Shown here: one piece after another, positions 1 through 64,000 of the stretch | Layout of the letters: each line of letters opens with the position of its first letter | Numbering within the stretch: the first letter of the stretch is position 1 | Source of the DNA: Bacteroidetes bacterium 2013_40CM_41_45 | GTDB lineage: Bacteria > Bacteroidota > Bacteroidia > AKYH767-A > 2013-40CM-41-45 | DNA length: 64,000 bases | Assembly (NCBI GenBank): GCA_002215675.1 | Contig: NGFH01000003.1 | Location: 80,957-144,956 of the forward strand | Direction of reading: 5' to 3' | Translations under genes and position numbers: made by a program | The notes under the pieces: generated by a model | What the model saw: only the letters and a program-made list of their open reading frames with translations | Told to the model about the DNA's origin: nothing | Database searches by the model: none

Positions 1-963
1 TCCCCAAGAAAGATTATTTGATTCACAATTTGTTTTATAGTTTTCTAAATTAGAATAAGAACTCCATAGCTTAAATTGAGAAGCTGTAAGTATGCAATCT
101 ATATCGTTCACATTATGTAAATTACCCCATACATCAATTATATTTTCCACATTATATTCTTTTGCAAATCCATGAATATCAAAAGATACACATTGACCCT
201 TTAAAAATGAACCTCGAATACAAAAAGAATTTGGAATATAATCTAATTCCATTTCACTTGACCATATCTTGGAAAATTCTAATGATATAATTCCCTGCCC
301 ATCAAATATATTTTGAACAATCGGAATATTCCTTTTTTCAACATGGTCTATTTTGTTTTCATCTTCATAAACAAAATCAACATTTCTATTTTTTGTTATT
401 TCATAATCTGGAACTACAACAAATCTAGGTGCTGTAACTTTATGTGTTGCACTGGCATATAAAGCAAAATATGAATTAAACTTATTAATATTTAATTCAA
501 TATCTTTATTTCTTCCATTGTCAAATATGTTTATTAATTTTTTACAAATAGACTCTTCTGCGAAAATAGATGTGTTACGCCTCGCATGTCCAGCCCCCGT
601 AAGTAGACGAATATACTTCTTATTATTTATAAATAATCCTTGTTTAATTATTTGTTTGTAATGTGCCACATTATTAAAATGAATAGATATAATATCAGGA
701 ACAAATAATATATCTTCTAATTCTTTATTTATTTCAAAGATTCTATTTCTATTTATTTTAGAATCTTTTTCTTTTTTTAATGTTCTTTTTTCTTGCAACA
801 ATTCATCAATATGATATTGTGAAAATTCTATATCGTTTATTCTTCGATAAGTTCTCAATAGTTCTGAATCAGCCAGTGAAATAATTTCATTATTTTTCAA
901 CGCTTCTTCATATGAAATTTGTATTGTATAGTTTGAATTTTTCAAACGCTCTGATGTAAATTT
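1..963 (-). CDS. hypothetical protein, partial (N-terminus at 963, C-terminus beyond window start)
   Basis: Manual reverse translation from ATG (complement of 961-963) is open for >320 codons to the window edge (MKFTSERLKNSNYTIQ...). It is not in the ORF track because it has no stop. It fills an otherwise empty 1 kb on the operon strand. Confidence 0.5.
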
Positions 964-998
964 CATGATGGAAAACTGTTGAAGTTTTTTCATTATCT

Positions 999-1187
999 TT
1001 ATTCATCAACTTCTTCGTCAACAAATTTTCTCTTGTCTTTCATTTTATTATAACTCATTTCATTCCAAATCACATTTCCATTTTTATCTTCTTTGTAATT
1101 TAAATTATTCCAATCTTCATAGCCAATTAAATCTTCATCTTCTTCATCAAAATCATCATCTATTTCATCAACATAATATTCATTCAT
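999..1187 (-). CDS. small highly acidic protein (D/E-rich)
   Basis: 62-aa ORF on the operon strand. Sequence is MNEYYVDEIDDDFDEEDEDLIGYEDW... Confidence 0.45.
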   Translation of the reverse strand: MNEYYVDEIDDDFDEEDEDLIGYEDWNNLNYKEDKNGNVIWNEMSYNKMKDKRKFVDEEVDE

Positions 1188-1198
1188 ATTAAAACCTC

Positions 1199-1624
1199 CT
1201 ACCTTGCAAAGTCATAAATAAAGGGACAGTTATCAGATTTTCTTACTCCCCAATTAACAGGAGTAGGAATCCATAAATCATTCAAATTATATTTTAGCAT
1301 CATTTCAATTATTATCTCTCGTTCTCTATCGGTTCTTCTTCCACGTTTAAGTTCTTCCTTGATAACAGCAACCCACCCATTTTTACTACTATCATAATTA
1401 ACAATAACACCAAAATATTTTTTATCTTTTTTATTTATTTTTTTATATAATCGAATTTCTTGTCGTGATTGATTGCCTTCATCATTCAATTTTACAATTA
1501 TCTTTCCGTCTGTATAACAATGTCTTCCTGATTGAATGCCTCCCGTATGAGACATGTGTTTTGCTTTTTTGCCATTTATAAATACATTATTAAAATCATC
1601 AACAATAATCTTTGGTTTTTTCAT
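1199..1624 (-). CDS. hypothetical protein; paralog of 2703..3137, with mini-kinase-like motifs (Gly-rich loop, QEI, DFA)
   Basis: 141-aa ORF that overlaps the next gene by 4 nt. Motifs are HTGGIQSG ... QEIRLY ... CPFIYDFA. Confidence 0.45.
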   Translation of the reverse strand: MKKPKIIVDDFNNVFINGKKAKHMSHTGGIQSGRHCYTDGKIIVKLNDEGNQSRQEIRLYKKINKKDKKYFGVIVNYDSSKNGWVAVIKEELKRGRRTDREREIIIEMMLKYNLNDLWIPTPVNWGVRKSDNCPFIYDFAR

Positions 1625-2097
1625 AATTTATCCATATTGTTTTTTATAATCTTATCAACCATTCCCATTTTTATAATGTGAACAAACAAAGGAACACTTC
1701 CTCTTTTTGCTATATCAATCATATCTTTAGTTCCTTTTGAATTGTTTTGCCAAAAAGCAATTAAAATTGGATTATCAAATCTTGCATAGTCGAACATTTT
1801 CATATTCCTATTTCTTCCGGCAAGAGCATTATAATCTCCAAAAAAATCATTATGCTTTACAAATACGGGAGGTTCAAAATTATGCCAATCAGCTTCAAAT
1901 ATTTTTTTCTTCAACTGGTATTCATCGGCGAACTTATTCCCCAATTTATCTGTTCCATATGCACCACCGTGAATTATTTCAAAATCATTTGGATTGATTT
2001 CTTTTTTATATTGTATCTCTGAAAATATATTCAATACATTTGTTTTGAAAATATGATAATTTTCAAACTCCCTAGAACCAGATATAATAATTCTCAT
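1621..2097 (-). CDS. SLOG/DUF2493-like Rossmann-fold protein (DprA/Smf-related)
   Basis: Motifs IISGSR and IIHGGAYGTDKLGNKFADE, in a 158-aa protein. Confidence 0.45.
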   Translation of the reverse strand: MRIIISGSREFENYHIFKTNVLNIFSEIQYKKEINPNDFEIIHGGAYGTDKLGNKFADEYQLKKKIFEADWHNFEPPVFVKHNDFFGDYNALAGRNRNMKMFDYARFDNPILIAFWQNNSKGTKDMIDIAKRGSVPLFVHIIKMGMVDKIIKNNMDKL

Positions 2098-2100
2098 ATT

Positions 2101-2694
2101 TTAATCCCATAAATCTAAATAATATTCTGAAAATTTTTGTAAACCTTTTTGTAATCTTTTATCAAGTTGTCTATGTTCTTCAATAGTCTTCCAACCATGT
2201 AATTCATCCATTTGTTTACGTGCTTTAAATCCATCAATCATTATGTCTAATTCTTGATTCCATAATTTGATTGCATCTTTTTCAATCTTCTTATCTTCAT
2301 CATTATATGGAGAATTAAGCATATAATCTTTTGGAAAACAAAGTTGTGGAATTCCATGACCTGATTTTTTATATTCCGGTAAAACTTCCAACATAATATT
2401 TGCTAACCAATAATCAATTCCCCATATAACTCTATCATCCCATCCTCTAAAAACTCTCTGCCAAGCAAACTTGACTTCATAATAAGAATCTGATATAATT
2501 CGTGATATAATCAATTGAGGTGCAGAATAGATAACATGATGAGCGCATGGAAAAGGCCACCACCAATCTCTTGTAATTTCATCAAACCAATAATGAACAG
2601 GATGGTCTTTTTTCCATTCTGCTTCCATATCATCAAACATTGTTCCTATAGAATTATAGTTTTTACTTATTTTAGATGTATCAAATTCTTCCAT
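2101..2694 (-). CDS. hypothetical protein (Trp-rich)
   Basis: 197-aa ORF on the operon strand in tight spacing. Confidence 0.5.
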   Translation of the reverse strand: MEEFDTSKISKNYNSIGTMFDDMEAEWKKDHPVHYWFDEITRDWWWPFPCAHHVIYSAPQLIISRIISDSYYEVKFAWQRVFRGWDDRVIWGIDYWLANIMLEVLPEYKKSGHGIPQLCFPKDYMLNSPYNDEDKKIEKDAIKLWNQELDIMIDGFKARKQMDELHGWKTIEEHRQLDKRLQKGLQKFSEYYLDLWD

Positions 2695-2702
2695 TTATTC
2701 TC

Positions 2703-3137
2703 CTAGACACCGTAATCCCAAATTTTTATATTATTGTTTATATCCAAACCAAAATTATCATCATTATAAGCACAATCACATAGAGAATACTTTCTTTCAA
2801 TATTTCTTACTTGTTTATAATCTTTGTGATATAAAACATCTTTTTTACTTATATGTCTTGTAGCAATCATGCGTTGTGAAACCCAATATATTTTTTTATT
2901 ATCTTCTAATATATAACCATAATCCAGAGGTTCAACAAAATATTTTTTTTCTTCATCTTTCATCATATTCCACAATTGTATTTCTTGATAAGATTGACCA
3001 CATTCATCCCAATCCATTTTTATGATAATATCACCATATCTATATAAATCCCTGCTATATCCACAAGCAGGATAAAAACTATTTACCTTATCGTTATTTA
3101 TGTAAATATACGCCCTACTGACTACACGAATTCTCAT
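2703..3137 (-). CDS. hypothetical protein; paralog of 1199..1624 (QEIQLW, NFG...IKIWDYG)
   Basis: 144 aa. Shares ordered motifs with 1199..1624. Confidence 0.45.
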   Translation of the reverse strand: MRIRVVSRAYIYINNDKVNSFYPACGYSRDLYRYGDIIIKMDWDECGQSYQEIQLWNMMKDEEKKYFVEPLDYGYILEDNKKIYWVSQRMIATRHISKKDVLYHKDYKQVRNIERKYSLCDCAYNDDNFGLDINNNIKIWDYGV

Positions 3138-3204
3138 AGATAAATCCTCATATTTTTATTCAAATATTCTACCATAAAACCTTAAAAATGTCAAGGGCTA
3201 CATA

Positions 3205-3233
3205 TTGACAGAATATAGGAAATGTGGTAGAAT
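3205..3233 (+). promoter_or_regulatory. sigma70-type promoter TTGACA-N17-TGgTAGAAT driving the 3369-5631 cassette
   Basis: TTGACA at 3205-3210 and TAGAAT at 3228-3233, with TG at 3225-3226. Confidence 0.5.
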
Positions 3234-3246
3234 AAATTTGTTTAAA

Positions 3247-3276
3247 ATTATAGAGATAGGTTCAATTTGGTTGCAA
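3247..3276 (-). promoter_or_regulatory. candidate leftward promoter (TTGCAA-N18-TATAAT on the minus strand) for the 3137..999 genes
   Basis: Reverse complement of 3247-3252 is TATAAT. TTGCAA sits at 3271-3276. Confidence 0.3.
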
Positions 3277-3368
3277 CTAAATTGTTTCTGATAAATGTCC
3301 CTTTCCATTTCTCTATAATCTTAAACATTATCATATAAATAAAAAAAGGGATTAATGAGAGGAGTGAA

Positions 3369-4298
3369 ATGACAAAAAAATTAACAATAGAATACTGTAA
3401 GAAAAAATCTAAAGAAAAAGAATATATATTGTTAGAAAATATTTATTTGAATGCTCATACGAAAATGAATTTTCAACATGTAAAATGTAAGTATATATTT
3501 TCGATGAAATGGAATAATTTTAATTCTGGAGATAGATGTCCGAATTGTCAACGCAAATCAGTTGGATTTAAAAAAAGATTAAAAATAGAAGATTGTAAAA
3601 AAATAGCTTTCAATAGAGGATTTAAATTATTGAACAATATTTATATCAACAATAAAACAAAAATGGAGTTCGTTCACATTGATTGTGGATTTAAATTTTT
3701 AAAAGGGTGGAGTAATTTTCAATCAGAAAAAGGTTGTCCAAAATGTTCTGGTAAAATTAAATTGAGCATTGAATTTTGTCAAAAAGAATCTTTCAATCGG
3801 GGTTATCAATTGCTTTCTAAAAAATATAAAAATAATAAAACAAAAATGAATTTTAAACATATTGAATGTCAATCTAATTTTTTGATGAATTGGACTAATT
3901 TCTATAATGGTAAAAGAGGTTGTCCAACATGTGATTCCAGTCTCGGAGAGTTAGAGATAAAAAAATATTTAAAAATATGGAAAATAAAAAATTATCATGA
4001 ATATTATGGATTTAAAGAATGTCGAGATAAAAAAGTTTTACCATTTGATTTCTATATAAAAAAATATAACATCTGTATTGAATATCAAGGAAAACAACAT
4101 TTTGAACCTATACAATACACATATTCAATAACTATAGAACAAGCTAAGAAAAATTTAAGAATACAAAAAAATCATGATAAAATAAAAAGAAAATTCTGTA
4201 AGAATAATAATATCATATTGCTTGAAATAAGATATAAAGATTTCAATAATATAGAAAATATTTTATATAATAAAATAGAGGAAATTAAAAATGGATAA
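3369..4298 (+). CDS. Zn-ribbon-repeat (DUF4379-like) protein with C-terminal nuclease-like module; putative homing-type endonuclease
   Basis: Three ~45-aa repeats, each ending in CPxC (CPNCQ, CPKCSG, CPTCDS). The C-terminal block FDFYIKKYNICIEYQGKQHFEP is shared with 22233 and 48931. Confidence 0.6.
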   Translation: MTKKLTIEYCKKKSKEKEYILLENIYLNAHTKMNFQHVKCKYIFSMKWNNFNSGDRCPNCQRKSVGFKKRLKIEDCKKIAFNRGFKLLNNIYINNKTKMEFVHIDCGFKFLKGWSNFQSEKGCPKCSGKIKLSIEFCQKESFNRGYQLLSKKYKNNKTKMNFKHIECQSNFLMNWTNFYNGKRGCPTCDSSLGELEIKKYLKIWKIKNYHEYYGFKECRDKKVLPFDFYIKKYNICIEYQGKQHFEPIQYTYSITIEQAKKNLRIQKNHDKIKRKFCKNNNIILLEIRYKDFNNIENILYNKIEEIKNG

Positions 4299-5631
4299 CA
4301 TCCCCCACATTGTTGTTATAGATAGTCCTACAGGTTCAGGAAAAACATCTTGGGCTATAGATATGATTAGCAAATTACCAGACGATAAAAATGTATTATA
4401 TATAACACCATATATATTAGAAGTAGATAGAATTATAGCTTCTTGTCCAAACAAACATTTAGTACAACCCAAAAAATGGTCTGGTGATGGAAGTAAAATG
4501 AATCATTTGGTTGAATTAGTATCACAAAAAAGAAATATTGTTTCTACTCATGCACTTTTGCAAAACATATCAGACGAACTAATAAATTTATTGCGTAACA
4601 ATGATTATATATTGGTTTTAGATGAAAGTTTTCAAGTAGTACAACAATATGACCTTTTTCCTGAACTAAAGAAGATGTCAAAGGAAGAAAGAGAAAATAT
4701 AACTAAATCAGATGTTCAATGGTTATTCGATGAAAAGTATATAGAAGTTACAGATAACTTTGCAATTAGATGGATAGACCAAAATAAAATGATTGGTAGT
4801 AAATATGATAAATTAAAATCTCTTATTGATAGGGATATGATTTATCTTGTAAATAATTCATTATTTTTATGGACATTTCCCTATGAGGTATTTGGAGAAG
4901 GAATATTCAAACAATGTTACATTATGACTTATTTATTTGAGAGTCAATTCCAACATTACTATTACCAATATTTTAATATCAAATATAAAAAATATCACAT
5001 TGAATCTAAAGCTAATAAATATAAAATGGTTGAAACAATAAATAATCAATATGATATTGATTTCAGAGAAAGAGCTAGTAAACTAATAACAATAATAGAT
5101 AATGACAAAATAAATAGAATAGGTTCTTTTTATCGTGATATTCATGGAAAAGTAAAGACAACTGATTTATCCATGAACTGGTATAAAAACAATGAACATT
5201 TACATAAACAATTAAGTTTAAATGTTTATAATTATTTTAAGAATATATCTAAATCAAAAGCTAATAAAAGATTATGGACTGTATTCAAAGATTTTAAGAA
5301 ATTAATAAAAAATCCTCTTACTACATCTCACGGTTTTTTGGAAATTACAGCTAGAGCTACTAATAATTACAACGATAGAAATGTACTCGCCTATCTTATT
5401 AACAGGTATCCCAATTCTTTTTATATTGCATTCTTTAGTAAAAGAGGAATAATAATAGACAGCGATTTATATGCCCTATCTGATTTGATTCAATGGGTAT
5501 GGAGAAGCGCAATCAGAAACGATAATCCAATTACCCTCTATATTCCTTCTGAGCGAATGAGAAATTTATTCTTGAACTTCCTTCAAAATAAAAAAATAAT
5601 AAATTATGAAGATTTTGATTATGAGGATTAG
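4291..5631 (+). CDS. P-loop NTPase, SF2 helicase-like (motif I SPTGSGKT, motif II VLDESF)
   Basis: 446 aa. Overlaps 3369..4298 by 8 nt. Walker A is DSPTGSGKTS and Walker B is ILVLDESF. Confidence 0.55.
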   Translation: MDNIPHIVVIDSPTGSGKTSWAIDMISKLPDDKNVLYITPYILEVDRIIASCPNKHLVQPKKWSGDGSKMNHLVELVSQKRNIVSTHALLQNISDELINLLRNNDYILVLDESFQVVQQYDLFPELKKMSKEERENITKSDVQWLFDEKYIEVTDNFAIRWIDQNKMIGSKYDKLKSLIDRDMIYLVNNSLFLWTFPYEVFGEGIFKQCYIMTYLFESQFQHYYYQYFNIKYKKYHIESKANKYKMVETINNQYDIDFRERASKLITIIDNDKINRIGSFYRDIHGKVKTTDLSMNWYKNNEHLHKQLSLNVYNYFKNISKSKANKRLWTVFKDFKKLIKNPLTTSHGFLEITARATNNYNDRNVLAYLINRYPNSFYIAFFSKRGIIIDSDLYALSDLIQWVWRSAIRNDNPITLYIPSERMRNLFLNFLQNKKIINYEDFDYED

Positions 5632-5812
5632 GGGATAAATCTATGCCTACACGCATTCGTATATCTTTAGACTTTTATAAACAACGAATTACCCGTGAAT
5701 CTGGTTTTAGCCAGTTTTAAAAAGTGATTTTGGCTAAAATAAAAAAAAAGACATATAGCACATAGTCATAAGTACCCCTTTCCCTTTTAAAAAAGATTTA
5801 TATATGTCTAAA

Positions 5813-5846
5813 ACCAAACCACCCGTAAAAAGGTGGTTTTTTTGTT
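5813..5846 (+). terminator. rho-independent terminator
   Basis: Stem AAACCACC / GGTGGTTT followed by TTTTTTTGTTT. Confidence 0.7.
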
Positions 5847-5859
5847 TAAGCTTATATTG

Positions 5860-5960
5860 ATATTTATTATTATTGTATATAGTTATTACTATTATTTATG
5901 TTGATTATTTTTAATTTTTATTTATTTTTATTATTATTGTATATAATGTTTTGTTGATTA
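5860..5960. repeat. ~100 bp almost pure A/T tract (candidate DNA unwinding element)
   Basis: No C and almost no G across tatattgatatttattattattgtatatagttattactattatttatg... Confidence 0.4.
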
Positions 5961-6540
5961 AATTGTGTGTTTAAAGGTGCTGATGACCGATTTTCAAATA
6001 CCAGTATGCTTAATTATGTAAAATACCCCTATACCTTATGATTATTACATATAATCATAAGCAATAACATACAATGAGCATGACCATATACCAGTATGAT
6101 TTTATAAATATTTGTATGATGATTCTTTGTCTCCCTACTATTGCAAGATTATTATTTTACAAAAAGATATGTACATAACACAATAACAATACATCATCAT
6201 CACATCATAATCAATATAACAATAACATAAATAAATATAATCAATACATCATAATAACAATATGATACCATAGCTCTATCACCTGCTATCATATACCACT
6301 ATGATTCAATAGGATATATAAACAGGTATACAATAACAATATCACACAATAAAATAATAAAAAAATATAACATATATACATCATAATCACATCATGATAT
6401 TATACCTATTCACCTATACATCATGCATTCATTCATCATATAACCATCTAATCATACACGATAGGATACCAGTACATCATACACGCTTCATCATACACTA
6501 GTCATATACCATATGAATATATAAATAATAAATATGTTAA

Positions 6541-6590
6541 ATAAAATAACACTCTCTTATAATCTGAGAGTGTTATTATTGTTATGTTAT
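6541..6590. terminator. bidirectional terminator hairpin (12-bp perfect inverted repeat AATAACACTCTC/GAGAGTGTTATT) flanked by T-rich runs on both strands
   Basis: Seen directly. It lies immediately downstream of the minus-strand gene 6606..7001. Confidence 0.6.
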
Positions 6591-6605
6591 TATATTTATT
6601 TATTC

Positions 6606-7001
6606 TTATTCGTAATCACTAGGATTAAACTTCTCCATACATGCATTGAATCCGTCTGAGTCATTTTCGCTATAACTCCAGTCTGAGATAATATCTTCTG
6701 CATCACCATTGCCTAGAGTGATTAAGATATTATGAAAATGTTTTTCACCATTCTTAATATAAATTCTTGACTCATCCAAATTGAATATAACTTCCATTGT
6801 AGATTTTATATTATTATCTTTTACTGTGTGACTCTCTTCACCGTCATATACCGAGTCAATTGTAAAGCCTGAGGTCACAATATGGTTAAGAAGATTCCCT
6901 ATAACTCTTCGCTCTACTTTGTTTTCTAATTTTAATTCGTGACCATATAACTTCTTCATTTCCTTATCAATATCGAGGGAGGGAGTTTTAAATTTTGTCA
7001 T
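6606..7001 (-). CDS. hypothetical protein
   Basis: 131-aa ORF at the start of the leftward block. Confidence 0.5.
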   Translation of the reverse strand: MTKFKTPSLDIDKEMKKLYGHELKLENKVERRVIGNLLNHIVTSGFTIDSVYDGEESHTVKDNNIKSTMEVIFNLDESRIYIKNGEKHFHNILITLGNGDAEDIISDWSYSENDSDGFNACMEKFNPSDYE

Positions 7002-7033
7002 GTTATATTTTTCCTTTTTTGTTTTGAATATGA

Positions 7034-8206
7034 TTATATCTTTTCAATTTTACCGCGTATTATAACGGTTTGTTTTTTACCATTAAAAGAATCTAATTTC
7101 TTTATTGTGGCAATAATAATATTAACGTTATCGCCTGCCTCAATATCGAATGATTTACTGGCAAAGTAAGTTATGATACTACCATCTGAATCGAATGTAT
7201 ATAAATGAGTTACTCCATTGTAATTATTTTCGATTTGATTATATCGGATGACCTTAGCATTAATATTATTTAATTTTGTGCCTACCTCTCCAAGATGATT
7301 TGATTCAGGTTGATTCTTTATTGTTAATTCTTTTTCCACCATACGATGATACATGGGAATAATTGAAACGATATAGCCTGAGTGCTTCTCACTCATATAA
7401 CCATATTCAATTAATTTCAATAGAGTTATATCGTATTCAGTTATACCGAACATATTATTATTTTTTGCATTAACCATCTTTTCATTTAATTTGTTTTGTA
7501 CATAGGATAAAATCTTTTTTGCCTCTTCAATTTCAAAGTCTGTTAATTTTTCTTTTGGTACAAAGTAACGATTTAATGAATCGTATTTTGTGGGATTATC
7601 TGAATCGCTTTTCTTATAACCTTGCTTGTTTATAGATTGAATCGCATAGGGTAAAAAGGATTCAATCTTCAAAAGAGTTTTACCAGTGTTAAATTTTTCG
7701 CTTGCATTCTCTTCATCTGAATATGATTTGATTAACTCGAATGAACCGCCATAAAATTTAGCTATATCTTCCGCGTTGGGAAGGTTTATATAATTAGCTA
7801 AACAATTACCACCCACTATTTTAACTTCACCTGATTCAGATTGAATCAAGTAGTAAAAATTTCGTGACCTATTTATTTTGCAATGCTCACAAATTAATTC
7901 GCATTCACGATAATTCGTAAAATCAAAAGTGGTATTGTGAGAATGAATCAAATTATCATTGCCCATTCTTTCAAGCTTTGCTAAAAATGTATAGCCTGCT
8001 ATAGTGGGAGATTCACCATATACAGAATAAATATAATCTGTACGATATGAATCCCATGCAGTAAGAGGGTCAATAACTTTTACAGTCTCTTTTGATTCAA
8101 GAGTAAAGCCAAAAGGTATATTCAATTTTTTAGCCTTATTAGTAAAGCGATTCATTTTTGATTCAAAGTCGCTTACGTTCCATGAAGGAATTCTATAGGT
8201 TGTCAT
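7034..8206 (-). CDS. hypothetical protein (390 aa) with Cys/His cluster ICEHCKINRSRNFYY
   Basis: Longest ORF of the leftward block. It is adjacent to the origin-like region. Confidence 0.55.
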   Translation of the reverse strand: MTTYRIPSWNVSDFESKMNRFTNKAKKLNIPFGFTLESKETVKVIDPLTAWDSYRTDYIYSVYGESPTIAGYTFLAKLERMGNDNLIHSHNTTFDFTNYRECELICEHCKINRSRNFYYLIQSESGEVKIVGGNCLANYINLPNAEDIAKFYGGSFELIKSYSDEENASEKFNTGKTLLKIESFLPYAIQSINKQGYKKSDSDNPTKYDSLNRYFVPKEKLTDFEIEEAKKILSYVQNKLNEKMVNAKNNNMFGITEYDITLLKLIEYGYMSEKHSGYIVSIIPMYHRMVEKELTIKNQPESNHLGEVGTKLNNINAKVIRYNQIENNYNGVTHLYTFDSDGSIITYFASKSFDIEAGDNVNIIIATIKKLDSFNGKKQTVIIRGKIEKI

Positions 8207-8220
8207 GTTATTTTACCTTT

Positions 8221-8445
8221 TTATATATTGTATGTTTCAAGATGTTTAACTATTTGTTTTGCCATGCGATAGGCTGAGTCTCCGCTTATACGAGTAAAGT
8301 ATAAAAAAGCGGTTGTTTGCACTAGAATATAAATGGATTTTTCATCACGTGCAAGTCTTACATTTTGCATGATACCATCTATATTAACTTGTTTTGTTTC
8401 AACAAGCTTATTGATAACAACGGTTTTTAATTCAGATTGTTTCAT
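8221..8445 (-). CDS. hypothetical protein
   Basis: 74-aa ORF in a packed operon. Confidence 0.45.
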   Translation of the reverse strand: MKQSELKTVVINKLVETKQVNIDGIMQNVRLARDEKSIYILVQTTAFLYFTRISGDSAYRMAKQIVKHLETYNI

Positions 8446-8627
8446 TATTTAATCTCCAATGATTTTACAATTTGTTTAGCGATATTATATTCAGAATGCA
8501 GATTCAAATTTTCGCGGTGTTGGATATTCTTGACCTCGTAATAAACGTTTACGAGGTTAACCGCTTGTTTACTTTTGTTAAGGTTATTTAAAACTTTTTC
8601 TGTGAGGGTCAATTGTTTTGTGTTCAT
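8445..8627 (-). CDS. hypothetical protein
   Basis: 60-aa ORF with stop/start overlap with its neighbours. Confidence 0.4.
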   Translation of the reverse strand: MNTKQLTLTEKVLNNLNKSKQAVNLVNVYYEVKNIQHRENLNLHSEYNIAKQIVKSLEIK

Positions 8628-8863
8628 TATTTGGATTCCTTTTTGATTGCCTGAGTGATAGTAAAACGGATTAAGAATGGAGCTATAACTTCATCATCAA
8701 GCTTGAATAAAACATAAGCACTGACAAGGGAGCAAGCGGTGTATACATCGAAAGATATGCTCATAACAAAAACCATCTGATAGCACAGATATAAACCCAT
8801 AGCAATAACCAAGAGAGCTATATCTTTCTCATCTTTCTGTAGGGCAGTAAAAAATTTGTTCAT
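8627..8863 (-). CDS. small membrane protein (2 predicted TM helices)
   Basis: Hydrophobic segments LLVIAMGLYLCYQMVFVM and VYTACSLVSAYVLF. Confidence 0.4.
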   Translation of the reverse strand: MNKFFTALQKDEKDIALLVIAMGLYLCYQMVFVMSISFDVYTACSLVSAYVLFKLDDEVIAPFLIRFTITQAIKKESK

Positions 8864-9050
8864 GTATATTCCTTTTGTCGGTTAGGTTAAACTTACTGCG
8901 TAAGTTTAACCGTTTACATGTCAATTGTCAATAGAAAATTTGTTCTAATTTTGCACCAGTTTGATACTGGCTGACGAGCGTTGACCATCTTTAAATAAAA
9001 AATCCGCCTGTGATACAAGCGAATTTTTTTTATTATGATTTAATTTATTT

Positions 9051-9296
9051 TTAGTTGTCTTTAAAAATAATCCCGTCCTCTTTTGCAGATAATAATTTTC
9101 TGTAATCGCCCATATATCTATTATTTATTTCCAACCGATAAGGAAAATTTTTATCGCTCCCGTGTCGATTATCTTTTGTTATGGTTATAGTCTCAAAACT
9201 CCAAATAGTTTGCACACCATTAAAAATAATGTTCTTAATCCATTTTATTTTATTCATTTTAATTTTATCCTTTTTTATTTTTCTGTAAACGTCCAT
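9051..9296 (-). CDS. hypothetical protein
   Basis: 81 aa. Shares the conserved upstream region AAAAGGATAAAATAAAAAAATG with the next three genes. Confidence 0.4.
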   Translation of the reverse strand: MDVYRKIKKDKIKMNKIKWIKNIIFNGVQTIWSFETITITKDNRHGSDKNFPYRLEINNRYMGDYRKLLSAKEDGIIFKDN

Positions 9297-9457
9297 TGAA
9301 AAGATTTTTTGATTAAAATTTGTGCAATCGGATGAAGACTAGAATATTTTTTTAAAACTTTTGCAAGATTAATCAAACCTCCATTCTCACAATGGTTTAT
9401 AACCGCTATTGAATAGCGTACATCCCGACATTGCTTACAATAACAAGTATTATCCAT
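9275..9457 (-). CDS. hypothetical protein (Cys-rich, CYCKQC)
   Basis: 60 aa on the operon strand. Confidence 0.4.
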   Translation of the reverse strand: MDNTCYCKQCRDVRYSIAVINHCENGGLINLAKVLKKYSSLHPIAQILIKKSFQWTFTEK

Positions 9458-9478
9458 TTTTTTTATTATCCTTTTTTG

Positions 9479-9787
9479 TTATATCAATTCGTAAGAGTTG
9501 CCAATAGAGTCAACGTAATAACCACCAAGCAAATTAGATGATTTTTTATAAATAAAGCCAGATGTTTTACCATAGGCGTTATATTTTCTTATAGCATTAT
9601 TAAAATCCGAATAATCCTTTACATCGTTATTGTATTTTTGAATAGGAAAATAAGTATAGTAAAATTTTCCGTATGCATAAGATAGAATTCTTACGTTCCA
9701 CCAACCGCTTAAAGGTTGATTCAAGGATTGTATATCGTCTGAGGATGTATAATTTTTAAATTGGATTGTATCAGTTGAATTATTCAT
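9479..9787 (-). CDS. hypothetical protein
   Basis: 102 aa on the operon strand. Confidence 0.45.
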   Translation of the reverse strand: MNNSTDTIQFKNYTSSDDIQSLNQPLSGWWNVRILSYAYGKFYYTYFPIQKYNNDVKDYSDFNNAIRKYNAYGKTSGFIYKKSSNLLGGYYVDSIGNSYELI

Positions 9788-9805
9788 TTTTTTATTTTAT
9801 CCTTT

Positions 9806-10087
9806 TTACCATTTTATAATTGATTCAAAATTTGAATTTTCACTAGATACCAAAAGATGAAAAATGATTCCTTCATCTGAAGATATACGGTTATATACAG
9901 CCCATTGTATATCTGAGGGCTTTACATTATTCATTAAACCGTGAGAGCGTGGATTGTTACAAATATTTTTCCTTAATTCTTTTGCAACCCTATACAATGA
10001 TTCATCATCTTTTATATAGGTTGACACGAGAGTTATTATATAATGAATTGAATTTTTTAACTTGAGTGATATAAATACGGTTTTCAT
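9806..10087 (-). CDS. hypothetical protein
   Basis: 93 aa on the operon strand. Confidence 0.45.
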   Translation of the reverse strand: MKTVFISLKLKNSIHYIITLVSTYIKDDESLYRVAKELRKNICNNPRSHGLMNNVKPSDIQWAVYNRISSDEGIIFHLLVSSENSNFESIIKW

Positions 10088-10096
10088 TTTTTTATT

Positions 10097-10672
10097 TTAT
10101 CCTTTATTATATAGATTTGTAAAAGGTTGCATAACCGAGTTACTAGAATAATCTTTAACATAATCCTTGCATAATTCCACCCATTCCTGAGGGGCGAAAA
10201 ATGCTCTTTGCGTATAACTAAAATCTTTATTCTGATAATATGCCGCTGTTTGTGCTGGAATCTCTGCGAATAAAACTCGGAATAAATAATCAGGATAATA
10301 TTTTGCTTGTGTTAAAAATGCATTATATTCACCTTGAAAAGTAAAGGGACATCCACAAACTAAATGAGCATAGACATCATGTACCGCTCTGCCTATATTG
10401 TTATCATCATAATTCAAAAATGGATGACCAGTTGACCCGGTGTATATATAGATTTTCTTTTCTGCTATAACACGCTCTCGCATGATTTTAGCGGATTCGT
10501 ATACGTCTGATTCAGTAAAGATAACTTCAAAAGGAATTTGGGCAAATAGATTTTTATTGACCTCAGTTATAACCTTAAAACAATCTGCTAGATAATTAGA
10601 ATTTTCATGAGGCAATTTTCCCTCATGCAAATATTGATAACCGATTAGATTCATAACTTGATTCATTTCCAT
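10097..10672 (-). CDS. hypothetical protein
   Basis: 191 aa on the operon strand. Confidence 0.5.
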   Translation of the reverse strand: MEMNQVMNLIGYQYLHEGKLPHENSNYLADCFKVITEVNKNLFAQIPFEVIFTESDVYESAKIMRERVIAEKKIYIYTGSTGHPFLNYDDNNIGRAVHDVYAHLVCGCPFTFQGEYNAFLTQAKYYPDYLFRVLFAEIPAQTAAYYQNKDFSYTQRAFFAPQEWVELCKDYVKDYSSNSVMQPFTNLYNKG

Positions 10673-10685
10673 TTTAATTCCTTTT

Positions 10686-10898
10686 TTAATGATTCATATA
10701 AGCAGGCTTATTTTCCCCGCTCATAAGTTTGTTAAGGTTGCGGATAACTCCGGGAGACACTTCGCCATGATTAGGTACGCTTAAGGTTGGCTTGCCATTG
10801 CACTTAAAAATACGATGACTCGAACCATTTCCGGGTTGCTCTATGTATCCTTGAGATTCAATCTGTTTTATAAAATCTTTTGTTCTAACCGGCTTCAT
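10686..10898 (-). CDS. hicA: HicA-like mRNA interferase toxin
   Basis: 70 aa. GSSHRIFKCNGKPTLSVPNHGEVSPGVIRNLNKL matches the HicA/YcfA core (GSHH...PHP-type motif). Confidence 0.55.
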   Translation of the reverse strand: MKPVRTKDFIKQIESQGYIEQPGNGSSHRIFKCNGKPTLSVPNHGEVSPGVIRNLNKLMSGENKPAYMNH

Positions 10899-11072
10899 TA
10901 TGTTTTATCCTTATTTGAATATAGATTTTAGATTGTTTCCATTATACCACTTTTAAAATTTTGGCAAGGTTTTTAACCTTAAAAAATCGCCCATAGATTC
11001 TATGCGAATGCGTATAACCATTTCACCTAGTAAAAAAATAGCCTCCCGAACGGGGAGGCTATTTCAAAAAAG

Positions 11073-11276
11073 TTATAAAATCTTTTTTGTTTTTTTATAT
11101 TGTCTTTCATCCACTTCGATTCCATAATGGCCGATTAATGGACTATAACCAGAGCGACAACGAATCCCGGACTCTTTCAATAGTTGCATGGCATAAGATT
11201 TGCTCATACCACCTTCCGATGATTTTAAGCAGTTAATCGTTATCCAATTTTTAACAATAACCTTTTTGTTTTTCAT
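11073..11276 (-). CDS. hypothetical protein
   Basis: 67 aa on the operon strand. Confidence 0.4.
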   Translation of the reverse strand: MKNKKVIVKNWITINCLKSSEGGMSKSYAMQLLKESGIRCRSGYSPLIGHYGIEVDERQYKKTKKIL

Positions 11277-11451
11277 CGGATTATTTTACCGCTTGATAAT
11301 TGTGCAATGCGTTAACGTATGCAATGCGATTCGATTCACTATGATTCTTACGATAGTTTTTTAGAGCATTGACCATTGCAGAATAATAGATTTGTTTTGT
11401 TGACATTTTTACCTTTTTATAAATGGCATGTAACGAACATGCAATCGGGAA

Positions 11452-11643
11452 TCAATCTTCGGTTATTTCATAACTAGATTTGAATTTCTCAGGATGTTTT
11501 GATTCCTTAAACATAAGCCTGAGTCCATCTTGCAAGCAGATTGTTTTTAGTTTTGGATTTGATTCTTTTGCTTGCTTGATTATTGTATCTGTTTTTATAT
11601 CAGTAAAAAACTTTTGCTTACAATCGGGGCAAATTCTTAACAC
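11452..11643 (-). CDS. hypothetical protein with CPDC zinc-finger-like start
   Basis: 63 aa. Preferred over the overlapping plus-strand ORF 11480..11683. Confidence 0.4.
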   Translation of the reverse strand: MLRICPDCKQKFFTDIKTDTIIKQAKESNPKLKTICLQDGLRLMFKESKHPEKFKSSYEITED

Positions 11644-11702
11644 TGGTTTTATACCTCCATTCTTTCTATATAAGTCTTATTAGTGGCAATAAATATTTTT
11701 TA

Positions 11703-11930
11703 TTATTCGTTATCCGCTGGTATCCATTTATTACCATTTTTTACTAACACTTGAAAAGAATGAAAATACCATCCTCGCCCGTTTTTATCACCCGCCCACC
11801 CTCTATTTTTTTCTTCATCCCATTGTGAAACTATAAAAATTTCGCCTGAGTTATCAGAATAATCAGAAGTAAATTTTATTTTACTTCCATTTTTAATTAT
11901 AACCATTTTATTATCTCCAGTTATTGCCAC
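11703..11930 (-). CDS. hypothetical protein
   Basis: 75 aa on the operon strand. Confidence 0.45.
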   Translation of the reverse strand: MAITGDNKMVIIKNGSKIKFTSDYSDNSGEIFIVSQWDEEKNRGWAGDKNGRGWYFHSFQVLVKNGNKWIPADNE

Positions 11931-11989
11931 TGGTAAAACTTATATAATTTTTTATTCATTCATTGTTAGAATAAACAAGCGATAGATTA

Positions 11990-12283
11990 TTATTTGCTTA
12001 AACGTTTTGCCATTGATTCTTTGATTGACTCGTAATTATCCCATGAATTAAACATAGAACATAGAGTCATTGCTTCAGATTCTTCGGGTTTGATTCCGAG
12101 TCTCTCTTCGTTATACCATTTAACCCATTCCTGAGATTGCAATCCGTAAGTAGTGGGGTAGTAACCAGTCTCACCAAATTTAACCACTCCAATTTCCGCA
12201 ACAAATTCACCATCATTATTTTTTGTTTGAGTCGAAATGTTATACATCATACATCTTTCGGGATTCATTTTTAACTTTTCCAT
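11990..12283 (-). CDS. hypothetical protein
   Basis: 97 aa on the operon strand. Confidence 0.45.
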   Translation of the reverse strand: MEKLKMNPERCMMYNISTQTKNNDGEFVAEIGVVKFGETGYYPTTYGLQSQEWVKWYNEERLGIKPEESEAMTLCSMFNSWDNYESIKESMAKRLSK

Positions 12284-12356
12284 TCTGCTTGTTTACTCTG
12301 GCAATGAATAAATAATATATTTTTACCGATTGTTAGAATAGACAAACTATATTTAT

Positions 12357-12728
12357 TTATTCTGCGATTAATTTTTGTAATGCTTTTAAAAATCTTTTAG
12401 ATACTCCGGACTTATTTAATTTCATTTCGCCATGTATCAAGGCTGAATAACCACCAACACTGTTTGAGTCTGTCCCCCATACACTCCCGGCTGAAGTTGT
12501 CGGAAGTTGTCGGATTATGTCAACGTCATATTCTGCTTTGATATAAGCCTCTTTATTGTTTGCCTCAAAAGTTTTTGTTAGAGTGATGATATTTTCGTGA
12601 ATGTTGATTCTCACGTTCGCCATTTTGCAATACATAAAAAAGGCTTTTACATCTACAATTATCATTATAGACTCTCTTTTCTTTTGTCTATTCTGGCAAT
12701 CGGTAAAAATATTATTGTAATCTTGCAA
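12357..12728 (-). CDS. hypothetical protein (first gene of leftward block)
   Basis: 123 aa. Confidence 0.5.
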   Translation of the reverse strand: MQDYNNIFTDCQNRQKKRESIMIIVDVKAFFMYCKMANVRINIHENIITLTKTFEANNKEAYIKAEYDVDIIRQLPTTSAGSVWGTDSNSVGGYSALIHGEMKLNKSGVSKRFLKALQKLIAE

Positions 12729-12783
12729 ATTCGCCCGCCGGGTCTACCGGACAATTCGTAAGATATTGTTATGTATACAGTTA

Positions 12784-12810
12784 TTATACAGATAACAAGC
12801 GAAGAGTCAA
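12784..12810 (-). promoter_or_regulatory. candidate leftward promoter (TTGACT-N15-TATAAT on the minus strand)
   Basis: Reverse complement of 12784-12789 is TATAAT. Reverse complement of 12805-12810 is TTGACT. Confidence 0.4.
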
Positions 12811-12979
12811 GGTCTGAGAGATAGCAATTTTAAAACTATGACTATGCGCTTTTCTCAAAATAAAGGGGTATAGAGCGAAGCAACCTCGATTCCATAGTCT
12901 GATACCTTTTTGATTTTTTAGAGGCATTATGCCACTTGAAAATTGAAGCAGTTTTTTAGTAGGAATCGGAAAATAAATC

Positions 12980-13009
12980 TTGACAAAATAAAAACAACTA
13001 TGATACAAT
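12980..13009 (+). promoter_or_regulatory. rightward promoter TTGACA-N18-TGaTACAAT
   Basis: TTGACA at 12980-12985 and TACAAT at 13004-13009. Confidence 0.5.
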
Positions 13010-13153
13010 TATATTCTTAAAATTTGAAAAATGATAGCTATACGCTTAATTGTATCAAATCGAAATTTTAATTGTGTGATTTTTTTAAATCTTAAAAAAT
13101 GTTTTTGCTATTGACAAATTTTATATTATGTGATGATGAATTTTTAAAATCAC

Positions 13154-13182
13154 TTGACCTCTTAATTGTAATGTGATACAAT
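13154..13182 (+). promoter_or_regulatory. rightward promoter TTGACC-N17-TGaTACAAT
   Basis: TTGACC at 13154-13159 and TACAAT at 13177-13182. A TAATTGTA repeat overlaps it. Confidence 0.5.
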
Positions 13183-13222
13183 TACGTCACGTATAAAAGT
13201 TTTTTACAAGTGAGGTCATACA

Positions 13223-13486
13223 ATGAAATTGAATGGGCGTTTTTATATTGAAGATGAAAAAGACTCTTCAGGTTATTGGAATCTTGTTGACACAATAGAT
13301 GGTACATTAATCGGATTCAAAAAGAAAAGCGACGCAAAAGAATCCTTAACGTTTGCTAGACAATATGTTAAACGTCATGGTGATATTGATTTTTTATCAT
13401 TCCCTTATTCAATAGATACTCCCCTCCATTATGAATCATATAATGGGCGGGAACGAATCCAAATAGAGGACAAAATAAAATCATGA
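13223..13486 (+). CDS. hypothetical protein
   Basis: 87 aa. The RBS is GTGAGG. Confidence 0.5.
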   Translation: MKLNGRFYIEDEKDSSGYWNLVDTIDGTLIGFKKKSDAKESLTFARQYVKRHGDIDFLSFPYSIDTPLHYESYNGRERIQIEDKIKS

Positions 13487-14001
13487 ATGAAACACAAAAT
13501 AAAAATAATCTATTACAACTAAAAATAATTGAAGAGACTCATAGGTGGTATGAAGAGGCTTGCACAATATATAATCTTAATATGAATCTTGTATCTGATT
13601 TGAAAATTGATTTTAATCTAAAAAATTCTACCGCTGGCATTGCATATTCTATCCAAAACAAAATAGAGTATAATTTAATTCTTGCCTCTCAAAATGAAGA
13701 CGCTTTTATTAAGCGAACGATTCCCCATGAGGTCATGCATTTAGTAGCAAATAAAATTTACAAAAGGAATGTCGGCCATAAAAAAGAATGGGCGCAAGTT
13801 ATGACAAGACTCGGGTTAACTCCCTCGCGTTGCCATACTTACGAATTAAAAAATTTAAGCAGAAAATTTTATAAATATAATTGTGGATGTAATGCGCCTC
13901 ATGAGGTTGGAATCAATCTTCACAAAAAAATGCAAGCGGGCGACATGAGAAAATGTTCTATCTGCAAGGAATATCTAAATTTTGATTCTGCTATAGATTA
14001 G
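13483..14001 (+). CDS. SprT-like zinc metalloprotease
   Basis: HEVMH...GHKKEW (HExxH plus a downstream His) and a C-terminal CGC...CSIC zinc ribbon. Confidence 0.65.
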   Translation: MNETQNKNNLLQLKIIEETHRWYEEACTIYNLNMNLVSDLKIDFNLKNSTAGIAYSIQNKIEYNLILASQNEDAFIKRTIPHEVMHLVANKIYKRNVGHKKEWAQVMTRLGLTPSRCHTYELKNLSRKFYKYNCGCNAPHEVGINLHKKMQAGDMRKCSICKEYLNFDSAID

Positions 14002-14042
14002 GAAACTCCCATTAAGGAATAATTGACATAATCCTTGACCCA

Positions 14043-14071
14043 TGATATAATCACTCAAACATAATCCAAAA
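14043..14071 (+). promoter_or_regulatory. sigma70-type promoter TTGACA-N17-TGaTATAAT
   Basis: TTGACA at 14043-14048 and TATAAT at 14066-14071. Confidence 0.6.
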
Positions 14072-14079
14072 AGGAAAAA

Positions 14080-14604
14080 ATGACAAATAAAACCCCACTT
14101 CCCCCAACCCATACAAGTTTTGATTCTGCTTATGTTATCGAATCCTATCCATACGGAAGACTCAGGACTCAAATGAAAGTATGGATAGAAACGAAAAAAA
14201 ATAAAGGTCAACGAGTCGTTTCTTGCACGTTGAATCCAAAAAACGGGCAATGGAATAAACCTCACGCTGGAACATATGATGATATGAAGGTTTTATATAT
14301 TGATAACTCAGATGGTCATATTCACAATGATGGTATTCACGAATATAACGCACTCGAAAAAGCAGAATCATTTTTAAATGAATATGAAGAGGTATTAACA
14401 TTGGCACAACGAGACAAATTAACACGCTGGTATGCCTCAAATATTGTACAAGAGATTAAGGGAATTCGCTTAATGACAGATGGTAGACAAAAATTTTATG
14501 AAGCTTTAATTTTGCAATTGAAAGAATTTAATAGAAGTGATTTAATTGACCCATATATGGAAATTATGGCAAGTGGTAAGGTCACAATTATCAGTCACGA
14601 ATAA
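14080..14604 (+). CDS. hypothetical protein
   Basis: 174 aa, immediately after the promoter. Confidence 0.55.
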   Translation: MTNKTPLPPTHTSFDSAYVIESYPYGRLRTQMKVWIETKKNKGQRVVSCTLNPKNGQWNKPHAGTYDDMKVLYIDNSDGHIHNDGIHEYNALEKAESFLNEYEEVLTLAQRDKLTRWYASNIVQEIKGIRLMTDGRQKFYEALILQLKEFNRSDLIDPYMEIMASGKVTIISHE

Positions 14605-14715
14605 ATGAATAAGGGGGGATTAATAAAAGCCTCTAATTTAATACTATTGGCGGCTTTTATTAATCTGAATATTAAATATTGGCGGTTTATACTGCCCACA
14701 ATTGGAGATAATAAA

Positions 14716-14922
14716 ATGTCTGACCTAAAATTTGTTACAATCCAAACAAAAAATCATGATGATAGAAATGTCACTCTCTCATATGGTGGCAATGGTGCAT
14801 GGAATGAAGTTAAATTACTTGGCGAATTGGCACATGGTACGCAAATTGTGATTAACCAAAAATTAGTGGATGACCTACAAAAAATTGTTGACTTTTATAA
14901 GGAATCAGAAAATGAATTATAA
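14716..14922 (+). CDS. hypothetical protein (start re-set to MSDLKF, RBS TGGAGA)
   Basis: The upstream part of ORF 14605 contains a hairpin and no RBS. Confidence 0.45.
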   Translation: MSDLKFVTIQTKNHDDRNVTLSYGGNGAWNEVKLLGELAHGTQIVINQKLVDDLQKIVDFYKESENEL

Positions 14923-15211
14923 TAATAACAAGTTTGCTTATGTGGTAAATTGGCAGGATGTAAACGGAAAATATTATAGTGATGAAATTGTAAGAATCGG
15001 ATTTTATGAATCAATGGGCGAACGTTCATGGGTGCATGAATGGAATAATATTGAAAATGGATTAGAGTATTTTTTGTATCATCTTCCAAAAATTAACACC
15101 ATAGTTTATAAATTAAGAGAATATTCTCTAGCAGTATTGAGAAGTGATTATATTATAATTCCTGATAGTAAGTTAATTGAAAATGCAATTGAAATTAAAA
15201 AAATACTATAA
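14912..15211 (+). CDS. hypothetical protein (start re-set to MNYNNNKF)
   Basis: RBS AAGGAA lies 7 nt upstream. Confidence 0.45.
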   Translation: MNYNNNKFAYVVNWQDVNGKYYSDEIVRIGFYESMGERSWVHEWNNIENGLEYFLYHLPKINTIVYKLREYSLAVLRSDYIIIPDSKLIENAIEIKKIL

Positions 15212-15249
15212 TAAAATCATCATTTCATTAAGCATTGGAGGCTTATACT

Positions 15250-15663
15250 ATGATAATAGTCAAGGTGGATGGTCAAGCACGTGCAAAACGTTTAAAAAAT
15301 AATGACCCTGTTTTATTTGGCAATAAATGGTATAATACAGAAGGGTTGGCGAAAGATATTAAGGCAGATGAATCCTTTTGTTATAATGGATACTGGTATA
15401 CGGCTGAAAAAATTATGTCATTACAAGATGAATTTATTAATACTAGTATTGAAGTAGAATATATCACATATATTTATCAAGGTAAAGGTAAAGATGAAGG
15501 TGAACAATTATCAATCTATTATGATGGTCGTGGACTTGGTTGGCATTCGTGGCTTTTTGGTAGAGGTGATATAACAGGCGGCATGAATGTCGACGATGTT
15601 AAGAATGAAACAGAAAAGAAACTCGGAATCAAAATAACTAACCTCGAATATTTTCAATATTAA
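15250..15663 (+). CDS. hypothetical protein
   Basis: RBS GGAGG 8 nt upstream of ATG 15250. The track start at 15235 is a TTG. Confidence 0.5.
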   Translation: MIIVKVDGQARAKRLKNNDPVLFGNKWYNTEGLAKDIKADESFCYNGYWYTAEKIMSLQDEFINTSIEVEYITYIYQGKGKDEGEQLSIYYDGRGLGWHSWLFGRGDITGGMNVDDVKNETEKKLGIKITNLEYFQY

Positions 15664-15681
15664 CGAATGGGAGATTATACC

Positions 15682-15906
15682 ATGATAGAATGGACTGAAG
15701 CTTATAATATTCATCGTGCCAAGATAGGCAGTACATTAACTCTTATTTGCGAATGGGAATCTGGCGGTTATAAAGTTATGGCGGCTGGCGGAGTGCGAAT
15801 AAATAAATTGATTAATCTCGTTCCAAATTTGGATGAAGCAAAAAGAAAGACAATAAAACTTGGCAAGAAAACTCTTGAAGAATCATTAAAAATAATTGAC
15901 TCTTAA
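15682..15906 (+). CDS. hypothetical small protein upstream of the Fic-like gene (possible antitoxin partner)
   Basis: RBS GGGAGA precedes it. 75 aa. Confidence 0.45.
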   Translation: MIEWTEAYNIHRAKIGSTLTLICEWESGGYKVMAAGGVRINKLINLVPNLDEAKRKTIKLGKKTLEESLKIIDS

Positions 15907-15924
15907 TCAATGGGAGATTTTAAA

Positions 15925-16347
15925 ATGTCAAAAGTTACAGAATTTTGTATTGCAGAATGCGAACGCCAAAATGATTTAACTACTGAAGCGGTTGCTGGAA
16001 TGGTAGAAGCATGGTATTATGCAATGCCAATGAATGAGAACAATATTAACGAAGTTGTTATTGAAATAATCGCCCATATGATTAAGCCTGAAAATAATGC
16101 GAAGGGTTATAGAAATACACCCGTTATTTTTTCTAATGGCGAGTCTGGATTATCTTATTTAATCATTGGCCGCGCTATGGAAAATCTTATTGATAATATT
16201 CGCTATATGACGCCTCTTAATTTTTATAAAGAATTTGAATTGATACATCCATTTGAGGATGGTAATGGAAGAATCGGAGCAATCCTTTATAATGTATTGA
16301 CTGGTACAATGGGTGACCCTCAGATTCCACCAAATATATTTGATTAA
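15925..16347 (+). CDS. Fic/Doc family protein (HPFxDGNGR motif)
   Basis: HPFEDGNGRIGAILY matches the Fic core HxFx(D/E)GNGRxxR. 141 aa. RBS GGGAGA. Confidence 0.7.
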   Translation: MSKVTEFCIAECERQNDLTTEAVAGMVEAWYYAMPMNENNINEVVIEIIAHMIKPENNAKGYRNTPVIFSNGESGLSYLIIGRAMENLIDNIRYMTPLNFYKEFELIHPFEDGNGRIGAILYNVLTGTMGDPQIPPNIFD

Positions 16348-16366
16348 TCAATGGGCGTTTTGGCTA

Positions 16367-16395
16367 TTGACAAATAAAAGAATTTAGTTTATAAT
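16367..16395 (+). promoter_or_regulatory. sigma70-type promoter TTGACA-N17-TATAAT
   Basis: TTGACA at 16367-16372 and TATAAT at 16390-16395. Confidence 0.55.
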
Positions 16396-16504
16396 TATAT
16401 TACGCTCGAATAAATAAACAATGTCGGATGCTAAAAAGATATGGCTTAAAATTGGATTGTCATAGTCCACCGAAGCGTAAAAAAATTTTTATCATGAGGT
16501 AAAA

Positions 16505-16606
16505 ATGGCAAAATTCAAGAATAAAGAAAAGCAAAAGACAATTCAACGTAAACAGGAACGCAAGCAAAAAGAGATTAAGCTTAATCCTAAAATGCCAAAA
16601 GAATAA
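16505..16606 (+). CDS. small lysine-rich peptide (33 aa, MAKFKNKEKQKTIQRKQERKQKEIKLNPKMPKE)
   Basis: RBS GAGGTAAAA precedes the ATG. Below the ORF-track length cutoff. Confidence 0.3.
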   Translation: MAKFKNKEKQKTIQRKQERKQKEIKLNPKMPKE

Positions 16607-16671
16607 TTATTTTTATTTTATTGAATAAAATTTATATAGGGGTTTGCAATTATTGAAAGTTTATTAAAGCA

Positions 16672-17028
16672 ATGGTCGCTCATACTGATTTGAAAAGGAT
16701 AAACAAAATGATTCAATCAATGCTTTTATCAAATAAAGAATTTAATAGTGATGGTTTTAATCATGGTGATTTTCACAGATTTTTACGTCAATATAAGTCA
16801 GTTGTTGATTCTGAATTGTTGGATACAACTTCAACCGGTGGAGACTGGTCTGGATTTATTCAACAAAAATTAAATGGAACATATTATATTATTACATTTT
16901 TTCAATATCATGCAAATGGTGGCTGGAATGCTCCCCTAGTTTGTGAAACTGGAAGTATTTTAGCAAGTGGAAAAGAAAAATTTACTCGTGAAGATGTATA
17001 CAGTATTTGGAATGAAACGCTAGAATAA
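16672..17028 (+). CDS. hypothetical protein
   Basis: 118 aa. Confidence 0.5.
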   Translation: MVAHTDLKRINKMIQSMLLSNKEFNSDGFNHGDFHRFLRQYKSVVDSELLDTTSTGGDWSGFIQQKLNGTYYIITFFQYHANGGWNAPLVCETGSILASGKEKFTREDVYSIWNETLE

Positions 17029-17081
17029 CATTGTAATTAATGGCGGCTCATGGTATAATAAAATTATGGAGATAAAATAAA

Positions 17082-17240
17082 ATGACAAGAGAAGATGCAT
17101 TGTATAAAGCTCGAAAAATTAAAAATCGTTTTGGTGGTTGGACAATTGACTGGTATTATAAACTATTGACAAAATATAATTTATGGCCTCAAGAAAATAC
17201 CGAAACAATTCGTAAAGAAAACATGTATCATCTTATCTAA
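17082..17240 (+). CDS. small hypothetical protein (52 aa)
   Basis: RBS TGGAGATAAAATAAAATG. Not in the ORF track. Confidence 0.35.
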   Translation: MTREDALYKARKIKNRFGGWTIDWYYKLLTKYNLWPQENTETIRKENMYHLI

Positions 17241-17272
17241 TAAAATGAACCTTTTATAAAGGAATGGTGAAA

Positions 17273-17470
17273 ATGATTACTACTCAAAAAGAAATACGTG
17301 AAAATTTTTGGCAAGAATATCCTGAAGCAGATAGGCGTAAGATTAAGAATTATGCTGGAGATGGTCTTATGTATAAAACTGATACTCGTGTTTTATTTGT
17401 TGACTATGTAGATTATTTACAAAAGTCCGGTGAAATTTCTGAAGCATTGGCGCAACGTGTAACATTATAA
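17273..17470 (+). CDS. hypothetical protein (start MITTQKE)
   Basis: Preceded by TTTTATAAAGGA. Confidence 0.45.
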   Translation: MITTQKEIRENFWQEYPEADRRKIKNYAGDGLMYKTDTRVLFVDYVDYLQKSGEISEALAQRVTL

Positions 17471-17487
17471 AAAGGATAAAAATAATA

Positions 17488-17808
17488 ATGGATAATCTCA
17501 CTCTCGGACAACAAAAAGATTTTAAGAAAAAATTGCGTGATGCATTTAGTGTATTAAGAAAACATGGTTATTTTGCTAGACAAAATTTTTGGTGTTGTCA
17601 ATCGTGTGCTTGTGCTGATATTCCTGAAGAAGCAGAAAACTATGTTTTTTATCATAATCAAGATAATCAAAATATTCCTTCAGGTAAAATTCATCTTGCA
17701 TGGGATGGAGATGGTAATAAAATTACTGCGGCCTTAACATTGGCTGGTCTTGAATGGGAGTGGGATTATAGCAAAGGTCAAAGAATCAAAGCAATATATG
17801 TAAATTAA
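17488..17808 (+). CDS. hypothetical protein (CCQSCAC motif)
   Basis: 106 aa. Confidence 0.5.
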   Translation: MDNLTLGQQKDFKKKLRDAFSVLRKHGYFARQNFWCCQSCACADIPEEAENYVFYHNQDNQNIPSGKIHLAWDGDGNKITAALTLAGLEWEWDYSKGQRIKAIYVN

Positions 17809-17941
17809 TCTACATGCATTATATAGAATCGCTCACAGAATGATTGTGGACGATTTTATATATTAATGGTTGCTCATGTTGGTTTGAAATTATGTGTTGA
17901 AATTTAGTGGTAAATATTGGCGAAATTGCCCATTGTAGGAC

Positions 17942-17970
17942 TTGACTCTTTTGTTATCATGATGTATAAT
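17942..17970 (+). promoter_or_regulatory. sigma70-type promoter TTGACT-N17-TATAAT
   Basis: TTGACT at 17942-17947 and TATAAT at 17965-17970. Confidence 0.55.
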
Positions 17971-17992
17971 TATTATATCAATGGAGATAAAA

Positions 17993-18241
17993 ATGAATTA
18001 CTATTTGTTTGACCGTCTTTCTAATCGTCACAAGTGGCAAATTATAGGCTCATGGAATGATGTTAAATTTTTAGAGCATTTCAAAAATGTTCAATTAAAT
18101 ATATTTGAAAGATGGGAAAAGAAAAATAAATTTCCCGATTATCAATTAGGAATAATTGAATCAGATGAAATAATTAATCATGATAGCACTTTGCCAGTCA
18201 ATTATAATATGACATATGTTTTATTATTCAAAAACAATTGA
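17993..18241 (+). CDS. hypothetical protein
   Basis: RBS TGGAGA. 82 aa. Confidence 0.45.
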   Translation: MNYYLFDRLSNRHKWQIIGSWNDVKFLEHFKNVQLNIFERWEKKNKFPDYQLGIIESDEIINHDSTLPVNYNMTYVLLFKNN

Positions 18242-18404
18242 GGAAAAATAAAATGTGGATAACAAAAGTATTTAAAACAAAAGTGGCAATGGAAAAGTTT
18301 ATTAATAAGAATGCTGGTAAAATTTAGTGGGTTGAAATTTTTATCAATAATGCTTATGGCATTGAATATCGTAAATTAATTCGTGTTTATTAATAAGGAA
18401 AATA

Positions 18405-18989
18405 ATGATTAAAAATTATACGATTATCAATCGCATGGATTCTAATAATTACTTAAATTCAGTATTGATTAAGGAAAAGTTGTCAGATGGTTTTTATGCT
18501 TATTTTGAAATTACTTTGAATACAACTCATGAAGATGGTAAACTCAAAAAGGGTGATGGCTATGGCAAGAATTATTTTTATCAAATAAGACGTTTTGAGA
18601 ATGACCATATTGCAAATTATATCTCTGACCCATTCAAATACATTACAGAACAAATGTTCAAAGATGCGAAAAAAATCTTGAACAAGAATTTTACATTACA
18701 AAAGAAAATTCATAGTGTTGGCGAAAAATTTATTCATTATTATTCTATGTTCAAAATTGTGGAACATAGCCTAAAATCTTATCATGATGATTTTTACTGG
18801 CATGATGTTTTCAATATTGGAATGAAGTTATCCAACAATGAAAAGATTGATTTTATTTGGATTGTTCGTGAACATGGCACAAATATTTGTCAATTGAATG
18901 ACATTGTTTATAATGCCACTATTCAAGCATACCCTAATGCAAAAATATACCATGTTACAGAAAAGACAATTCGCCCATATAAAAAATAA
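18405..18989 (+). CDS. hypothetical protein
   Basis: 194 aa. Confidence 0.55.
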   Translation: MIKNYTIINRMDSNNYLNSVLIKEKLSDGFYAYFEITLNTTHEDGKLKKGDGYGKNYFYQIRRFENDHIANYISDPFKYITEQMFKDAKKILNKNFTLQKKIHSVGEKFIHYYSMFKIVEHSLKSYHDDFYWHDVFNIGMKLSNNEKIDFIWIVREHGTNICQLNDIVYNATIQAYPNAKIYHVTEKTIRPYKK

Positions 18990-18997
18990 ATTTACTA

Positions 18998-19026
18998 TTG
19001 ACTTTTATAAATGGTTATGATATAAT
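18998..19026 (+). promoter_or_regulatory. sigma70-type promoter TTGACT-N17-TGaTATAAT
   Basis: TTGACT at 18998-19003 and TATAAT at 19021-19026. Confidence 0.55.
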
Positions 19027-19050
19027 TGTAATATGAATGGAGATAAAAAT

Positions 19051-19362
19051 ATGTCCGAACATCATGTAGGTCAGATTGCAGAATATGGTACAGAAGAATA
19101 TAATTCTAATAAGTCTGCTTATACCATTTTAGAAAAAGCGACTTATGTAAATCCTCATGGCATTGAACATCCGGCGGTTTTATATCATCGTTCGGCTGGT
19201 TATAAGCCTGCTGGCAGTTGTGCAACATATTGTAAGGAAATTTGGGGTTATAGTATTTTTTGGGAATCAGATGGTACAAATCATGGCCGCTATAGTGGCA
19301 ATGAAAATGATGCCCGTGAATGGTGGAATACTATGAGCAAAAAGAATTTGGAGATTATATAA
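19051..19362 (+). CDS. hypothetical protein
   Basis: RBS TGGAGA. 103 aa. Confidence 0.5.
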   Translation: MSEHHVGQIAEYGTEEYNSNKSAYTILEKATYVNPHGIEHPAVLYHRSAGYKPAGSCATYCKEIWGYSIFWESDGTNHGRYSGNENDAREWWNTMSKKNLEII

Positions 19363-19634
19363 TGAATAAACGAACATTCAATAAAATTCTTAAAGAAGTT
19401 TCAAATAAAAAAACTGGTTTGTTGGATAAAGATAAAATCAAACTATTAGATAATGAGACAAAAACTTCCTTAGTACATTTTATTGTTCGTAATCGTGCCG
19501 CAGTTATTGTAAATTTTATTCCTGAAAATTTTGATACTGCATGGTTACATTCAATGGGATATTTATATACTGGCAGTAATAAGCATTTTGATTTTGTTGG
19601 AACATCTGAAAATATTCAGAAAATTGGAGTATAA
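19362..19634 (+). CDS. hypothetical protein
   Basis: TAATG overlap with the upstream gene. RBS GGAGA. Confidence 0.45.
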   Translation: MNKRTFNKILKEVSNKKTGLLDKDKIKLLDNETKTSLVHFIVRNRAAVIVNFIPENFDTAWLHSMGYLYTGSNKHFDFVGTSENIQKIGV

Positions 19635-19637
19635 TCA

Positions 19638-19865
19638 ATGGCCTCATACAGTGTTTTACTTACAGATGGTTTTCGTGCAAATTGTCAAGGCAAAAAAATT
19701 TCAAACGCCATGAAAACATTGGCAGAAAAACGTCCCGATTTAATTCCTCTCATGATGCCAAGTTTTATAACATATATTAATGGTGTTTCTAGTTATGGTT
19801 TTCGTCAAAATGAGGAAAGTAGAAAAGCAATTAAGATTATTAGAAAACGTGCTGGCATTAATTAA
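19638..19865 (+). CDS. hypothetical protein
   Basis: 75 aa. Confidence 0.45.
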   Translation: MASYSVLLTDGFRANCQGKKISNAMKTLAEKRPDLIPLMMPSFITYINGVSSYGFRQNEESRKAIKIIRKRAGIN

Positions 19866-19896
19866 TAAAATCGGAATTTTATGAATAGGAAAATAA

Positions 19897-20109
19897 ATGA
19901 AAAAACAATATAATTTTATTGTACTTCCGTATTCAGAAAATCTTAATTTTGATTTACAAAACAATCCATTTTCTTCTATTGATGGAACACTCGAATTGGC
20001 TTGGCAATGGGCAAAAAACCTTATAAAATTTAATCCTGTTTGCACAAGAGTTATATTTCAGTCTGTGAATGGTAGAAAAATATATTATTTAGAAAATAAT
20101 GGAGAATAA
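19897..20109 (+). CDS. hypothetical protein
   Basis: 70 aa. Confidence 0.45.
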   Translation: MKKQYNFIVLPYSENLNFDLQNNPFSSIDGTLELAWQWAKNLIKFNPVCTRVIFQSVNGRKIYYLENNGE

Positions 20110-20117
20110 ATAATAAC

Positions 20118-20306
20118 ATGAAAATAAATTCTGCAATTGGAATATATACTTATAAGGCAGACTATACCGAATCCATTAAAGCAATGGTGGCCGATGGTAA
20201 ATTTGCAAACTTTGAAGAAATAGAAGATTATATTCGTGAACGTATAATTAAAGCTGTTTTAAATGATTATGATATTGCTGAAAATATTTTTACAGAAGTC
20301 TCATAA
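20118..20306 (+). CDS. hypothetical protein
   Basis: 62 aa. Confidence 0.4.
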   Translation: MKINSAIGIYTYKADYTESIKAMVADGKFANFEEIEDYIRERIIKAVLNDYDIAENIFTEVS

Positions 20307-20328
20307 CTATAAAATGGAGTATAATAAC

Positions 20329-20640
20329 ATGCGTGACATTAATCAATGGCCTTACAATGGTGAAGATGGCATGAGTGCAAATTTTCGTGCTGGTAATAAT
20401 TTATGGATTGAAACTAATCTTGAATCATATTGGAATCAATTGGAATGTCTACCTCCCATTAGGCAGAATAATACTGTTTTTATGGTTGGAGAATGCTACA
20501 CCCATAGAGAATCAGATGGTGCAAGTTGTTATGCCGCATTTATAGAATATGATGGTAGATATTTTGGTAAAATTAACGCATTGAAAGATTTTGATTATAA
20601 TAAGTATATTCAAGAGATAATCAAACAATTTGATTTATAA
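20329..20640 (+). CDS. hypothetical protein
   Basis: RBS TGGAGT. Start re-set to MRDINQ. Confidence 0.45.
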   Translation: MRDINQWPYNGEDGMSANFRAGNNLWIETNLESYWNQLECLPPIRQNNTVFMVGECYTHRESDGASCYAAFIEYDGRYFGKINALKDFDYNKYIQEIIKQFDL

Positions 20641-20644
20641 AAGC

Positions 20645-20674
20645 TTGACATTTATATTGTGTTGTGATATAATC
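20645..20674 (+). promoter_or_regulatory. sigma70-type promoter TTGACA-N18-TGaTATAAT
   Basis: TTGACA at 20645-20650 and TATAAT at 20669-20674. Confidence 0.55.
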
Positions 20675-20704
20675 ACTATATCAATGGTCACCATAGGAGA
20701 TTAC

Positions 20705-20935
20705 ATGAAAACAATTTTTTTACCTTATTCGGATGTGATTGAAATTCGTCAAGTAAATAGGCATGATGATAGGATTGCTGGAGCAAATGAAATTACTAAG
20801 ATTATTTTTTATTTGTTTGGCATGATAAATATTGAAGAAGTATTTAGACCTATTCTTGCTGAATTGAACATTGATTCCAAAGTATTTTTTGAAGTATTCT
20901 GGAAGCACGTACAAAAAAATTCCATTTATAGTTAA
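20705..20935 (+). CDS. hypothetical protein
   Basis: RBS AGGAGA. Confidence 0.45.
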   Translation: MKTIFLPYSDVIEIRQVNRHDDRIAGANEITKIIFYLFGMINIEEVFRPILAELNIDSKVFFEVFWKHVQKNSIYS

Positions 20936-20986
20936 TTATTGGCCGCATTTCAATAAATAAAATGTCAGTTTCATTAATGGAGTATT

Positions 20987-21253
20987 ATGAAAAGATTTTA
21001 TATAGAATATACTTTAATTGAACCTGTTCACGCAATGAATGGAGTAACTGTTCTATATAACAGAACAAGAAATTATAAAAGGACATTAAAGGCAAAAGAT
21101 TTTTGGAATGCTCTTTTTGTATTTGGAAAACAAGTTGATAAAAAATACATGAATGGCCGATTTACAATAAACAAGGCATGGGAATATCTTGAAGATGGCA
21201 CGTGGAAACAATTTTCAAATGACGAAATATTCTCTGCTCTTGCGCCATTTTGA
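20987..21253 (+). CDS. hypothetical protein
   Basis: 88 aa. Confidence 0.45.
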   Translation: MKRFYIEYTLIEPVHAMNGVTVLYNRTRNYKRTLKAKDFWNALFVFGKQVDKKYMNGRFTINKAWEYLEDGTWKQFSNDEIFSALAPF

Positions 21254-21291
21254 TATTAATAAAACTTGTATTTTATAAAGGATAAAATAAA

Positions 21292-21651
21292 ATGCCATAT
21301 AACATTGGAAAAGACGAATACGAATTCAATATTAAAAAATTAGAAAAACTTCACAGAGATATAGTTATTGCTCGTGATGAATATTCATATGGTAATGAAT
21401 GGAAATTGCTACATAATCTTCAGGGGTTTATTACAAAAGTGGATATTTATGAAAATAAAAATCCCATAGATGTTGATATTTTAAATATTTCAATATCTGC
21501 TTTAAGTGCCAAAATTCAATATGCTATGACACTAGTAGAAAATGCTCAAAATTCTTTGTTGGGATTTTTAACAATTAATGGTCGCAGGAAAAAAGAAATA
21601 ATCTTATTAGAATACAGAACATTTTTATTCAAGCCAGAGACACGCTATTAA
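21292..21651 (+). CDS. hypothetical protein
   Basis: Preceded by TTTTATAAAGGA. Confidence 0.5.
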   Translation: MPYNIGKDEYEFNIKKLEKLHRDIVIARDEYSYGNEWKLLHNLQGFITKVDIYENKNPIDVDILNISISALSAKIQYAMTLVENAQNSLLGFLTINGRRKKEIILLEYRTFLFKPETRY

Positions 21652-21676
21652 TCATTGGGCGAAAAGGATAAATAAA

Positions 21677-21862
21677 ATGGATAATATTGTAAAAATAATT
21701 TATGAAGATAAAACAGTTTATAGTATTGGCGAAAGTTTAAAAATTACTTCAATGGATGGGGGTGTTATAATCTTTGGTGTTTCTCAAAATAGGGGTATTG
21801 TTATAGTTCCTGAAGAATTTGAAAATTTACTAAGCGTTCTACAAGAGATATTAATAAAATAG
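21677..21862 (+). CDS. hypothetical protein
   Basis: 61 aa. Confidence 0.4.
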   Translation: MDNIVKIIYEDKTVYSIGESLKITSMDGGVIIFGVSQNRGIVIVPEEFENLLSVLQEILIK

Positions 21863-21883
21863 CCATTTCATAGGAGTCTAAAA

Positions 21884-22222
21884 TTGATTAAAAATATTCA
21901 TATAAATTTTTATATTGTAAAAGGTAAAGCACAAGAAATTATTTCCTGTGCTGAAGATAGCGAACAAAATAAAATTTTAGAATTGGCCGAATCGAATATT
22001 GCCAGTCTCATTATTCCTACATTGAAAATTGAAAAGAAGGCCGTATACTTTGTAATCTTTGAAGGTGATTATGTCGAATCTGGTCGCTTGAAGAATCAAA
22101 CAGAATGCAAGTGTGTTAAGACAGATTATACTCCTGCTACCTTTCGTAAGGCTCATAGAGACATGATTAAGGCTGATGCTAAAGCAATGAACAAAATAGA
22201 TTTAGAAAAAAACTATTCTTAA
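21884..22222 (+). CDS. hypothetical protein (TTG start)
   Basis: RBS TAGGAG 7 nt upstream. Confidence 0.4.
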   Translation: MIKNIHINFYIVKGKAQEIISCAEDSEQNKILELAESNIASLIIPTLKIEKKAVYFVIFEGDYVESGRLKNQTECKCVKTDYTPATFRKAHRDMIKADAKAMNKIDLEKNYS

Positions 22223-22232
22223 GGGAGAATTA

Positions 22233-23207
22233 ATGGGAAATATTATTGATTTGACAGGGCATAAATATGGAAGATTAACCGTTCTAGAATTAGATTATGT
22301 AAATAAAAAAGGAAAAACGTATTGGAGTTGTCTTTGCGAATGTGGAAATCATATTACTATTCAGTCAGGAAATTTGAGAAATGGAAATACTAAGTCTTGT
22401 GGTTGTTATAATAAAGAAAAAGTAAGTGAAAGAAGTAGAATAGATTTAACTGGAAAAATTTTCGGAAGATTAAAAGTTTTAAAAATAGAACATTTAAACA
22501 AAGAACTATATTGGTTGTGTGAATGTTTAAATGATGGAAATTTATTAATTGTTAGGGCGTCTCAATTAAAAAATGGTAAAACTAAATCCTGTGGATGTTT
22601 TCAAAAGGAAATAGTTAGCAAGAGAAGTTTTATAAATTTGATAGATAAAAAATTTGGATTTTTAACCATCATAGAACTTGCTTATATGGATAAAAATAGG
22701 GGAGCATTTTGGAAATGCCAATGTTCAAGAGATGGTAATTATATTATCACGAGTTCCAGTAGTTTAAAATCGGGAAATACGAAATCATGTGGATGTTTAT
22801 CGGAAAGTTGGATTGCTTCTGAACTTAAAAAATATTTCAAGAAAAAATATGGAGCAGAAATAGAATATAAGATTTTCAAAAATATAAAGACAAACAAATT
22901 TTTACCTTTTGATATATTTTTACCGAAAGAAAATATTTATATTGAAATTCATGGACAACATCATTACAAAATTCATCGTTGGCATTATCTACAAGCTAAA
23001 AAAAATAATACATCCGTTAATCAAGAATTTTATTATCAAAAAATTAAAGATTATATGAAAAAAATGTTTGCAAAAATAAATGGGATTTACATTGAGATTG
23101 ATTTAAGAAAAATTATTGTTCCCGAAGATGCAATTATGCAAATAAATAAAATTATTAAAAATAAAATCAAAACTAGAATATTTCACCTATTGACTTTTTG
23201 GGTGTAA
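22233..23207 (+). CDS. repeat-containing putative endonuclease (GRLTVL-type repeats plus Cys clusters, same C-terminal nuclease-like module as 3369 and 48931)
   Basis: Repeats HKYGRLTVLELDY, GKIFGRLKVLKIEH and KKFGFLTIIELAY. CxCxxG clusters. C-terminus is FLPFDIFLPKENIYIEIHGQHHYK. Confidence 0.55.
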   Translation: MGNIIDLTGHKYGRLTVLELDYVNKKGKTYWSCLCECGNHITIQSGNLRNGNTKSCGCYNKEKVSERSRIDLTGKIFGRLKVLKIEHLNKELYWLCECLNDGNLLIVRASQLKNGKTKSCGCFQKEIVSKRSFINLIDKKFGFLTIIELAYMDKNRGAFWKCQCSRDGNYIITSSSSLKSGNTKSCGCLSESWIASELKKYFKKKYGAEIEYKIFKNIKTNKFLPFDIFLPKENIYIEIHGQHHYKIHRWHYLQAKKNNTSVNQEFYYQKIKDYMKKMFAKINGIYIEIDLRKIIVPEDAIMQINKIIKNKIKTRIFHLLTFWV

Positions 23208-23219
23208 TTTGGTATAATT
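23190..23219 (+). promoter_or_regulatory. sigma70-type promoter TTGACT-N18-TATAAT (inside the 3' end of the previous gene)
   Basis: TTGACT at 23190-23195 and TATAAT at 23214-23219. Confidence 0.45.
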
Positions 23220-23254
23220 AATAAAAACAGTGATTTTATAAAGAGGAGTTTATA

Positions 23255-23455
23255 ATGGGCAGTAGATTTGGTATGTATTTTGCAAGCGTTTTTGAACAAT
23301 CAGAAACCGAAGAAAATTTTATTCAAATTATAAAAAACAATGGTTCATTATATATGTATTCAGATGAACAATTGAAAGACGTTTGGGAAGCATTATGTGT
23401 TCTTAATCGTAGTATAATTAATAAAATAATTCGAGAGGTTAAAGATGTCAAATAA
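23255..23455 (+). CDS. hypothetical protein
   Basis: Preceded by TTTTATAAAGAGGA. Confidence 0.45.
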   Translation: MGSRFGMYFASVFEQSETEENFIQIIKNNGSLYMYSDEQLKDVWEALCVLNRSIINKIIREVKDVK

Positions 23456-23696
23456 ACCTCGTATTATTACAAAATGTGTTGCTGGTACTTATGAAGCACC
23501 TAATGAAAAAATAATTGAATTTGATGGTGGATTAATTTCTTTTCGTAAGATGGAAAATGGTTGTATATCTGTAGATTTATACAGGTTTGATAATAACGTT
23601 AAGGTAGATGTAAGTTATGAAAATGGTTTATTTGAACATCACACTGGTGTTTATGGAAGTGTTACAACTAATCCATTGAAAAAATATAAAATTTAA
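23445..23696 (+). CDS. hypothetical protein
   Basis: 83 aa. Confidence 0.45.
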   Translation: MSNKPRIITKCVAGTYEAPNEKIIEFDGGLISFRKMENGCISVDLYRFDNNVKVDVSYENGLFEHHTGVYGSVTTNPLKKYKI

Positions 23697-23789
23697 CAAC
23701 CGGGTGAAACCAGTCTTAGGAGTGTTGCGGTTAGGGACTGGCAGACAATTTGATTGGGTTTAGGATTGTCAATTAATGAGAGAAAAATT

Positions 23790-23945
23790 ATGAAAAAGAA
23801 AAATGGACTAATACATAAATATAAATCATCTAATATTTGGGATATAACTTCTAAGTGTGGTATTCCTGCATGGAAAAATGGAAATAGATATTGGAAAAAT
23901 ACAACCTGTAAGGAATGTTTAAAATATAAAAAATTAGGAAAATAA
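23790..23945 (+). CDS. small Zn-ribbon protein (CG...CKEC)
   Basis: RBS GAGAGAAAA. Start re-set to MKKKNGL. Confidence 0.4.
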   Translation: MKKKNGLIHKYKSSNIWDITSKCGIPAWKNGNRYWKNTTCKECLKYKKLGK

Positions 23946-23947
23946 AT

Positions 23948-24631
23948 ATGATAAAAATTTATCGTGTGGGTGGTGCAGTAAGAGATTCTATTATGGGACT
24001 AAAATCAAAGGATATTGATTATTCTGTTGAAGCAGAATCTTTTGATGCTATGCGTGATTATATTGTTAGTATTGGCGGTCAGATATTTCTTGAAACTCCA
24101 AATTTTCTAACAATTCGTGCAAGAGTTGGTAGAGAATCGGCAGATTATGTTCTTGCACGTAAGGATAATGATTATAGTGATGGGCGCAGACCTGATTCCG
24201 TTGAACCCGGTACTCTCTATGATGACCTTGCAAGGCGTGATTTCACAATGAATGCTATCGCCATTGATTCTCAAGGATATTATATTGACCCTTTTTATGG
24301 AATCATAGATATAGGACAAAGGATTATCCGCTGTGTTGGAAAAGCAGAAGACCGTATTTCAGAAGATTGGCTTAGATTGCTTCGTGCCGCTAGATTTTCA
24401 ATCACCAAAGATATGAAAATTGATTCAACCATTACAAAATTTTTTGATGATAACTATGCAACTTCTCATCTAGCAAAATCTGTTTCTGAAGAAAGAATTC
24501 GTGAAGAAACTAGTAAAATGTTTCAAGCAGATACAAGAGTCTCAATTAAATTTTTTGGTCAATATCCTAAAATGTCATATGCTTGTTTTGGCGGTGGCAT
24601 TTGGTTAAAGCCAACAACTGAAGAGAGATAA
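23948..24631 (+). CDS. tRNA nucleotidyltransferase (CCA-adding enzyme / poly(A) polymerase head-domain family)
   Basis: GGAVRD...DIDY and RRDFTMNA motifs, typical of the class II CCA-adding head domain. Confidence 0.75.
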   Translation: MIKIYRVGGAVRDSIMGLKSKDIDYSVEAESFDAMRDYIVSIGGQIFLETPNFLTIRARVGRESADYVLARKDNDYSDGRRPDSVEPGTLYDDLARRDFTMNAIAIDSQGYYIDPFYGIIDIGQRIIRCVGKAEDRISEDWLRLLRAARFSITKDMKIDSTITKFFDDNYATSHLAKSVSEERIREETSKMFQADTRVSIKFFGQYPKMSYACFGGGIWLKPTTEER

Positions 24632-24662
24632 ATATGATTAATTATTTTACAACCACAAATAT

Positions 24663-24690
24663 TTGACTATCTCTTGAATCATATTATAAT
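24663..24690 (+). promoter_or_regulatory. sigma70-type promoter TTGACT-N16-TATAAT
   Basis: TTGACT at 24663-24668 and TATAAT at 24685-24690. Confidence 0.45.
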
Positions 24691-24696
24691 AAGGGT

Positions 24697-24906
24697 TTGA
24701 CATCAGAAAAAGCCAAAGAAATTATTCAATCAATGGCAGACCCTTATAGCGCAGGAAGCAAATTGAGATGTGAAGCAATGGGCTTGAATGGAAATTGGAT
24801 TGTTAGTACGTCTGCAAAACGCAAAGATGATATTGAATATGTTGTTCTTGCAATCCAATATAATTTAAATATAGAATTAGAAAATAATAAAGGAAAAATG
24901 AAATGA
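24697..24906 (+). CDS. hypothetical protein (TTG start)
   Basis: RBS AAGGG. Confidence 0.4.
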   Translation: MTSEKAKEIIQSMADPYSAGSKLRCEAMGLNGNWIVSTSAKRKDDIEYVVLAIQYNLNIELENNKGKMK

Positions 24907-25037
24907 AACTTTGGCAGGAAATAAAGAATATGTTGGAACAGTTTGTTATTCGTCTTGCGTTTTTAATTTTATGGTCTAGTTTTTTAATTGTTTTATTTTA
25001 TATTTTTCTCTTTTTATATATGTATTGGAGATAAAAA

Positions 25038-25181
25038 ATGATAACTATTATATTAATTATTGGCGGATTTTTAATTTTATGCTTGTTGATTCATTCTTGG
25101 TCTAAGATGCCAATAGAGAATGATACATTGGCTGATGATGATTTAAATAGTAGAAATAAAATTCATAATGGAGAATGGTAA
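25038..25181 (+). CDS. small single-TM membrane peptide (47 aa)
   Basis: Manual translation gives MITIILIIGGFLILCLLIHSW... A second hydrophobic small ORF sits at about 24903-25034. Confidence 0.3.
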   Translation: MITIILIIGGFLILCLLIHSWSKMPIENDTLADDDLNSRNKIHNGEW

Positions 25182-25185
25182 AACT

Positions 25186-25494
25186 ATGCAATTATCAAAT
25201 GATATTATAAAAAAAATACAAAATAACATATGGAAAACTGATTCTATTGATTATTGGGTTGGCAATATGAATGCTATTGATAATTTGGAAACCAATATTA
25301 TTGAACAATCAACCGGAAAGAATCATAAAATCAATTCAGAAACAATTCAAAAGGGTTATGATATTATCGCAATTCAAGCCACAAATGTTCCTGATTTTAT
25401 TTTACAACTTTTAGAGACAGAACAATTTGATGAAGAACAATTGGTTGATGCTATTATTCAAGTTGGCTTATTTGGAGAATTGAAATATCAATAA
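25186..25494 (+). CDS. hypothetical protein
   Basis: RBS GGAGAA. Confidence 0.45.
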   Translation: MQLSNDIIKKIQNNIWKTDSIDYWVGNMNAIDNLETNIIEQSTGKNHKINSETIQKGYDIIAIQATNVPDFILQLLETEQFDEEQLVDAIIQVGLFGELKYQ

Positions 25495-25498
25495 ATAA

Positions 25499-25527
25499 AA
25501 TGCCTCTTTTATCAAGAGGCTTTTTAG
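25499..25527 (+). terminator. rho-independent terminator (GCCTCTT...AAGAGGC + TTTTT)
   Basis: Seen directly. Confidence 0.65.
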
Positions 25528-25540
25528 TTTAAATTGGGGC

Positions 25541-25568
25541 TTGACAGGAATGTAATTTGTGGTATAAT
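25541..25568 (+). promoter_or_regulatory. sigma70-type promoter TTGACA-N16-TGgTATAAT
   Basis: TTGACA at 25541-25546 and TATAAT at 25563-25568. Confidence 0.6.
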
Positions 25569-25576
25569 CATCTTAT

Positions 25577-25783
25577 ATGAAAAAACAATTCTATCTATAT
25601 AATGACTTTACGGCGATGGAAACATATTGGTATTGTTTTCATGTAATAAAAAATAATTTTCATAAATTTATTGATTGGGAATGGGATTACTATTCTGGTC
25701 TATATGAAAATAGCGAACCTCACGGAATTTCCAATTTCTTTTGGGTGAAAGCAATGAATAATTTTAAAAAGGAAAATAAATGA
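25577..25783 (+). CDS. hypothetical protein
   Basis: 68 aa. Confidence 0.45.
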   Translation: MKKQFYLYNDFTAMETYWYCFHVIKNNFHKFIDWEWDYYSGLYENSEPHGISNFFWVKAMNNFKKENK

Positions 25784-26100
25784 AAATAAAAGAATTATTA
25801 AAACTCAAAAAATTTCAAGATAATGAAAATTTTTTAATAAGTCTTTGGTATGATTTAAGATATGGCATAAATATAGATAGCCAAAAATATCATAATATCG
25901 AAAATTTCTATAAAAAAGTAAATAATTCTAAAATTAATGTTCACGATTTAAAAAATAGAATATCTAGCAGATTGATTCAATGTGATTGGTTTATTGAAGA
26001 CATGATTAAAAATAATGAAAACGTAGAACAAGAATTGAATAAAAAATTAAAATATATTTATCTTTTAGAATTAATTAATAATGGAGAATTGAATGGCTAA
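25780..26100 (+). CDS. hypothetical protein
   Basis: 106 aa with 4-nt overlap. Confidence 0.45.
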   Translation: MKIKELLKLKKFQDNENFLISLWYDLRYGINIDSQKYHNIENFYKKVNNSKINVHDLKNRISSRLIQCDWFIEDMIKNNENVEQELNKKLKYIYLLELINNGELNG

Positions 26101-26866
26101 AATAAAATTTGATGGTGATGAAAAACCAATTAAGATATTGCCAGCGATTAAGGGTAATCATAGCAAATATCCTATCACCCTATTTTTAGGTGAACAAACA
26201 TGGGAAACTCATCGTGGAAAACGAATTGTATATGGTGGTAAACCTATTCAATATTATTCAGCCATTTCACGCCCTCGCAAGTATAAAAAATTTGAAGAAT
26301 ATAATGATAAAGAATGGCTATCACTTGGAGCATTAGAAACCGATGAACGTCCAGTATTGCAAATGGTTCATTCTAATTGGGCGGCAGATGGATTTAGAAT
26401 GCATATTTTGAAAAAAGAAAAAGAATGCAAATGTGAATATTGCAAAAATCGTGATGATGGTATTGGTTTGATGTCACCAGATTATACAAGCATTATTCCT
26501 ATTAAAAAAGACGGTGATATTGTTGTAAAAATTTCTAAAAAATCATTAGAATCAATATTAAATAGTATTCTTGCTTTTATTGGAAAAGAATATGGTACTT
26601 TGATATTTGAAATTTCTCCAGATGGATTTTCTTATGAAATAAATAATGATGATTTAGGTCGTTCTTATGGAACTGTTAGTTTAGATGATGATGAAAAATA
26701 TTCATCCACTGGTTCAATTAGAATGGGATTGAATAAATATTTTGTGTGGGATGCAATTAGTGGTATGGATGATATTGTTACGATGACATTTCAAAATCCT
26801 GTTACTCCAATGACTATTGAGTCAAAAACTCATAAAGCAATTCTTATGCCAATGTATATAGGATAA
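26093..26866 (+). CDS. hypothetical protein (257 aa)
   Basis: Long ORF. Confidence 0.55.
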   Translation: MAKIKFDGDEKPIKILPAIKGNHSKYPITLFLGEQTWETHRGKRIVYGGKPIQYYSAISRPRKYKKFEEYNDKEWLSLGALETDERPVLQMVHSNWAADGFRMHILKKEKECKCEYCKNRDDGIGLMSPDYTSIIPIKKDGDIVVKISKKSLESILNSILAFIGKEYGTLIFEISPDGFSYEINNDDLGRSYGTVSLDDDEKYSSTGSIRMGLNKYFVWDAISGMDDIVTMTFQNPVTPMTIESKTHKAILMPMYIG

Positions 26867-26870
26867 AAAT

Positions 26871-27209
26871 ATGATAAAGAAAATAAAATTATCATTTAAA
26901 CGTCATCCAAAAGAAACAGGATTAAGAGGAATTGGTCGCCCTTATTCTATTGTTGATATTAAAATCAATAAAAAAATTTGTGGTCATATTTTTCCTCCAA
27001 CATGGCAAGATGAAAATCATGTTTGGAAAATTATGATTTCTGTTATTAAAAATGATATTATGGAAGATGGAAATAAAAATTGTTCATGGAAATGGTTCAC
27101 CTTATCTTTTAGAGGCAATGATGAAAATGAATGTCGTGAACATATAAAACAAGAAATTCAAAAAATAGAAAGTAAATATAATATATATTATATAGAAGAA
27201 GAGGAATAA
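26871..27209 (+). CDS. hypothetical protein
   Basis: 112 aa. Confidence 0.5.
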   Translation: MIKKIKLSFKRHPKETGLRGIGRPYSIVDIKINKKICGHIFPPTWQDENHVWKIMISVIKNDIMEDGNKNCSWKWFTLSFRGNDENECREHIKQEIQKIESKYNIYYIEEEE

Positions 27210-27437
27210 ATGAAAATAAATTTTAAATATGTTGTTGAAAAATTTATGTTATATTTATTGATGGTGGTTGGAAGTTCATTAGAAATGTTCTTAATTAATT
27301 ATTTCTTTTTAACAAGACCAGAATATCCTTTGTTTTTTAGTTTATGTTTAGGGGTATTAAATTCAACCTTAATAAGTGCAATATCCCTTCCGGGAATAAG
27401 TCAAATGATTGATTCAATGAATAAATTTAAAAAATAA
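27210..27437 (+). CDS. small membrane protein
   Basis: Hydrophobic, 75 aa. Confidence 0.4.
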   Translation: MKINFKYVVEKFMLYLLMVVGSSLEMFLINYFFLTRPEYPLFFSLCLGVLNSTLISAISLPGISQMIDSMNKFKK

Positions 27438-27475
27438 AAATTAATAAAATTGTTGTTTTATGAATGGAGTTATTC

Positions 27476-27688
27476 ATGTGTAAGCATAGAAATATATCAA
27501 TAACAGAATTCGGGACAGCGTGGACAAATCATGCTTTACAAAATGGTACATGGTCGCATGTTAGTGATATTGGAGCATATATAGGTCAAATTGATATTCA
27601 TTGTTATGATTGTGGTATTGAAAAAACATATTATTATAAAAATCGTCCGAAATGGTTGATTAAATTATTAGAAGAAATGAACACTTGA
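27476..27688 (+). CDS. hypothetical protein
   Basis: RBS TGGAGT. Confidence 0.4.
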   Translation: MCKHRNISITEFGTAWTNHALQNGTWSHVSDIGAYIGQIDIHCYDCGIEKTYYYKNRPKWLIKLLEEMNT

Positions 27689-27713
27689 CAAATAGAATAA
27701 AATTTGTTATAAT
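27685..27713 (+). promoter_or_regulatory. sigma70-type promoter TTGACA-N17-TGtTATAAT
   Basis: TTGACA at 27685-27690 and TATAAT at 27708-27713. Confidence 0.55.
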
Positions 27714-27931
27714 ATAAATATTCAGGAGAAAAATATGGTTCTTTCTACAATATAAAAAAGAAAGGGATTATCCTTCAAAACCTTTTGAGGTCAAACAATT
27801 TTTTGATTTTGAAAAAATGAAAGAATATTCTGCTAATCAAGCTCATCTTTATAAAAATTCAAAAGACCCTTATTATTCAGAATATATTTCCACTTATTGT
27901 AAATCTGAAATTTAAAAATAGGAGAAAAAAA

Positions 27932-28135
27932 ATGAAAATTCAAATTGTAAATTCTACTAATACAAATTATATTGAAATTGGAACTACAGATGGATATTAT
28001 GCAAAACCCGTTCCTCGTGTTGGAGAAAGAATAAATTTAGGTTATCTTCCTGTGCCACAAGTGGATTCTGTTGTATATGATTATGAAAATAAAATTGTTT
28101 ATGTTCATATTGATTCCCCATTTTTAAAAGAATAA
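27932..28135 (+). CDS. hypothetical protein
   Basis: RBS AGGAGA. Confidence 0.45.
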   Translation: MKIQIVNSTNTNYIEIGTTDGYYAKPVPRVGERINLGYLPVPQVDSVVYDYENKIVYVHIDSPFLKE

Positions 28136-28139
28136 TAAA

Positions 28140-28355
28140 ATGACTGAAGAAAACCCACAACCACAAATTATTAATAAAATTAACGTTTCATTATGGAAAC
28201 CTTTATGGATTGCTGGATATATGTTTACGGTATCTTATCTTCCCATTGACCCATCATTTCACATCCTTGTTTGGTGGAAACAAATAGTTTATATTTTTAT
28301 AGAAATTATTTTATGGCCCGCGATTCTTGGTGGGCATTTGTCTGGAAAATGGTAA
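28140..28355 (+). CDS. small membrane protein
   Basis: 71 aa with 2 TM helices. Confidence 0.4.
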   Translation: MTEENPQPQIINKINVSLWKPLWIAGYMFTVSYLPIDPSFHILVWWKQIVYIFIEIILWPAILGGHLSGKW

Positions 28356-28396
28356 TTGATAATGGATAATAAAATGAAACATAGAAGGAATATTTT

Positions 28397-28654
28397 ATGA
28401 ATAAAAATTGGTCTAAAAAAATTCCACAAGAAATAGGATTATATTTTTTCATTGGCGACCCATTTGTTTTTCATGAACATATTGAACGTGGAGATATATT
28501 AGAAAGTAATTTATATGTTTGTCGTGTTCGTAAAACCTCAAATGGTTTTTCATATATTTTCGATGGTAATTTTGGAGAAAATAAAATTGGGTTATGGAAA
28601 AAAATTGATTTAGAAAGCTTTGATATTCCTGATGGTGTAAATTGGAGAATTTAA
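28397..28654 (+). CDS. hypothetical protein
   Basis: 85 aa. Confidence 0.45.
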   Translation: MNKNWSKKIPQEIGLYFFIGDPFVFHEHIERGDILESNLYVCRVRKTSNGFSYIFDGNFGENKIGLWKKIDLESFDIPDGVNWRI

Positions 28655-28878
28655 TGGATAAAACATATCGAATTGAATTTTCAACTAGGCAATTAATTGG
28701 CATTACATTATATGAATTGATTTGTCAAGGTTGGATGCCAGATAAAGATTATATTGTTTCAAAAGGAAATATGTTGCTCGGTGCTTATCCTGAAGTCGTT
28801 TCTGTAGTTGAACATCTATTCGGAGATATGCCAAAGCCTATTGGTCAATATATGAAATATTATGAAGAGGCTTATTAA
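28654..28878 (+). CDS. hypothetical protein
   Basis: TAATG overlap. RBS TGGAGA. Confidence 0.45.
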   Translation: MDKTYRIEFSTRQLIGITLYELICQGWMPDKDYIVSKGNMLLGAYPEVVSVVEHLFGDMPKPIGQYMKYYEEAY

Positions 28879-28904
28879 TAAAATACTTCTTTTATAGAGG
28901 TTTT

Positions 28905-29168
28905 ATGTTTGAAAAAAGTGAATTTAAACTTGGAGAATATAGATATTATGTTGATTGCAGAATTGGTTGTTGTGCTATAATTGATACAAAATTACCAATG
29001 ACCCAAAATGGAAGACTATTTCCAGAAAATAAAAATGTTGTAAAATATTGGGAAGGTTTATGGGATGATAATAAAGAAATATGGTATCTTCCTGTTTCGA
29101 TTGAAAATGAAGCTATGGAATTATGTAAAAAAATGAACACAGAATTCAAAAAAACAGGAGAACAATAA
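28905..29168 (+). CDS. hypothetical protein
   Basis: 87 aa. Confidence 0.45.
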   Translation: MFEKSEFKLGEYRYYVDCRIGCCAIIDTKLPMTQNGRLFPENKNVVKYWEGLWDDNKEIWYLPVSIENEAMELCKKMNTEFKKTGEQ

Positions 29169-29431
29169 TGTTTGATGACAATGATGAATTTGAAGATGGA
29201 TATTTCGATGACGATAATGAAAACGATTTAGAAGGTTATGAAATTGAAGGTGATGATTTGGTAGATTATGAATTAATGGATGATAAAATCTCTTTAGAAA
29301 CTGAAGAAATTGAAGAAGATGATGAATTATTTTCTATTCCCTGCTCAGTATGTGGTGAAATAATTGATATGCGAGAAGCTAAATATGTAGATGGTGAAGC
29401 ACAACATATGAATGGATGCAACAATGGATAA
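29168..29431 (+). CDS. highly acidic small protein with C-terminal CxxC...C motif (DNA-mimic candidate)
   Basis: MFDDNDEFEDGYFDDDNENDLEGYEIEGDDLVDYELMDD... Confidence 0.45.
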   Translation: MFDDNDEFEDGYFDDDNENDLEGYEIEGDDLVDYELMDDKISLETEEIEEDDELFSIPCSVCGEIIDMREAKYVDGEAQHMNGCNNG

Positions 29432-29666
29432 AATTTATATTGCTGTTTTTGCTGGAAAATATTTGGAACGTTATAATAAAATTTCTAATATTGGACTACA
29501 ATCTTATATTAGAATTCAACCTGAAATTGAAAAAAGTATTGCTATTGAAGATATTGATGAGGTTTTGAATTTATTAGTTGATGCCGGATTTATTGAACAA
29601 GTTGATGCATTAGGGGATGGAATGGCAACCTATAAAAGATTTATTCCAAAACAAAGACATCATTAA
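29424..29666 (+). CDS. hypothetical protein
   Basis: Overlapping start. Confidence 0.4.
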   Translation: MDKIYIAVFAGKYLERYNKISNIGLQSYIRIQPEIEKSIAIEDIDEVLNLLVDAGFIEQVDALGDGMATYKRFIPKQRHH

Positions 29667-29671
29667 AACCT

Positions 29672-29700
29672 TGACATTTTTAGGATAATGTGGTATGCTA
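29672..29700 (+). promoter_or_regulatory. sigma70-type promoter TTGACA-N17-TGgTATGCT
   Basis: TTGACA at 29672-29677 and an extended -10. Confidence 0.5.
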
Positions 29701-29761
29701 CAATTCTCTGGCAGAAATGTCAGAGATTATACCGTTAAAATGGGTGGAGAAAGGCAGTTTT

Positions 29762-30319
29762 ATGTCACCAGATGGTGTTACTCATGTAAAAATATGGAAA
29801 ACATTTTTTCCTCTCACATTGATTGTAGCTCTAGGCATAGGATTGCTTTGGAGTTGGTATATAGCAATGTTCGTTATAATAGGATGGGGATTTCATGGAT
29901 TTGGAATAGACCCGGATTTAGACCTGAGTGGTTTTAATAGGTCTGAGGCTTTATGGAGTAAATTAATTATAACTATTCCATTGATAGGTTGGTCAACATT
30001 TTATGCAAGAATATTTCAAAAATGGGGAGGACATCGAAGCATATGGACTCATGGTTTTATTATTTCTACTTTTATAAGATTAATGTTTTTTGGACTTCCT
30101 TTTTTATGGTGGTTTCGTCAACATTGGATTGATGATTTAACTAGAGAATTTTTTGGTATGTACATAGGAATGTCCATATCAGATAATTTACATATAATTG
30201 CAGATATGATTACTGGTGAAATGAATTTTTTTAGTAGAATTGGTGGAAAAAATATTTTTTTGAAAAGAATAATGAAGATTTGGTTCGATTACCCTCCAAC
30301 AAAAAAGAATGATTATTAA
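29762..30319 (+). CDS. integral membrane protein (multiple TM helices)
   Basis: Start re-set downstream of the promoter, with RBS GGAGAAAGG. Confidence 0.5.
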   Translation: MSPDGVTHVKIWKTFFPLTLIVALGIGLLWSWYIAMFVIIGWGFHGFGIDPDLDLSGFNRSEALWSKLIITIPLIGWSTFYARIFQKWGGHRSIWTHGFIISTFIRLMFFGLPFLWWFRQHWIDDLTREFFGMYIGMSISDNLHIIADMITGEMNFFSRIGGKNIFLKRIMKIWFDYPPTKKNDY

Positions 30320-30345
30320 AAATAAATTTATAAGGATAATAAATA

Positions 30346-31236
30346 ATGAATCAAAATTTTGGAAACAATAAACAAAACATGTCCGTAAGTGAAAAAATTG
30401 AACAAGATAAAGTTATAAAAAAAATAAAAGATGATAAGGGTTTGATTGGTGATTTTAAACGTTTTCCTTTATTATATCTTTCTTTAGGTGTAGCTGGAAT
30501 TTTAACATTTTTTGATGCTGTATGGATTGCATGGACAGCAACAGCACCAGTATCAAACACAATTGTAAGGCTTTTATTGGTTTCAGGATTAGGAAGTTTG
30601 ATTGGCACAGGATTTGTTTCGTTTGGGGAATTCGCTACAGCAAATTGGGAGCGCAAATTTTTTCACAGAGAAAAAGATAATAAAACTCAATATTTTGTTT
30701 CAATTTCAATGTTAGTTCTTAGTGGAATTTTTTCTGCTGTAACAGCCTATGCTTCAACAAATATTTTGGCAGTTATTTTTGGTGTTTTCTCAGAACATTT
30801 ACAAATTCCTGATTGGGCGCAAAATTGGCTTATTGGATATGTGCCTCTCGCAATTTTTGCGAATGTAATTTCAACTTTTGTTTATAGAAATAAAAGTAGA
30901 AGTTCTGAAATTAGAAGACAATTAAGCATGATAGAAATGGAAAAAACAGCCGATGCCGATGAAAGAATTTTAAAAGCTGAAATGAATGCAAGAGCTAGCA
31001 TAGCAGAACATCAAGCATTAGCATTTGAACAAGAAATGGAAGAAAGAGCTAAACATATTGGTAGAACTATGGGTGTTCATAGAGCAAAAGAAGCATCTAA
31101 AGGATTTGACTTTCCTCAACAAAATGAATCTTCTGAGCAAGAAAAAGTTTATCCAATAAATACAGAAGATTCTAAATTAAAATTAAACGAAATAAAAGAG
31201 GATTCAAAAAGAAGTCCAAATTTTCCGAACAGCTAA
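30346..31236 (+). CDS. membrane protein with C-terminal coiled-coil/charged region
   Basis: 296 aa. Confidence 0.55.
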   Translation: MNQNFGNNKQNMSVSEKIEQDKVIKKIKDDKGLIGDFKRFPLLYLSLGVAGILTFFDAVWIAWTATAPVSNTIVRLLLVSGLGSLIGTGFVSFGEFATANWERKFFHREKDNKTQYFVSISMLVLSGIFSAVTAYASTNILAVIFGVFSEHLQIPDWAQNWLIGYVPLAIFANVISTFVYRNKSRSSEIRRQLSMIEMEKTADADERILKAEMNARASIAEHQALAFEQEMEERAKHIGRTMGVHRAKEASKGFDFPQQNESSEQEKVYPINTEDSKLKLNEIKEDSKRSPNFPNS

Positions 31237-31268
31237 CACAAAAAGATATAACGTTTGACAATGAAAAT

Positions 31269-31523
31269 GTGTTAGCGTTATTTATGGACGCTTTCAAAGA
31301 AAAACATTTAATTCCTGAAAAATCTAATTTTATAGAAATAAAATCAACAAAAAAGAAAATTGGTGATAGATTAGAATGGCGAAAAAACAAAAAAGGTGAT
31401 TTAATAGGAGTTTGTTGGAGAAAAAGAAATTCAGAAAGAAAGGCTACTAGATACGTTGGAAAAAGAAAATCCCCAATTGATTTTCAACGTTTTCAAAAGG
31501 TGTATAATGAAAAAAATAGATGA
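31269..31523 (+). CDS. basic hypothetical protein
   Basis: 84 aa. Confidence 0.4.
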   Translation: MLALFMDAFKEKHLIPEKSNFIEIKSTKKKIGDRLEWRKNKKGDLIGVCWRKRNSERKATRYVGKRKSPIDFQRFQKVYNEKNR

Positions 31524-31788
31524 AGATAATATCGAATTGGAGGTTGAAGTGCCAGAAACAGACCAGATGTTATTTACGGCACTATTTTCTCCTGCCGAAG
31601 AACTGTTGGCAAGAGGGAGAATGAAAATAGTAACCATTGGCGATAATATTGTTGGAATGGTTATTCTTAATGCCAAATATGATGAATCTGTTGGCTTTGT
31701 TGACCTTCTAAACAAAGATAAAAAAACTGTTGGCAATGAGTTGGTAGAAAAAAATCAAATAAATGCCAATGAAAGAAGTCAAATATGA
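31507..31788 (+). CDS. hypothetical protein (coding sequence carries TTGGCAAT-type motifs)
   Basis: Start re-set to MKKIDED. Confidence 0.4.
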   Translation: MKKIDEDNIELEVEVPETDQMLFTALFSPAEELLARGRMKIVTIGDNIVGMVILNAKYDESVGFVDLLNKDKKTVGNELVEKNQINANERSQI

Positions 31789-32144
31789 TGAATAAAAAAG
31801 TTATTTTATGTTTATTTTTAGTGTTGGCAATAGTGTTGGCATGTCAAGTACCAGATATTAGCCTAAATAATACTGCCAATGGTCAAAACAATGGTCAAAA
31901 TATTGCCAAAACAACCCCTGAAATCATTGGCAACCCATTTAATCTAAGTGTTGGCAATGCCACAGTCCGGGCTTTTCCCGTTGGCCTAAATATAAGAGAT
32001 GATGCTAGTGCCAATGCTACAGTGTTGGCAACTGCACCAGATAATTCAACCGTAAAAATTACTGGAATTTTAGCCAATGGTTGGGTTTCTCTTTGTTGGC
32101 AAAAAATTTGCGGATTTGCCAATGCTAGGTATCTTAGCCAATAG
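31785..32144 (+). CDS. predicted lipoprotein (signal peptide with lipobox LACQ)
   Basis: MMNKKVILCLFLVLAIVLACQ. The gene is saturated with TTGGCAAT/ATTGCCAA motifs. Confidence 0.5.
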   Translation: MMNKKVILCLFLVLAIVLACQVPDISLNNTANGQNNGQNIAKTTPEIIGNPFNLSVGNATVRAFPVGLNIRDDASANATVLATAPDNSTVKITGILANGWVSLCWQKICGFANARYLSQ

Positions 32145-32151
32145 ATTGAAA

Positions 32152-32190
32152 AAGAGATAACTAAAGCCAATAGTTATCTCTTTTTATTTT
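32152..32190 (+). terminator. rho-independent terminator (AGAGATAACT...AGTTATCTCT + T-run)
   Basis: Seen directly. Confidence 0.65.
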
Positions 32191-32194
32191 AACC

Positions 32195-32223
32195 TTGACA
32201 TTTAGGTTTTAATGTGGTAATAT
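32195..32223 (+). promoter_or_regulatory. sigma70-type promoter TTGACA-N17-TGgTAATAT
   Basis: TTGACA at 32195-32200 and TAATAT at 32218-32223. Confidence 0.55.
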
Positions 32224-32253
32224 TGTTGAAAATTTGAAAAGAGGTAATTGTCA

Positions 32254-32664
32254 ATGACCAATATTTCCACCATAAGAAGTTTAAAATCACAATCAAAAAA
32301 TTGTTATTATTGTGGATATTATATTGTATTCAAAGAAGATTTGACCGTTGACCATAAACTTCCTATTTCTAAAGGTGGAAAAACAAATAGAAAAAATTTA
32401 GTAGTTTGCTGTAAAGGCTGTAATGAAGAAAAAGGTTCAATGACAGAAATTGAATTCTTCAATTATATGAAATATAAAGAAAATTTAAAATATAAATATG
32501 ATTACGATGAATTGACAAATCAAATGCTAAAAATTAAAGATATTTTTAAAATTATTGGACGCGGTTCATTCAAATTGATTGACAGTGAATCTGGAATTCA
32601 TCTTCATAGAAAAATTAGAGCGATAAAGATTGTGAGAAAATTTTATGCACTTCAAATGTATTAA
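32254..32664 (+). CDS. HNH endonuclease
   Basis: CYYCGYYIVFKEDLTVDHKLPISKGGKTNRKNLVVCCKGCNEEK carries the HNH core (DH...N...C..CN.K). Confidence 0.65.
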   Translation: MTNISTIRSLKSQSKNCYYCGYYIVFKEDLTVDHKLPISKGGKTNRKNLVVCCKGCNEEKGSMTEIEFFNYMKYKENLKYKYDYDELTNQMLKIKDIFKIIGRGSFKLIDSESGIHLHRKIRAIKIVRKFYALQMY

Positions 32665-32807
32665 TAATTCAGAACGTGAAGATATATTAACCTTGAATAA
32701 AATATATTTAGGATATTTTGATGACCAAAATATTGATTCAATTTATATTGATGAATGTGATAATGGTATTCGTGGATACTTTAGTTTAAATAGATTTGAG
32801 GTGATTG

Positions 32808-33254
32808 ATGAAGAATAAAATACTTGTTTTATCAAGAAAAGTTGCTGAAGGTTATGATTGGTATGGTAGAGATATTGCAATCATATCTGTAACAGACCCA
32901 AATCAACCATCGGCTAAATTAAATTATTTTGAGGATAAGATTCTAAGACTTCAATTTCATGATGTAGACAAAGATATGAAAATGTGGACTCCAAATGGAA
33001 CTGTACGCATATTTACAATAAATGATAGTCAAGTAAAAGATATTGTTCAATTTGTTGATAAATATTTTTATAATGTTGATGAATTTGTTATTCACTGTGA
33101 AGCTGGAATATCGAGGAGTGCAGGAATAGCCGCCGCCATTGCAAAATATATTTATCTTGATGATACAGAATATTTCAAGAAGTATATTCCAAATAGAACT
33201 GTTCACCGTTTAGTATTGAATGAATTTTATAAGCTAAAAGAAACGATAATTTAG
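32808..33254 (+). CDS. Cys-based phosphatase of the PTP/DSP superfamily (CX5R P-loop)
   Basis: HCEAGISRSAGIAAAIAKY. Confidence 0.65.
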   Translation: MKNKILVLSRKVAEGYDWYGRDIAIISVTDPNQPSAKLNYFEDKILRLQFHDVDKDMKMWTPNGTVRIFTINDSQVKDIVQFVDKYFYNVDEFVIHCEAGISRSAGIAAAIAKYIYLDDTEYFKKYIPNRTVHRLVLNEFYKLKETII

Positions 33255-33264
33255 GAGAATGAAA

Positions 33265-34356
33265 ATGACCGATAGGCCAATGGCAACACTTAGAACTGTA
33301 AATAATAAATATCCTATTCCTGAAAAGGATAGGATTGAATTGATTCAGGTAGATGGATGGCAAGTAATTTCAAAAAAGGATGAATTTGAAATTGGTGATA
33401 TGTGCATATATGCTGAACCAGATTCTATTTTTCCTGAAATACCAGATTTTGAATTTCTTCGTCCTAAAAAATTTCGTATTAAAACTATGAAGATGGCTGG
33501 AGTTATTAGTCAAGGCATTGTTTTTCCATTATCAATTCTCCCCCTCCGCAACAAGAAATATGTTCTTGGCGAAGATGTTACGGAATTGATTGGTATCACA
33601 AAATATAAAAGTGAACCAGATAATTCAATTCCACAACCAACATGGATGAAAAATCCAATTGTTAAAAAACTTTTGAGATATAAAATTTTTAGAACAATTC
33701 TTTTGCCAAATAAAGAATATAAAGGATTTCCAAAATTCATTTCTAAAACAGATGAAGAAAATGTTCAAAATTTACCATATTTATTTTCTGAAGAATTTAA
33801 AAACGTTCCATTTGCTGTTCGTGAAAAAATAGAAGGTCAATCAGGAACGTGGTTTCTTCAAAGAAAAAAGAATTGGTTTGGAAAAGAAATTTTTGAATTT
33901 GGAGTTTGTTCAAGAAATATTCGTAAATTCAAAAAAGATAATTCATCATTTTGGAAAGTTGCCATAAAATATAATATTGAAAATATTCTAAAAGAATTAA
34001 TTGGTGATAAAAATGAATGGATTGCCATTCAGGGTGAATGTGTTGGCCCCGGCATTCAAGGCAATATCTATAAATTAAATGATGTTGATGTTTATATGTT
34101 TAATTATATAGAACCAAAAGGAAAAATGGATGATAAAATAGCTGAAGTTGTTATGAATTCATATAGCATTAGATGGTGTCCTTTAATTGATAATGAATAT
34201 TATCTTCCATCAACAGCAAATGATGTTCTTGAATATTCAAATGGTACATCGCTTTTATATAATACTGACCGTGAAGGATTGGTATTTCGCAATTACGAAA
34301 AAAATATTAGCTTCAAAGCACGTTCACCTAAATATTTATTAAAATCTGATACATAG
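33265..34356 (+). CDS. ATP-dependent RNA-ligase-like nucleotidyltransferase
   Basis: KIEGQSG (motif I-like K-x-E/D-G), EGLVFRN (motif IV-like) and FKARSPKYLLK (motif V-like). Confidence 0.5.
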   Translation: MTDRPMATLRTVNNKYPIPEKDRIELIQVDGWQVISKKDEFEIGDMCIYAEPDSIFPEIPDFEFLRPKKFRIKTMKMAGVISQGIVFPLSILPLRNKKYVLGEDVTELIGITKYKSEPDNSIPQPTWMKNPIVKKLLRYKIFRTILLPNKEYKGFPKFISKTDEENVQNLPYLFSEEFKNVPFAVREKIEGQSGTWFLQRKKNWFGKEIFEFGVCSRNIRKFKKDNSSFWKVAIKYNIENILKELIGDKNEWIAIQGECVGPGIQGNIYKLNDVDVYMFNYIEPKGKMDDKIAEVVMNSYSIRWCPLIDNEYYLPSTANDVLEYSNGTSLLYNTDREGLVFRNYEKNISFKARSPKYLLKSDT

Positions 34357-34365
34357 GATAAAAAA

Positions 34366-34713
34366 ATGGAAACTTTTATAATTGATAGAAATACTTGGTT
34401 ACGAGGACAATTCAATAGCATGTTGTTTCGTGCTAAAGATGGGAAAATGTGTTGTCTTGGGCAAATTGGATTACAATGTGGCTTAAATGAAAAAGATATG
34501 TCTAATAAAATAAGTCCTACTAATGCAATAGAACATTTAATAGAATTTCATAATGTCAATCCATTTTTTATATCATTGATGAATAAAAATTATTTTCTTA
34601 GCATGAAAGCAATGGGAATAAATGATAATATATATACCAATGATAAATATAAAGAAATACAATTAAAATCATTATTTGCAAAATATGATGTTGAATTAAA
34701 ATTTATAAATTAA
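34366..34713 (+). CDS. hypothetical protein
   Basis: 115 aa. Confidence 0.45.
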   Translation: METFIIDRNTWLRGQFNSMLFRAKDGKMCCLGQIGLQCGLNEKDMSNKISPTNAIEHLIEFHNVNPFFISLMNKNYFLSMKAMGINDNIYTNDKYKEIQLKSLFAKYDVELKFIN

Positions 34714-34729
34714 AAAGGAAAAATAAAAA

Positions 34730-35173
34730 ATGAATAAGAAAAATAATACAAATTTTGTACAAGTTGAAGGAAATGTAAATAAGGCAATTCAAGGAAATAT
34801 TACGACTACAACTACTTGGCCTCCTGTTACTGGTCAAGTTTGGCCTATGGATATTTCAGGAATTAGTAATCAACCAGAAGTTGCAGACCAAATTAAACAA
34901 GTTATTATAAATGATAGGACTGTAATTATCAACTGGAAAGATGGAACAAAAAGTCGTTCTACCTGTGATGTTGAAGATATTTTTAATCCAGAATTAGGAT
35001 TTGCAATTGCTGTAATTAAAAAATTAATTGGTAAAAAACGTTATACTGGTTTTGTTGAAAAAGCTTTGCGCCAACAAAAAAATCGTATTAGAAAAATTGG
35101 TCGTTCTGCATTAAAATCGCTTGCTAATGATACATCAGAAGAATTTAATATAACAATATCCCTTCTTCCATAG
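34730..35173 (+). CDS. hypothetical protein
   Basis: 147 aa. Confidence 0.5.
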   Translation: MNKKNNTNFVQVEGNVNKAIQGNITTTTTWPPVTGQVWPMDISGISNQPEVADQIKQVIINDRTVIINWKDGTKSRSTCDVEDIFNPELGFAIAVIKKLIGKKRYTGFVEKALRQQKNRIRKIGRSALKSLANDTSEEFNITISLLP

Positions 35174-35191
35174 CAACTATCAGGAAAATAA

Positions 35192-35668
35192 ATGACAATC
35201 ATTCATAAATCAGGAAATATTTTAGATGCAACAGAAAACATAATTATTCACCAAGTAAATTGTGAAGGTGTAATGGGTGCGGGTTTAGCAAAACAATTAA
35301 GAAATAAATGGCCTATAATATATACAGAATATAAAAAATTATGTGATGAAAATCGTATAAAATTTATGTTGCTCGGAAAAGTTCAATATATTAAAGTTGA
35401 TGAAAAAAAATATGTTGCAAATATGTTTTCACAATTAGGAATTGGAACTGACAAAATTCAAACAATTTATTCTGATATGAAAAAAGGTCTTAAACGTATT
35501 GAACAAGGAGCAAGATTTGATGGTCTTTCAATAGCTCTCCCTTTTCAACTAGGATGTAATCGTGCTGGTGGAGATTGGGATGGCGTAGTATATCCAATGA
35601 TTCAAGAAATTTTTAATATATCAGATGTGGATGTTGCAATTTATACATATGAATCAGAGGTCAAATGA
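35192..35668 (+). CDS. macro domain protein (ADP-ribose binding/processing)
   Basis: IIHQVNCEGVMGAGLAKQL matches the macro-domain N-terminal motif (V/I-N-x-x-N...GGG(V/L)xxA). Confidence 0.65.
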   Translation: MTIIHKSGNILDATENIIIHQVNCEGVMGAGLAKQLRNKWPIIYTEYKKLCDENRIKFMLLGKVQYIKVDEKKYVANMFSQLGIGTDKIQTIYSDMKKGLKRIEQGARFDGLSIALPFQLGCNRAGGDWDGVVYPMIQEIFNISDVDVAIYTYESEVK

Positions 35669-35928
35669 CAATTGCTATAACAAATAAACAACATACATAT
35701 ATAAAAATAGTTCAATTTATGCAAGCAGACTCTAACAAAGAAATGTATAATAAATTAAATCTATTAATTGATATAATAAAAGTAGACGCAGATTTATCTC
35801 CATCGTCTGCCAGCCTTGATGTTTTTGGATTTAATTTATTTATATTCTCTTATGAACAATATATTAAATTGTGTGAGGAATTGGATAATGACCCAAGATA
35901 TTATTCAAAAAGTCACATTAGAAATTGA
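35665..35928 (+). CDS. hypothetical protein
   Basis: 87 aa. Confidence 0.4.
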   Translation: MTIAITNKQHTYIKIVQFMQADSNKEMYNKLNLLIDIIKVDADLSPSSASLDVFGFNLFIFSYEQYIKLCEELDNDPRYYSKSHIRN

Positions 35929-36085
35929 AAATCTGAAATCTAAAAATAAAAAATATTGGTATGATTTCAATGTAAATAAACAAGATTCTAAAAAATTAAA
36001 AGAATATTTTGAAAACATTGGATATAAAGTTGAATTGAAAGAATGTCGGGCTTGTAAATTATTTGATATTATTATTGAATTTTAG
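35888..36085 (+). CDS. hypothetical protein
   Basis: RBS GAGGAA. Start re-set to MTQDII. Confidence 0.35.
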   Translation: MTQDIIQKVTLEIENLKSKNKKYWYDFNVNKQDSKKLKEYFENIGYKVELKECRACKLFDIIIEF

Positions 36086-36093
36086 GAGTAATT

Positions 36094-36618
36094 ATGTATG
36101 TCGTACTCGACCTAGAAACAGGTTCTTTAAATCCAAATACCGGAGCAATTTGTTCAATAGCTTGTCTTGCTCTTGATGAAGATTTGAATGAAACTCATCG
36201 TTATTACACACTGGTGAATGAACCCGGCAAACTCGTAGAAGATGCCGCTCTTGCTATAAATAAATTGACAAGAGAAGAAATTTCAAAAGGAAAACCTATT
36301 GAAAAAGTATTATCTGACTTGAAAATAATTATGAGAAATAGAATACCGATTGCTCACAATGGAAGGTTTGATTTTGGATTTCTTGCCGCAAGAGGATTTG
36401 AATTTGATGTTGCAATTGATACTTTAATGATTGCTAAAAAACTTTTTCCAAAACAAAAAAATAATTTAACAGAACTTTGCCAAAGATTAAATATACAAGT
36501 TGAAAATACTCATAACTCATTAGGTGACTGTTTATTAACTGCTGAAGCACTTAGAAAAATGTCAAAGACTCAATGGCTGAACGCATTAGAACCTAGACCG
36601 ATAGGAAAGAAAATATAA
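36094..36618 (+). CDS. DEDD-family (DnaQ-like) 3'-5' exonuclease
   Basis: LDLETGS (Exo I), AHNGRFDFGFL (Exo II) and HNSLGDCLLTAEA (Exo III, H-x4-D). Confidence 0.65.
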   Translation: MYVVLDLETGSLNPNTGAICSIACLALDEDLNETHRYYTLVNEPGKLVEDAALAINKLTREEISKGKPIEKVLSDLKIIMRNRIPIAHNGRFDFGFLAARGFEFDVAIDTLMIAKKLFPKQKNNLTELCQRLNIQVENTHNSLGDCLLTAEALRKMSKTQWLNALEPRPIGKKI

Positions 36619-37928
36619 TGGATTATCTTTTTCTGACTGGAATATTTGCCGCAATAGCAACATTATGGAATCAAATAAAAAATATATTAATTCAATTAAG
36701 AAGTATTTTTATTGTAACTATGCTTATACAATATGATGGTGCAAAAAGTGTTGGTTTATATCTTTCTGAAAATGCAAAAATGTATGGTTTAGGTTTAAAA
36801 CAATATACAACGCATAGTTTTATAATAAAATCAGTTGGAGAATTTAGAACAATACCATTTGAACTTGTTGGAAAAAATGGAACTATTTTTATTCTTGATA
36901 AAAAACCGTTGTTTGTTACTCGTGGCACAGACAACCAGCAGGGTACTGATAAATCCGATACTGTTACTCAAGATTTAATATCATTAAAAATATCTTTTAT
37001 TCGTGGACATTTTAATGCTGATGAAATTATGAAAAAATCAGCAGAATTTATGGATAAAAAAAATAGAAGTAATGGAAATAATAACAGAAGATTTGTCAGA
37101 AGAGTTTTTGGAATTAGTCAAAAACGTGCAATGATGTCAAAAGATTCTAATTCTGGTGAATCTCCTGCAATTGCGTCAAGTAAAGGTTGGGATATTTCTG
37201 CAACATATGGAACTCGTATAATAGGATATAATTTTGAAGATATTGGTTCTGTGATGCCTTATTTTGGAATCAAAGATATGTTTCTTTCTGATGATGCAGA
37301 AAATGCTATTCAAGAAATTAGACATTGGTTTAATAGTAAACAATGGTATAAAGAACATGGTATTTCTTGGAAACGTGGATGGTTATTGCATGGTCAACCC
37401 GGAAATGGAAAAACAGTATTGGGAAGAGTTTTATCTGACGAATTAAATATGCCAATATTTTCATATGACCTTTCAAGTTTGAGTAATGATGAAATGGAAT
37501 CTGGTTGGAGAGATATGATGTCTCATACACCATGCATTGCTATCATAGAAGATATTGATTCGGTATTTGATAAAAGGAAAAATTTAACTGGTGATTTAAC
37601 TTTTGATTGTTTGCTTAATTGTATTGATGGAGTTGAACGTAGTGATGGAGTTTTTCTAATTATTACAACAAATTATTTGGAAAAAATTGATTCTGCATTA
37701 GCTCAAATTGATAATGGAAAAGCTACTCGTCCATCAAGAATAGATAGAGTTATAGAAATGACAAATCCAGATAAGAATGGGTTATATAAAATTGCAAATA
37801 GAATTTTAAAAGAATATCCTGATATGATTAATAATGTTGTTATAGATGGATATAATGATACTGGCGCACAATTTCAAGAACGATGTGTAAAATTTGCATT
37901 AGATAGATTTTGGAAGGAAAAACAATAA
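36618..37928 (+). CDS. membrane-anchored AAA+ ATPase (Bcs1-like architecture)
   Basis: N-terminal TM MDYLFLTGIFAAIATLW. Walker A HGQPGNGKT and Walker B IAIIEDID. Confidence 0.7.
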   Translation: MDYLFLTGIFAAIATLWNQIKNILIQLRSIFIVTMLIQYDGAKSVGLYLSENAKMYGLGLKQYTTHSFIIKSVGEFRTIPFELVGKNGTIFILDKKPLFVTRGTDNQQGTDKSDTVTQDLISLKISFIRGHFNADEIMKKSAEFMDKKNRSNGNNNRRFVRRVFGISQKRAMMSKDSNSGESPAIASSKGWDISATYGTRIIGYNFEDIGSVMPYFGIKDMFLSDDAENAIQEIRHWFNSKQWYKEHGISWKRGWLLHGQPGNGKTVLGRVLSDELNMPIFSYDLSSLSNDEMESGWRDMMSHTPCIAIIEDIDSVFDKRKNLTGDLTFDCLLNCIDGVERSDGVFLIITTNYLEKIDSALAQIDNGKATRPSRIDRVIEMTNPDKNGLYKIANRILKEYPDMINNVVIDGYNDTGAQFQERCVKFALDRFWKEKQ

Positions 37929-38452
37929 TGAATTGGGAAGAAACATCAAAACTAAGAAGTGATGCTGGACTTTATTCGGAAAATATTGATAAAGATAAAT
38001 TATTGGTTCTTATAAAAAATGCTTGTAATAAAAATGATAATGATGAAGAATTAAAGGATTTAATTCATCATTGGACATCTGACCATTATATGTGGTTTAA
38101 GACAGATAAATATGTTTATGAAATTTTCGGAAAAATTGGTAGAGATATAAGCCTTGAATTAAGTGAAAGCGGTAGTCAAAGTTGGTGGACTTGGTTCACA
38201 GAATGCATGGAAAAAATAACAAAAGAATTAAATTCTGATATTTTGAAAGAAAAATCAGAAGAAAAATTAAAATCAATAACAAGAGATTATGCCTTTATTA
38301 TTGAAGGTTGGTTGGGGAATTCTTGGAATGTTTCTTTGGAAAACATGAAACCTACCGAAGAAAAAAATATTCAATTTATTCAAAGTCAACTTGTATTTAT
38401 TCTTAGACATTTGAATTCAGTAAATCAAGATTATCCATATGATTATGATTAA
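37928..38452 (+). CDS. hypothetical protein
   Basis: TAATG overlap. Confidence 0.45.
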   Translation: MNWEETSKLRSDAGLYSENIDKDKLLVLIKNACNKNDNDEELKDLIHHWTSDHYMWFKTDKYVYEIFGKIGRDISLELSESGSQSWWTWFTECMEKITKELNSDILKEKSEEKLKSITRDYAFIIEGWLGNSWNVSLENMKPTEEKNIQFIQSQLVFILRHLNSVNQDYPYDYD

Positions 38453-38481
38453 TAAAATTTTAGAAAGATTGGAATTAAAAA

Positions 38482-38766
38482 ATGAATAAAAAATTACAAG
38501 AAAAAATTATAGAAAATTATGAATTTGCATTCAATAATTTTAATTTTTATAAAGTAAAAATTGCAATGAATGCTTTAGATTGGCATTGGTCAACTGGCAA
38601 AGCCCCAACAATTAATGAAATGGAAGAGAATGTATATAGATTATTTCTACATGCTTTAAATGGAAATTCCGGGTATTGTTCTTCCGGGGGTTTTGTTGTA
38701 GAAATTGAAGATGAACAAGTTTCAATTTATTTCAATATTGAAGAATCAATAAGTGTAGATAGTTAA
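38482..38766 (+). CDS. hypothetical protein
   Basis: 94 aa. Confidence 0.45.
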   Translation: MNKKLQEKIIENYEFAFNNFNFYKVKIAMNALDWHWSTGKAPTINEMEENVYRLFLHALNGNSGYCSSGGFVVEIEDEQVSIYFNIEESISVDS

Positions 38767-38795
38767 TAAAATGACAATTTTATAAAGGAATATAA

Positions 38796-39092
38796 ATGGA
38801 AAAATTTCCAAGATATGAGATAGTAAAAATTGTGATGCTGGAAAGAAGGGGAGAACAATATTTTAATTCGTGGAAAAATAAAGAGGACTTTGGCAGTTTA
38901 TGGATTAGTGGAAGTGGTCTATATGAATTGATGGAAAATTGTAAAACTGATAGAGAAGCAGAAATTTTATTACACTATATTTTTTCTTTATCTGATAGTA
39001 AAGATGAACATGCTCATCAAACTTTAAATAACTTGTTGCTTATGCATTATCATTTACAAAACAATGAAGATTTAGGATATAAAATAACATAA
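38796..39092 (+). CDS. hypothetical protein
   Basis: Preceded by TTTTATAAAGGA. Confidence 0.45.
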   Translation: MEKFPRYEIVKIVMLERRGEQYFNSWKNKEDFGSLWISGSGLYELMENCKTDREAEILLHYIFSLSDSKDEHAHQTLNNLLLMHYHLQNNEDLGYKIT

Positions 39093-39104
39093 AGGAAAAG
39101 AATA

Positions 39105-39530
39105 ATGGATATTGAATACATAATCAAAGAACCATGTCCAGAATGTAGGGGCGAATTAAAATATTGGAATTCCAACTCTAATTATAGAGTTTTTTCTGGA
39201 ATACAATGTACAAATTGTAATTATGCAACTAATAAAATTTCTATAAAAATTGAAGAAAAATATTCTAAAAAGAAACCTGTTAAAAATAAATCATCTAAAA
39301 AAATTGAAAAGGATGTTGTTATTCAATTGGTTGAATTGAGAATGTTTTTATCTGGCTATTTTATGGGTTTTATTCGAGATAAAAATTTTGATGACTTATC
39401 ATTTGAATCAAAATACTTAAAGTTTTTAAATAAATTACCAAAAAAATTAATATACACAGAAAAAGAACTTGGTGATTTTGTTAAAAAACTAGATAAAATT
39501 TTATCAAGTGAAAAATATTTTATAAAATGA
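39105..39530 (+). CDS. Zn-ribbon protein (CPEC...CTNC)
   Basis: 141 aa. Confidence 0.45.
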   Translation: MDIEYIIKEPCPECRGELKYWNSNSNYRVFSGIQCTNCNYATNKISIKIEEKYSKKKPVKNKSSKKIEKDVVIQLVELRMFLSGYFMGFIRDKNFDDLSFESKYLKFLNKLPKKLIYTEKELGDFVKKLDKILSSEKYFIK

Positions 39531-39910
39531 CAAATAAAAAATTTCCTCAAAATTTTGTAGGTATGCCCGCCGCTATTATGTTAGAAGAATTCGGTTCACA
39601 AGTTTGGAGTGCGTTTGGTACACCCCCATATTTAACCGGGTCGAGTCTTTATACTAAAAAATGGAGAGATGTTGATGTGCGCCTCATATTATCAGACGAA
39701 GAATATGAACAATGGGGATTTGGTAATCCAATTCAATGTCATCAGAATGGTAAATGGGTTTCTTTATGTTTGGCATTTTCTGCATTAGGAAAACAAATAA
39801 CATCATTGCCCATTGATTTTCAGATTCAACAAAGAAGTAAAGCTAATAGAGATTTTAAAAATGCTAGATTTTCATTAGGAAATATTGATTTGAGGATAAT
39901 AAAAAAATGA
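39527..39910 (+). CDS. minimal nucleotidyltransferase (MNT, Pol-beta superfamily; GS-x10-DVDV)
   Basis: GSSLYTKKWRDVDVRLI. 127 aa. Confidence 0.5.
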   Translation: MTNKKFPQNFVGMPAAIMLEEFGSQVWSAFGTPPYLTGSSLYTKKWRDVDVRLILSDEEYEQWGFGNPIQCHQNGKWVSLCLAFSALGKQITSLPIDFQIQQRSKANRDFKNARFSLGNIDLRIIKK

Positions 39911-40296
39911 AAAATAAAAAAATTGACCCAAAATATATTGGTGTTCCAAATATTCAATTTTCTTTAATTTCTAAAAATGATGATAGAGAAAAAGAGTTTT
40001 CCAAACAAAGAATAGAGCGTGGCTTTGATAGTAGTGAAATATGGAGTCTGAGAGATACAATTGCAAATTTTATTATTCCCCGATTGTCTTTTTATATTGA
40101 AAACATAGAAAGACTTGGTTCATCTCATGGAAATGCAAGCAATAAAGAAGAAGTGATAGCCTTGAAAAAAATTCTTAGAATGTTTGAATTAACCGCTAGA
40201 AATAATGGTTCTTTTATTCTAACCAAAGATGAAGAAAAAGAATTTGAAGAAGGAATTCTTTTGTTTCCTGAATGGTATTTATCAATGTGGACATAG
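39907..40296 (+). CDS. candidate HEPN-domain protein (Rx4H motif ERLGSSH); partner of the MNT
   Basis: 4-nt overlap with the MNT gene. The motif is weak. Confidence 0.3.
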   Translation: MKNKKIDPKYIGVPNIQFSLISKNDDREKEFSKQRIERGFDSSEIWSLRDTIANFIIPRLSFYIENIERLGSSHGNASNKEEVIALKKILRMFELTARNNGSFILTKDEEKEFEEGILLFPEWYLSMWT

Positions 40297-40317
40297 TTTT
40301 ATAAAAGGAAAATATAA

Positions 40318-41070
40318 ATGCTAATTAAAGATGATGTTTTACATATTTTAAAAAATTCAATAGTTGATGAAGTTGAAAATATTTTATATCTCCCCAAAAT
40401 TCAATTAGATAGAAAACTCTATGTAGATGTAAATAAAGTTCTTGAATCTATTGGTGGGGCATGGAATAAAAAAATAAAAGGCCATGTTTTTGATAGTAAT
40501 CCATCGGATATATTGGATGAAATAATTAATACGGGAAATTGGACTGATAAGAAAAAAGAATATCAATTTTTCAGAACACCAAAACATATTGTAAAACAAA
40601 TGATTAAACTTTCTAATATTAATAAAACTGATGTTTTATTAGAACCATCTGCTGGTGATGGTGCAATTTTAGAAGAATTTCCAAAAGAAAATTCTTATTG
40701 GGCTTTTGAGTTGATGCCAGAAAATTGTGAAATTTTAAAATCAAAAGGATTTGTTGTTCATGGAAATGATTTTATTGAAGCAGAAGAATTAAATGCAAAA
40801 AGTTTTGATAAAATTATTATGAATCCTCCTTTTACCAGACAACAAGATGTTCAACATATTTTTCATGCTTGGAAATATTATTTAAAAACTGGTGGTCGTT
40901 TAGTTTCGATTGTTTCTGAATCTCCATTTTTTAGAGAAAATAAACTAAGTCAAGAATTTAGAAAATGGCTTGATGATAACAATTCTAAGGTAATTGATTT
41001 AAATCCCGGAGATTTTAAAGAATCTGGAACAATGGTTAAAACAAGAATTATTATTGTGGATAAATTATAA
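40318..41070 (+). CDS. N6-adenine DNA methyltransferase
   Basis: SAM motif LEPSAGDGA and catalytic NPPF. Preceded by TTTTATAAAAGGA. Confidence 0.75.
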   Translation: MLIKDDVLHILKNSIVDEVENILYLPKIQLDRKLYVDVNKVLESIGGAWNKKIKGHVFDSNPSDILDEIINTGNWTDKKKEYQFFRTPKHIVKQMIKLSNINKTDVLLEPSAGDGAILEEFPKENSYWAFELMPENCEILKSKGFVVHGNDFIEAEELNAKSFDKIIMNPPFTRQQDVQHIFHAWKYYLKTGGRLVSIVSESPFFRENKLSQEFRKWLDDNNSKVIDLNPGDFKESGTMVKTRIIIVDKL

Positions 41071-41071
41071 T

Positions 41072-41248
41072 ATGTTAATTATAACAGTTTTATTTATTTT
41101 ATTTTGGGGTTTATTTGGAATAGGAGTTGGTTGGGCTTTATGGGAGAATTTCAAAAGAGATACAGCCATATTTGCCGGTATTTTGATGTGGCCTTTTTAT
41201 TTAGCATACTATTTGATGAAGCATTTATTTTATGGGAAACATTATTAA
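41072..41248 (+). CDS. small membrane protein
   Basis: Hydrophobic, 58 aa. Confidence 0.35.
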   Translation: MLIITVLFILFWGLFGIGVGWALWENFKRDTAIFAGILMWPFYLAYYLMKHLFYGKHY

Positions 41249-41249
41249 T

Positions 41250-41549
41250 ATGAAACTTGAAATCCCACAAGATACAATTGTAATTCGTAAAATCAATTTA
41301 CGTGATAAAACAAAGGGTCAATGGCATATATTTACAAAATCAAATAGTAATGGATTTACTGAAAAAAATGTTCCAGATTATCCGAATTGGTGGAATTCCA
41401 AGAGTCATCATACTTTATGCGGAAAATATTTTGATGACCGTAAATCAGAATATGGATTTTTATTTGATTATAGTATTGAATTTGCTACTGTTACAGAAAT
41501 TAAGAAAATTTGTCCCTCTTGCTGGCCTTATCAAAAGACCCAAAAATAA
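41250..41549 (+). CDS. hypothetical protein (CPSC motif)
   Basis: 99 aa. Confidence 0.4.
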   Translation: MKLEIPQDTIVIRKINLRDKTKGQWHIFTKSNSNGFTEKNVPDYPNWWNSKSHHTLCGKYFDDRKSEYGFLFDYSIEFATVTEIKKICPSCWPYQKTQK

Positions 41550-41563
41550 GTATAAAATAACCC

Positions 41564-41592
41564 TTGACAAAATGCTCCTCTTATGATAAAAT
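41564..41592 (+). promoter_or_regulatory. sigma70-type promoter TTGACA-N17-TGaTAAAAT
   Basis: TTGACA at 41564-41569 and TAAAAT at 41587-41592. Confidence 0.5.
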
Positions 41593-41659
41593 ACCTATTA
41601 AATAAGGTATTCATAAAAGGAGTGTTTTATTTACTCCACCATATAAAAAGGAGAAAATT

Positions 41660-42697
41660 ATGCCCGCTAATATAATGGATAATGATAAGGTTGTTCTTTC
41701 AGGTGATGAACCAGCTTGGCATGGATTGGGTGAATATTTTGAAATTCCAATTTCTGCCGAAAAGGCTCATGATGAAATGGGTGGAAGTTTTACTCTCTAT
41801 CAAAAGCCAGTTGGTGTACAATTTGATGATGGAGAATTTATTGAAGTTCCAAAGTCATTTGCAATTGTGCGTGGTGAAACAAATAAGGATAACCGTAAGT
41901 TGGTTTTTGGATATACAACTGACCATTATACAGTCATTCAACCAATTGATATTATAAAAAAGTTTGATGAACGTGTTGGGGTTTCAATTTCAAGTTTAGG
42001 TTTTATTCAAGATGGTCGTAAAATGTTTTTGTCTTGGAAACTTCCTTCTTTTGAAGTTGTAAAGGGTGATGAAATAAAATTGTACGGTTGTTTGTTAGTT
42101 GGATATGATAAGATATTTTCAAGTCGTATCAATATTGGAACAATTCGTATTGTCTGTGAAAATACTTTTATGGCTAATATGAATGAAGCTGAACAAGAAA
42201 ATAAAAGTAATCGTGGTCGTGGAACAATCTATTCCGGCAAGCATTCTAATTCAAAATTACTTTTTGAATTGGGAGAATGGATGAATCATATTCAAGGAAA
42301 TGCTGAAAAAGAACAAGCTTTACTACAATCATTTTTTAAGAATTTGGTCAATAAACCAATTAAACATGAAAAGCAAGCGCAAGATTTAATTTATACTGCA
42401 TGGCCTGACCCTGCTCCATTTAATCCAGATTCAATTCCTTTGGCTTTACATGATAAGGAACAAGGTAAAATTGATTTAAAGGCCGCAAGAGTTGAAAAAA
42501 TTCGTAATGGTGTATATGATTTATACACTGGTAGCGAAGGAATTGCTATTGATGAAAATTATTATGGACTCTTCAATGCTTGCACACAATATTTCAACCA
42601 TAAAATGATTTCAAAAAAGGATGATGCATTTTCAATTTCATGGGGTGGTCGTTCGGCTGAAATGAATATGTTTGCTGAAGTATTAAAGAATAATTAA
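41660..42697 (+). CDS. hypothetical protein (345 aa)
   Basis: Strong RBS AAAAGGAGAAAA. Long ORF. Confidence 0.6.
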   Translation: MPANIMDNDKVVLSGDEPAWHGLGEYFEIPISAEKAHDEMGGSFTLYQKPVGVQFDDGEFIEVPKSFAIVRGETNKDNRKLVFGYTTDHYTVIQPIDIIKKFDERVGVSISSLGFIQDGRKMFLSWKLPSFEVVKGDEIKLYGCLLVGYDKIFSSRINIGTIRIVCENTFMANMNEAEQENKSNRGRGTIYSGKHSNSKLLFELGEWMNHIQGNAEKEQALLQSFFKNLVNKPIKHEKQAQDLIYTAWPDPAPFNPDSIPLALHDKEQGKIDLKAARVEKIRNGVYDLYTGSEGIAIDENYYGLFNACTQYFNHKMISKKDDAFSISWGGRSAEMNMFAEVLKNN

Positions 42698-42699
42698 TT

Positions 42700-42738
42700 A
42701 TAGATTTAGAGCCTGTTGAGACATACAGGCTCTAAATT
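42700..42738 (+). terminator. terminator-like hairpin (TTTAGAGCCTG...CAGGCTCTAAA)
   Basis: 11-bp perfect stem immediately before the next promoter. Confidence 0.5.
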
Positions 42739-42743
42739 GCCTC

Positions 42744-42772
42744 TTGACAAAATAATCATAATCTGCTATAAT
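42744..42772 (+). promoter_or_regulatory. sigma70-type promoter TTGACA-N17-TGcTATAAT
   Basis: TTGACA at 42744-42749 and TATAAT at 42767-42772. Confidence 0.6.
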
Positions 42773-42803
42773 GTATATATCAATCTAAGAAAGGATGATA
42801 AAC

Positions 42804-43643
42804 ATGTTTCCAGAATATCAAGAATTTTTTAATTCAAAATCAGATAAAAGTATTCACACTCTACGCTCATATCATCAAAACATTGATTCTTTTATTAGTG
42901 CTTTGAAAATTAAGAAAGTAAAAGATTTGGAAAAAGTATCTGCTGGTACATTGCGTACTTATCGTGATTCTTTGAAAATTTCAAATGCTTCAAAAAATAC
43001 TTGGACTCGTGTTTTATCATCTTTCTTTAGTTTTATGAATGAACAAGAATATATTGATTTCAATGTTTTTGATAAGGTAAAATATCTTTCTCTTACTGAA
43101 AAAGAAAAAACAATCAATATGCCAACACAAGATGAAATTAAAATGATTATTGAATCTTGTGAAAACAAAACTACAAAATTGATGTTGAATATTATGTCAC
43201 GTATTGCTTTACGTCGTGATGAATTATCAAAAATCCAAATTAAAGATATTGACGCTGATGGTCGTATTATTATTCATGGAAAAGGAAGCAAAATTAGAAT
43301 GGTGAAACTTCCTTTGGATATTTTTGAAACAATTAAGGCTCATATTAAAAATAAACGTGTAAAGTCAGAATATCTATTTAGCTATGATGGTCATAAAATT
43401 ACGGGCGATGCAATTTATATCCGTATTAATGGATTTATTGAAACCTTGAATATTTCTGATGAACGTAAAAAGGCAATTGCACATCCTCATGCTCTACGTC
43501 ATCGTGCATTGACCACCACTTACAACGTAACTAAAGACCCATATGCTGTAAAGAATTTGGCTGGTCATTCCAATTTAGCTATTGGCGAAAGATATATTCA
43601 TGCTGAATCAAATATTTATGATGATGTTACGGAGAATTTGTAG
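42804..43643 (+). CDS. tyrosine site-specific recombinase (integrase/XerC-D family)
   Basis: Box motifs ALRRDEL (Arg I), HALRHRALT (H-x-x-R) and LAGHSNLAIGERYIH (catalytic Tyr). Confidence 0.75.
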   Translation: MFPEYQEFFNSKSDKSIHTLRSYHQNIDSFISALKIKKVKDLEKVSAGTLRTYRDSLKISNASKNTWTRVLSSFFSFMNEQEYIDFNVFDKVKYLSLTEKEKTINMPTQDEIKMIIESCENKTTKLMLNIMSRIALRRDELSKIQIKDIDADGRIIIHGKGSKIRMVKLPLDIFETIKAHIKNKRVKSEYLFSYDGHKITGDAIYIRINGFIETLNISDERKKAIAHPHALRHRALTTTYNVTKDPYAVKNLAGHSNLAIGERYIHAESNIYDDVTENL

Positions 43644-43649
43644 AAACAA

Positions 43650-43964
43650 ATGAAATATAATATTGAAATAAATCACTATACAGTAGCTTTTACTTTGATA
43701 ACAATTTATGATTTTGTTTCTACATATTTATTTGTTCATTATCATACCAGTGTTGAATCAAATCTTCTCGTTAATGCTTTTGGTTGGATACCAGCAATTA
43801 CAATAAAAGTAATTTTAAGTATTGTTGTTTTGGCTTTATTGTCCAATAATAAAATAATGAGATATGAAAAATTAGGTTTTGTATATGGCTTAGGATTTTT
43901 AATTGTCTTTTTTAATTCAGTTCCAGCCATGCAAGCAATAAAAATTATTCTTGGTTATGGATAA
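43650..43964 (+). CDS. membrane protein
   Basis: 104 aa with 3 TM helices. Confidence 0.45.
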   Translation: MKYNIEINHYTVAFTLITIYDFVSTYLFVHYHTSVESNLLVNAFGWIPAITIKVILSIVVLALLSNNKIMRYEKLGFVYGLGFLIVFFNSVPAMQAIKIILGYG

Positions 43965-43991
43965 AATAGTAATTTTATAAAGAGGAACAAA

Positions 43992-44228
43992 ATGGATATA
44001 AATATTTATTCTTGGCATCCAGAACCAACAAATATATTAACTAAAAATGGTTATATAAAAATAGATAATTCTTCAGTAGGTTGTATCTTTGTGTCGCCTT
44101 TTGAAAATAAAAATCTTCAAATACTCATTGAAGATTTGACAGAAATTGGATTATATGTTATGATATTTCCTGAATATAAAAAAACAAATACTATTCATGT
44201 TGATACAAGAATGTTTAAACAGAGATAA
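43992..44228 (+). CDS. hypothetical protein
   Basis: Preceded by TTTTATAAAGAGGA. Confidence 0.45.
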   Translation: MDINIYSWHPEPTNILTKNGYIKIDNSSVGCIFVSPFENKNLQILIEDLTEIGLYVMIFPEYKKTNTIHVDTRMFKQR

Positions 44229-44253
44229 AAATTATAAACAAGAGGAGTCTAAA

Positions 44254-44553
44254 ATGGGACGAAAAGCAGGAAGTAAAAATAAGGTCAAAGAACCAATTTC
44301 TGTTGAAAAATCTTATGAAGAACTTACTGAAAAAAAGACAAAAGAAAAAGAAGTTTACACTTTCAAGTTAGATATTCCAAAGGTAAGAAATATCTCTGCT
44401 CTATCTGGTTACATTGAAAACTTCAATGGAAAAACCTATTCTAGTGCTATGCAAAATGCTTTTGATTGGGCAAAGCAATATGATATTACATTGATTAATT
44501 ATTTTGAACAAGAATATCCCGGTGGTTCTATTCTTGTAGGATATGAAAGATAA
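44254..44553 (+). CDS. hypothetical protein
   Basis: RBS AGAGGAG. Confidence 0.45.
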   Translation: MGRKAGSKNKVKEPISVEKSYEELTEKKTKEKEVYTFKLDIPKVRNISALSGYIENFNGKTYSSAMQNAFDWAKQYDITLINYFEQEYPGGSILVGYER

Positions 44554-44564
44554 AAGAGGAAAAA

Positions 44565-44879
44565 TTGAAAGACCCAAAAGAAAATAAAATCGAAATTGAT
44601 ATAAATTGTTATTGTGGATGTGGAGTATTGGAAATCGGACAATGGATTGATGAAGATGGTGATTTTGGGGATGTGACAATTTCACATAAAACTCGTTCTT
44701 GGGAAGCATATTCTTGGAGTCCATTAAATATTATTAAAAGACGTTTCAATATGATTTGGAATATTTTAATTGGAAAAGAATATTATTTTTATGAAGTTTT
44801 AATTCAAAACAAATCAGAACTTAGAAAATTAAAAGAATTTGTAAATAGTCTTCATGAAGATAAACTACCATATGATTAG
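44565..44879 (+). CDS. hypothetical protein
   Basis: 104 aa. Confidence 0.45.
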   Translation: MKDPKENKIEIDINCYCGCGVLEIGQWIDEDGDFGDVTISHKTRSWEAYSWSPLNIIKRRFNMIWNILIGKEYYFYEVLIQNKSELRKLKEFVNSLHEDKLPYD

Positions 44880-44886
44880 GTGAAAA

Positions 44887-45327
44887 ATGAATGAAAAAGA
44901 ATTACTTGAACAAGCTTGGTCAATTGCAGAACAATGTCACAATGGACAGCTATATGGAACTGAACCATATTTGTATCATATTCAGAGGGTTTATAATCGT
45001 GTTGATAAATTGAAGTGGTCTATGTTTGGAGACAGAATTGTTTCTGTGTTGCATGACGTTGTTGAGGATTCAAATTATTCATTCAAAGAAATTGAAAGAA
45101 TATTTGGAAATCAAATTTATGTTGCTGTTTTTGCAATCACGAGAAGCCCTGAATTAGAAACCTATGAAGAATATATTTATAGAGTTTCAAGAAATATGAT
45201 TGCAAGAAATGTAAAGGCTTGTGATTTATTGGATAACTTATCTAATTGTTATCGTCAACCTAATCAATATGGTCATTTAATAAATAGATATGAAAATGCA
45301 TTGATTGAATTAGCATCAGGAGGTTGA
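44887..45327 (+). CDS. small alarmone hydrolase (RelA/SpoT-type HD domain (p)ppGpp hydrolase)
   Basis: AEQCHNGQLYGTEPYLYHIQRV and VLHDVVEDS match the SpoT hydrolase signature (H...H...HDVVED). Confidence 0.7.
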   Translation: MNEKELLEQAWSIAEQCHNGQLYGTEPYLYHIQRVYNRVDKLKWSMFGDRIVSVLHDVVEDSNYSFKEIERIFGNQIYVAVFAITRSPELETYEEYIYRVSRNMIARNVKACDLLDNLSNCYRQPNQYGHLINRYENALIELASGG

Positions 45328-45328
45328 T

Positions 45329-45505
45329 ATGATACCAGTTGGTCATATATCAACATTACAGTTGATGGAAAATGATTGGATGATATATCAATATTTCTTG
45401 AAAAATAAAAAGAAAATTCGTATTGTAGGATTTGGAAGAAATAAAAAAGAAGCACTTGATGATTTCAATTATGAATTACAATTAGAAAAGGAAAATATAA
45501 CATGA
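45329..45505 (+). CDS. small hypothetical protein (58 aa)
   Basis: Strong RBS GGAGGTTGAT. The stop overlaps the next ATG. Not in the ORF track. Confidence 0.4.
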   Translation: MIPVGHISTLQLMENDWMIYQYFLKNKKKIRIVGFGRNKKEALDDFNYELQLEKENIT

Positions 45506-45708
45506 CAAAAATGACTAAGAAAGAATTTCTAAAATTTTTTGAAATTGATATTCCAGTTATTGAAGGCAATCCAAATGAACATACTCATGCAACCAGAAAG
45601 AATCATGTTCATAAAATTGGAAAAAGTCCTCGTCCTCGTTTTCCAAAATTGATTGCTCATCCACAACCAAAAGTTCTTGGAAAAAATATTAATAAATCAA
45701 TTGAATAA
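45502..45708 (+). CDS. hypothetical protein
   Basis: 68 aa. Confidence 0.45.
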   Translation: MTKMTKKEFLKFFEIDIPVIEGNPNEHTHATRKNHVHKIGKSPRPRFPKLIAHPQPKVLGKNINKSIE

Positions 45709-45711
45709 AAT

Positions 45712-45906
45712 ATGATTTTAGCTAAATGTATGGGATGTGGAAATATTCATCAATATTATAGATTTTCATGTAAACAAATGAAGTTAATGCAAGCACCCAT
45801 GTATGTTTTATGGTGTGAAAATTGTGGAACACGAATGCATGAACCATTTCAAACAGGATTAATAGAAAGTATTAAAATTTGGTTTAAAAATTTAAGGATA
45901 ATATGA
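45712..45906 (+). CDS. Cys-rich small protein (CMGCGN...CENCGT)
   Basis: 64 aa. Confidence 0.4.
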   Translation: MILAKCMGCGNIHQYYRFSCKQMKLMQAPMYVLWCENCGTRMHEPFQTGLIESIKIWFKNLRII

Positions 45907-46181
45907 AAAGTTATTTTCAAGAAATTATTGATGGTGAAATAGTTTGGCAAGAGGAATATAAAGGATATACTTTATATGTTATAAAAACAGATAGTTATGA
46001 TTATGTTTCTAGCTATTATACAGAAATTTATGGTGGTGGTTGGGGAAAAAATCAGGATGGTATTAAAAGCATTGAAAAGGCAAAAAGGATATGTTTTAAT
46101 ATGGCTGATTGGGATATTAAATTTCAATACAAATTAAAATTTGCTCGTGCGGCACATGATGCAATTATGGATGTCGAATAA
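45903..46181 (+). CDS. hypothetical protein
   Basis: 92 aa. Confidence 0.45.
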   Translation: MKSYFQEIIDGEIVWQEEYKGYTLYVIKTDSYDYVSSYYTEIYGGGWGKNQDGIKSIEKAKRICFNMADWDIKFQYKLKFARAAHDAIMDVE

Positions 46182-46182
46182 T

Positions 46183-46455
46183 ATGGGAAAAAGAATTTTT
46201 GATTTTAGTTTCAATGTATATGGTAAAATTGAAGTAGATGATGATGTAATTAATGTTGTAGATGATGCATGGCGTAAAGAATTATATGACCTAGAAACTC
46301 CAGAAGAAATAATTGAAATGATTGCACGTTGTATGTTACAAGGCGCGGATTTATCAAGTCTTGATGGATGGGCTAATCAACCAGATAAAAACGCAAGAAT
46401 TATTGATAAAAATTGGGAGTTGGATGAGATTAATGAATTAAATCCAGAAGATTAA
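46183..46455 (+). CDS. hypothetical protein
   Basis: Start re-set to MGKRIF. Confidence 0.4.
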   Translation: MGKRIFDFSFNVYGKIEVDDDVINVVDDAWRKELYDLETPEEIIEMIARCMLQGADLSSLDGWANQPDKNARIIDKNWELDEINELNPED

Positions 46456-46487
46456 TAAAATAAAAGAAAAATTTGAAAGGAATAAAT

Positions 46488-46658
46488 ATGAATCACTTGG
46501 ATATTTTTGGAATTTTTATAGCTGGTATTGGTTTTGGAATTGGAGTTTTTAATATAATTAATTCCTATATTTTAAATATAAAAAAGAATTTTTTACATGA
46601 ATTTTCATTGATTATTGTATGTGGTTTTGTTTTTGCTGTTGTTTTTATGTCAAATTAA
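46488..46658 (+). CDS. small membrane protein
   Basis: RBS AAAGGAA. Confidence 0.35.
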   Translation: MNHLDIFGIFIAGIGFGIGVFNIINSYILNIKKNFLHEFSLIIVCGFVFAVVFMSN

Positions 46659-46867
46659 TAAAACAATAGTTTTATAAAGGAAAAAAATATGGCAACAACT
46701 TTTGATAATAAAAATACAGAATCCCTAATATTAATGCTACAATATCTTGTTGAACTTTTGGATAATCAATTGCATGGCGGTAGTTTTAATATGGAAGAAA
46801 AAGAAGTTAAAATTTTAAGAAACAAAGTAATTGCAAGCATAGAAAATTTACAAGAATAATAACAAAA

Positions 46868-46895
46868 ACCGTCAAAATTTACCCCTTGACGGTTT
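46868..46895 (+). terminator. terminator hairpin (ACCGTCAA...TTGACGGT + T-rich tail) whose 3' arm is the -35 of the next promoter
   Basis: Seen directly. Confidence 0.45.
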
Positions 46896-46914
46896 ATTAT
46901 TTTAATGGTATAAT
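46886..46914 (+). promoter_or_regulatory. sigma70-type promoter TTGACG-N17-TGgTATAAT
   Basis: TTGACG at 46886-46891 and TATAAT at 46909-46914. Confidence 0.55.
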
Positions 46915-46935
46915 CAATGAAAATAAGGAGAGAAT

Positions 46936-48030
46936 ATGGAACTAGAATTACTTGCTTTTATCAAACATAATCCTGATTGGAAAACAATTCTTCAGGAAAA
47001 ACCATATGGAATAACTATCAAAGAAAAAAATGGTTATATTCTCTTTATGTACAGTCAAATTGAAAGTGATTTCAAATTATCTTTAGTACGTGAATGTCGT
47101 GGTTTGATTTTACGTGAAAAAGATTTAAAACCTGTTTGTATGGCTTTCAAAAAATTCGGAAATTATGGTGAAAGTTATGTTCCCGATATTGACTGGTCAA
47201 ATGTTAAAGTACAAGAAAAAGCTGACGGTTCGATAATTAAATTGTGGTTTGATAATAATGAATGGCATGTTTCTACAAATGGAACAATTGATGCATCTGA
47301 TGCTTCACTATCAGAAAATTCAATGTTAATAGATGGATGTATTTATAAAAATTATTCTGAATTATTTCATAGTGTTTTTCCACAAAATTTATATTATGAT
47401 GTTTTGAATATTGATTTATGCTATATCTTTGAATTAGTTTCAAATTTTAATAGAGTTGTGATTCCTTATAATGAAACAGCATTGTACCATATTGGCACTA
47501 GAAATATGAAAACCCTAGAAGAATTAGACATTGACATTGGAATTAAAAAACCAAAATTATATAATTTAACTTCATTAGAAGAAATTTTAGAAATAGTAAA
47601 AAAATTACCATTCAATGATGAAGGATATGTTATTTTAGACAAATTTTGGAATAGATTAAAAATAAAATCATTAGCATATATTTCTGCTCATCATTTAAAA
47701 AATAATGGTGTTGTTACAAAGAATCGTGTTCTTGATATGATTAGAACCGGCGAACAATCTGAGTTTCTTAATTATTATCCAGAATATCAAGAAATTTTTA
47801 ATGAAGTCCAAAATAAAATTAATAAACTTTTGGTATCCATTGAACATGATTATATTCTTTTCAAAAACAGAAAATTTGAAGATAGAAAAGAAATGGCATT
47901 ATGGGTAAATCAAACTGTTTGTCCGTCTGCTATATATAGTTTATATGATAAAAAAGTATCAGATGTAAATAGTTTTGTTTTCGGATTAACTAATGAGCGT
48001 TTATTGAAAATGATTGGAGAAAAAGAATGA
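46936..48030 (+). CDS. ATP-dependent RNA ligase, T4 Rnl1-like
   Basis: Motif I VQEKADGS (K at ~aa 95), motif IV DEGYVILDK, motif V RLKIKSLAY. 364 aa. Confidence 0.65.
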   Translation: MELELLAFIKHNPDWKTILQEKPYGITIKEKNGYILFMYSQIESDFKLSLVRECRGLILREKDLKPVCMAFKKFGNYGESYVPDIDWSNVKVQEKADGSIIKLWFDNNEWHVSTNGTIDASDASLSENSMLIDGCIYKNYSELFHSVFPQNLYYDVLNIDLCYIFELVSNFNRVVIPYNETALYHIGTRNMKTLEELDIDIGIKKPKLYNLTSLEEILEIVKKLPFNDEGYVILDKFWNRLKIKSLAYISAHHLKNNGVVTKNRVLDMIRTGEQSEFLNYYPEYQEIFNEVQNKINKLLVSIEHDYILFKNRKFEDRKEMALWVNQTVCPSAIYSLYDKKVSDVNSFVFGLTNERLLKMIGEKE

Positions 48031-48941
48031 CTGAACTAAGATTTCTTGTTGGAATTCCTGCAAGTGGAAAATCTACTTTTGCAAAAGAGATTTTAAAAGA
48101 TAATAATTATGTTCTTGTTTCATCGGATTCATATCGTGAAAAAATTTATGGTTCGGAAGAAATTCAAGGAAATAAAAATGAACTTTTTGAAATTATCAAT
48201 AAAGATATTATTCAATATCTTATGGATGGTAAATCTGTAATTTTTGATGCGACAAATATAGATTTAAAAAAGAGAATGGAATTAATAAAAAAAATAAATT
48301 CAAAAGTTTCAGATATTTATATAACAGCACAAGTTGTTGCAACCCAATATAAAATCTGCTTGGAAAACAACAGGAAACGGACACGTTTCGTCCCCGAATT
48401 CGTTATTAAGCGCATGTATGAAAATTTTACTTTTCCTCAAAATTTTGAAGGTATTCACAATGTCTTTATTCGGTATGATTATGATAAATATGATTATCGT
48501 CAAGAATGGCTTGAAGAACTAATGGATGATTTCAACCAAGATAATCCCCATCATAGTTCTACGCTTGGTCAGCACACACTTAAGGTTTTTGAAAATATTT
48601 TGACTGTTGCTCCCGATAATCATAGATTGCAATTGGCCGCTAAATTTCACGATATAGGAAAATTATATACAAAGACTTATAAAGATTCAAAAGGAAATCA
48701 GAAAGATTTTGCCAGTTATTATAATCATGAGCAAGTTTCGACATATGAATCTATGTTTTATCTTAAAGAAAAAAATATTCAAAATTTTGATATGTTCTAT
48801 ATTCTTGGATTGATTCAATTTCATATGAGGTTATATGGAATCAATTCTGATAAAAGCAGAGATAAACTTATAAATCTCATTGGTAGACAAATGTATGAAG
48901 ATTTAATTTTATTAAATGATGCAGATAAAAATGGAAAATAA
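48027..48941 (+). CDS. P-loop polynucleotide kinase fused to HD-domain phosphohydrolase (RNA end-healing enzyme)
   Basis: Walker A GIPASGKST. HD motifs HHSSTLGQH...KFHDIGK. 4-nt overlap with the ligase gene. Confidence 0.65.
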   Translation: MTELRFLVGIPASGKSTFAKEILKDNNYVLVSSDSYREKIYGSEEIQGNKNELFEIINKDIIQYLMDGKSVIFDATNIDLKKRMELIKKINSKVSDIYITAQVVATQYKICLENNRKRTRFVPEFVIKRMYENFTFPQNFEGIHNVFIRYDYDKYDYRQEWLEELMDDFNQDNPHHSSTLGQHTLKVFENILTVAPDNHRLQLAAKFHDIGKLYTKTYKDSKGNQKDFASYYNHEQVSTYESMFYLKEKNIQNFDMFYILGLIQFHMRLYGINSDKSRDKLINLIGRQMYEDLILLNDADKNGK

Positions 48942-50061
48942 TATAGAAAAAATAATAAAATTTTTAAATATAAAAAATTATATTTTCATTGATAATTACC
49001 ATAAAAATAATCAAATAAGAGTTATTATCCAAGACAAACTTGGCTATAAATATGATGTTCAATTTGGAAATTTAAGTGTTCAAAAGCCAAAAATTGTCCA
49101 TAAATTCAATCCCTTTAGTTTAGAAAATATAGGAATATGGATAAAGATAAATAAAAAGAATTTTTTATTATTGAAAAATAATATTTATCTAAATGCCAAT
49201 GAAAAGTTAAGATTTAAATGTTTGGATAATAAATGTAAAGAAATTTTTTTCGCAAGTTGGCATTCAATTTTTAGTGGTAGAGGATGCACATTTTGTTCTG
49301 GTTTTGAAGTTGGCAGACATAATAATTTAGAATATTTATTTCCTGAAATTGCAAAAGAATGGGATAAATCAAATTTTATAAAAGCATTTGAAATTACCTG
49401 TGGTTCAACAGAAAATATTTTATGGAAATGTAAAAAATGTGGTTATAAGTGGAATGCTTCTCCGAATCAAAGAACTTATTATAAAACGGGTTGTCCTTCT
49501 TGTTCTGGATTAATTGTTTCGGATAGTAATAGATTGTCTATTTTATTTCCAGAAATATCAAAGGAATGGCATCCAATAAAAAATGGGAATTTGACTCCAA
49601 ATGATATTAGTTATGGAAGCAATAAGAAATTTTGGTGGCTATGCCCAAAAGGACATGAATATTATTCTGCTGTTAATAATAGAATAAATGGAAGGAATTG
49701 TAAAAAATGCAAAATTAAAAAAGGTGAAAAAGAAATTATTAAAATTCTTGATATTTATAATGTAAAATATAAATTTCAATGTAATGATTTTAAAGATTGC
49801 AGAGACAAAATTGTTTTATATTTTGATTTTTATTTACCTGACTATAATATTTGTATTGAATATCAGGGAATTCAACATTATGAACCAATTGATTTTGCTG
49901 GTCGCGGTAAGAAATGGGCAAAAGAAGAATTTAAGAAAAATAAAAGAAGAGATAAAATCAAGATAAAATATTGTCAGAAAAATAATATTAAATTGATTAT
50001 TATACCTTATTGGAATTTTGATGAAATTGAAAATATTTTAAAAAGGAATTTGAAAATATGA
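48931..50061 (+). CDS. Zn-ribbon-repeat (DUF4379-like) protein with C-terminal nuclease-like module
   Basis: Repeats LFPEIAKEW...CPSCSG and LFPEISKEWHP...W.CPKGHEY. C-terminus is FDFYLPDYNICIEYQGIQHYEP. The start is uncertain (48916 or 48931). Confidence 0.6.
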   Translation: MENNIEKIIKFLNIKNYIFIDNYHKNNQIRVIIQDKLGYKYDVQFGNLSVQKPKIVHKFNPFSLENIGIWIKINKKNFLLLKNNIYLNANEKLRFKCLDNKCKEIFFASWHSIFSGRGCTFCSGFEVGRHNNLEYLFPEIAKEWDKSNFIKAFEITCGSTENILWKCKKCGYKWNASPNQRTYYKTGCPSCSGLIVSDSNRLSILFPEISKEWHPIKNGNLTPNDISYGSNKKFWWLCPKGHEYYSAVNNRINGRNCKKCKIKKGEKEIIKILDIYNVKYKFQCNDFKDCRDKIVLYFDFYLPDYNICIEYQGIQHYEPIDFAGRGKKWAKEEFKKNKRRDKIKIKYCQKNNIKLIIIPYWNFDEIENILKRNLKI

Positions 50062-50222
50062 ATGTTTATCATGTCAAAATAAATATAATCATATTAATAA
50101 TGTGTACAATTCTAGTCTTTTTTGTTGACAATCTATATCATAAACATTATTTAGATTGTGCATATAACTTAATGGGTGTTTTGGGATTACTTATAATGTA
50201 TAATCTAACAAAAGGAAAATAA

Positions 50223-50447
50223 ATGGAGGTAGCAATGAATAGAGAAACTGTTAAATTTCACTTGGAAAATATTAGAAATAATAAAAGTAAAGATGGTCAC
50301 ATTCAAGATTTAAAATTAGAGATTAGTTCATTGCGAATTATGGCCTTTAAATATAAAGGAAGTGGTTTGGCTAAGGTTGCAGAAAAAAGAGCAAACGATA
50401 TTGAAAAGGAATTAACATTAGCTATTTTGGACGCAAAAAGAAAATGA
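50223..50447 (+). CDS. hypothetical protein
   Basis: RBS AAAGGAAAA. Confidence 0.45.
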   Translation: MEVAMNRETVKFHLENIRNNKSKDGHIQDLKLEISSLRIMAFKYKGSGLAKVAEKRANDIEKELTLAILDAKRK

Positions 50448-50965
50448 ATTATAATCCAAAAAATCAAGGTGGTCTTGATAGTTTATGTTCAGTATATAGT
50501 ATTATCAATGCTTATGGAATAACGATGAATGCCACCGATAATGAACAACAAAAATTATTTAATGATATTATTGCATATCTTTCTAAAAAAAGAATTTTGA
50601 AAGACGTAATTATTGGTGGTGTTTATCATAAGCATATGGTAATGATGTTGGAAGATGTTGTTGGAGATAGAATACCAGTAAAAAATCTAATATGGAAAAG
50701 TTTTCCAACACCAACAAAAAGAATTTTCTGGAATTCAATTGTAGAACATTTATCAAATGAAAATAATGCTGTAATTTTAAGTATGGGTGGTAGGCGTGAC
50801 CATCTATCATCAGCATATCAAGCAACAGATAAATCAATAAAATTATTGGATTCTAATGGAATGAAATCAATTAGATATAAAGATTCAACTACTGATACAA
50901 GTGTTCACACAATAAAAAAATTCATGCTTTATCCAAGTCAATGTTGGTTTTTATCTAAGGAATAA
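50444..50965 (+). CDS. hypothetical protein with candidate Cys...His peptidase-like arrangement (DSLCSVYS ... GGVYHKH)
   Basis: 173 aa. The functional call is speculative. Confidence 0.4.
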   Translation: MNYNPKNQGGLDSLCSVYSIINAYGITMNATDNEQQKLFNDIIAYLSKKRILKDVIIGGVYHKHMVMMLEDVVGDRIPVKNLIWKSFPTPTKRIFWNSIVEHLSNENNAVILSMGGRRDHLSSAYQATDKSIKLLDSNGMKSIRYKDSTTDTSVHTIKKFMLYPSQCWFLSKE

Positions 50966-50966
50966 A

Positions 50967-51857
50967 ATGAAAAATTTAAAAATAATTTTTGAAACTAAAG
51001 CAGGTTCACATCTTTATGGAACAAACACTATATCTAGCGATATGGATTATCGTGGTGTTGGCGTTGTTCCAATTAAAGATATGCTTGACCCCTTCCAAGA
51101 ATTCAATCAATTTGAAGATAATGAATCTGATGATAGAATTATTTATGGATTGAAAAAATTTATGAAATTGGCAAGCGATATGAACCCCAATGTTTGTGAA
51201 TTGTTATATGCAAACGAAAATTCTATTATTAAATTAACAAAACAAGGTAAAATTCTTTTAGATAATAGAAACTTATTTCTATCACAACTTGCACGAAAAA
51301 CATTTTTTGGATATGCAGTTGCACAATTGAAAAGAATTGAATTACATAAGAATTATCTTTTAAATCCTCCAAAAAATAAACCTAATCGTGAAGATTATGG
51401 TTTGCCAGCTATGCCAAATTTTGGATTGGAAAAAATTGTCAACATGATTCATTCTCCACAAGAAACTATTGCACCTGAATGGCGTGAATATGCATTAAAA
51501 GAAAAATCATATCGTGATGCTTCAGACAATTATCAAAAATATGAACAGTGGAAAAATAATAGAAATCCAAAACGTGCATTACTAGAAGAAAAATGGGGGT
51601 ATGATTTAAAGCATTCTAATCATTTATATAGACTTTTGACTGAAGGAAGAGAATTATTAGAAACAGGAAATATTGTATTTCCTTTAAGAAATGTTGATAA
51701 ATTAAAATTTATTTTAAATGGTGGTATGACTTACAATGATTTGATGGAAGAAGTAAATGAATTAAATAAACTTTTTGAAAATTGTAAATCTAATTTACCA
51801 AATAAACCAAATATCAATAAATTAAAAGAATTATATTATAAAATTCTAGGAATATAA
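50967..51857 (+). CDS. predicted nucleotidyltransferase (Pol-beta superfamily, GS-x10-DMD)
   Basis: AGSHLYGTNTISSDMDYRGVGV. 296 aa. Confidence 0.55.
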   Translation: MKNLKIIFETKAGSHLYGTNTISSDMDYRGVGVVPIKDMLDPFQEFNQFEDNESDDRIIYGLKKFMKLASDMNPNVCELLYANENSIIKLTKQGKILLDNRNLFLSQLARKTFFGYAVAQLKRIELHKNYLLNPPKNKPNREDYGLPAMPNFGLEKIVNMIHSPQETIAPEWREYALKEKSYRDASDNYQKYEQWKNNRNPKRALLEEKWGYDLKHSNHLYRLLTEGRELLETGNIVFPLRNVDKLKFILNGGMTYNDLMEEVNELNKLFENCKSNLPNKPNINKLKELYYKILGI

Positions 51858-51858
51858 A

Positions 51859-52098
51859 ATGGAAAGAGAAAAAACAAAATTTGTTATACAGGTTAATGGT
51901 TATGGCACATTTGAATTTATTGGCAATCTTGAACAAGCAAAATCTTTGCGTGAAAATAAAGCAAGATGGGAAAAGGCAGTTGCTCATTTGTGGGATGCTC
52001 TTCAAGAATGCCAAAAATGTAATCACTTAAACTGGTGGCAATCATCAAAATGTGATTTTTGTGATGCAGAAATGGGCGACCCAATTTTAATTTGGTAA
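51859..52098 (+). CDS. hypothetical protein (C-terminal CxxC...CxxC)
   Basis: 79 aa. Confidence 0.45.
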   Translation: MEREKTKFVIQVNGYGTFEFIGNLEQAKSLRENKARWEKAVAHLWDALQECQKCNHLNWWQSSKCDFCDAEMGDPILIW

Positions 52099-52131
52099 TT
52101 CATAAAACATAATTTTATTTAGGAATATAAA

Positions 52132-52602
52132 ATGGAAAAATCTACAAAAACTATTGATGTTTATAAAACAAAAACCGTGAAAAAGAAAACGGGAGAAAAA
52201 CAAGTTGAAATTTTTACAGCCAGAGATGGTCGTGAATTTACAACAGAATCAGGTTGTCTAAAACATGAAACAGAATTAAATAGAATTGATAAATTTAATT
52301 CTATTAAAAAGATACAGGACGGTAGCACTTATAGATTTCCTGAAACATGGTATTTTATATCAGATGAAGAAGAACTTGAAATGATTAAAAATATGGTTGG
52401 TTTTTATGATAATTATAATTATGTTCATATTAATGATGAAGATAAAAATAAAGATAGTGATATATTAAAAATTGGTGATTGGATTGGTTCATATAATTTT
52501 GATGGTGGAGATTATAGAGGAGATGTATATATTTATACTTTAGAATATCTTTCAAAAAAATTTATGAAAATATTAAAAGAAGCAAAATTGATGAAAGTAT
52601 AA
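52132..52602 (+). CDS. hypothetical protein
   Basis: 156 aa. Confidence 0.5.
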   Translation: MEKSTKTIDVYKTKTVKKKTGEKQVEIFTARDGREFTTESGCLKHETELNRIDKFNSIKKIQDGSTYRFPETWYFISDEEELEMIKNMVGFYDNYNYVHINDEDKNKDSDILKIGDWIGSYNFDGGDYRGDVYIYTLEYLSKKFMKILKEAKLMKV

Positions 52603-52623
52603 TTTTATCAACTAGGAGAAAAA

Positions 52624-52830
52624 ATGAAGGAAATATTTATAATAGATAGTTCAAATAATACTGAAGTTGTTGGTATCAATGTCAATGATATTAAAGAAGT
52701 TTCATTAATGATTGATATGTTTATTGGTCATGGTTTTGAATATAATAATTTATCTTATGAATATAGCCATACTATTATGAAAAATTATGGTTGTGATATT
52801 TATGTTACAAAAAAAAGAAAAAGAGAATAG
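52624..52830 (+). CDS. hypothetical protein
   Basis: RBS AGGAGAAAAA. Confidence 0.45.
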   Translation: MKEIFIIDSSNNTEVVGINVNDIKEVSLMIDMFIGHGFEYNNLSYEYSHTIMKNYGCDIYVTKKRKRE

Positions 52831-52831
52831 A

Positions 52832-53311
52832 ATGAATTTAGAATTACGAATGTATTTTTTCGTCCCTTACAATATTTCAGAAATTCAAAAAGGAATACAG
52901 GCTGGTCATGCGGCTTTAGAATATGCTTATAAATATGGTCAAACAGAATTATATCAGGATTTCATTAAAAATCATAAAACTTTTATTATCTTGAATGGTG
53001 GAACAACAAGAGATATAATTAATGATGAAGATGATGGTGGAACACTTCAATCCATTCAAAGATTGCTTGGCATCAATAAAATTGAACATTCATCTTTTAA
53101 AGAACCTGATTTAAATTATGCTACTACAGCACTTTGTTTTATCGCAGATGAAAGAGTTTTTAATAAAGAAAAATATCCTGATTGGATTCCCGGAGAAAAA
53201 TGGATTAATATAGATATGCATATTTGGAATTATGATGAATGGATTAATTTTATTGGTGGAGAAAAAAATCTTTTTCTTAGAGAATTGTTGAAAGATAAAA
53301 GGTTGGCCTAA
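52832..53311 (+). CDS. Pth2-like peptidyl-tRNA hydrolase candidate
   Basis: QKGIQAGHAALEYAY resembles the Pth2 signature (K-G-K-I-A-A-Q-C-x-H-A). Confidence 0.35.
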   Translation: MNLELRMYFFVPYNISEIQKGIQAGHAALEYAYKYGQTELYQDFIKNHKTFIILNGGTTRDIINDEDDGGTLQSIQRLLGINKIEHSSFKEPDLNYATTALCFIADERVFNKEKYPDWIPGEKWINIDMHIWNYDEWINFIGGEKNLFLRELLKDKRLA

Positions 53312-53604
53312 TGAAAATATTTGATGGATTATTTTTAACAAATATGATTGGTTTTCAAGGTGAAAATATTTTTGAAATAAAAACAAAAGATAAACATTAT
53401 CTTATTGTTTATACAAATAATTGGGACAAACTTATAAAAGATGGTCATATTGAATTCGATGATTATCCCACATCTTTACTTGGTTTTCCGGTAAATACTT
53501 TCCAATTATACACTGGAATTCCAGTTATTGAAAATGATGAATTGTTATTGGAAATATTAAAAGAAATATTCCCAATTAAACCAGTGGAATTCAGATATGC
53601 TTAG
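53311..53604 (+). CDS. hypothetical protein
   Basis: 97 aa. Confidence 0.45.
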   Translation: MKIFDGLFLTNMIGFQGENIFEIKTKDKHYLIVYTNNWDKLIKDGHIEFDDYPTSLLGFPVNTFQLYTGIPVIENDELLLEILKEIFPIKPVEFRYA

Positions 53605-53839
53605 AATAAAAATTGAATTAATTCCTTTTGGTATTTTGCCTGTAAAAAATAGTTGGAATGCTGAAATATGGAATGATGCAACAGGTGATAGGTCTATTGG
53701 AAATTATCAATTTAAAATATTTAGAAAAAATTCAAATTCAACCATTTGGAAAGGCGGAGAAATAAAGAATTTTCAAAGACTCCGATGGAATGTCTGGTAT
53801 TTATTATATCTCTGTTTAAAAAATGTTTACGATGATTAG
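53597..53839 (+). CDS. hypothetical protein
   Basis: 80 aa. Confidence 0.4.
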   Translation: MLRIKIELIPFGILPVKNSWNAEIWNDATGDRSIGNYQFKIFRKNSNSTIWKGGEIKNFQRLRWNVWYLLYLCLKNVYDD

Positions 53840-53850
53840 GAGTAATTTAA

Positions 53851-54087
53851 ATGAAAATTAAATTCAATATAGAATGTGAAATGGAAACAAGATGGATTCC
53901 ATATTTTTTAGCAATGCTTGCTCATATGGAATTTTTAGGAAAAATTGGTTCAAGTAAACTTGTTACATTATATTCAGATGGTGATGGTGATTTTAGACCA
54001 TCATTTATTTGGGATACTAATTTGCCAGAACCAACTCTCAATTACGAAGTTGATGAACATGGTAATACAATTTTTGATGCAGGTTAA
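53851..54087 (+). CDS. hypothetical protein
   Basis: RBS AGGAG. Confidence 0.45.
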   Translation: MKIKFNIECEMETRWIPYFLAMLAHMEFLGKIGSSKLVTLYSDGDGDFRPSFIWDTNLPEPTLNYEVDEHGNTIFDAG

Positions 54088-54106
54088 AAATTTATAAAGG
54101 ATAATC

Positions 54107-54511
54107 ATGTGGCAAATAAAACAAAAAATATTTGAAAAAGGTCGTGGCGATTGTGTTAAATGTTGTATCTGTTCTTTATTTGAACTAGATTATGATATTG
54201 TTCCAAATTTTATAGAAGAAGAAAATAATGATTGGTTATTGGGATTATATAAATTTCTCGAACCTTATAACCTAGAACCAATTTATATAAAATATCCACA
54301 TCCTCTTTATCAAGGAATTGATTATATTGCAACAGGTAAAAGTCCTCGTTCTAATAATAATTATAAAACAAATCATGCAGTTATTTATCATGCAAGAAAT
54401 ATGATTTTTGACCCACATCCTGATAATTTAGGAATTGGAATTTTTGAAAATATTATATTGTTTCATCCAATTTCATTAAATAAATCTTTGAGGAATATAA
54501 ATGAAAAATAA
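54107..54511 (+). CDS. hypothetical protein (Cys...His arrangement)
   Basis: 134 aa. Preceded by TTTATAAAGGA. Confidence 0.45.
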   Translation: MWQIKQKIFEKGRGDCVKCCICSLFELDYDIVPNFIEEENNDWLLGLYKFLEPYNLEPIYIKYPHPLYQGIDYIATGKSPRSNNNYKTNHAVIYHARNMIFDPHPDNLGIGIFENIILFHPISLNKSLRNINEK

Positions 54512-54812
54512 AAAGAAAGAAATATATTTAATAGTAATATTATCACCATTTGGACTTAGACAGGTCACATTTAAATTGGTGGATGAAAAGCCAGAACCAT
54601 TTCATTATACAAAAGGAGAGGGCAGTTGTATGATTTTTAAATTAGTTGATGGAGATTTTTCAACAAATTTTAATAAAGCCATCGAAAATGGAACAATTAT
54701 GAATGAGTTTGGTAATTTTTCAATTGATACCGATTTGTCAAATATTCCTGAAAAGAAAAAGAAATTTGATAAAGAAGTTGAAAAAATGAAAAAAGAAAAT
54801 AAATGGAGTTAA
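54501..54812 (+). CDS. hypothetical protein
   Basis: 103 aa. Confidence 0.45.
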   Translation: MKNKKKEIYLIVILSPFGLRQVTFKLVDEKPEPFHYTKGEGSCMIFKLVDGDFSTNFNKAIENGTIMNEFGNFSIDTDLSNIPEKKKKFDKEVEKMKKENKWS

Positions 54813-54814
54813 TA

Positions 54815-55009
54815 ATGCAAATATCATTAAGAAATTTATATTTTATTATCAAAGAACAATATATTCATGATGGATTAACGGGATTTCCAGATATGGCATT
54901 TACATCCATAACCGAAGCGATGAGAGCATGTCCTAGAGATTGTAAAGTTATGAATTATGAACAAATTTTATTAGAAATATCTCGAAATATAAAGGAAATT
55001 GAAAAATGA
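54815..55009 (+). CDS. hypothetical protein
   Basis: RBS TGGAGT. Confidence 0.4.
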   Translation: MQISLRNLYFIIKEQYIHDGLTGFPDMAFTSITEAMRACPRDCKVMNYEQILLEISRNIKEIEK

Positions 55010-55230
55010 ATAAATATTTTAATAGAATTAAATGTTTAACTTTTCACAGAAAGTATCATCTTAGTAGTTTTCCAATGGAGTTCTCTCTTTTACAAGAAAA
55101 AGATTGTTTAAAATGTGGCTTACATTGGGATGACCAAATGGGAAAATTGACCTATTATGAAACAGATGACTATGATGGTATTCCTGTTCAGTATTCAATA
55201 ATATTGAAACAAATTAGAGGAAAAATATAA
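55006..55230 (+). CDS. hypothetical protein
   Basis: 74 aa. Confidence 0.4.
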   Translation: MNKYFNRIKCLTFHRKYHLSSFPMEFSLLQEKDCLKCGLHWDDQMGKLTYYETDDYDGIPVQYSIILKQIRGKI

Positions 55231-55410
55231 ATGAATAAAATAGAAGAAGAATTTTTATCAAGCTTGAAAGCATTATGTGTTAGATATAATGTTGAAGTTA
55301 AGTATATTGATTATGATAAAGTTTATTATTTTCATGGAATTAATCTTCAAGATTCAGAAGATGATTTCTTTGTGAGTATAGATGATATTATAGAATTTAT
55401 GGATAAATAA
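55231..55410 (+). CDS. small acidic hypothetical protein (59 aa)
   Basis: Manual translation gives MNKIEEEFLSSLKAL... Fills a gap in the ORF track. Confidence 0.35.
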   Translation: MNKIEEEFLSSLKALCVRYNVEVKYIDYDKVYYFHGINLQDSEDDFFVSIDDIIEFMDK

Positions 55411-55415
55411 ACCAT

Positions 55416-55658
55416 ATGAAACAAAAAAAAACTTGTAAACATAATGGCAAAATATTAATTACAAAATATTTTAAAACATCAACTCAAATTTCCATTGAAA
55501 ATAATGAACACGAAGAATTTTATGATGAAGATTATCATGAAGGAAAATATTATAAGGTTGAAGGATATTGTTGTCAATGTAAAAAAAATTGGTCTGCAAA
55601 AAGTATTTCAAAACTTCCAAAATTTTTTGAAAATAGATTGGAAGAATCATCTTACTAG
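55416..55658 (+). CDS. hypothetical protein (CKHNG...CCQCKK)
   Basis: 80 aa. Confidence 0.4.
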   Translation: MKQKKTCKHNGKILITKYFKTSTQISIENNEHEEFYDEDYHEGKYYKVEGYCCQCKKNWSAKSISKLPKFFENRLEESSY

Positions 55659-55669
55659 AGGTTTATAAT

Positions 55670-56119
55670 ATGGACATTGGAAGTGGTAAAGGATTTCCAG
55701 CATCAAATTTATCTAATTTTTCACCACACCCTTTTGAAATTGATGGTGTTATGTGTAATAGCATGGAGGGATTTCTTCAATCTTTAAAATTTAAAGATGT
55801 TGCCATGCAAGAATATGTTTGCACATTAGTTGGATTAAAGGCAAAATTTAAAGGCAAAGATAAAAAATGGTGGAAGACTCAAACTCTCTGGTGGAGAGGT
55901 GTTGAAATTGATAGGCATTCAAATGAATATCAATTACTTTTAGATAGAGCATATAATGAATTGTCCAAAAATGAATCTTTCAAAAGAGCATTGTTGGCAA
56001 CAGGAAATTCATCTTTGAAACATTCCATTGGAAAAAATGATGCTCATAAAACCATTTTGACTGTGAATGAATTTTGCGGTAGATTATTAAAAATCAGAGA
56101 AGGATTGAAAAATGAATGA
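55670..56119 (+). CDS. NADAR (YbiA/DUF1768) domain protein
   Basis: SNFSPHPFEIDGVMCNSMEGFLQSLKF matches the NADAR core (SNF...PF..DG......E..fQ..KF). Confidence 0.65.
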   Translation: MDIGSGKGFPASNLSNFSPHPFEIDGVMCNSMEGFLQSLKFKDVAMQEYVCTLVGLKAKFKGKDKKWWKTQTLWWRGVEIDRHSNEYQLLLDRAYNELSKNESFKRALLATGNSSLKHSIGKNDAHKTILTVNEFCGRLLKIREGLKNE

Positions 56120-56477
56120 AAATATAGTTAAAATTTTTTGTGATTTATCGGATTATAAACTTCCAAGAAATGAAAAAAATCTTGATAAGATTAATTTTGA
56201 ACTTAAAATTGGACAAAAAATTTATTGGTATTATAAAGAAGATTTAGAATTTTTTGAAAATGAAGGTGAAGATATAAAAGAAAATCTTGATTATATTTTT
56301 AGTGGAATAATTATTCCTATTCCCGGAACGGATAGTAATGCAGAACTTTATATCGAAAACTGTATTTTAGTTATTACCGATTATCCTACAGAAAAACAAT
56401 CTCCAGAGATTGATTGGGTATCATTAAACAGATTATTGGACAACGATAGTTTGATTGAAGTATTTACTAATGAATAA
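56112..56477 (+). CDS. hypothetical protein
   Basis: 121 aa. Confidence 0.45.
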   Translation: MNENIVKIFCDLSDYKLPRNEKNLDKINFELKIGQKIYWYYKEDLEFFENEGEDIKENLDYIFSGIIIPIPGTDSNAELYIENCILVITDYPTEKQSPEIDWVSLNRLLDNDSLIEVFTNE

Positions 56478-56649
56478 AAGGATGCTTTTATGAATAAATA
56501 TAAAAATTTTATAAAAACAATGCCTAATAATACTAAATTATTAGATGTTGTAAAATATTTAGATGAAGTTGGATTGAAAGGATGGATTCTTTCTGTTGTT
56601 ATAGTTGGTGATACTGAATCTATTTATTTTTTTCATAGAAAGATTGAAA

Positions 56650-56946
56650 ATGAATAAATATAAATGTTCTTGTGGTTGTATTTGGTATGCTAATGAATTC
56701 AATTCGGAATGTGAAGATAGTACAGATGATTATACAGGTGCAAGAAATCATATTGTAAAAAAAACTAAAGCTTTGTTCTCAGAAGATTATATAATATTTT
56801 GGGAATCTAATTTAGAAAATGCAAATCGTTATTCTATGTCAAATATGCCAAAAGAAATTTTAAAAATATTAAATAAAAATATAGAAGACCATAACATTAT
56901 TAAAAACATTATGAAAGATTGTTATCACAAAGGAATTGGTGTATGA
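56650..56946 (+). CDS. hypothetical protein (CSCGC)
   Basis: Start re-set to MNKYKC. Confidence 0.4.
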   Translation: MNKYKCSCGCIWYANEFNSECEDSTDDYTGARNHIVKKTKALFSEDYIIFWESNLENANRYSMSNMPKEILKILNKNIEDHNIIKNIMKDCYHKGIGV

Positions 56947-57281
56947 ATAATAATTATTGTCCAATGCATGAAGGTAAAATAGTTCTTCTAAAACTTATGC
57001 CAGAATATTCTTCAAGCGGTATTTGGTGTGAATGTGGCCTTAGTTTCGGAAATCCTGAAATATTAGATTTATCAAAAGGATTGATTGATTTAGTTGAGGG
57101 CTGGAATTTAATGTGGGAAATGGCGCAAGATGATAAAAATTTAAATAAAGAATATTTTGAAAGAATATTTGTTGATATGGGCAATGAACTTTGTTCACAA
57201 GTTAGTAAAATTATTCCATGTTATTTTGACTCAAATATTATAAATGAAAAATGGTTTTGGGATGAAAAAAATGAATATTAA
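56943..57281 (+). CDS. hypothetical protein
   Basis: RBS AAGGAA. ATGA overlap. Confidence 0.45.
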   Translation: MNNNYCPMHEGKIVLLKLMPEYSSSGIWCECGLSFGNPEILDLSKGLIDLVEGWNLMWEMAQDDKNLNKEYFERIFVDMGNELCSQVSKIIPCYFDSNIINEKWFWDEKNEY

Positions 57282-57861
57282 TCAACAAAAAGAAATCACT
57301 AATGAAGTAATGGAACAAATATTTCCAATAGATTTATATAGTATTGTTGCTGGTGGCGCACCTAGAGACTGGTATTTCCATCGTGAAGCTTCAGATATTG
57401 ATATATTTCTTCATCGTCCAGATTTACAAACATCTTGGAGTTTCGTTGAAACATTTAAATCTATTGGATTATCAGTATCACAACTTGGAAGCAATTTAAC
57501 AAATCATCCAATATATGCTAAAAATATGTTGATTGATAAAGTGTTTGAATGTGAATATAAAAAATTAAAATTTCAATTTATTAATATGAAAGAAAAAACA
57601 TTCACATCGGTTGTTCCACAATTTCCATTAACTATTTGTAAAGCTTGGTATAAAAATGGAGAAATAAATACTTATCCTGATTTTGATGCCACCGTAAAAA
57701 ATAATGTCATAGTAAAAGTAAATGATTTATATGCAGATGGAGATAAGTATATAGAAAAAATAAGAAATAAATTTCCTTATTTTCAATATTTTGATAGTTA
57801 TGAATCTTATGGAAAATATGCTTTGAATCATATTGATTATCATAATAATATACCATTTTAA
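57271..57861 (+). CDS. nucleotidyltransferase with CCA-adding/poly(A)-polymerase-type head motif (GGAPRD...DIDIF)
   Basis: IVAGGAPRDWYFHREASDIDIFL. Confidence 0.45.
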   Translation: MNINQQKEITNEVMEQIFPIDLYSIVAGGAPRDWYFHREASDIDIFLHRPDLQTSWSFVETFKSIGLSVSQLGSNLTNHPIYAKNMLIDKVFECEYKKLKFQFINMKEKTFTSVVPQFPLTICKAWYKNGEINTYPDFDATVKNNVIVKVNDLYADGDKYIEKIRNKFPYFQYFDSYESYGKYALNHIDYHNNIPF

Positions 57862-57872
57862 AGGAAATAGAT

Positions 57873-58214
57873 ATGGCTATTTATGTAAAAAATGAAAAGA
57901 AAGATGGAGACAAATCTTTTCCGGGTAGAATGGTATATATCGGAAGACCATCAATACTTGGAAATCCATATTCTCATTTGTCAAATACTTTGGCTGAATT
58001 CAAGGTAAAAAATAGAAAAGAAGCCATTGACAAATATAAGGAAATGTTTTATAATAGGATATTGTACGATGTTGAATTTAGAACGGCAATTGATTCTATT
58101 GTAAAAGATGCTTTTATTGGTCATAATATTTATTTGTTCTGCTGGTGTAAACCATTTGCTTGTCATGGTGATATTATAAAAGAATATATTGAAAGTAAAT
58201 TGAGGAATAAATGA
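57873..58214 (+). CDS. hypothetical protein (GNPY motif, DUF4326-like)
   Basis: 113 aa. Confidence 0.4.
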   Translation: MAIYVKNEKKDGDKSFPGRMVYIGRPSILGNPYSHLSNTLAEFKVKNRKEAIDKYKEMFYNRILYDVEFRTAIDSIVKDAFIGHNIYLFCWCKPFACHGDIIKEYIESKLRNK

Positions 58215-58783
58215 CCATATTTTTTACGGCTGATACACATTTTGGACATAAGAATATCATAAAACTTTGTAATCGTCCATTCAATGATGTTGACGAGATG
58301 AATAGAGAAATGATTTCAAGATGGAATTCCAAAGTTACAAAAAATGATATTATCTATCATTTGGGAGATTTTTCTTTTGGTGGATGGAATTTTGCATCAT
58401 CTATATTTCAACAGCTTCATGGCTCAACTATGGTATTGCAAGGTAATCATGATGATTGGTATAGAAATGCTACCAATATCAATGTTCACACAATACCAAA
58501 TTTGAGTGAAATCAACATTCCTGAATTAAAAATTGATGGTCATGAACAAAAAATAATTTTATGTCATTATCCAATGCGTTCATGGAATAAATCTTTTCAT
58601 GGTTCATGGCATTTATTTGGTCATGTTCATGGAACTTTAGAACCATATGGACTTTCATTTGATTGTGGTGTAGATACCAATAATTTTTATCCTTATTCTT
58701 TGAATGATGTAAAAGATAAAATGATTATTTTACAATCTGAGATAGATAACAATAAAAAGGATTATCATGTGCCTATTGTGTAA
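58211..58783 (+). CDS. calcineurin-like metallophosphoesterase
   Basis: Motifs DTHFGH, GDFSF and GNHD. Confidence 0.7.
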   Translation: MTIFFTADTHFGHKNIIKLCNRPFNDVDEMNREMISRWNSKVTKNDIIYHLGDFSFGGWNFASSIFQQLHGSTMVLQGNHDDWYRNATNINVHTIPNLSEINIPELKIDGHEQKIILCHYPMRSWNKSFHGSWHLFGHVHGTLEPYGLSFDCGVDTNNFYPYSLNDVKDKMIILQSEIDNNKKDYHVPIV

Positions 58784-59177
58784 CACCGATGAACCAACCA
58801 GATATTTTGATTTATATATAGTTGGAAGTGAAGGTCTAAATGTTTGCCATGATTGTGAAATGAAAATTGTTGAATTTTGCAGAGATTTGAAAAGTGAAAA
58901 TTCTTCTAAATTATTGAAGAAGGCAAAAAATGATAAATATTGGAAAGAAATTGGGTGGAAAAAATTTGGAATTGATTTGGATTGGAATGATTTAATTGGT
59001 GAACGAATTTTGGTACAAATGAGTCCATATGCCACCGAAGCATTGGATAGAATTGTTGAAAGAGTTCATCTTGATTTTGTATATTTTAAATATGATAATA
59101 ACGGTTATGCAAAATTATCATTGAAACTTATACGAATTCATCGAAGTGATAAATTTTTTTATGGATATAATTGGTAA
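58767..59177 (+). CDS. hypothetical protein (CLLC...CHDC)
   Basis: 136 aa. Confidence 0.45.
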   Translation: MCLLCNTDEPTRYFDLYIVGSEGLNVCHDCEMKIVEFCRDLKSENSSKLLKKAKNDKYWKEIGWKKFGIDLDWNDLIGERILVQMSPYATEALDRIVERVHLDFVYFKYDNNGYAKLSLKLIRIHRSDKFFYGYNW

Positions 59178-59194
59178 TAAATGGAGAATAAAAA

Positions 59195-59428
59195 TTGAAA
59201 ATAGTTGAAAAAGAAAATATAGAAATAGAAAAGTTGATTGCTATTCAATGCGATAAATGTAAGGTTAGATATAATGATGTAATGGAAACTCAAGAATTTT
59301 TATTTATAAATTTTGTTGGTGGGTATAATTCTATTTTTGGAGATGGAGATAAAATTGAAGGTGATATTTGTCAACATTGTTTCAAAGAAGTTCTAGGAGA
59401 ATATCTTACAGTAACTTCAGATGATTGA
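59195..59428 (+). CDS. hypothetical protein (TTG start, CDKC...CQHC)
   Basis: RBS GGAGA. Confidence 0.4.
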   Translation: MKIVEKENIEIEKLIAIQCDKCKVRYNDVMETQEFLFINFVGGYNSIFGDGDKIEGDICQHCFKEVLGEYLTVTSDD

Positions 59429-59472
59429 AATCATAAATAAAAAAATTGTTTTATTAATAGGAGAAAAAACAT

Positions 59473-59670
59473 ATGATTATAAATATTCCAGAAAAAATAG
59501 AGTATGATATTAACAATAGAGAAGCATATCTTCAATGGAAATCTGATTGCTGGAGAAATGTGGCAATTTCCCTAAAAGAATCTATTGAAAATAAAAATTC
59601 AGATAGTATTCAGAACTCTCTTGATATGTTTGAAACTGTAAAAACTATGTTTCCTTATGTTGAAATTTAG
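59473..59670 (+). CDS. hypothetical protein
   Basis: RBS AGGAGAAAAA. Confidence 0.45.
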   Translation: MIINIPEKIEYDINNREAYLQWKSDCWRNVAISLKESIENKNSDSIQNSLDMFETVKTMFPYVEI

Positions 59671-59689
59671 TTTATAAAATGGAGGTTTC

Positions 59690-59893
59690 ATGAATGACTT
59701 GCAAATTGCCTTAACTCATTATAATAAGAAACATGAAAAAGAATTTGAAGATTATGGAAATTGCCATATTGAAATATATGAGAATTGTTCTATGATTAGA
59801 CATGAATATATATATTTAGATAAGATTTTTAGAAAAGAATTTTCAATGATTAATGGTGTCAATGGACTATTAAATTATTTATTAAACAATTAA
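59690..59893 (+). CDS. hypothetical protein
   Basis: RBS GGAGG. Confidence 0.45.
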   Translation: MNDLQIALTHYNKKHEKEFEDYGNCHIEIYENCSMIRHEYIYLDKIFRKEFSMINGVNGLLNYLLNN

Positions 59894-59906
59894 TAAAGGA
59901 AAACAT

Positions 59907-60131
59907 ATGACAACTAAAAGACGTTTTTTCTATCATTATAATAAGCCATATTCACAAAAAATGGGTGAGACTTATTGGAGTGTTCATTTTAAAGATGTTT
60001 GTTATTTTGTCAAGGGAATTGATTGTCGTGTTCCAACACAAAGCAAAAATCAAAAAATACAACCTCGTGCTATTATGATTGGGTTTGCCAATAAGGTTGA
60101 ACTTCAAAATAATATAGCAATTATTAGTTGA
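59907..60131 (+). CDS. hypothetical protein
   Basis: 74 aa. Confidence 0.45.
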   Translation: MTTKRRFFYHYNKPYSQKMGETYWSVHFKDVCYFVKGIDCRVPTQSKNQKIQPRAIMIGFANKVELQNNIAIIS

Positions 60132-60137
60132 AAAACC

Positions 60138-60166
60138 TTGACAAAATTGAAAAAGTGTGGTAATAT
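60138..60166 (+). promoter_or_regulatory. sigma70-type promoter TTGACA-N17-TGgTAATAT for the tRNA cluster
   Basis: TTGACA at 60138-60143 and TAATAT at 60161-60166. Confidence 0.55.
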
Positions 60167-60424
60167 TATTTATATATTGGTTGTGAAATTGGCACAATAA
60201 ATTCGTGGGTGTATGGTCTACGATAATTGAATGTTGACTACATTCTCTGAAAAGGTTGTCATCCAGTCAACAAATTTGTTTTCGTTGGATGGTGCAGAAA
60301 TGCAGTTATCGCACAACATGACAAATAGGAAAAGGTTAGCCAATATATAATAAATTATCGTCTTACATATTATTTATTTCTCAATAATGAAATCAATAAC
60401 ACAAGCCGATAATTTATATAAAAT

Positions 60425-60506
60425 GAGAATATGATGGAATGCAGACATGCCAACCTTAGAAGTTGGTGCTAGAAATAGCATACTGGTTCAAATCCAGTTA
60501 TTCTCA
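60425..60506 (+). tRNA. tRNA-Leu(TAG), type II
   Basis: Hand fold gives acceptor GAGAATA/TATTCTC, anticodon stem CCAAC/GTTGG with loop CTTAGAA, a long variable arm, and T-arm ACTGG-TTCAAAT-CCAGT. Confidence 0.7.
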
Positions 60507-60510
60507 CTAT

Positions 60511-60585
60511 GCTGATATGAAGGGAATTGGCATACCTATTTCGCTTAAAACGAAATGTTTACAGGTTCGACTCCTGTTATCAGCA
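60511..60585 (+). tRNA. tRNA with anticodon TAA (reads UUA; Leu by anticodon) but short variable loop (type I-like)
   Basis: Acceptor GCTGATA/TATCAGC. Anticodon stem TTTCG/CGAAA with loop CTTAAAA. T-arm ACAGG-TTCGACT-CCTGT. 75 nt. Confidence 0.5.
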
Positions 60586-60599
60586 CAAACAATCACTAT

Positions 60600-60685
60600 G
60601 TTCATGTGGCTGGAATTTGGTAGACGCGGCAGTTTCAAAAACTGTTATCTGAAAAGATGTGTGAGTTCGATTCTCTCCATGAACA
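60600..60685 (+). tRNA. tRNA-Leu(CAA), type II
   Basis: Acceptor GTTCATG/CATGAAC. Anticodon loop TTCAAAA. Variable arm ATCT-GAAA-AGAT. 86 nt. Confidence 0.6.
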
Positions 60686-60689
60686 CTAT

Positions 60690-60761
60690 GTCCCATTATT
60701 TCAATGGATAGAATAAAACGCTACGAACGTTTTGGTGCGAGTTCGACTCTTGCATGGGACT
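60690..60761 (+). tRNA. tRNA-Arg(ACG)
   Basis: Acceptor GTCCCAT/ATGGGAC. Anticodon stem AAACG/CGTTT with loop CTACGAA. T-arm GCGAG-TTCGACT-CTTGC. Confidence 0.65.
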
Positions 60762-60787
60762 CAAAAATTAAATGAAAAGGATGTTTT

Positions 60788-61102
60788 ATGAATAAATTTT
60801 GGTGTATATTTAGAATATTTTTTAAGAATACACTAGGAGAACTTTATGCTATTATGATAGGTGTGCCATTAGTTATAATAGTTTTTTTATTGATTTCTCA
60901 TTGGATAAGTAATTATGGAATTTATATAAAATCTTTTCTTTATAATATTCTTTATCAAATTTGTTTATTTTTATATTTATATAAAGATTTTATTATTTAT
61001 TTTCTATTTTCAATTTTCAATTTATTTTATATTTATGGATTTTATTCTGCATTGAAATATCAATGGAATAAAGCCAAAAAAGAATACAGTGGTATATTAT
61101 GA
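60788..61102 (+). CDS. small membrane protein
   Basis: 104 aa, hydrophobic. Lies between tRNA groups. Confidence 0.4.
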   Translation: MNKFWCIFRIFFKNTLGELYAIMIGVPLVIIVFLLISHWISNYGIYIKSFLYNILYQICLFLYLYKDFIIYFLFSIFNLFYIYGFYSALKYQWNKAKKEYSGIL

Positions 61103-61455
61103 GATTTCAAATTGCACAAAAAGGTGAAAAAAGAGATGTGGAAGGATTTCTTTGGCTTCCAAGAGGCTTTGATGGCAATGAAATAAGATGGTTAGAACAT
61201 GCTAAATGGAGAGAATATTATGATGGTATTAATTGGATATTTTACTATTGGAATGATTAAACGCAGTTAATAAAGGAAATATTTTATTAATAAAAAAATA
61301 GAGTTGGGCATATTCGTATGGATTGTAGTAAGTTTATTGTATTTTATAATTCTAGGATTTACTTTACGTCATATAATGTTACTATCATTTGGCTTTATTT
61401 ATGGGATTTTAAAAATAATTTCATCAATTGATGAAACGTGAATTTTATCAATAAT

Positions 61456-61536
61456 GAGTTTGTAGCCTATTGGGATGGCATCTGCCTCTTAAGCAGACAG
61501 AGTAATCTAGAACAGGTTCGATTCCTGTCAGACTCA
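61456..61536 (+). tRNA. atypical tRNA, anticodon CTT (Lys by anticodon) with 3-bp D-stem and 14-nt variable region
   Basis: Acceptor GAGTTTG/CAGACTC (one G-U pair). Anticodon stem TCTGC/GCAGA with loop CTCTTAA. T-arm ACAGG-TTCGATT-CCTGT. Confidence 0.45.
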
Positions 61537-61549
61537 CAGAAATAAAAAT

Positions 61550-61635
61550 GGAAGAATGCATTCATGGGAATAACTAGTCTTGAAAACTAGGCTACCGAGT
61601 AGCCCTCGATAACGGTTCGATTCCGTATCCTTCCT
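61550..61635 (+). tRNA. tRNA-Ser(TGA), type II (boundaries approximate)
   Basis: Anticodon stem CTAGT/ACTAG with loop CTTGAAA. Variable arm GCTAC-CGA-GTAGC. T-loop TTCGATT. Confidence 0.5.
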
Positions 61636-61672
61636 CTAGTAAGAAAAATTCATTTTCAAAAGGATATTAAAA

Positions 61673-61804
61673 ATGTCGCCAAAGAATGAAGTTACTAAAA
61701 AATATTTGATTACAAGAGATGAAGAAGTTTTCACTGATTGGCTTTTCAAAAGTCAGGTGAGCGATTATATTCGCAGAGGATATATCGTTGAAGAAATAAA
61801 GTAA
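61673..61804 (+). CDS. small hypothetical protein (43 aa) between tRNAs
   Basis: Manual translation gives MSPKNEVTKKYLITRDEEVF... Confidence 0.3.
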   Translation: MSPKNEVTKKYLITRDEEVFTDWLFKSQVSDYIRRGYIVEEIK

Positions 61805-61810
61805 TGAATT

Positions 61811-61900
61811 GGAATCATGACAGAGTAGCAATGTGTATGTTTGCTAAACATAAGCCACCAGTAACATGATGCGTAGGTGCAAATCCTACTGATTCCGCCA
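61811..61900 (+). tRNA. tRNA-Ser(GCT), type II, with encoded 3' CCA
   Basis: Acceptor GGAATCA/TGATTCC. Anticodon stem TATGT/ACATA with loop TTGCTAA. T-arm GTAGG-TGCAAAT-CCTAC. CCA at 61898-61900. Confidence 0.55.
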
Positions 61901-61903
61901 AAT

Positions 61904-61974
61904 GACACCTATTCCTACCGGGTGGGGAATTGTCTGCAAAACAATTAATAGAGATTCGACTTCTCTAGGTGTCT
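61904..61974 (+). tRNA. tRNA-Cys(GCA)
   Basis: Acceptor GACACCT/AGGTGTC. Anticodon stem ATTGT/ACAAT with loop CTGCAAA. T-arm AGAGA-TTCGACT-TCTCT. Confidence 0.65.
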
Positions 61975-62005
61975 CTTTCAGCATTTGTTGAAACAGGAGC
62001 AAATA

Positions 62006-62143
62006 ATGAAAATTGAAAAAGCAAACAAAAGAGATAAAAAACGCTTCAAAAAGAAGAATGGAATGATTGTTGGAAATAAAAGTATTTTTATAATACAAGA
62101 AATACAAATAAAGAAATCGAATAAATTAAAGAAAAATAAATAA
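62006..62143 (+). CDS. small basic peptide (45 aa) between tRNAs
   Basis: RBS CAGGAG. Sequence is MKIEKANKRDKKRFKKKNGM... Confidence 0.3.
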   Translation: MKIEKANKRDKKRFKKKNGMIVGNKSIFIIQEIQIKKSNKLKKNK

Positions 62144-62147
62144 TTAT

Positions 62148-62220
62148 GTGTTTGTAGTGTAGTTAGTCTGCACGTTTGCCTGAAGAGCAGAAAGTGCTAG
62201 TGCAATTCTAGCCGGACACA
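62148..62220 (+). tRNA. tRNA-Phe(GAA)
   Basis: Acceptor GTGTTTG/CGGACAC (two G-U pairs). D-stem GTGT/GCAC. Anticodon loop CTGAAGA. T-arm GCTAG-TGCAATT-CTAGC. Confidence 0.6.
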
Positions 62221-62224
62221 CTAT

Positions 62225-62301
62225 CCTCCAATATACCCTCGTTCTTATAAAGCGCAGAAAGGTTAATTGGTGACATGATGGTTCGAGTCCATCTTGGAGG
62301 A
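62225..62301 (+). ncRNA. tRNA-like element: perfect 7-bp acceptor stem and canonical T-arm, but no anticodon arm found by hand
   Basis: CCTCCAA...GATGG-TTCGAGT-CCATC-TTGGAGG-A. No 5-bp/7-nt-loop pairing fits in the intervening 45 nt. Confidence 0.35.
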
Positions 62302-62305
62302 CTCT

Positions 62306-62378
62306 ATTCCTATAACTCAATAGTAGAGTGTCCGTTTTACATGCGGAATGTTGGGGGTGCAAGTCCCTCTAGGAATAC
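62306..62378 (+). tRNA. tRNA-Val(TAC)
   Basis: Acceptor ATTCCTA/TAGGAAT. D-stem ACTC/GAGT. Anticodon stem TCCGT/GCGGA with loop TTTACAT. T-arm GGGGG-TGCAAGT-CCCTC. Confidence 0.65.
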
Positions 62379-62399
62379 TAAAATTTAAGGAGAATAAAA

Positions 62400-62648
62400 A
62401 TGAATGAAAATGATATAGAACACATTATTAATCAAATGAAATATATTCCTATTAGAAATTTTTATCATGCAGATAGATATGATACAGATAATGAATATGT
62501 TATTCATCTTTGGACTGAAATAGGTCAAAAAAATTTTGACATTAGAATTAAAAAAGAAAAAATTAAATGTCCATATTGTGACGATTTTTATTATGAGGGT
62601 GGTTGGGCAAATCATTTATTAATGAAACATCATCAACATGCTGGATAA
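62400..62648 (+). CDS. hypothetical protein (CPYC ... HLLMKHHQH zinc-finger-like)
   Basis: RBS AAGGAGAA. Confidence 0.5.
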   Translation: MNENDIEHIINQMKYIPIRNFYHADRYDTDNEYVIHLWTEIGQKNFDIRIKKEKIKCPYCDDFYYEGGWANHLLMKHHQHAG

Positions 62649-62656
62649 ATTATAAA

Positions 62657-62911
62657 ATGAGACAAGTTAAACTTTTATATTTCAAATCATATGGTAAATA
62701 TTATTCTGAAGGTTCGTATGCTACTCAAAAAGAATATGATTTTGATGTTTATACCGAAGTAGAAAATATGTTTTTAATTGGTAGTTATCCGGGACTATAT
62801 AACACTGGAAAACCTCATGAATTTGATTGTGTTATTTTCCCTGAAAATGGTGTTCCCGGAATTCTTTATGCAAAAGAAATACAAAATTTATTTAAGATGA
62901 TTAATGGCTAA
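62657..62911 (+). CDS. hypothetical protein
   Basis: Start re-set to MRQVKL. Confidence 0.45.
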   Translation: MRQVKLLYFKSYGKYYSEGSYATQKEYDFDVYTEVENMFLIGSYPGLYNTGKPHEFDCVIFPENGVPGILYAKEIQNLFKMING

Positions 62912-63149
62912 ATTTGATTTAAGACCGATAATGGAATTTCAAGTAAAAGTTGTTTTGACCGAAGAAGAAGCTAGGGCGTTGCAATATATTTGTAAATATG
63001 GTGCAGATACTTTAATCAAAGGCTTGGATACTGTCATGACCACAAAAGAAATTAGCAAGGGAATCAGAAGTCTTGTTCGTGATACACAAGATTCTATAAA
63101 TAAACAAATTAGTAAAATTGATGAAGCTAGAAAAGTAGTTGAAGAATAA
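62904..63149 (+). CDS. hypothetical protein
   Basis: 81 aa. Confidence 0.45.
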   Translation: MAKFDLRPIMEFQVKVVLTEEEARALQYICKYGADTLIKGLDTVMTTKEISKGIRSLVRDTQDSINKQISKIDEARKVVEE

Positions 63150-63152
63150 TTG

Positions 63153-63446
63153 ATGAAATTTATGTTTTATGGAAATAATATAATTATGTTCAAACAAAAA
63201 TGTCCAATATGTGATTCAAAATTAGAATATGATATTGATAATTTAGATTTTTATCTAATGGAAGAGCATTATAATTGCCCCAATAAAGATTATTCTTATT
63301 CATATGAATATGGAATGACAAACATAACAATAGGAAATAAAGAATTTAATTATACTTATTTGGATAGCAATGTAAAAAAAGCTTTAATTTTAAAAGAAAT
63401 CAAATTAGAGACTGAAAGATTGAAGTCCTTGACAAGATTAGAATAA
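63153..63446 (+). CDS. hypothetical protein (CPICD...CPNKD)
   Basis: 97 aa. Confidence 0.4.
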   Translation: MKFMFYGNNIIMFKQKCPICDSKLEYDIDNLDFYLMEEHYNCPNKDYSYSYEYGMTNITIGNKEFNYTYLDSNVKKALILKEIKLETERLKSLTRLE

Positions 63447-63483
63447 TATGGTATAATTATATTAAATTAGAAAGGAATTATTT

Positions 63484-63708
63484 ATGAAATCATATCATAT
63501 TGTTTTATTGTCTGCTTTGGCAACTTTGTGTGCTTTATTTTCTTTTGTTAATTCTGTTCGAGATATGGAAATTGATAATAATGCTTTCATTCTCGAAACA
63601 AATAACTATGACTTAATTATTGCTCATAATGATAATCATGTTGAATTTAATTTGAATTATTTTTATGGTAATAAAGCATATCAAATAGAAAAAATTTTTA
63701 TTTTTTAG
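63484..63708 (+). CDS. secreted/membrane small protein (N-terminal signal-like helix)
   Basis: RBS AGGAA. 74 aa. Confidence 0.45.
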   Translation: MKSYHIVLLSALATLCALFSFVNSVRDMEIDNNAFILETNNYDLIIAHNDNHVEFNLNYFYGNKAYQIEKIFIF

Positions 63709-63819
63709 TTATTTATTGACTGTTTTTGGTGCATAGTCAAATTTATATCGTAATGATATAAGGGACGCTTGGCGACCTACATAGAAAAGCATAGTAACCA
63801 TATTTATTAAAAATTAAAT

Positions 63820-63891
63820 GCTGTTTTGGTCTATTGGCTAAGACAATTCTTTCTCAAAGAATTATGATGGGTTCGATTCCCATAAACAGCA
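63820..63891 (+). tRNA. tRNA-Glu(CTC)
   Basis: Acceptor GCTGTTT/AAACAGC. D-stem GTCT/AGAC. Anticodon stem ATTCT/AGAAT with loop TTCTCAA. T-arm ATGGG-TTCGATT-CCCAT. Confidence 0.6.
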
Positions 63892-64000
63892 CAAATATAA
63901 AAGACACGCACAGTAATCAAACCCAATTCAACCGTTAATTGAAAAATAAGTGTCTTGAAAAATAATTTATATATGTACAGATAGACTCTCACAGCAAATA

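Follow-up and report, generated by a model that had tools for sequence, protein, structure and literature searches.

A phage gene pair encoding an Rnl1-family RNA ligase and a kinase-HD protein, a likely RNA heal-and-seal cassette

Gene layout and expression signals

The window, by which we mean the whole 64,000-nucleotide stretch analysed here, carries two plus-strand open reading frames at 46936..48030 (364 aa) and 48027..48941 (304 aa), the stop of the first and the start of the second sharing the four nucleotides ATGA (48027-48030). The coordinates, strand and 4-nt overlap reported for these genes in a first-pass annotation were exact, the motifs quoted there are all present in the two proteins, and on an identical metagenomic contig the same two genes were called independently. 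The features of the locus are as follows.

46866..46895, plus strand: putative terminator, a 12-bp G+C-containing hairpin AAACCGTCAAAATTTACCCCTTGACGGTTT then ATTATTTT (terminator scan and sequence)
46886..46914, plus strand: candidate sigma-70-type promoter, TTGACG, a 17-nt spacer with extended TG, and TATAAT (promoter scan)
46926..46931, plus strand: ribosome-binding site AAGGAG, 4-5 nt 5′ of the ligase ATG (read in the sequence)
46936..48030, plus strand: Rnl1-family (T4 RnlA-like) ATP-dependent RNA ligase, 364 aa (PF09511, PHROG 562, T4 Rnl1 in the PDB, RM378 RNA ligase)
48027..48500, plus strand: polynucleotide 5′-OH kinase domain, about residues 1-158 of 304 (AAA_33, PHROG 505, CthPnk in the PDB, Foldseek)
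48501..48941, plus strand: HD phosphoesterase domain, about residues 159-304 (Pfam HD, PHROG 6931, NCBIfam, PDB profile, Foldseek, hhalign)
50967..51857, plus strand: RlaP-family (PF10127) Pol-beta nucleotidyltransferase, 296 aa (Pfam RlaP 4e-17, PHROG 388 5e-54)

The hairpin at 46866..46895 probably closes the upstream transcription unit. The terminator scan listed it on the minus strand, but a palindrome is identical on the plus strand; the −35 hexamer of the promoter that follows lies in its 3′ arm. That promoter is the top match (11/12) across the 8-kb region scanned, where the total of promoter-like sites did not exceed the shuffled expectation, so its support comes from match quality and position only. 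The pair has its own putative terminator, near-consensus candidate promoter and ribosome-binding sites in an operon-like organisation, within a phage region where RNA-end enzymes and tRNAs are abundant. When positions 46000-50100 were searched at the DNA level against 50,697 phage records, the ligase and kinase-HD genes found no match, indicating that a close cultured relative is absent from that set, and the short matches returned were all to a homing-endonuclease gene. A defence or abortive-infection module was considered and rejected: PADLOC gave no system match for the ligase, RlaP or the kinase, and on the HD half it gave weak generic Cas3-HD similarity and nothing else.

Ligase, kinase and HD domains

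Profile searches placed the 364-aa protein in the Rnl1 family, as its motifs had led the first-pass annotation to propose. Pfam RNA_lig_T4_1 (PF09511) matched above its gathering score (E=3e-13, 50.5 bits, cut-off 28.3), PHROG 562 matched residues 29-342 at 7e-42, T4 Rnl1 structures in the PDB matched at 3e-10, and the RM378 RNA ligase is 27% identical (E=1e-21). Motif I is K95-A-D97-G98 (KADG), with K95 as the predicted nucleophile, motif III provides E166, motif IV E229-G230 (EGYVIL) and motif V K242-I-K244. These align to T4 K99/D101/G102, E159, E227-G228 and K240/K242, respectively, which we take to be essential in T4 from mutational work. Across 31 ligases adjoining kinase-HD genes, the residues matching T4 R54, K75, K99, D101, G102, E159, E227, G228, K240, K242 and Y246 are invariant. 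Against the NCBIfam T4 RnlA equivalog model (TIGR02308) the protein scored 42 bits with a cut-off of 242, and we therefore describe it as an Rnl1 family member and not as a T4 RnlA equivalog. As in T4, motif V is followed by some 115 residues; in Rnl1 the C-terminal helical domain confers tRNA anticodon-loop specificity. PHROG 562 aligns into this region, through residue 342 of the protein, but direct alignment to T4 Rnl1 itself ends at residue 277, so anticodon-loop specificity should not be assumed. Overall, the ligase is a catalytically complete Rnl1-family enzyme, predicted to seal 3′-OH/5′-PO4 RNA ends.

PHROG 562 and several GenBank records bear the name ‘RNA ligase and tail fiber protein attachment catalyst’, which would fit a homologue acting mainly in tail-fibre attachment, the second activity of T4 gp63, and would leave the pairing uninformative about RNA repair. 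The name, however, is inherited from T4 gp63, and in the window the adenylyltransferase residues are all conserved, the gene lies among nucleic-acid-metabolism genes and not tail genes, and its translation is coupled to that of an end-healing enzyme. We give a chiefly structural role almost no weight.

The N-terminal half of the 304-aa protein is a P-loop kinase of the polynucleotide-kinase clade, with activity predicted from sequence and model. It matched AAA_33 at 2e-18, PHROG 505 ‘polynucleotide kinase’ at 1e-21 and, in the PDB, C. thermocellum Pnk (CthPnk) at 1e-10, together with Pnkp1 and T4 Pnk. The structure prediction proposed in the first-pass annotation gave a model (pLDDT 93, pTM 0.91) with a kinase and an HD fold. 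Foldseek ranked CthPnk first for this whole model (E=1e-8, target-normalised TM 0.73-0.76), followed by PSTK, mammalian PNKP, Pnkp1 and T4 Pnk, and by sequence and fold combined the nearest solved kinase relatives are C. thermocellum Pnk, Pnkp1, PSTK, mammalian PNKP and T4 Pnk. The P-loop G9-IPAS-G14-K15-S16-T17 (GIPASGKST) aligns to CthPnk K21/S22/T23; in a 20-sequence family alignment, G9, S13 and G14 never vary and K15 hardly does. Residues essential or important in CthPnk are K21, S22, D38, R41, T80, R120 and R123 (PMC3902929), whose counterparts here are K15, S16, D34, R37, T76, R118 and R120, all but K15 invariant in the family alignment. D34 and R37 form the acceptor site (CthPnk D38/R41, T4 D35/R38), while R118 and R120 correspond to the lid residues R120/R123 of CthPnk; the nucleobase-stacking R116 of CthPnk is replaced by Asn.

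The C-terminal half scored just above the Pfam HD (PF01966) cut-off of 22.0 bits when the whole protein was searched (1e-4, 22.9 bits) and reached 25.1 bits (2e-5) as a domain alone, so that the profile searches proposed at the outset detected both AAA_33 and HD, the latter above its gathering score. This half also matched the N-terminal HD region of PHROG 6931 (6e-14), the NCBIfam CCA-enzyme HD (3e-6) and a PDB profile of a tRNA nucleotidyltransferase HD (2.6e-5). Since Foldseek on the whole model gave kinase matches alone, the HD half was modelled apart; this HD-only model (pLDDT 95.8) matched the HD domain of 3wfo/3wfp (TM 0.68), and the fold neighbours after the CCA-enzyme HD were the di-metal HD proteins PhnZ and MIOX. 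By both sequence and fold, the nearest HD relative is the HD domain of class-II tRNA nucleotidyltransferase. The motifs are H175-HSSTLGQH and F207-HDIGK, and H176, H183, H208-D209, H234, H266 and D300 are invariant. In the E. coli CCA enzyme, this domain is described as a 2′,3′-cyclic phosphodiesterase/phosphatase (Yakunin 2004, as cited in PMC2190708), and by homology and fold we predict the window domain to be a 2′,3′-cyclic-phosphodiesterase/3′-phosphatase. In Deinococcus DRB0098, mutation of the HD motif did not lower the measured 3′-phosphatase activity (PMC1997131), so that an HD-borne activity could not be established for that protein.

T4 Pnkp structures align over residues 4-134 only, and the T4-type Pnkp family PHROG 505 over profile positions 1-145 of 295, that is, over the kinase half. 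The HAD/DxDxT domain is absent and the C-terminal half is HD, from which it follows that the HAD half has been replaced by HD, bearing out the swap that the first-pass annotation had suggested. The further description there of a non-canonical healing enzyme overstates the novelty of this swap, as polynucleotide kinase/phosphatases of the HD type date back to 2005-2017 (PMC1997131, PMC6097658). The three-domain architecture of bacterial Pnkp is likewise absent: its profile (TIGR04075) aligned over positions 11-138 of 851 with 56.9 bits against a cut-off of 750.

The kinase-then-HD order is widespread, with 2,044 clusters at 50% identity (E<=1e-30), most of whose members are labelled ‘AAA family ATPase’ in databases. 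Both halves of the 304-aa protein match PHROG 6931, a permuted phage family, and the profile libraries searched hold no dedicated profile for the kinase-then-HD family. Cyanobacterial matches from a genome scan were excluded as kinase-only proteins or long fusions of other architecture. Our literature search returned no biochemistry for the kinase-then-HD order; the survey of Burroughs & Aravind (2016) lay outside that search and may catalogue it.

Related end-healing systems and gene neighbourhoods

Phage T4 repairs tRNAs cut by the PrrC anticodon nuclease with Pnkp (pseT) and Rnl1 (gp63), whose genes are unlinked. The window pair has in common with these enzymes the ligase family, the kinase clade, the kinase-then-phosphatase order and the heal-and-seal logic, with ligases of 364 versus 374 aa and healing enzymes of 304 versus 301 aa. 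In contrast, the T4 phosphatase is a HAD/DxDxT acyl-phosphatase and that of the window an HD metal-dependent phosphoesterase, and the window genes, unlike those of T4, overlap and form one unit. The bacterial Pnkp/Hen1 and Pnkp1-Rnl-Hen1 systems (C. thermocellum, Capnocytophaga) contain the closest solved kinase and follow the same heal-then-seal logic, but they combine a calcineurin-type binuclear metallophosphoesterase, a fused or complexed ligase of another family and Hen1 methylation; among the genes adjoining the window pair, none was recognised as a Hen1 homologue.

HD-type kinases with end-healing functions have precedents in RM378 PNK (2005), Deinococcus DRB0098 (2007) and Runella HD-Pnk (2017), by the accounts given in PMC1997131 and PMC6097658, and HD-like phosphatases are known in jumbo-phage RNA repair (PMC7824862). 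The closest characterised pair is the PNK of Rhodothermus phage RM378 (Blondal et al. 2005) with the RM378 RNA ligase 1 homologue. Our family profile matched both domains of Rm378p110 (E=7e-26), and in BLASTP the window protein is 26% identical to RM378 PNK over the kinase (E=4e-7) and 29% over the HD domain (E=6e-7); hhalign paired the two HD domains with a probability of 95.9% (E=6e-9), and H176, H183, H208-D209, H234, H266 and D300 are common to both. According to the summary in PMC1997131, the 3′-phosphatase activity of RM378 is located in its HD domain. The domain order is reversed, however, with HD at 11-159 and kinase at 188-336 of 361 aa in RM378 PNK against kinase at 1-158 and HD at 159-304 in the window, so the window protein is predicted to work like RM378-type enzymes and shares its domains with them, in a distinct permuted architecture. 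The RM378 ligase and PNK genes also lie 6.5 kb apart on opposite strands, whereas those of the window overlap. In RefSeq, the characterised RM378 PNK is still named ‘probable poly A polymerase’.

Runella slithyformis HD-Pnk and DRB0098 resemble the window protein as bifunctional enzymes that join a 2′,3′-phosphoesterase HD domain to a 5′-OH polynucleotide kinase, and differ in being bacterial and in having the HD-then-kinase order (for Runella, the comparison is by description). As in the window, an ATP-dependent ligase ORF is described as overlapping the 5′ end of the Runella gene (PMC6097658), although that ligase is other than Rnl1-family; it sealed no substrate tried (PMC6097658), which suggests that such cassettes may have unusual substrates. 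These bacterial enzymes bring up the repair of DNA ends, first proposed for Deinococcus DRB0098-DRB0100, in which the module would mend 3′-phosphate/5′-OH breaks: DRB0098 phosphorylates DNA 5′-OH ends and is encoded together with an ATP-dependent ligase in an operon induced by radiation (PMC1997131), and the title given by Munir and Shuman to the Runella enzyme, as cited in PMC6097658, is that of a DNA/RNA end-healing enzyme. Yet the window ligase belongs to the Rnl1 RNA-ligase family and not to a DNA-ligase family, the alternative partners of kinase-HD genes elsewhere are PF09414 RNA ligases and RlaP with RNA-only cellular substrates, and Bacillus phage PK-3 has a separate ATP-dependent DNA ligase near its pair. 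We judge a DNA-repair module to be very unlikely.

Architecture identical to that of the window protein occurs in the cultured Bacillus phages Tsamsa, PBC2, Kirov, FADO, PK-3, Thrax1-5 and phage G (gp264), with proteins of ~320-340 aa that are 26-33% identical to it over 97-100% of the query and are variously labelled ‘polynucleotide kinase’, ‘AAA family ATPase’ or ‘HD-domain containing protein’. Their genes lie directly 3′ of an RnlA-family ligase, with a 1-nt overlap in PK-3, and differ from the window gene only by sequence divergence and host. The literature search yielded no published biochemistry for these Bacillus-phage proteins.

We surveyed 65 dereplicated kinase-HD loci, counting divergent PF09414-type ligases as well, which a Pfam check of two loci had revealed. 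An RNA ligase on the same strand lies within 300 nt at 35 loci and within 2.5 kb at 51 (24 Rnl1-type, 27 PF09414-type); a ligase or RlaP is present at 56, and nine loci have neither within 6 kb. In a first-pass count, RlaP directly adjoins the kinase-HD gene at 17 of the 65. The RlaP gene of the window, which was missing from the first-pass inventory, is separated from the pair by the homing-endonuclease gene and three small ORFs. RNA is the sole cellular substrate type in RlaP family biochemistry (PMC12776372), and RlaP is probably an accessory of the repair pathway that restores 1-2 nucleotides at trimmed RNA 3′ ends.

The same survey bears on whether the kinase-HD protein acts on small molecules such as second messengers or alarmones, with the ligase as an incidental neighbour. 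Generic P-loop kinase and HD families do match weakly (Zeta_toxin, KTI12, 6PF2K, gluconate and adenylate kinases, HD families), and phages encode enzymes that degrade nucleotide signals (PMC7824862). Ligase adjacency at more than half of the loci indicates that the neighbourhood is not incidental; in addition, the polynucleotide-kinase-specific D34-x-x-R37 and lid arginines are invariant and polynucleotide or tRNA kinases head the matches by sequence and by fold, which makes a small-molecule substrate most improbable.

The distinctive feature of the pair is its domain order only, the rest having been known since T4 and RM378. A tentative extension, which we hold to be possible but rather doubtful, is that kinase-then-HD proteins are a distinct clade, the product of a domain permutation or a separate fusion event relative to the RM378/Runella enzymes, and commonly fill the healing slot of a mix-and-match cassette (Rnl1- or PF09414-type ligase, optional RlaP, kinase-HD). 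Such a cassette might repair damage beyond the reach of T4-type Pnkp, for example wobble-excising RloC-like ends, and the HD site, with its six to seven ligands (H, H, HD, H, H, D), might have an end-product specificity other than that of HAD phosphatases.

A predicted RNA repair pathway

Overall, the pair is likely to be a phage RNA heal-and-seal cassette expressed as one transcription unit, with activities predicted from homology and models. The assignment builds on what was observed of the domains (their identity, fold and intact active sites), on the operon-like arrangement of the genes, on the conserved linkage to RNA ligase and RlaP genes and on homology to characterised enzymes; we infer from these observations that tRNA is the substrate and counter-defence the role. 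In the proposed pathway, a host ribonuclease would cut RNA, most likely in a tRNA anticodon loop, leaving 2′,3′-cyclic-phosphate (or 3′-phosphate) and 5′-OH ends. The 304-aa protein would then heal both: its HD domain, a presumed transition-metal phosphoesterase as in bacterial CCA enzymes and RM378 PNK, would generate the 3′-OH, and its kinase would transfer an NTP phosphate to the 5′-OH. In this transfer D34 would serve as the general base and R37 would hold the acceptor, and K15, S16 and Mg2+ would act on the donor. The Rnl1-type ligase would seal the resulting 3′-OH/5′-PO4 break via K95-AMP. RlaP, encoded 2 kb downstream, may first replace nucleotides lost to RloC-type excising nucleases.

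Recognition of RNA-cleaving defences, anticodon nucleases and other tRNA-cutting effectors among them, is growing, and the known antidote is provided by heal-and-seal enzymes of phages. The pair opens no new mechanism, but the window is a compact example, in which two translationally coupled genes with a candidate promoter of their own encode proteins whose active sites are intact. For annotation, kinase-then-HD genes can be called as polynucleotide kinase/HD-phosphoesterase; for enzyme discovery, the family is a source of compact end-healing enzymes; and for host prediction, kinase-HD genes flag phages whose hosts probably use RNA-cutting defences.

The first-pass annotation had further grouped several genes of the window into a tRNA-repair toolkit, of which the CCA-adding enzyme, the phosphoesterase and the second ligase stood. 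The CCA-adding-type nucleotidyltransferase (23948-24631) has a PolyA_pol head (1e-21), the phosphoesterase (58211-58783) matches PHROG 547 at 9e-50 with Pfam Metallophos_2 under its cut-off, and the second ligase (33259-34356) combines a PHA02142 OB fold with PF09414. The supposed Pth2-like gene (52787-53311) had no match in Pfam or the PDB and only a PHROG 3668 ‘hydrolase’ assignment, and in place of 12 tRNAs ARAGORN found 11 and Rfam 9. The macro domain (35192-35668) is real, with PDB macrodomains at 2e-13 and PADLOC DarG at 6e-24 although without a Pfam match; its resemblance to DarG points to DNA ADP-ribosylation and not to tRNA.

In an alternative reading, the pair would serve the phage's own RNA metabolism, for example by processing or rejoining phage tRNAs or other transcripts, or by maintaining tRNA 3′ ends together with the CCA-adding-type enzyme, instead of countering defence. 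The HD domain that many bacterial CCA enzymes carry is missing from the 227-aa CCA-adding-type protein, and it is the CCA-enzyme HD that the fusion's HD domain most resembles; the 11 tRNA genes include a Lys-CTT tRNA that is unusually long at 82 nt. On the other side, Rfam at the gathering threshold detected tRNAs only and no intron family in the window, and the consistent partners of kinase-HD genes, ligase and RlaP, are tied to damage repair (PMC7824862, PMC12776372). We consider a role confined to the phage's own RNA improbable and favour a counter-defence cassette, which is also the role of the T4 precedent.

The Rnl1-type ligase and kinase-HD gene pair

Two overlapping ORFs had been proposed in the first-pass annotation as a tRNA-repair module, and both are present exactly where it placed them, on the plus strand, with ATGA as the overlap sequence. 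The same two genes were called independently on an identical 96.6-kb JGI metagenome contig. The pair and the signals preceding it are as follows.

46866-46895, upstream of the ligase gene: hairpin, 12 bp, with a T-rich tail
46886-46914: candidate sigma-70-type promoter, TTGACG-17 nt (extended TG)-TATAAT, matching at 11/12 positions
46926: ribosome-binding site AAGGAG, followed by the ligase ATG
46936..48030, plus strand: Rnl1-type ligase, ORF of 364 aa
48027..48941, plus strand: kinase-HD protein, ORF of 304 aa

The promoter match is the best of sigma-70 type in the surrounding 8 kb, and promoter-like sites in the scanned region were in total no more numerous than expected from shuffled sequence. 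With the hairpin, the promoter match, AAGGAG and a GGAG ahead of the ATGA overlap, the pair looks like a self-contained, translationally coupled unit at the level of consensus signals. The low G+C of the window (~27%), its dense packing with short co-oriented ORFs, two free-standing, paralogous homing endonucleases of the HNH/DUF4379 type, 11 tRNA genes in an array (12 had initially been counted) and the occurrence of the kinase-HD protein on contigs up to 148 kb would fit a large virulent phage without a close cultured relative. At the DNA level, the pair's region matched homing-endonuclease fragments only.

The ligase exceeds the gathering score of Pfam RNA_lig_T4_1 (E=3e-13) and matches PHROG 562 over residues 29-342 (E=7e-42), and its sequence matches in the PDB are T4 Rnl1 entries only (E=3e-10). 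A closer relative is a biochemically characterised enzyme, the Rnl1 homologue of Rhodothermus phage RM378 (27% identity, E=1e-21). Across an alignment of 31 ligases adjoining kinase-HD genes, residues R55, K73, K95, D97, G98, E166, E229, G230, K242, K244 and Y248 are invariant, and they align with R54, K75, K99, D101, G102, E159, E227, G228, K240, K242 and Y246 of T4 Rnl1, which are essential in that enzyme. Judged by sequence, the protein is an Rnl1 family member with an intact adenylyltransferase site; since it falls below the NCBIfam equivalog threshold for T4 RnlA, we do not assume T4-like anticodon-loop specificity. That such a ligase has a gp63-like role in tail fibres is scarcely credible.

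Residues 1-158 of the kinase-HD protein match AAA_33 (2e-18) and PHROG 505, the T4-type Pnkp family (1e-21), the latter only over its kinase half, positions 1-145 of the 295 in the profile. By sequence, the best solved relatives of this half are the kinase domain of C. thermocellum Pnkp (CthPnk, 1e-10), Capnocytophaga Pnkp1, PSTK and T4 Pnk. An AlphaFold model of the protein built from a 20-sequence family alignment (pLDDT 93, pTM 0.91) gave as best Foldseek matches CthPnk (TM 0.73-0.76), PSTK, mammalian PNKP, Pnkp1 and T4 Pnk. Key residues in the CthPnk Michaelis complex are K21, S22, D38 (the general base), R41, T80, R120 and R123 (PMC3902929), and their counterparts K15, S16, D34, R37, T76, R118 and R120 are invariant or nearly so among relatives with the same kinase-then-HD order. 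This conservation identifies the half as a predicted kinase of polynucleotides (or tRNA), not of small molecules; a role of the pair in small-molecule chemistry is accordingly very improbable, and one in the repair of DNA ends, to which we give slightly more weight, still seems quite improbable.

An HD domain in place of the HAD phosphatase

Residues 159-304 exceed the Pfam HD gathering score and hit a model of an actinobacterial CCA-adding enzyme in its HD region (3e-6). A profile of 16 sequences of this half matched the HD domain of the class-II tRNA nucleotidyltransferase in 3wfp-3wfs (2.6e-5), which we take to be the Aquifex CC-adding enzyme. A domain-only model (pLDDT 95.8) reached TM 0.68 to that same domain, with di-metal HD proteins such as PhnZ and MIOX as the next fold matches. 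The invariant residues are H176, H183, H208-D209, H234, H266 and D300. In E. coli, the HD domain of the CCA-adding enzyme is reportedly (work of Yakunin from 2004) a 2',3'-cyclic phosphodiesterase, 2'-nucleotidase and phosphatase. By analogy with these activities, and given the likeness to CCA-enzyme HD domains, the HD domain most plausibly supplies 3'-end healing, the role that the HAD domain fills in T4 Pnkp. The proposal that HD stands in for HAD, made initially from motifs, is thus reached again from sequence and fold likeness to the CCA-enzyme HD domain.

This replacement is already known, and the enzyme class has been recognised for about two decades. According to PMC1997131, the RM378 polynucleotide kinase (PNK; Blondal 2005) is the one enzyme for which 3'-phosphatase activity has been shown to lie in an HD domain; the Deinococcus homologue DRB0098, in which mutating the HD motif left the measured 3'-phosphatase activity undiminished, has also been characterised (PMC1997131). 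In PMC6097658, HD-Pnk of Runella is presented as a bifunctional enzyme for end healing, with an upstream ligase ORF overlapping its own, and a few jumbo phages have a calcineurin-like or HD-like repair phosphatase (PMC7824862). Searching the RM378 genome with the kinase-HD family profile located its PNK as Rm378p110 (48060-49145 of our locus L167; NC_004735 98060-99145). RefSeq still lists Rm378p110, a biochemically characterised PNK/3'-phosphatase, as 'probable poly A polymerase'; the likeness of its HD domain to those of CCA/poly(A) polymerases is presumably the reason. Both of its domains (HD 11-159, kinase 188-336) match the window protein crosswise, and PHROG 6931, which is this same permuted phage family with HD before kinase, is matched by both halves of the window protein. 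Therefore, the window protein has the kinase-then-phosphatase order of T4 Pnkp and the phosphatase type of RM378, whereas HD precedes the kinase in all HD-type enzymes characterised.

Kinase-then-HD proteins are not rare. Of 518 matches returned by a word-indexed search, essentially all were of ~300 aa and full-length. When 1.84 billion cluster representatives were searched exhaustively with the profile, 2,044 proteins scored E<=1e-30, and the best 150 were nearly all collinear full-length matches of ~300 aa. Using tblastn against cultured phages, we found 39 records with coverage of at least 80% and identity of 26-33%, including Bacillus phages Tsamsa, PBC2, Kirov, FADO, PK-3 and Thrax1-5 and jumbo phage G. 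There the gene is labelled 'polynucleotide kinase', 'AAA family ATPase' or 'HD-domain containing protein', and its neighbours 'RNA ligase', 'tRNA ligase' or 'RnlA family RNA ligase'; in PK-3 it starts where the RnlA ligase gene ends. The healing enzyme first described as non-canonical thus belongs to a long-known class, and its architecture is abundant and already annotated in cultured phages. The sole distinctive trait is the domain order: our literature search returned no biochemical study of the kinase-then-HD arrangement, which the 2016 Burroughs & Aravind survey may list. Two family members, P0205 (474 aa) and P0253 (488 aa), are ~170 aa longer than the rest, and their profile match falls in two stretches with a break near position 217, inside the HD domain; this points to an insertion, for instance of an intein or extra domain.

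Ligase and RlaP partners of the kinase-HD gene

Gene neighbourhoods came from 80 IMG/VR loci, four context loci and those matches in 80 genome loci that were full-length. Together they supplied 97 kinase-HD genes of full length, which fall into 65 clusters at 90% identity. A Pfam check found divergent PF09414-type ligases at seemingly ligase-less loci, and these are included in the counts.

Same-strand partners of kinase-HD genes (clusters of 65)
RNA ligase within 300 nt: 35
RNA ligase within 2.5 kb: 51 (24 Rnl1-type, 27 PF09414-type)
Ligase or RlaP within 2.5 kb: 56
Neither ligase nor RlaP within 6 kb: 9

From these counts, the kinase-HD gene supplies the fixed, healing part of a modular cassette. 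Of its three slots, one holds the kinase-HD protein, another a ligase of either Rnl1 or PF09414 type, and the third, which is optional, RlaP (RNA-ligase-associated Pol-beta nucleotidyltransferase, PF10127). All three partner types occur in the window, where the gene overlapping that of the kinase-HD protein encodes the Rnl1-type ligase and the other two are encoded as follows.

33259-34356, plus strand: second ligase, PHA02142 OB fold + PF09414
50967-51857, plus strand: RlaP, with a homing-endonuclease gene and three small ORFs between it and the pair

The second-ligase type lies directly upstream of the kinase-HD gene, replacing Rnl1, in ~27/65 loci (for example L043, L054, L057, L065, L017 and L010), so the window phage carries both alternative partners. 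In many related phages RlaP directly adjoins the repair pair, and the homing endonuclease between them here (48916/48931-50061, plus strand), which runs over the kinase-HD stop codon, may thus be an insertion splitting an ancestral cassette; it and its paralogue (3369-4298, plus strand) match PHROG 559 (4e-53 and 1e-62). A 173-aa ORF (50444-50965, plus strand) ends 1 nt before the RlaP start codon and is apparently coupled to it; searches of Pfam, PHROGs and PADLOC gave no match.

A heal-and-seal RNA repair pathway is the best-supported reading of the pair, and we regard it as probable and each of the alternatives as less likely. The HD domain would convert 2',3'-cyclic or 3'-phosphate ends to 3'-OH, the kinase would convert 5'-OH to 5'-phosphate, and the Rnl1-type ligase would close the break via K95-AMP. 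RlaP enzymes extend damaged RNA 3' ends by one or two nucleotides and make over-trimmed tRNA chargeable again (PMC12776372), and RlaP may rebuild excised nucleotides before sealing. What the analysis shows is the identity of the domains, their intact active sites, the fold and the gene linkage; by analogy with the T4, RM378, Runella and RlaP precedents, we infer these activities, a tRNA target and a counter-defence purpose. The tRNA-repair interpretation first offered is supported in that profile searches and the structure model identify an Rnl1 ligase, a Pnk-type kinase and an HD domain. As a candidate identity for the repair genes, a defence system was rejected, having no PADLOC support.

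The window also encodes a CCA-adding-type nucleotidyltransferase (23948-24631, plus strand) of only 227 aa, with a PolyA_pol head, a weak RNA-binding match and no HD domain, while the kinase-fused HD domain most resembles that of bacterial CCA enzymes. The presence of this HD-less enzyme hints at housekeeping processing of the phage's own tRNAs, which we nonetheless consider unlikely.

Other genes of the proposed RNA toolkit

Beyond the pair, the first-pass annotation had listed a window-wide toolkit, of which the CCA-adding-type enzyme, second ligase, macro domain and phosphoesterase were borne out and a Pth2 gene was not. The macro-domain protein (35192-35668, plus strand, 158 aa) resembles the DarG antitoxin macrodomain (PADLOC DarG 6e-24; PDB macrodomains 2e-13), with no Pfam match at E<=0.01. 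This likeness points to reversal of DNA ADP-ribosylation, and the protein may be a phage counter to DarT-type modification rather than a part of tRNA repair. Downstream of RlaP, a nucleotidyltransferase (57244-57861, plus strand; PHROG 10174, 2e-22) and the phosphoesterase (58211-58783, plus strand; PHROG 547, 9e-50) lie close together and may be further RNA-end enzymes. About 1.6 kb upstream of the repair pair, an HD_4/SpoT-hydrolase-like protein of 146 aa (44887-45327, plus strand) matches the NCBIfam spoT_relA N-terminal region (2e-9) and PHROG 990 (1e-31), as a small alarmone-hydrolase-like enzyme. Among the tRNA genes, the ARAGORN-called tRNA-Lys(CTT) (61456-61537, plus strand) is 82 nt, long for a class-I tRNA, and is a full-length tRNA by Rfam (58 bits).

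What the first reader, a model, noticed from the sequence alone, without database searches (positions are those of the whole stretch)
55670..56119. NADAR (YbiA-like) domain protein: candidate reversal of guanine ADP-ribosylation
SNFSPHPFEIDGVMCNSMEGFLQSLKF closely follows the NADAR/DUF1768 core. NADAR enzymes have been reported to hydrolyse ADP-ribose from guanine bases (DarT2-type modification) and to act on NAD/ADPR-derived riboflavin intermediates. A phage carrying both a macro domain and a NADAR domain suggests counter-defence against DNA ADP-ribosylating toxins of two chemistries (T-linked and G-linked).
Basis: partly seen in the sequence, partly recalled or inferred. Interest (0 to 1): 0.6.

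Follow-up and report, generated by a model that had tools for sequence, protein, structure and literature searches.

The report
Phage NADAR (AdfN-type) anti-DarT1 enzyme
This 149-residue gene of an uncultivated phage is an ordinary member of the well-known phage NADAR (T4 gp30.3/AdfN) family.

Summary
The ORF at 55670-56119 (+) is real. It is a full-length member of Pfam Phage_30_3 (E 9e-53), the "phage NADAR" family whose T4 prototype gp30.3 was renamed AdfN in 2025. AdfN is a guanine-specific DNA ADP-ribosylglycohydrolase that neutralises DarTG1.

The window protein keeps:
- the two mutationally validated catalytic residues (E33 and K40, equal to T4 E36 and K43);
- the family-defining His (H118);
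- the C-terminal helix that is lost in the inactive RB69 allele.

Its AlphaFold model (pLDDT 94) matches only the three solved NADAR structures. It is not a YbiA-type or DarG1-type NADAR. It stands alone, with no ADP-ribosyltransferase gene detected in the window or called next to its relatives and no T4 synteny.

It matches the DarG model (E 6e-24) and PhiKZ AdfM, but carries Gln where DarG has its catalytic Lys, as SCO6735 does. A dual G-linked plus T-linked counter-defence is therefore plausible, but both halves are known kinds.

Verdict: correct, ordinary, low novelty.

The parts
55670..56119 (+). Coding sequence (149 aa plus stop) of a phage NADAR / gp30.3 / AdfN-family protein
   Evidence: ORF list. 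Pfam Phage_30_3 E 9.2e-53, full length. 37% identity to T4 gp30.3, E 3e-25. AF2 model pLDDT 94.4. PDB fold hits are only YbiA, PnNADAR and GlNADAR.
55657..55661 (+). Shine-Dalgarno-like AGAGG, 8 nt upstream of the ATG; overlaps the TAG stop of the upstream ORF (55656-55658)
   Evidence: Read directly from the sequence. The N-terminus MDIGS aligns with the N-termini of homologues.
55706..55792 (+). N-terminal catalytic core, residues 13-41 (NLSNF...SMEGFLQSLKF). It holds N16, F22, E33 (codon 55766-55768) and K40 (codon 55787-55789).
   Evidence: These residues are invariant in 30 diverse family members. E33 and K40 align with T4 AdfN E36 and K43, which were mutated in PMC11825919. They also align with YbiA E48 and K55, which correspond to PnNADAR E43 and K50, the ADP-ribose contacts (PMC11543638; YbiA-Pn alignment).
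56021..56023 (+). Codon of H118, the His that defines phage NADARs (Glu in the YbiA family, Asp in DarG1/BC4488)
   Evidence: Invariant in alignments A1 and A2. Aligns with T4 H123. In HHalign it falls at, or one residue from, the YbiA 'LVEH' Glu. The subfamily rule is stated in PMC11543638, PMC11125620 and PMC12945103.
56063..56110 (+). C-terminal alpha-helix (residues 132-147), containing invariant E134 and the nearly invariant F135, L139 and R143
   Evidence: DSSP on the AF2 model gives H132-147. It aligns with the T4 C-terminal helix. Truncation of that helix, as in the RB69 allele, reduces AdfN activity (PMC11825919).
35192..35668 (+). Separate gene 20 kb upstream, not part of the NADAR gene: a stand-alone ALC1-class macrodomain (158 aa), a candidate AdfM/DarG2-like enzyme. 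N23 is conserved; Q81 occupies the DarG K80 position.
   Evidence: phrog_335, E 1.2e-35. PDB sequence hits: Mtb DarG macro 5m3i (1.8e-13), Bt_1257, SCO6735 5e3b and Taq DarG 5m31. PADLOC DarG E 6.2e-24, over the macro part of the model only. 27% identity to PhiKZ AdfM gp104. No Pfam hit at E<=0.01.

Best explanation
The ORF encodes a core-only NADAR-fold enzyme of the phage gp30.3/AdfN family.

Shown here: family membership, fold, and retention of the catalytic residues.

Inferred from the characterised T4 orthologue:
- During infection the protein binds the ADP-ribose moiety attached to the N2 of guanine in phage DNA. The contacts would be E33, K40, W75 and H118.
- It hydrolyses the N-glycosidic bond, releasing ADP-ribose and restoring unmodified guanine.
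- This erases the replication- and transcription-blocking marks written by a host DarT1-type toxin, or another guanine-specific ADP-ribosyltransferase.
- It therefore acts as an 'orphan antitoxin' that defeats DarTG1 abortive infection.

It should be specific for G-linked ADP-ribose and inactive on T-linked (DarT2) marks.
For: - Family: Phage_30_3 E 9.2e-53, full length. 37% identity to T4 gp30.3/AdfN with no large gaps.
- Residues: E33 and K40 equal T4 E36 and K43. H118 equals T4 H123. All are invariant across 30 diverse representatives, together with N16, F22, G62, W75, L108, T128, T131 and E134.
- The C-terminal helix is present.
- Fold: AF2 pLDDT 94.4, pTM 0.89. The only PDB matches with Foldseek probability of at least 0.94 are YbiA 2b3w (E 1.3e-5, TM 0.64), PnNADAR 8bau and GlNADAR 8bat. 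BFVD returns gp30.3-like phage proteins at TM 0.93-0.95, followed by dozens of proteins annotated as NADAR.
- Profile comparison: HHalign of the family profile against YbiA gives 95% probability, E 3.4e-8, over 128 columns. It aligns N16, E33, K40 and W75 to YbiA N31, E48, K55 and the Trp equivalent to PnW89.
- Function of the prototype: PMC11825919 shows adfN is necessary and sufficient against DarTG1, the purified protein de-ADP-ribosylates DNA, the E36A and K43A mutants are impaired, and there is no effect on DarTG2. PMC11125620 and PMC12945103 show the T4 NADAR cleaves G-ADPr, not T-ADPr or C-ADPr.
- Selection: the gene is 70-77% identical between large phage contigs that share almost no other genes.
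Against: - No experiment has been done on this protein.
- It is only 37% identical to T4 AdfN and sits in a different subclade.
- There is no T4 synteny: no homologues of gp30.1, 30.2, 30.4 or 61.2 in the window. T4 AdfN needs an unidentified T-even factor for full activity (PMC11825919), so behaviour may differ here.
- The host is unknown (metagenomic contigs, 28% GC), so it is unknown whether the host lineage carries DarTG1.
- All NADAR subfamilies cleave G-ADPr in vitro, including RNA G-ADPr (PMC12945103). In vitro chemistry therefore does not by itself fix the physiological target.
- The direct Pfam NADAR score is below threshold.
Confidence: 0.72

Rival explanations
1. The chemistry is the same (guanine-ADPr hydrolysis) but the physiological target differs. 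The enzyme would reverse G-ADP-ribosylation written by non-DarT toxins (pierisin/ScARP-like or YarT-like ARTs), or G-ADPr on RNA/tRNA, rather than DarT1 marks on phage DNA.
For: All NADAR families remove DNA and RNA G-ADPr in vitro, and YarT-YbiA is a second ART-NADAR pair (PMC11125620, PMC12945103). The window is rich in RNA-repair genes: Rnl1-like ligase, PNK/HD, RlaP, a CCA-adding-like enzyme and 11 tRNAs. In related locus L010 a PNK-like kinase gene ends 1 nt before the NADAR gene.
Against: The only in vivo role demonstrated for this subfamily is anti-DarTG1 action on DNA (PMC11825919). Neighbourhoods are not conserved, so the RNA-repair proximity is probably incidental.
Confidence: 0.15
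2. It is a YbiA-like small-molecule N-glycosidase. It would hydrolyse reactive riboflavin-pathway intermediates or other NAD/ADPR-derived metabolites in the infected cell.
For: It shares the fold and the N-terminal Glu/Lys motif with E. coli YbiA. There is a weak TIGR02464 hit, E 6e-5. Some relatives sit among nucleotide-metabolism genes such as NrdD, dUTPase, TK and ThyX.
Against: TIGR02464 scores 23.3 bits against a cutoff of 73.7. The YbiA-defining Glu is replaced by His, and the downstream D..W motif (Pn D130/W133) is absent. No riboflavin genes were detected in the window. T4 AdfN acts on DNA (PMC11825919).
Confidence: 0.04
3. It is a housekeeping eraser for the phage's own ADP-ribosyltransferases (Alt/ModA/ModB-like), limiting collateral ADP-ribosylation rather than countering a host toxin.
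For: In T4, gene 30.3 lies about 3 kb from alt. Phages do encode ARTs.
Against: No ART domain was detected in the 64-kb window or among the genes called within 10 kb of the four relatives examined. T4 delta-adfN has a specific DarTG1 phenotype (PMC11825919).
Confidence: 0.04

Closest known systems
T4 gp30.3 = AdfN (anti-DarT factor NADAR), Pfam PF08010 Phage_30_3
   Same: Same Pfam family, full length. 37% identity. Same size and core-only architecture. The catalytic Glu and Lys, the family-specific His and the C-terminal helix are all conserved. It is a stand-alone 'orphan' gene with no toxin partner.
   Different: A different subclade: 60-67% identical to the Enterobacter, Citrobacter, Aeromonas and Vibrio T4-like phage versions, and 70-79% identical to many metagenomic ones. 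There is no 30.2/30.4 synteny and no AdfA (gp61.2) in the window. The phage is uncultivated, has 28% GC and an unknown host. Whether it depends on a T-even-specific helper factor is unknown.
DarG1 antitoxin NADAR (BC4488 family; G. lovleyi 8BAT, E. coli C7 NADAR)
   Same: NADAR fold (Foldseek probability 0.96, TM 0.60). Same predicted reaction, hydrolysis of guanine-N2-ADP-ribose on DNA. Same Glu/Lys ADP-ribose contacts.
   Different: His instead of Asp in the last strand. It lacks the basic N-terminal beta/alpha extension thought to bind ssDNA. It is not encoded next to a DarT1 gene. It gives no PADLOC hit.
E. coli YbiA (2B3W) / TIGR02464 riboflavin-intermediate N-glycosidase
   Same: Best structural match (E 1.3e-5, TM 0.64). 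HHalign 95%. Shares the SNF...E...K N-terminal motif.
   Different: The YbiA-defining Glu is replaced by His. Scores are far below the TIGR02464 and Pfam NADAR cutoffs. There is an extra beta-hairpin insertion (residues 72-81). The gene is in a phage rather than a LexA-operon context.
AdfN-Bas32 and AdfN-Bas60 (independently acquired phage NADARs)
   Same: Phage-encoded stand-alone NADARs that neutralise DarT1 and are specific for G-ADPr.
   Different: According to PMC11825919 they belong to other NADAR clades, not the gp30.3 family. They were not compared directly here.

Membership tests
Phage NADAR / gp30.3 / AdfN (Pfam PF08010) | Full-length profile match above the curated cutoff | tested here: met
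   178.2 bits against a cutoff of 36, profile positions 1-138 of 138. All 30 diverse relatives also match.
Phage NADAR / gp30.3 / AdfN (Pfam PF08010) | Catalytic Glu and Lys (T4 E36, K43) | tested here: met
   E33 and K40 align to them and are invariant in A2.
Phage NADAR / gp30.3 / AdfN (Pfam PF08010) | His in the last strand, in place of the YbiA Glu or the DarG1 Asp | tested here: met
   H118 is invariant, aligns with T4 H123 and sits at the YbiA 'LVEH' site.
Phage NADAR / gp30.3 / AdfN (Pfam PF08010) | Intact C-terminal helix (lost in the inactive RB69 allele) | tested here: met
   Helix 132-147 in the AF2 model. It aligns to the end of T4 gp30.3.
Phage NADAR / gp30.3 / AdfN (Pfam PF08010) | Guanine-ADPr DNA glycohydrolase activity and rescue from DarTG1 | not testable with these tools
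   Known only for T4 AdfN (PMC11825919, PMC11125620, PMC12945103).
NADAR superfamily (PF08719, YbiA-like fold) | Pfam NADAR score above the gathering threshold | tested here: not met
   18.7 bits against 35.1, E 0.0022. Only 3 of 30 relatives reach E<=0.01. Pfam models the phage clade as its own family.
NADAR superfamily (PF08719, YbiA-like fold) | YbiA-like fold and profile-level homology | tested here: met
   The top three PDB matches are the three NADAR structures and nothing else. BFVD returns NADAR-annotated proteins. HHalign against YbiA gives 95.1%, E 3.4e-8.
NADAR superfamily (PF08719, YbiA-like fold) | ADP-ribose-contacting residues (Pn E43, K50, W89) | tested here: met
   E33, K40 and W75 align to YbiA E48, K55 and Trp. 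These align in turn to Pn E43, K50 and W89 (residue roles from PMC11543638). The mapping is by sequence only; no structural superposition was available.
YbiA subfamily (TIGR02464 riboflavin-intermediate N-glycosidase) | Score above the equivalog cutoff, and Glu in the last strand | tested here: not met
   23.3 bits against 73.7. His at the Glu position.
DarG1 antitoxin (BC4488 NADAR) | Asp in the last strand, an N-terminal DNA-binding extension, and adjacency to DarT1 | tested here: not met
   His rather than Asp. The 149-aa protein starts about 10 residues before the core. No ART domain was detected in the window or called beside four relatives. No PADLOC hit.
DarG2-like macrodomain / AdfM (for the companion ORF 35192-35668) | Match to the DarG macrodomain model, and the catalytic Asn and Lys (Taq N22, K80) | tested here: inconclusive
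   PADLOC DarG E 6.2e-24 over model positions 2-146 of 329. N23 is conserved, but the K80 position is Gln (Q81), as in SCO6735 Gln85. SCO6735 still cleaves T-ADPr DNA (PMC9411070). 27% identical to PhiKZ AdfM.

The most novel reading that the evidence does not exclude
This uncultivated low-GC phage may carry a two-enzyme eraser set against both DarT chemistries. One enzyme is an AdfN-type NADAR for G-ADPr. The other is an orphan DarG2/SCO6735-like macrodomain that uses Gln instead of the canonical Lys, for T-ADPr. The NADAR of this abundant environmental subclade may also work without the T-even-specific helper that T4 AdfN needs. That would make it a portable, self-sufficient anti-DarT1 module that spreads horizontally among unrelated large phages.
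Probability: 0.35. Interest if true: 0.4.

Novelty: new member of a known kind. Interest (0 to 1): 0.2.

Why it matters
It matters little on its own. The family has been in Pfam for years, and its function was established in 2023-2025.

Three points are useful:
- It shows that the AdfN family extends well beyond T-even coliphages: more than 4200 sequence clusters, and stand-alone copies that are 70-77% identical in large phage contigs sharing almost no other genes.
- It corrects the DarT1/DarT2 mix-up.
- It flags a phage that may hold both AdfN-like and AdfM-like erasers. That would be a convenient natural system for asking whether phages stack erasers for G- and T-linked DNA ADP-ribosylation, and whether Gln-type macrodomains act as anti-DarT2 factors.

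Tried and rejected
1. Direct assignment to Pfam NADAR or TIGR02464 was rejected. Both score below their thresholds, and the right family is Phage_30_3.
2. Sequence search of the PDB, with the single protein and with the family profile, found only a weak YbiA hit (E 1.1 and 0.0026). Fold comparison was needed.
4. A megablast of 12 kb around the gene against phage genomes found no match, so the phage has no close cultured relative.
5. T4 synteny and AdfA: tblastn and phmmer with T4 gp61.2, gp30.1, gp30.2 and gp30.4 against the window gave nothing below E about 1.
6. A conserved partner gene was sought in four related contigs. Their neighbourhoods are unrelated, so there is no candidate helper factor.
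7. The promoter and terminator scan was uninformative: fewer promoter-like sites than in shuffles and no terminators.
8. Scanning concatenated ORFs against Pfam worked for strong domains but missed weak ones. The macro and metallophosphoesterase ORFs had to be scanned individually.
9. Taxonomic placement of the phage with two large ORFs gave only 25-34% identity hits to assorted large phages. The host remains unresolved.

Full report
**Observation.** The ORF exists exactly as reported: ATG at 55670, TGA ending at 56119, + strand, 149 aa. The quoted peptide is residues 15-41. An AGAGG Shine-Dalgarno-like element lies 8 nt upstream and overlaps the stop of the preceding ORF. The stop codon overlaps the start of the next ORF (ATGAATGA), which is typical of the tightly packed co-directional gene block it sits in. 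The N-terminus MDIGS aligns with the N-termini of homologues, so the start is credible.

**What it is.** The best family match is not Pfam NADAR but Pfam PF08010 Phage_30_3. It scores E 9.2e-53, 178 bits against a cutoff of 36, and covers the whole profile. phrog_652 matches at 3.6e-47. Pfam NADAR (18.7 bits against 35.1) and TIGR02464 (23.3 against 73.7) are both sub-threshold. Only 3 of 30 diverse relatives reach NADAR at E<=0.01.

The family is very large:
- 1505 of 50,697 phage records carry it, mostly T4-like phages of Escherichia, Klebsiella, Shigella, Aeromonas, Acinetobacter and Vibrio.
- There are at least 4222 clusters at 90% identity.
- There are 1157 representatives at 50% identity, some fused to other domains or repeated in tandem.

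The window protein is 37% identical to T4 gp30.3 (E 3e-25). It is up to 67% identical to versions in cultured phages and up to 79% identical to metagenomic ones. The identical protein occurs on metagenomic contigs of up to 147 kb.

**Link to NADAR.** An AlphaFold2 model built on 47 homologues is confident (pLDDT 94.4, pTM 0.89). Foldseek against the PDB returns exactly three credible matches, and they are the three solved NADAR structures: E. coli YbiA 2B3W (E 1.3e-5, TM 0.64), Phytophthora NADAR 8BAU and Geobacter DarG1-NADAR 8BAT. Everything else has probability <=0.02.

Against predicted viral structures, gp30.3-like phage proteins match at TM 0.93-0.95. Dozens of proteins annotated 'NADAR domain' follow at TM 0.55-0.68. 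HHalign of the family profile against YbiA gives 95.1% probability, E 3.4e-8, over 128 columns.

Chaining that alignment with the YbiA-PnNADAR alignment and the residue roles in PMC11543638 gives these equivalences:

| Window protein | YbiA | PnNADAR | Role |
|---|---|---|---|
| N16 | N31 | not mapped | SNF motif |
| E33 | E48 | E43 | distal-ribose contact |
| K40 | K55 | K50 | ADP-ribose contact |
| W75 | Trp | W89 | ADP-ribose contact |
| H118 | at, or one residue from, the 'LVEH' Glu | E125 | subfamily-defining residue |

All of these, plus F22, G62, L108, T128, T131 and E134, are invariant in 30 diverse family members.

[quoted passage not shown] They are defined by a His where YbiA-type proteins have Glu and DarG1-type proteins have Asp (PMC11543638, PMC11125620, PMC12945103).

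Johannesman et al. (PMC11825919) renamed T4 gp30.3 AdfN and reported that:
- it is necessary and sufficient for resistance to DarTG1;
- the purified protein removes ADP-ribose from DarT1-modified DNA;
- the E36A and K43A mutants are impaired;
- loss of the last 15 residues (the C-terminal helix, as in RB69) reduces activity;
- it does not counter DarTG2;
- it works fully only in T-even infections, which implies an unknown helper.

The T4 enzyme cleaves G-ADPr but not T-ADPr (PMC11125620) or C-ADPr (PMC12945103). The window protein has the equivalents E33, K40 and H118, and an intact predicted helix at 132-147. It consists of the core only, without the DarG1 N-terminal extension.

**Mechanism.** Shown here: membership, fold and conservation of catalytic residues. 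Inferred from the T4 orthologue: the protein hydrolyses the N-glycosidic bond between ADP-ribose and guanine N2 in phage DNA. This removes the replication-blocking marks written by a host DarT1-type toxin, so the protein acts as an orphan antitoxin.

My confidence by level:
- family membership and fold: about 0.97;
- G-ADPr hydrolase activity: about 0.8;
- anti-DarT1 as the physiological role: about 0.65.

The last figure is lower because the host is unknown and all NADARs cleave G-ADPr in vitro.

**Context.** The window has 28.3% GC and about 142 mostly small + strand ORFs, with no structural genes. It is an accessory or early region rich in RNA-repair and conflict-related genes. No megablast match exists among 50,697 phage genomes. 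Two large ORFs find only 25-34% identity hits in assorted large phages.

There are no homologues of T4 gp30.1, 30.2, 30.4 or AdfA (gp61.2). No ADP-ribosyltransferase domain was detected in the window. In four related contigs the NADAR gene is 70-77% identical, while almost nothing else is shared and the neighbours differ entirely. In two of them the neighbours are nucleotide-metabolism genes. The gene is therefore a stand-alone unit that is strongly conserved and probably horizontally mobile.

The macro domain is real: ORF 35192-35668, 158 aa, 20 kb upstream. It has no Pfam hit at E<=0.01. The other evidence is:
- phrog_335 at 1.2e-35;
- best solved relatives in the ALC1-class group: Mtb DarG 5M3I (1.8e-13), Bt_1257, SCO6735 and Taq DarG;
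- the PADLOC DarG model at 6.2e-24, over the macrodomain part only, as for PhiKZ AdfM at 4.4e-39;
- 27% identity to PhiKZ AdfM, which was shown in 2026 to counter DarTG2 (PMC13309987).

However, the DarG K80 position is Gln (Q81). This matches SCO6735 Gln85, and SCO6735 nevertheless cleaves thymidine-ADPr (PMC9411070). A dual G-linked and T-linked eraser set is therefore plausible but unproven, and the two genes are not linked in an operon.

Guanine is the DarT1 target and thymidine is the DarT2 target.

**Rivals.**
- Another G-ADPr source or RNA G-ADPr as the target (0.15). The in vitro data allow it, but the only in vivo phenotype known for the subfamily is against DarTG1.
- A YbiA-like small-molecule N-glycosidase (0.04). 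This is disfavoured by the His substitution, the missing D..W motif and the sub-threshold TIGR02464 score.
- An eraser for the phage's own ARTs (0.04). No ART was found.

**Verdict.** The gene is an ordinary new member of a characterised family, so interest is low. The only mildly novel angle is the possible pairing with a Gln-type DarG-like macrodomain in an uncultivated phage, together with the family's breadth and mobility outside T-even phages.

Noticed in passing
window 35192-35668 (+): Stand-alone macrodomain ORF (158 aa). It matches the PADLOC DarG model (6e-24) and PhiKZ AdfM (27% identity), with DarG and SCO6735 as its best solved relatives. It has Gln (Q81) at the DarG catalytic Lys position and a TARG1-like 'MGAGLA' loop. 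It is missed by Pfam at E<=0.01. It is a candidate anti-DarT2 eraser of the SCO6735 type.
   Followed up: partly
window 60425-63892 (+): Cluster of 11 tRNA genes: Leu x3, Arg, Lys, Ser x2, Cys, Phe, Val and Glu. It begins about 4 kb downstream of the NADAR gene.
   Followed up: no
window 46936-51857 (+), 23948-24631 (+), 33259-34356 (+): RNA-repair style gene set:
- T4 Rnl1-like RNA ligase (46936-48030; Pfam hit precomputed for the identical gene in L001)
- AAA_33 kinase plus HD phosphohydrolase (48027-48941)
- RlaP nucleotidyltransferase (50967-51857)
- PolyA_pol/CCA-adding head domain (23948-24631)
- a second ligase-like ORF with a PHA02142 OB-fold (33259-34356)

This suggests defence against anticodon nucleases.
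   Followed up: no
window 41660-43643 (+); L008 11028-11915: A tyrosine recombinase (integrase, 42795-43643) lies next to a DUF932 gene inside what looks like a large lytic-type phage accessory region. In related contig L008 an integrase gene lies about 570 bp downstream of the NADAR gene. These may mark mobile cassettes.
   Followed up: no
window 1621-2097 (-), 10686-10898 (-), 13483-14001 (+), 15910-16347 (+), 17488-17808 (+), 40318-41070 (+): Other conflict-related domains: YspA/SLOG, HicA toxin, SprT-like protease, Fic, DUF6891 and an N6-adenine DNA methyltransferase. These were found only by scanning concatenated ORFs.
   Followed up: no
window 57244-58783 (+): Just downstream of the NADAR gene lie a nucleotidyltransferase (phrog_10174, 57244-57861), a DUF4326 protein (57873-58214) and a metallophosphoesterase (phrog_547, 58211-58783). 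They have overlapping stops and starts. The trio is not found next to the NADAR gene in the other contigs examined.
   Followed up: partly
L008-L011 compared with the window: The NADAR gene is 70-77% identical between large phage contigs (83-317 kb) whose flanking 20 kb otherwise share only 1-3 weakly similar genes. This implies unusually strong conservation or recent horizontal spread of this subclade.
   Followed up: partly
representative proteins P0138, P0169, P0229, P0248 and others: Many gp30.3-family domains occur in longer proteins of 250-760 aa. One 480-aa protein has three matched stretches, which suggests fusions and tandem NADAR repeats outside the stand-alone phage form. The architectures were not examined.
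   Followed up: no
literature compared with L005 and L007 (T4 record): PMC11125620 lists its T4 phage NADAR construct as 'gp30.3; residues 1-208'. The T4 gp30.3 CDS in AF158101 encodes 152 aa, while T4 gp61.2 (AdfA) is 208 aa. The discrepancy is unresolved. PMC11825919 showed the activity of T4 AdfN independently.
   Followed up: no
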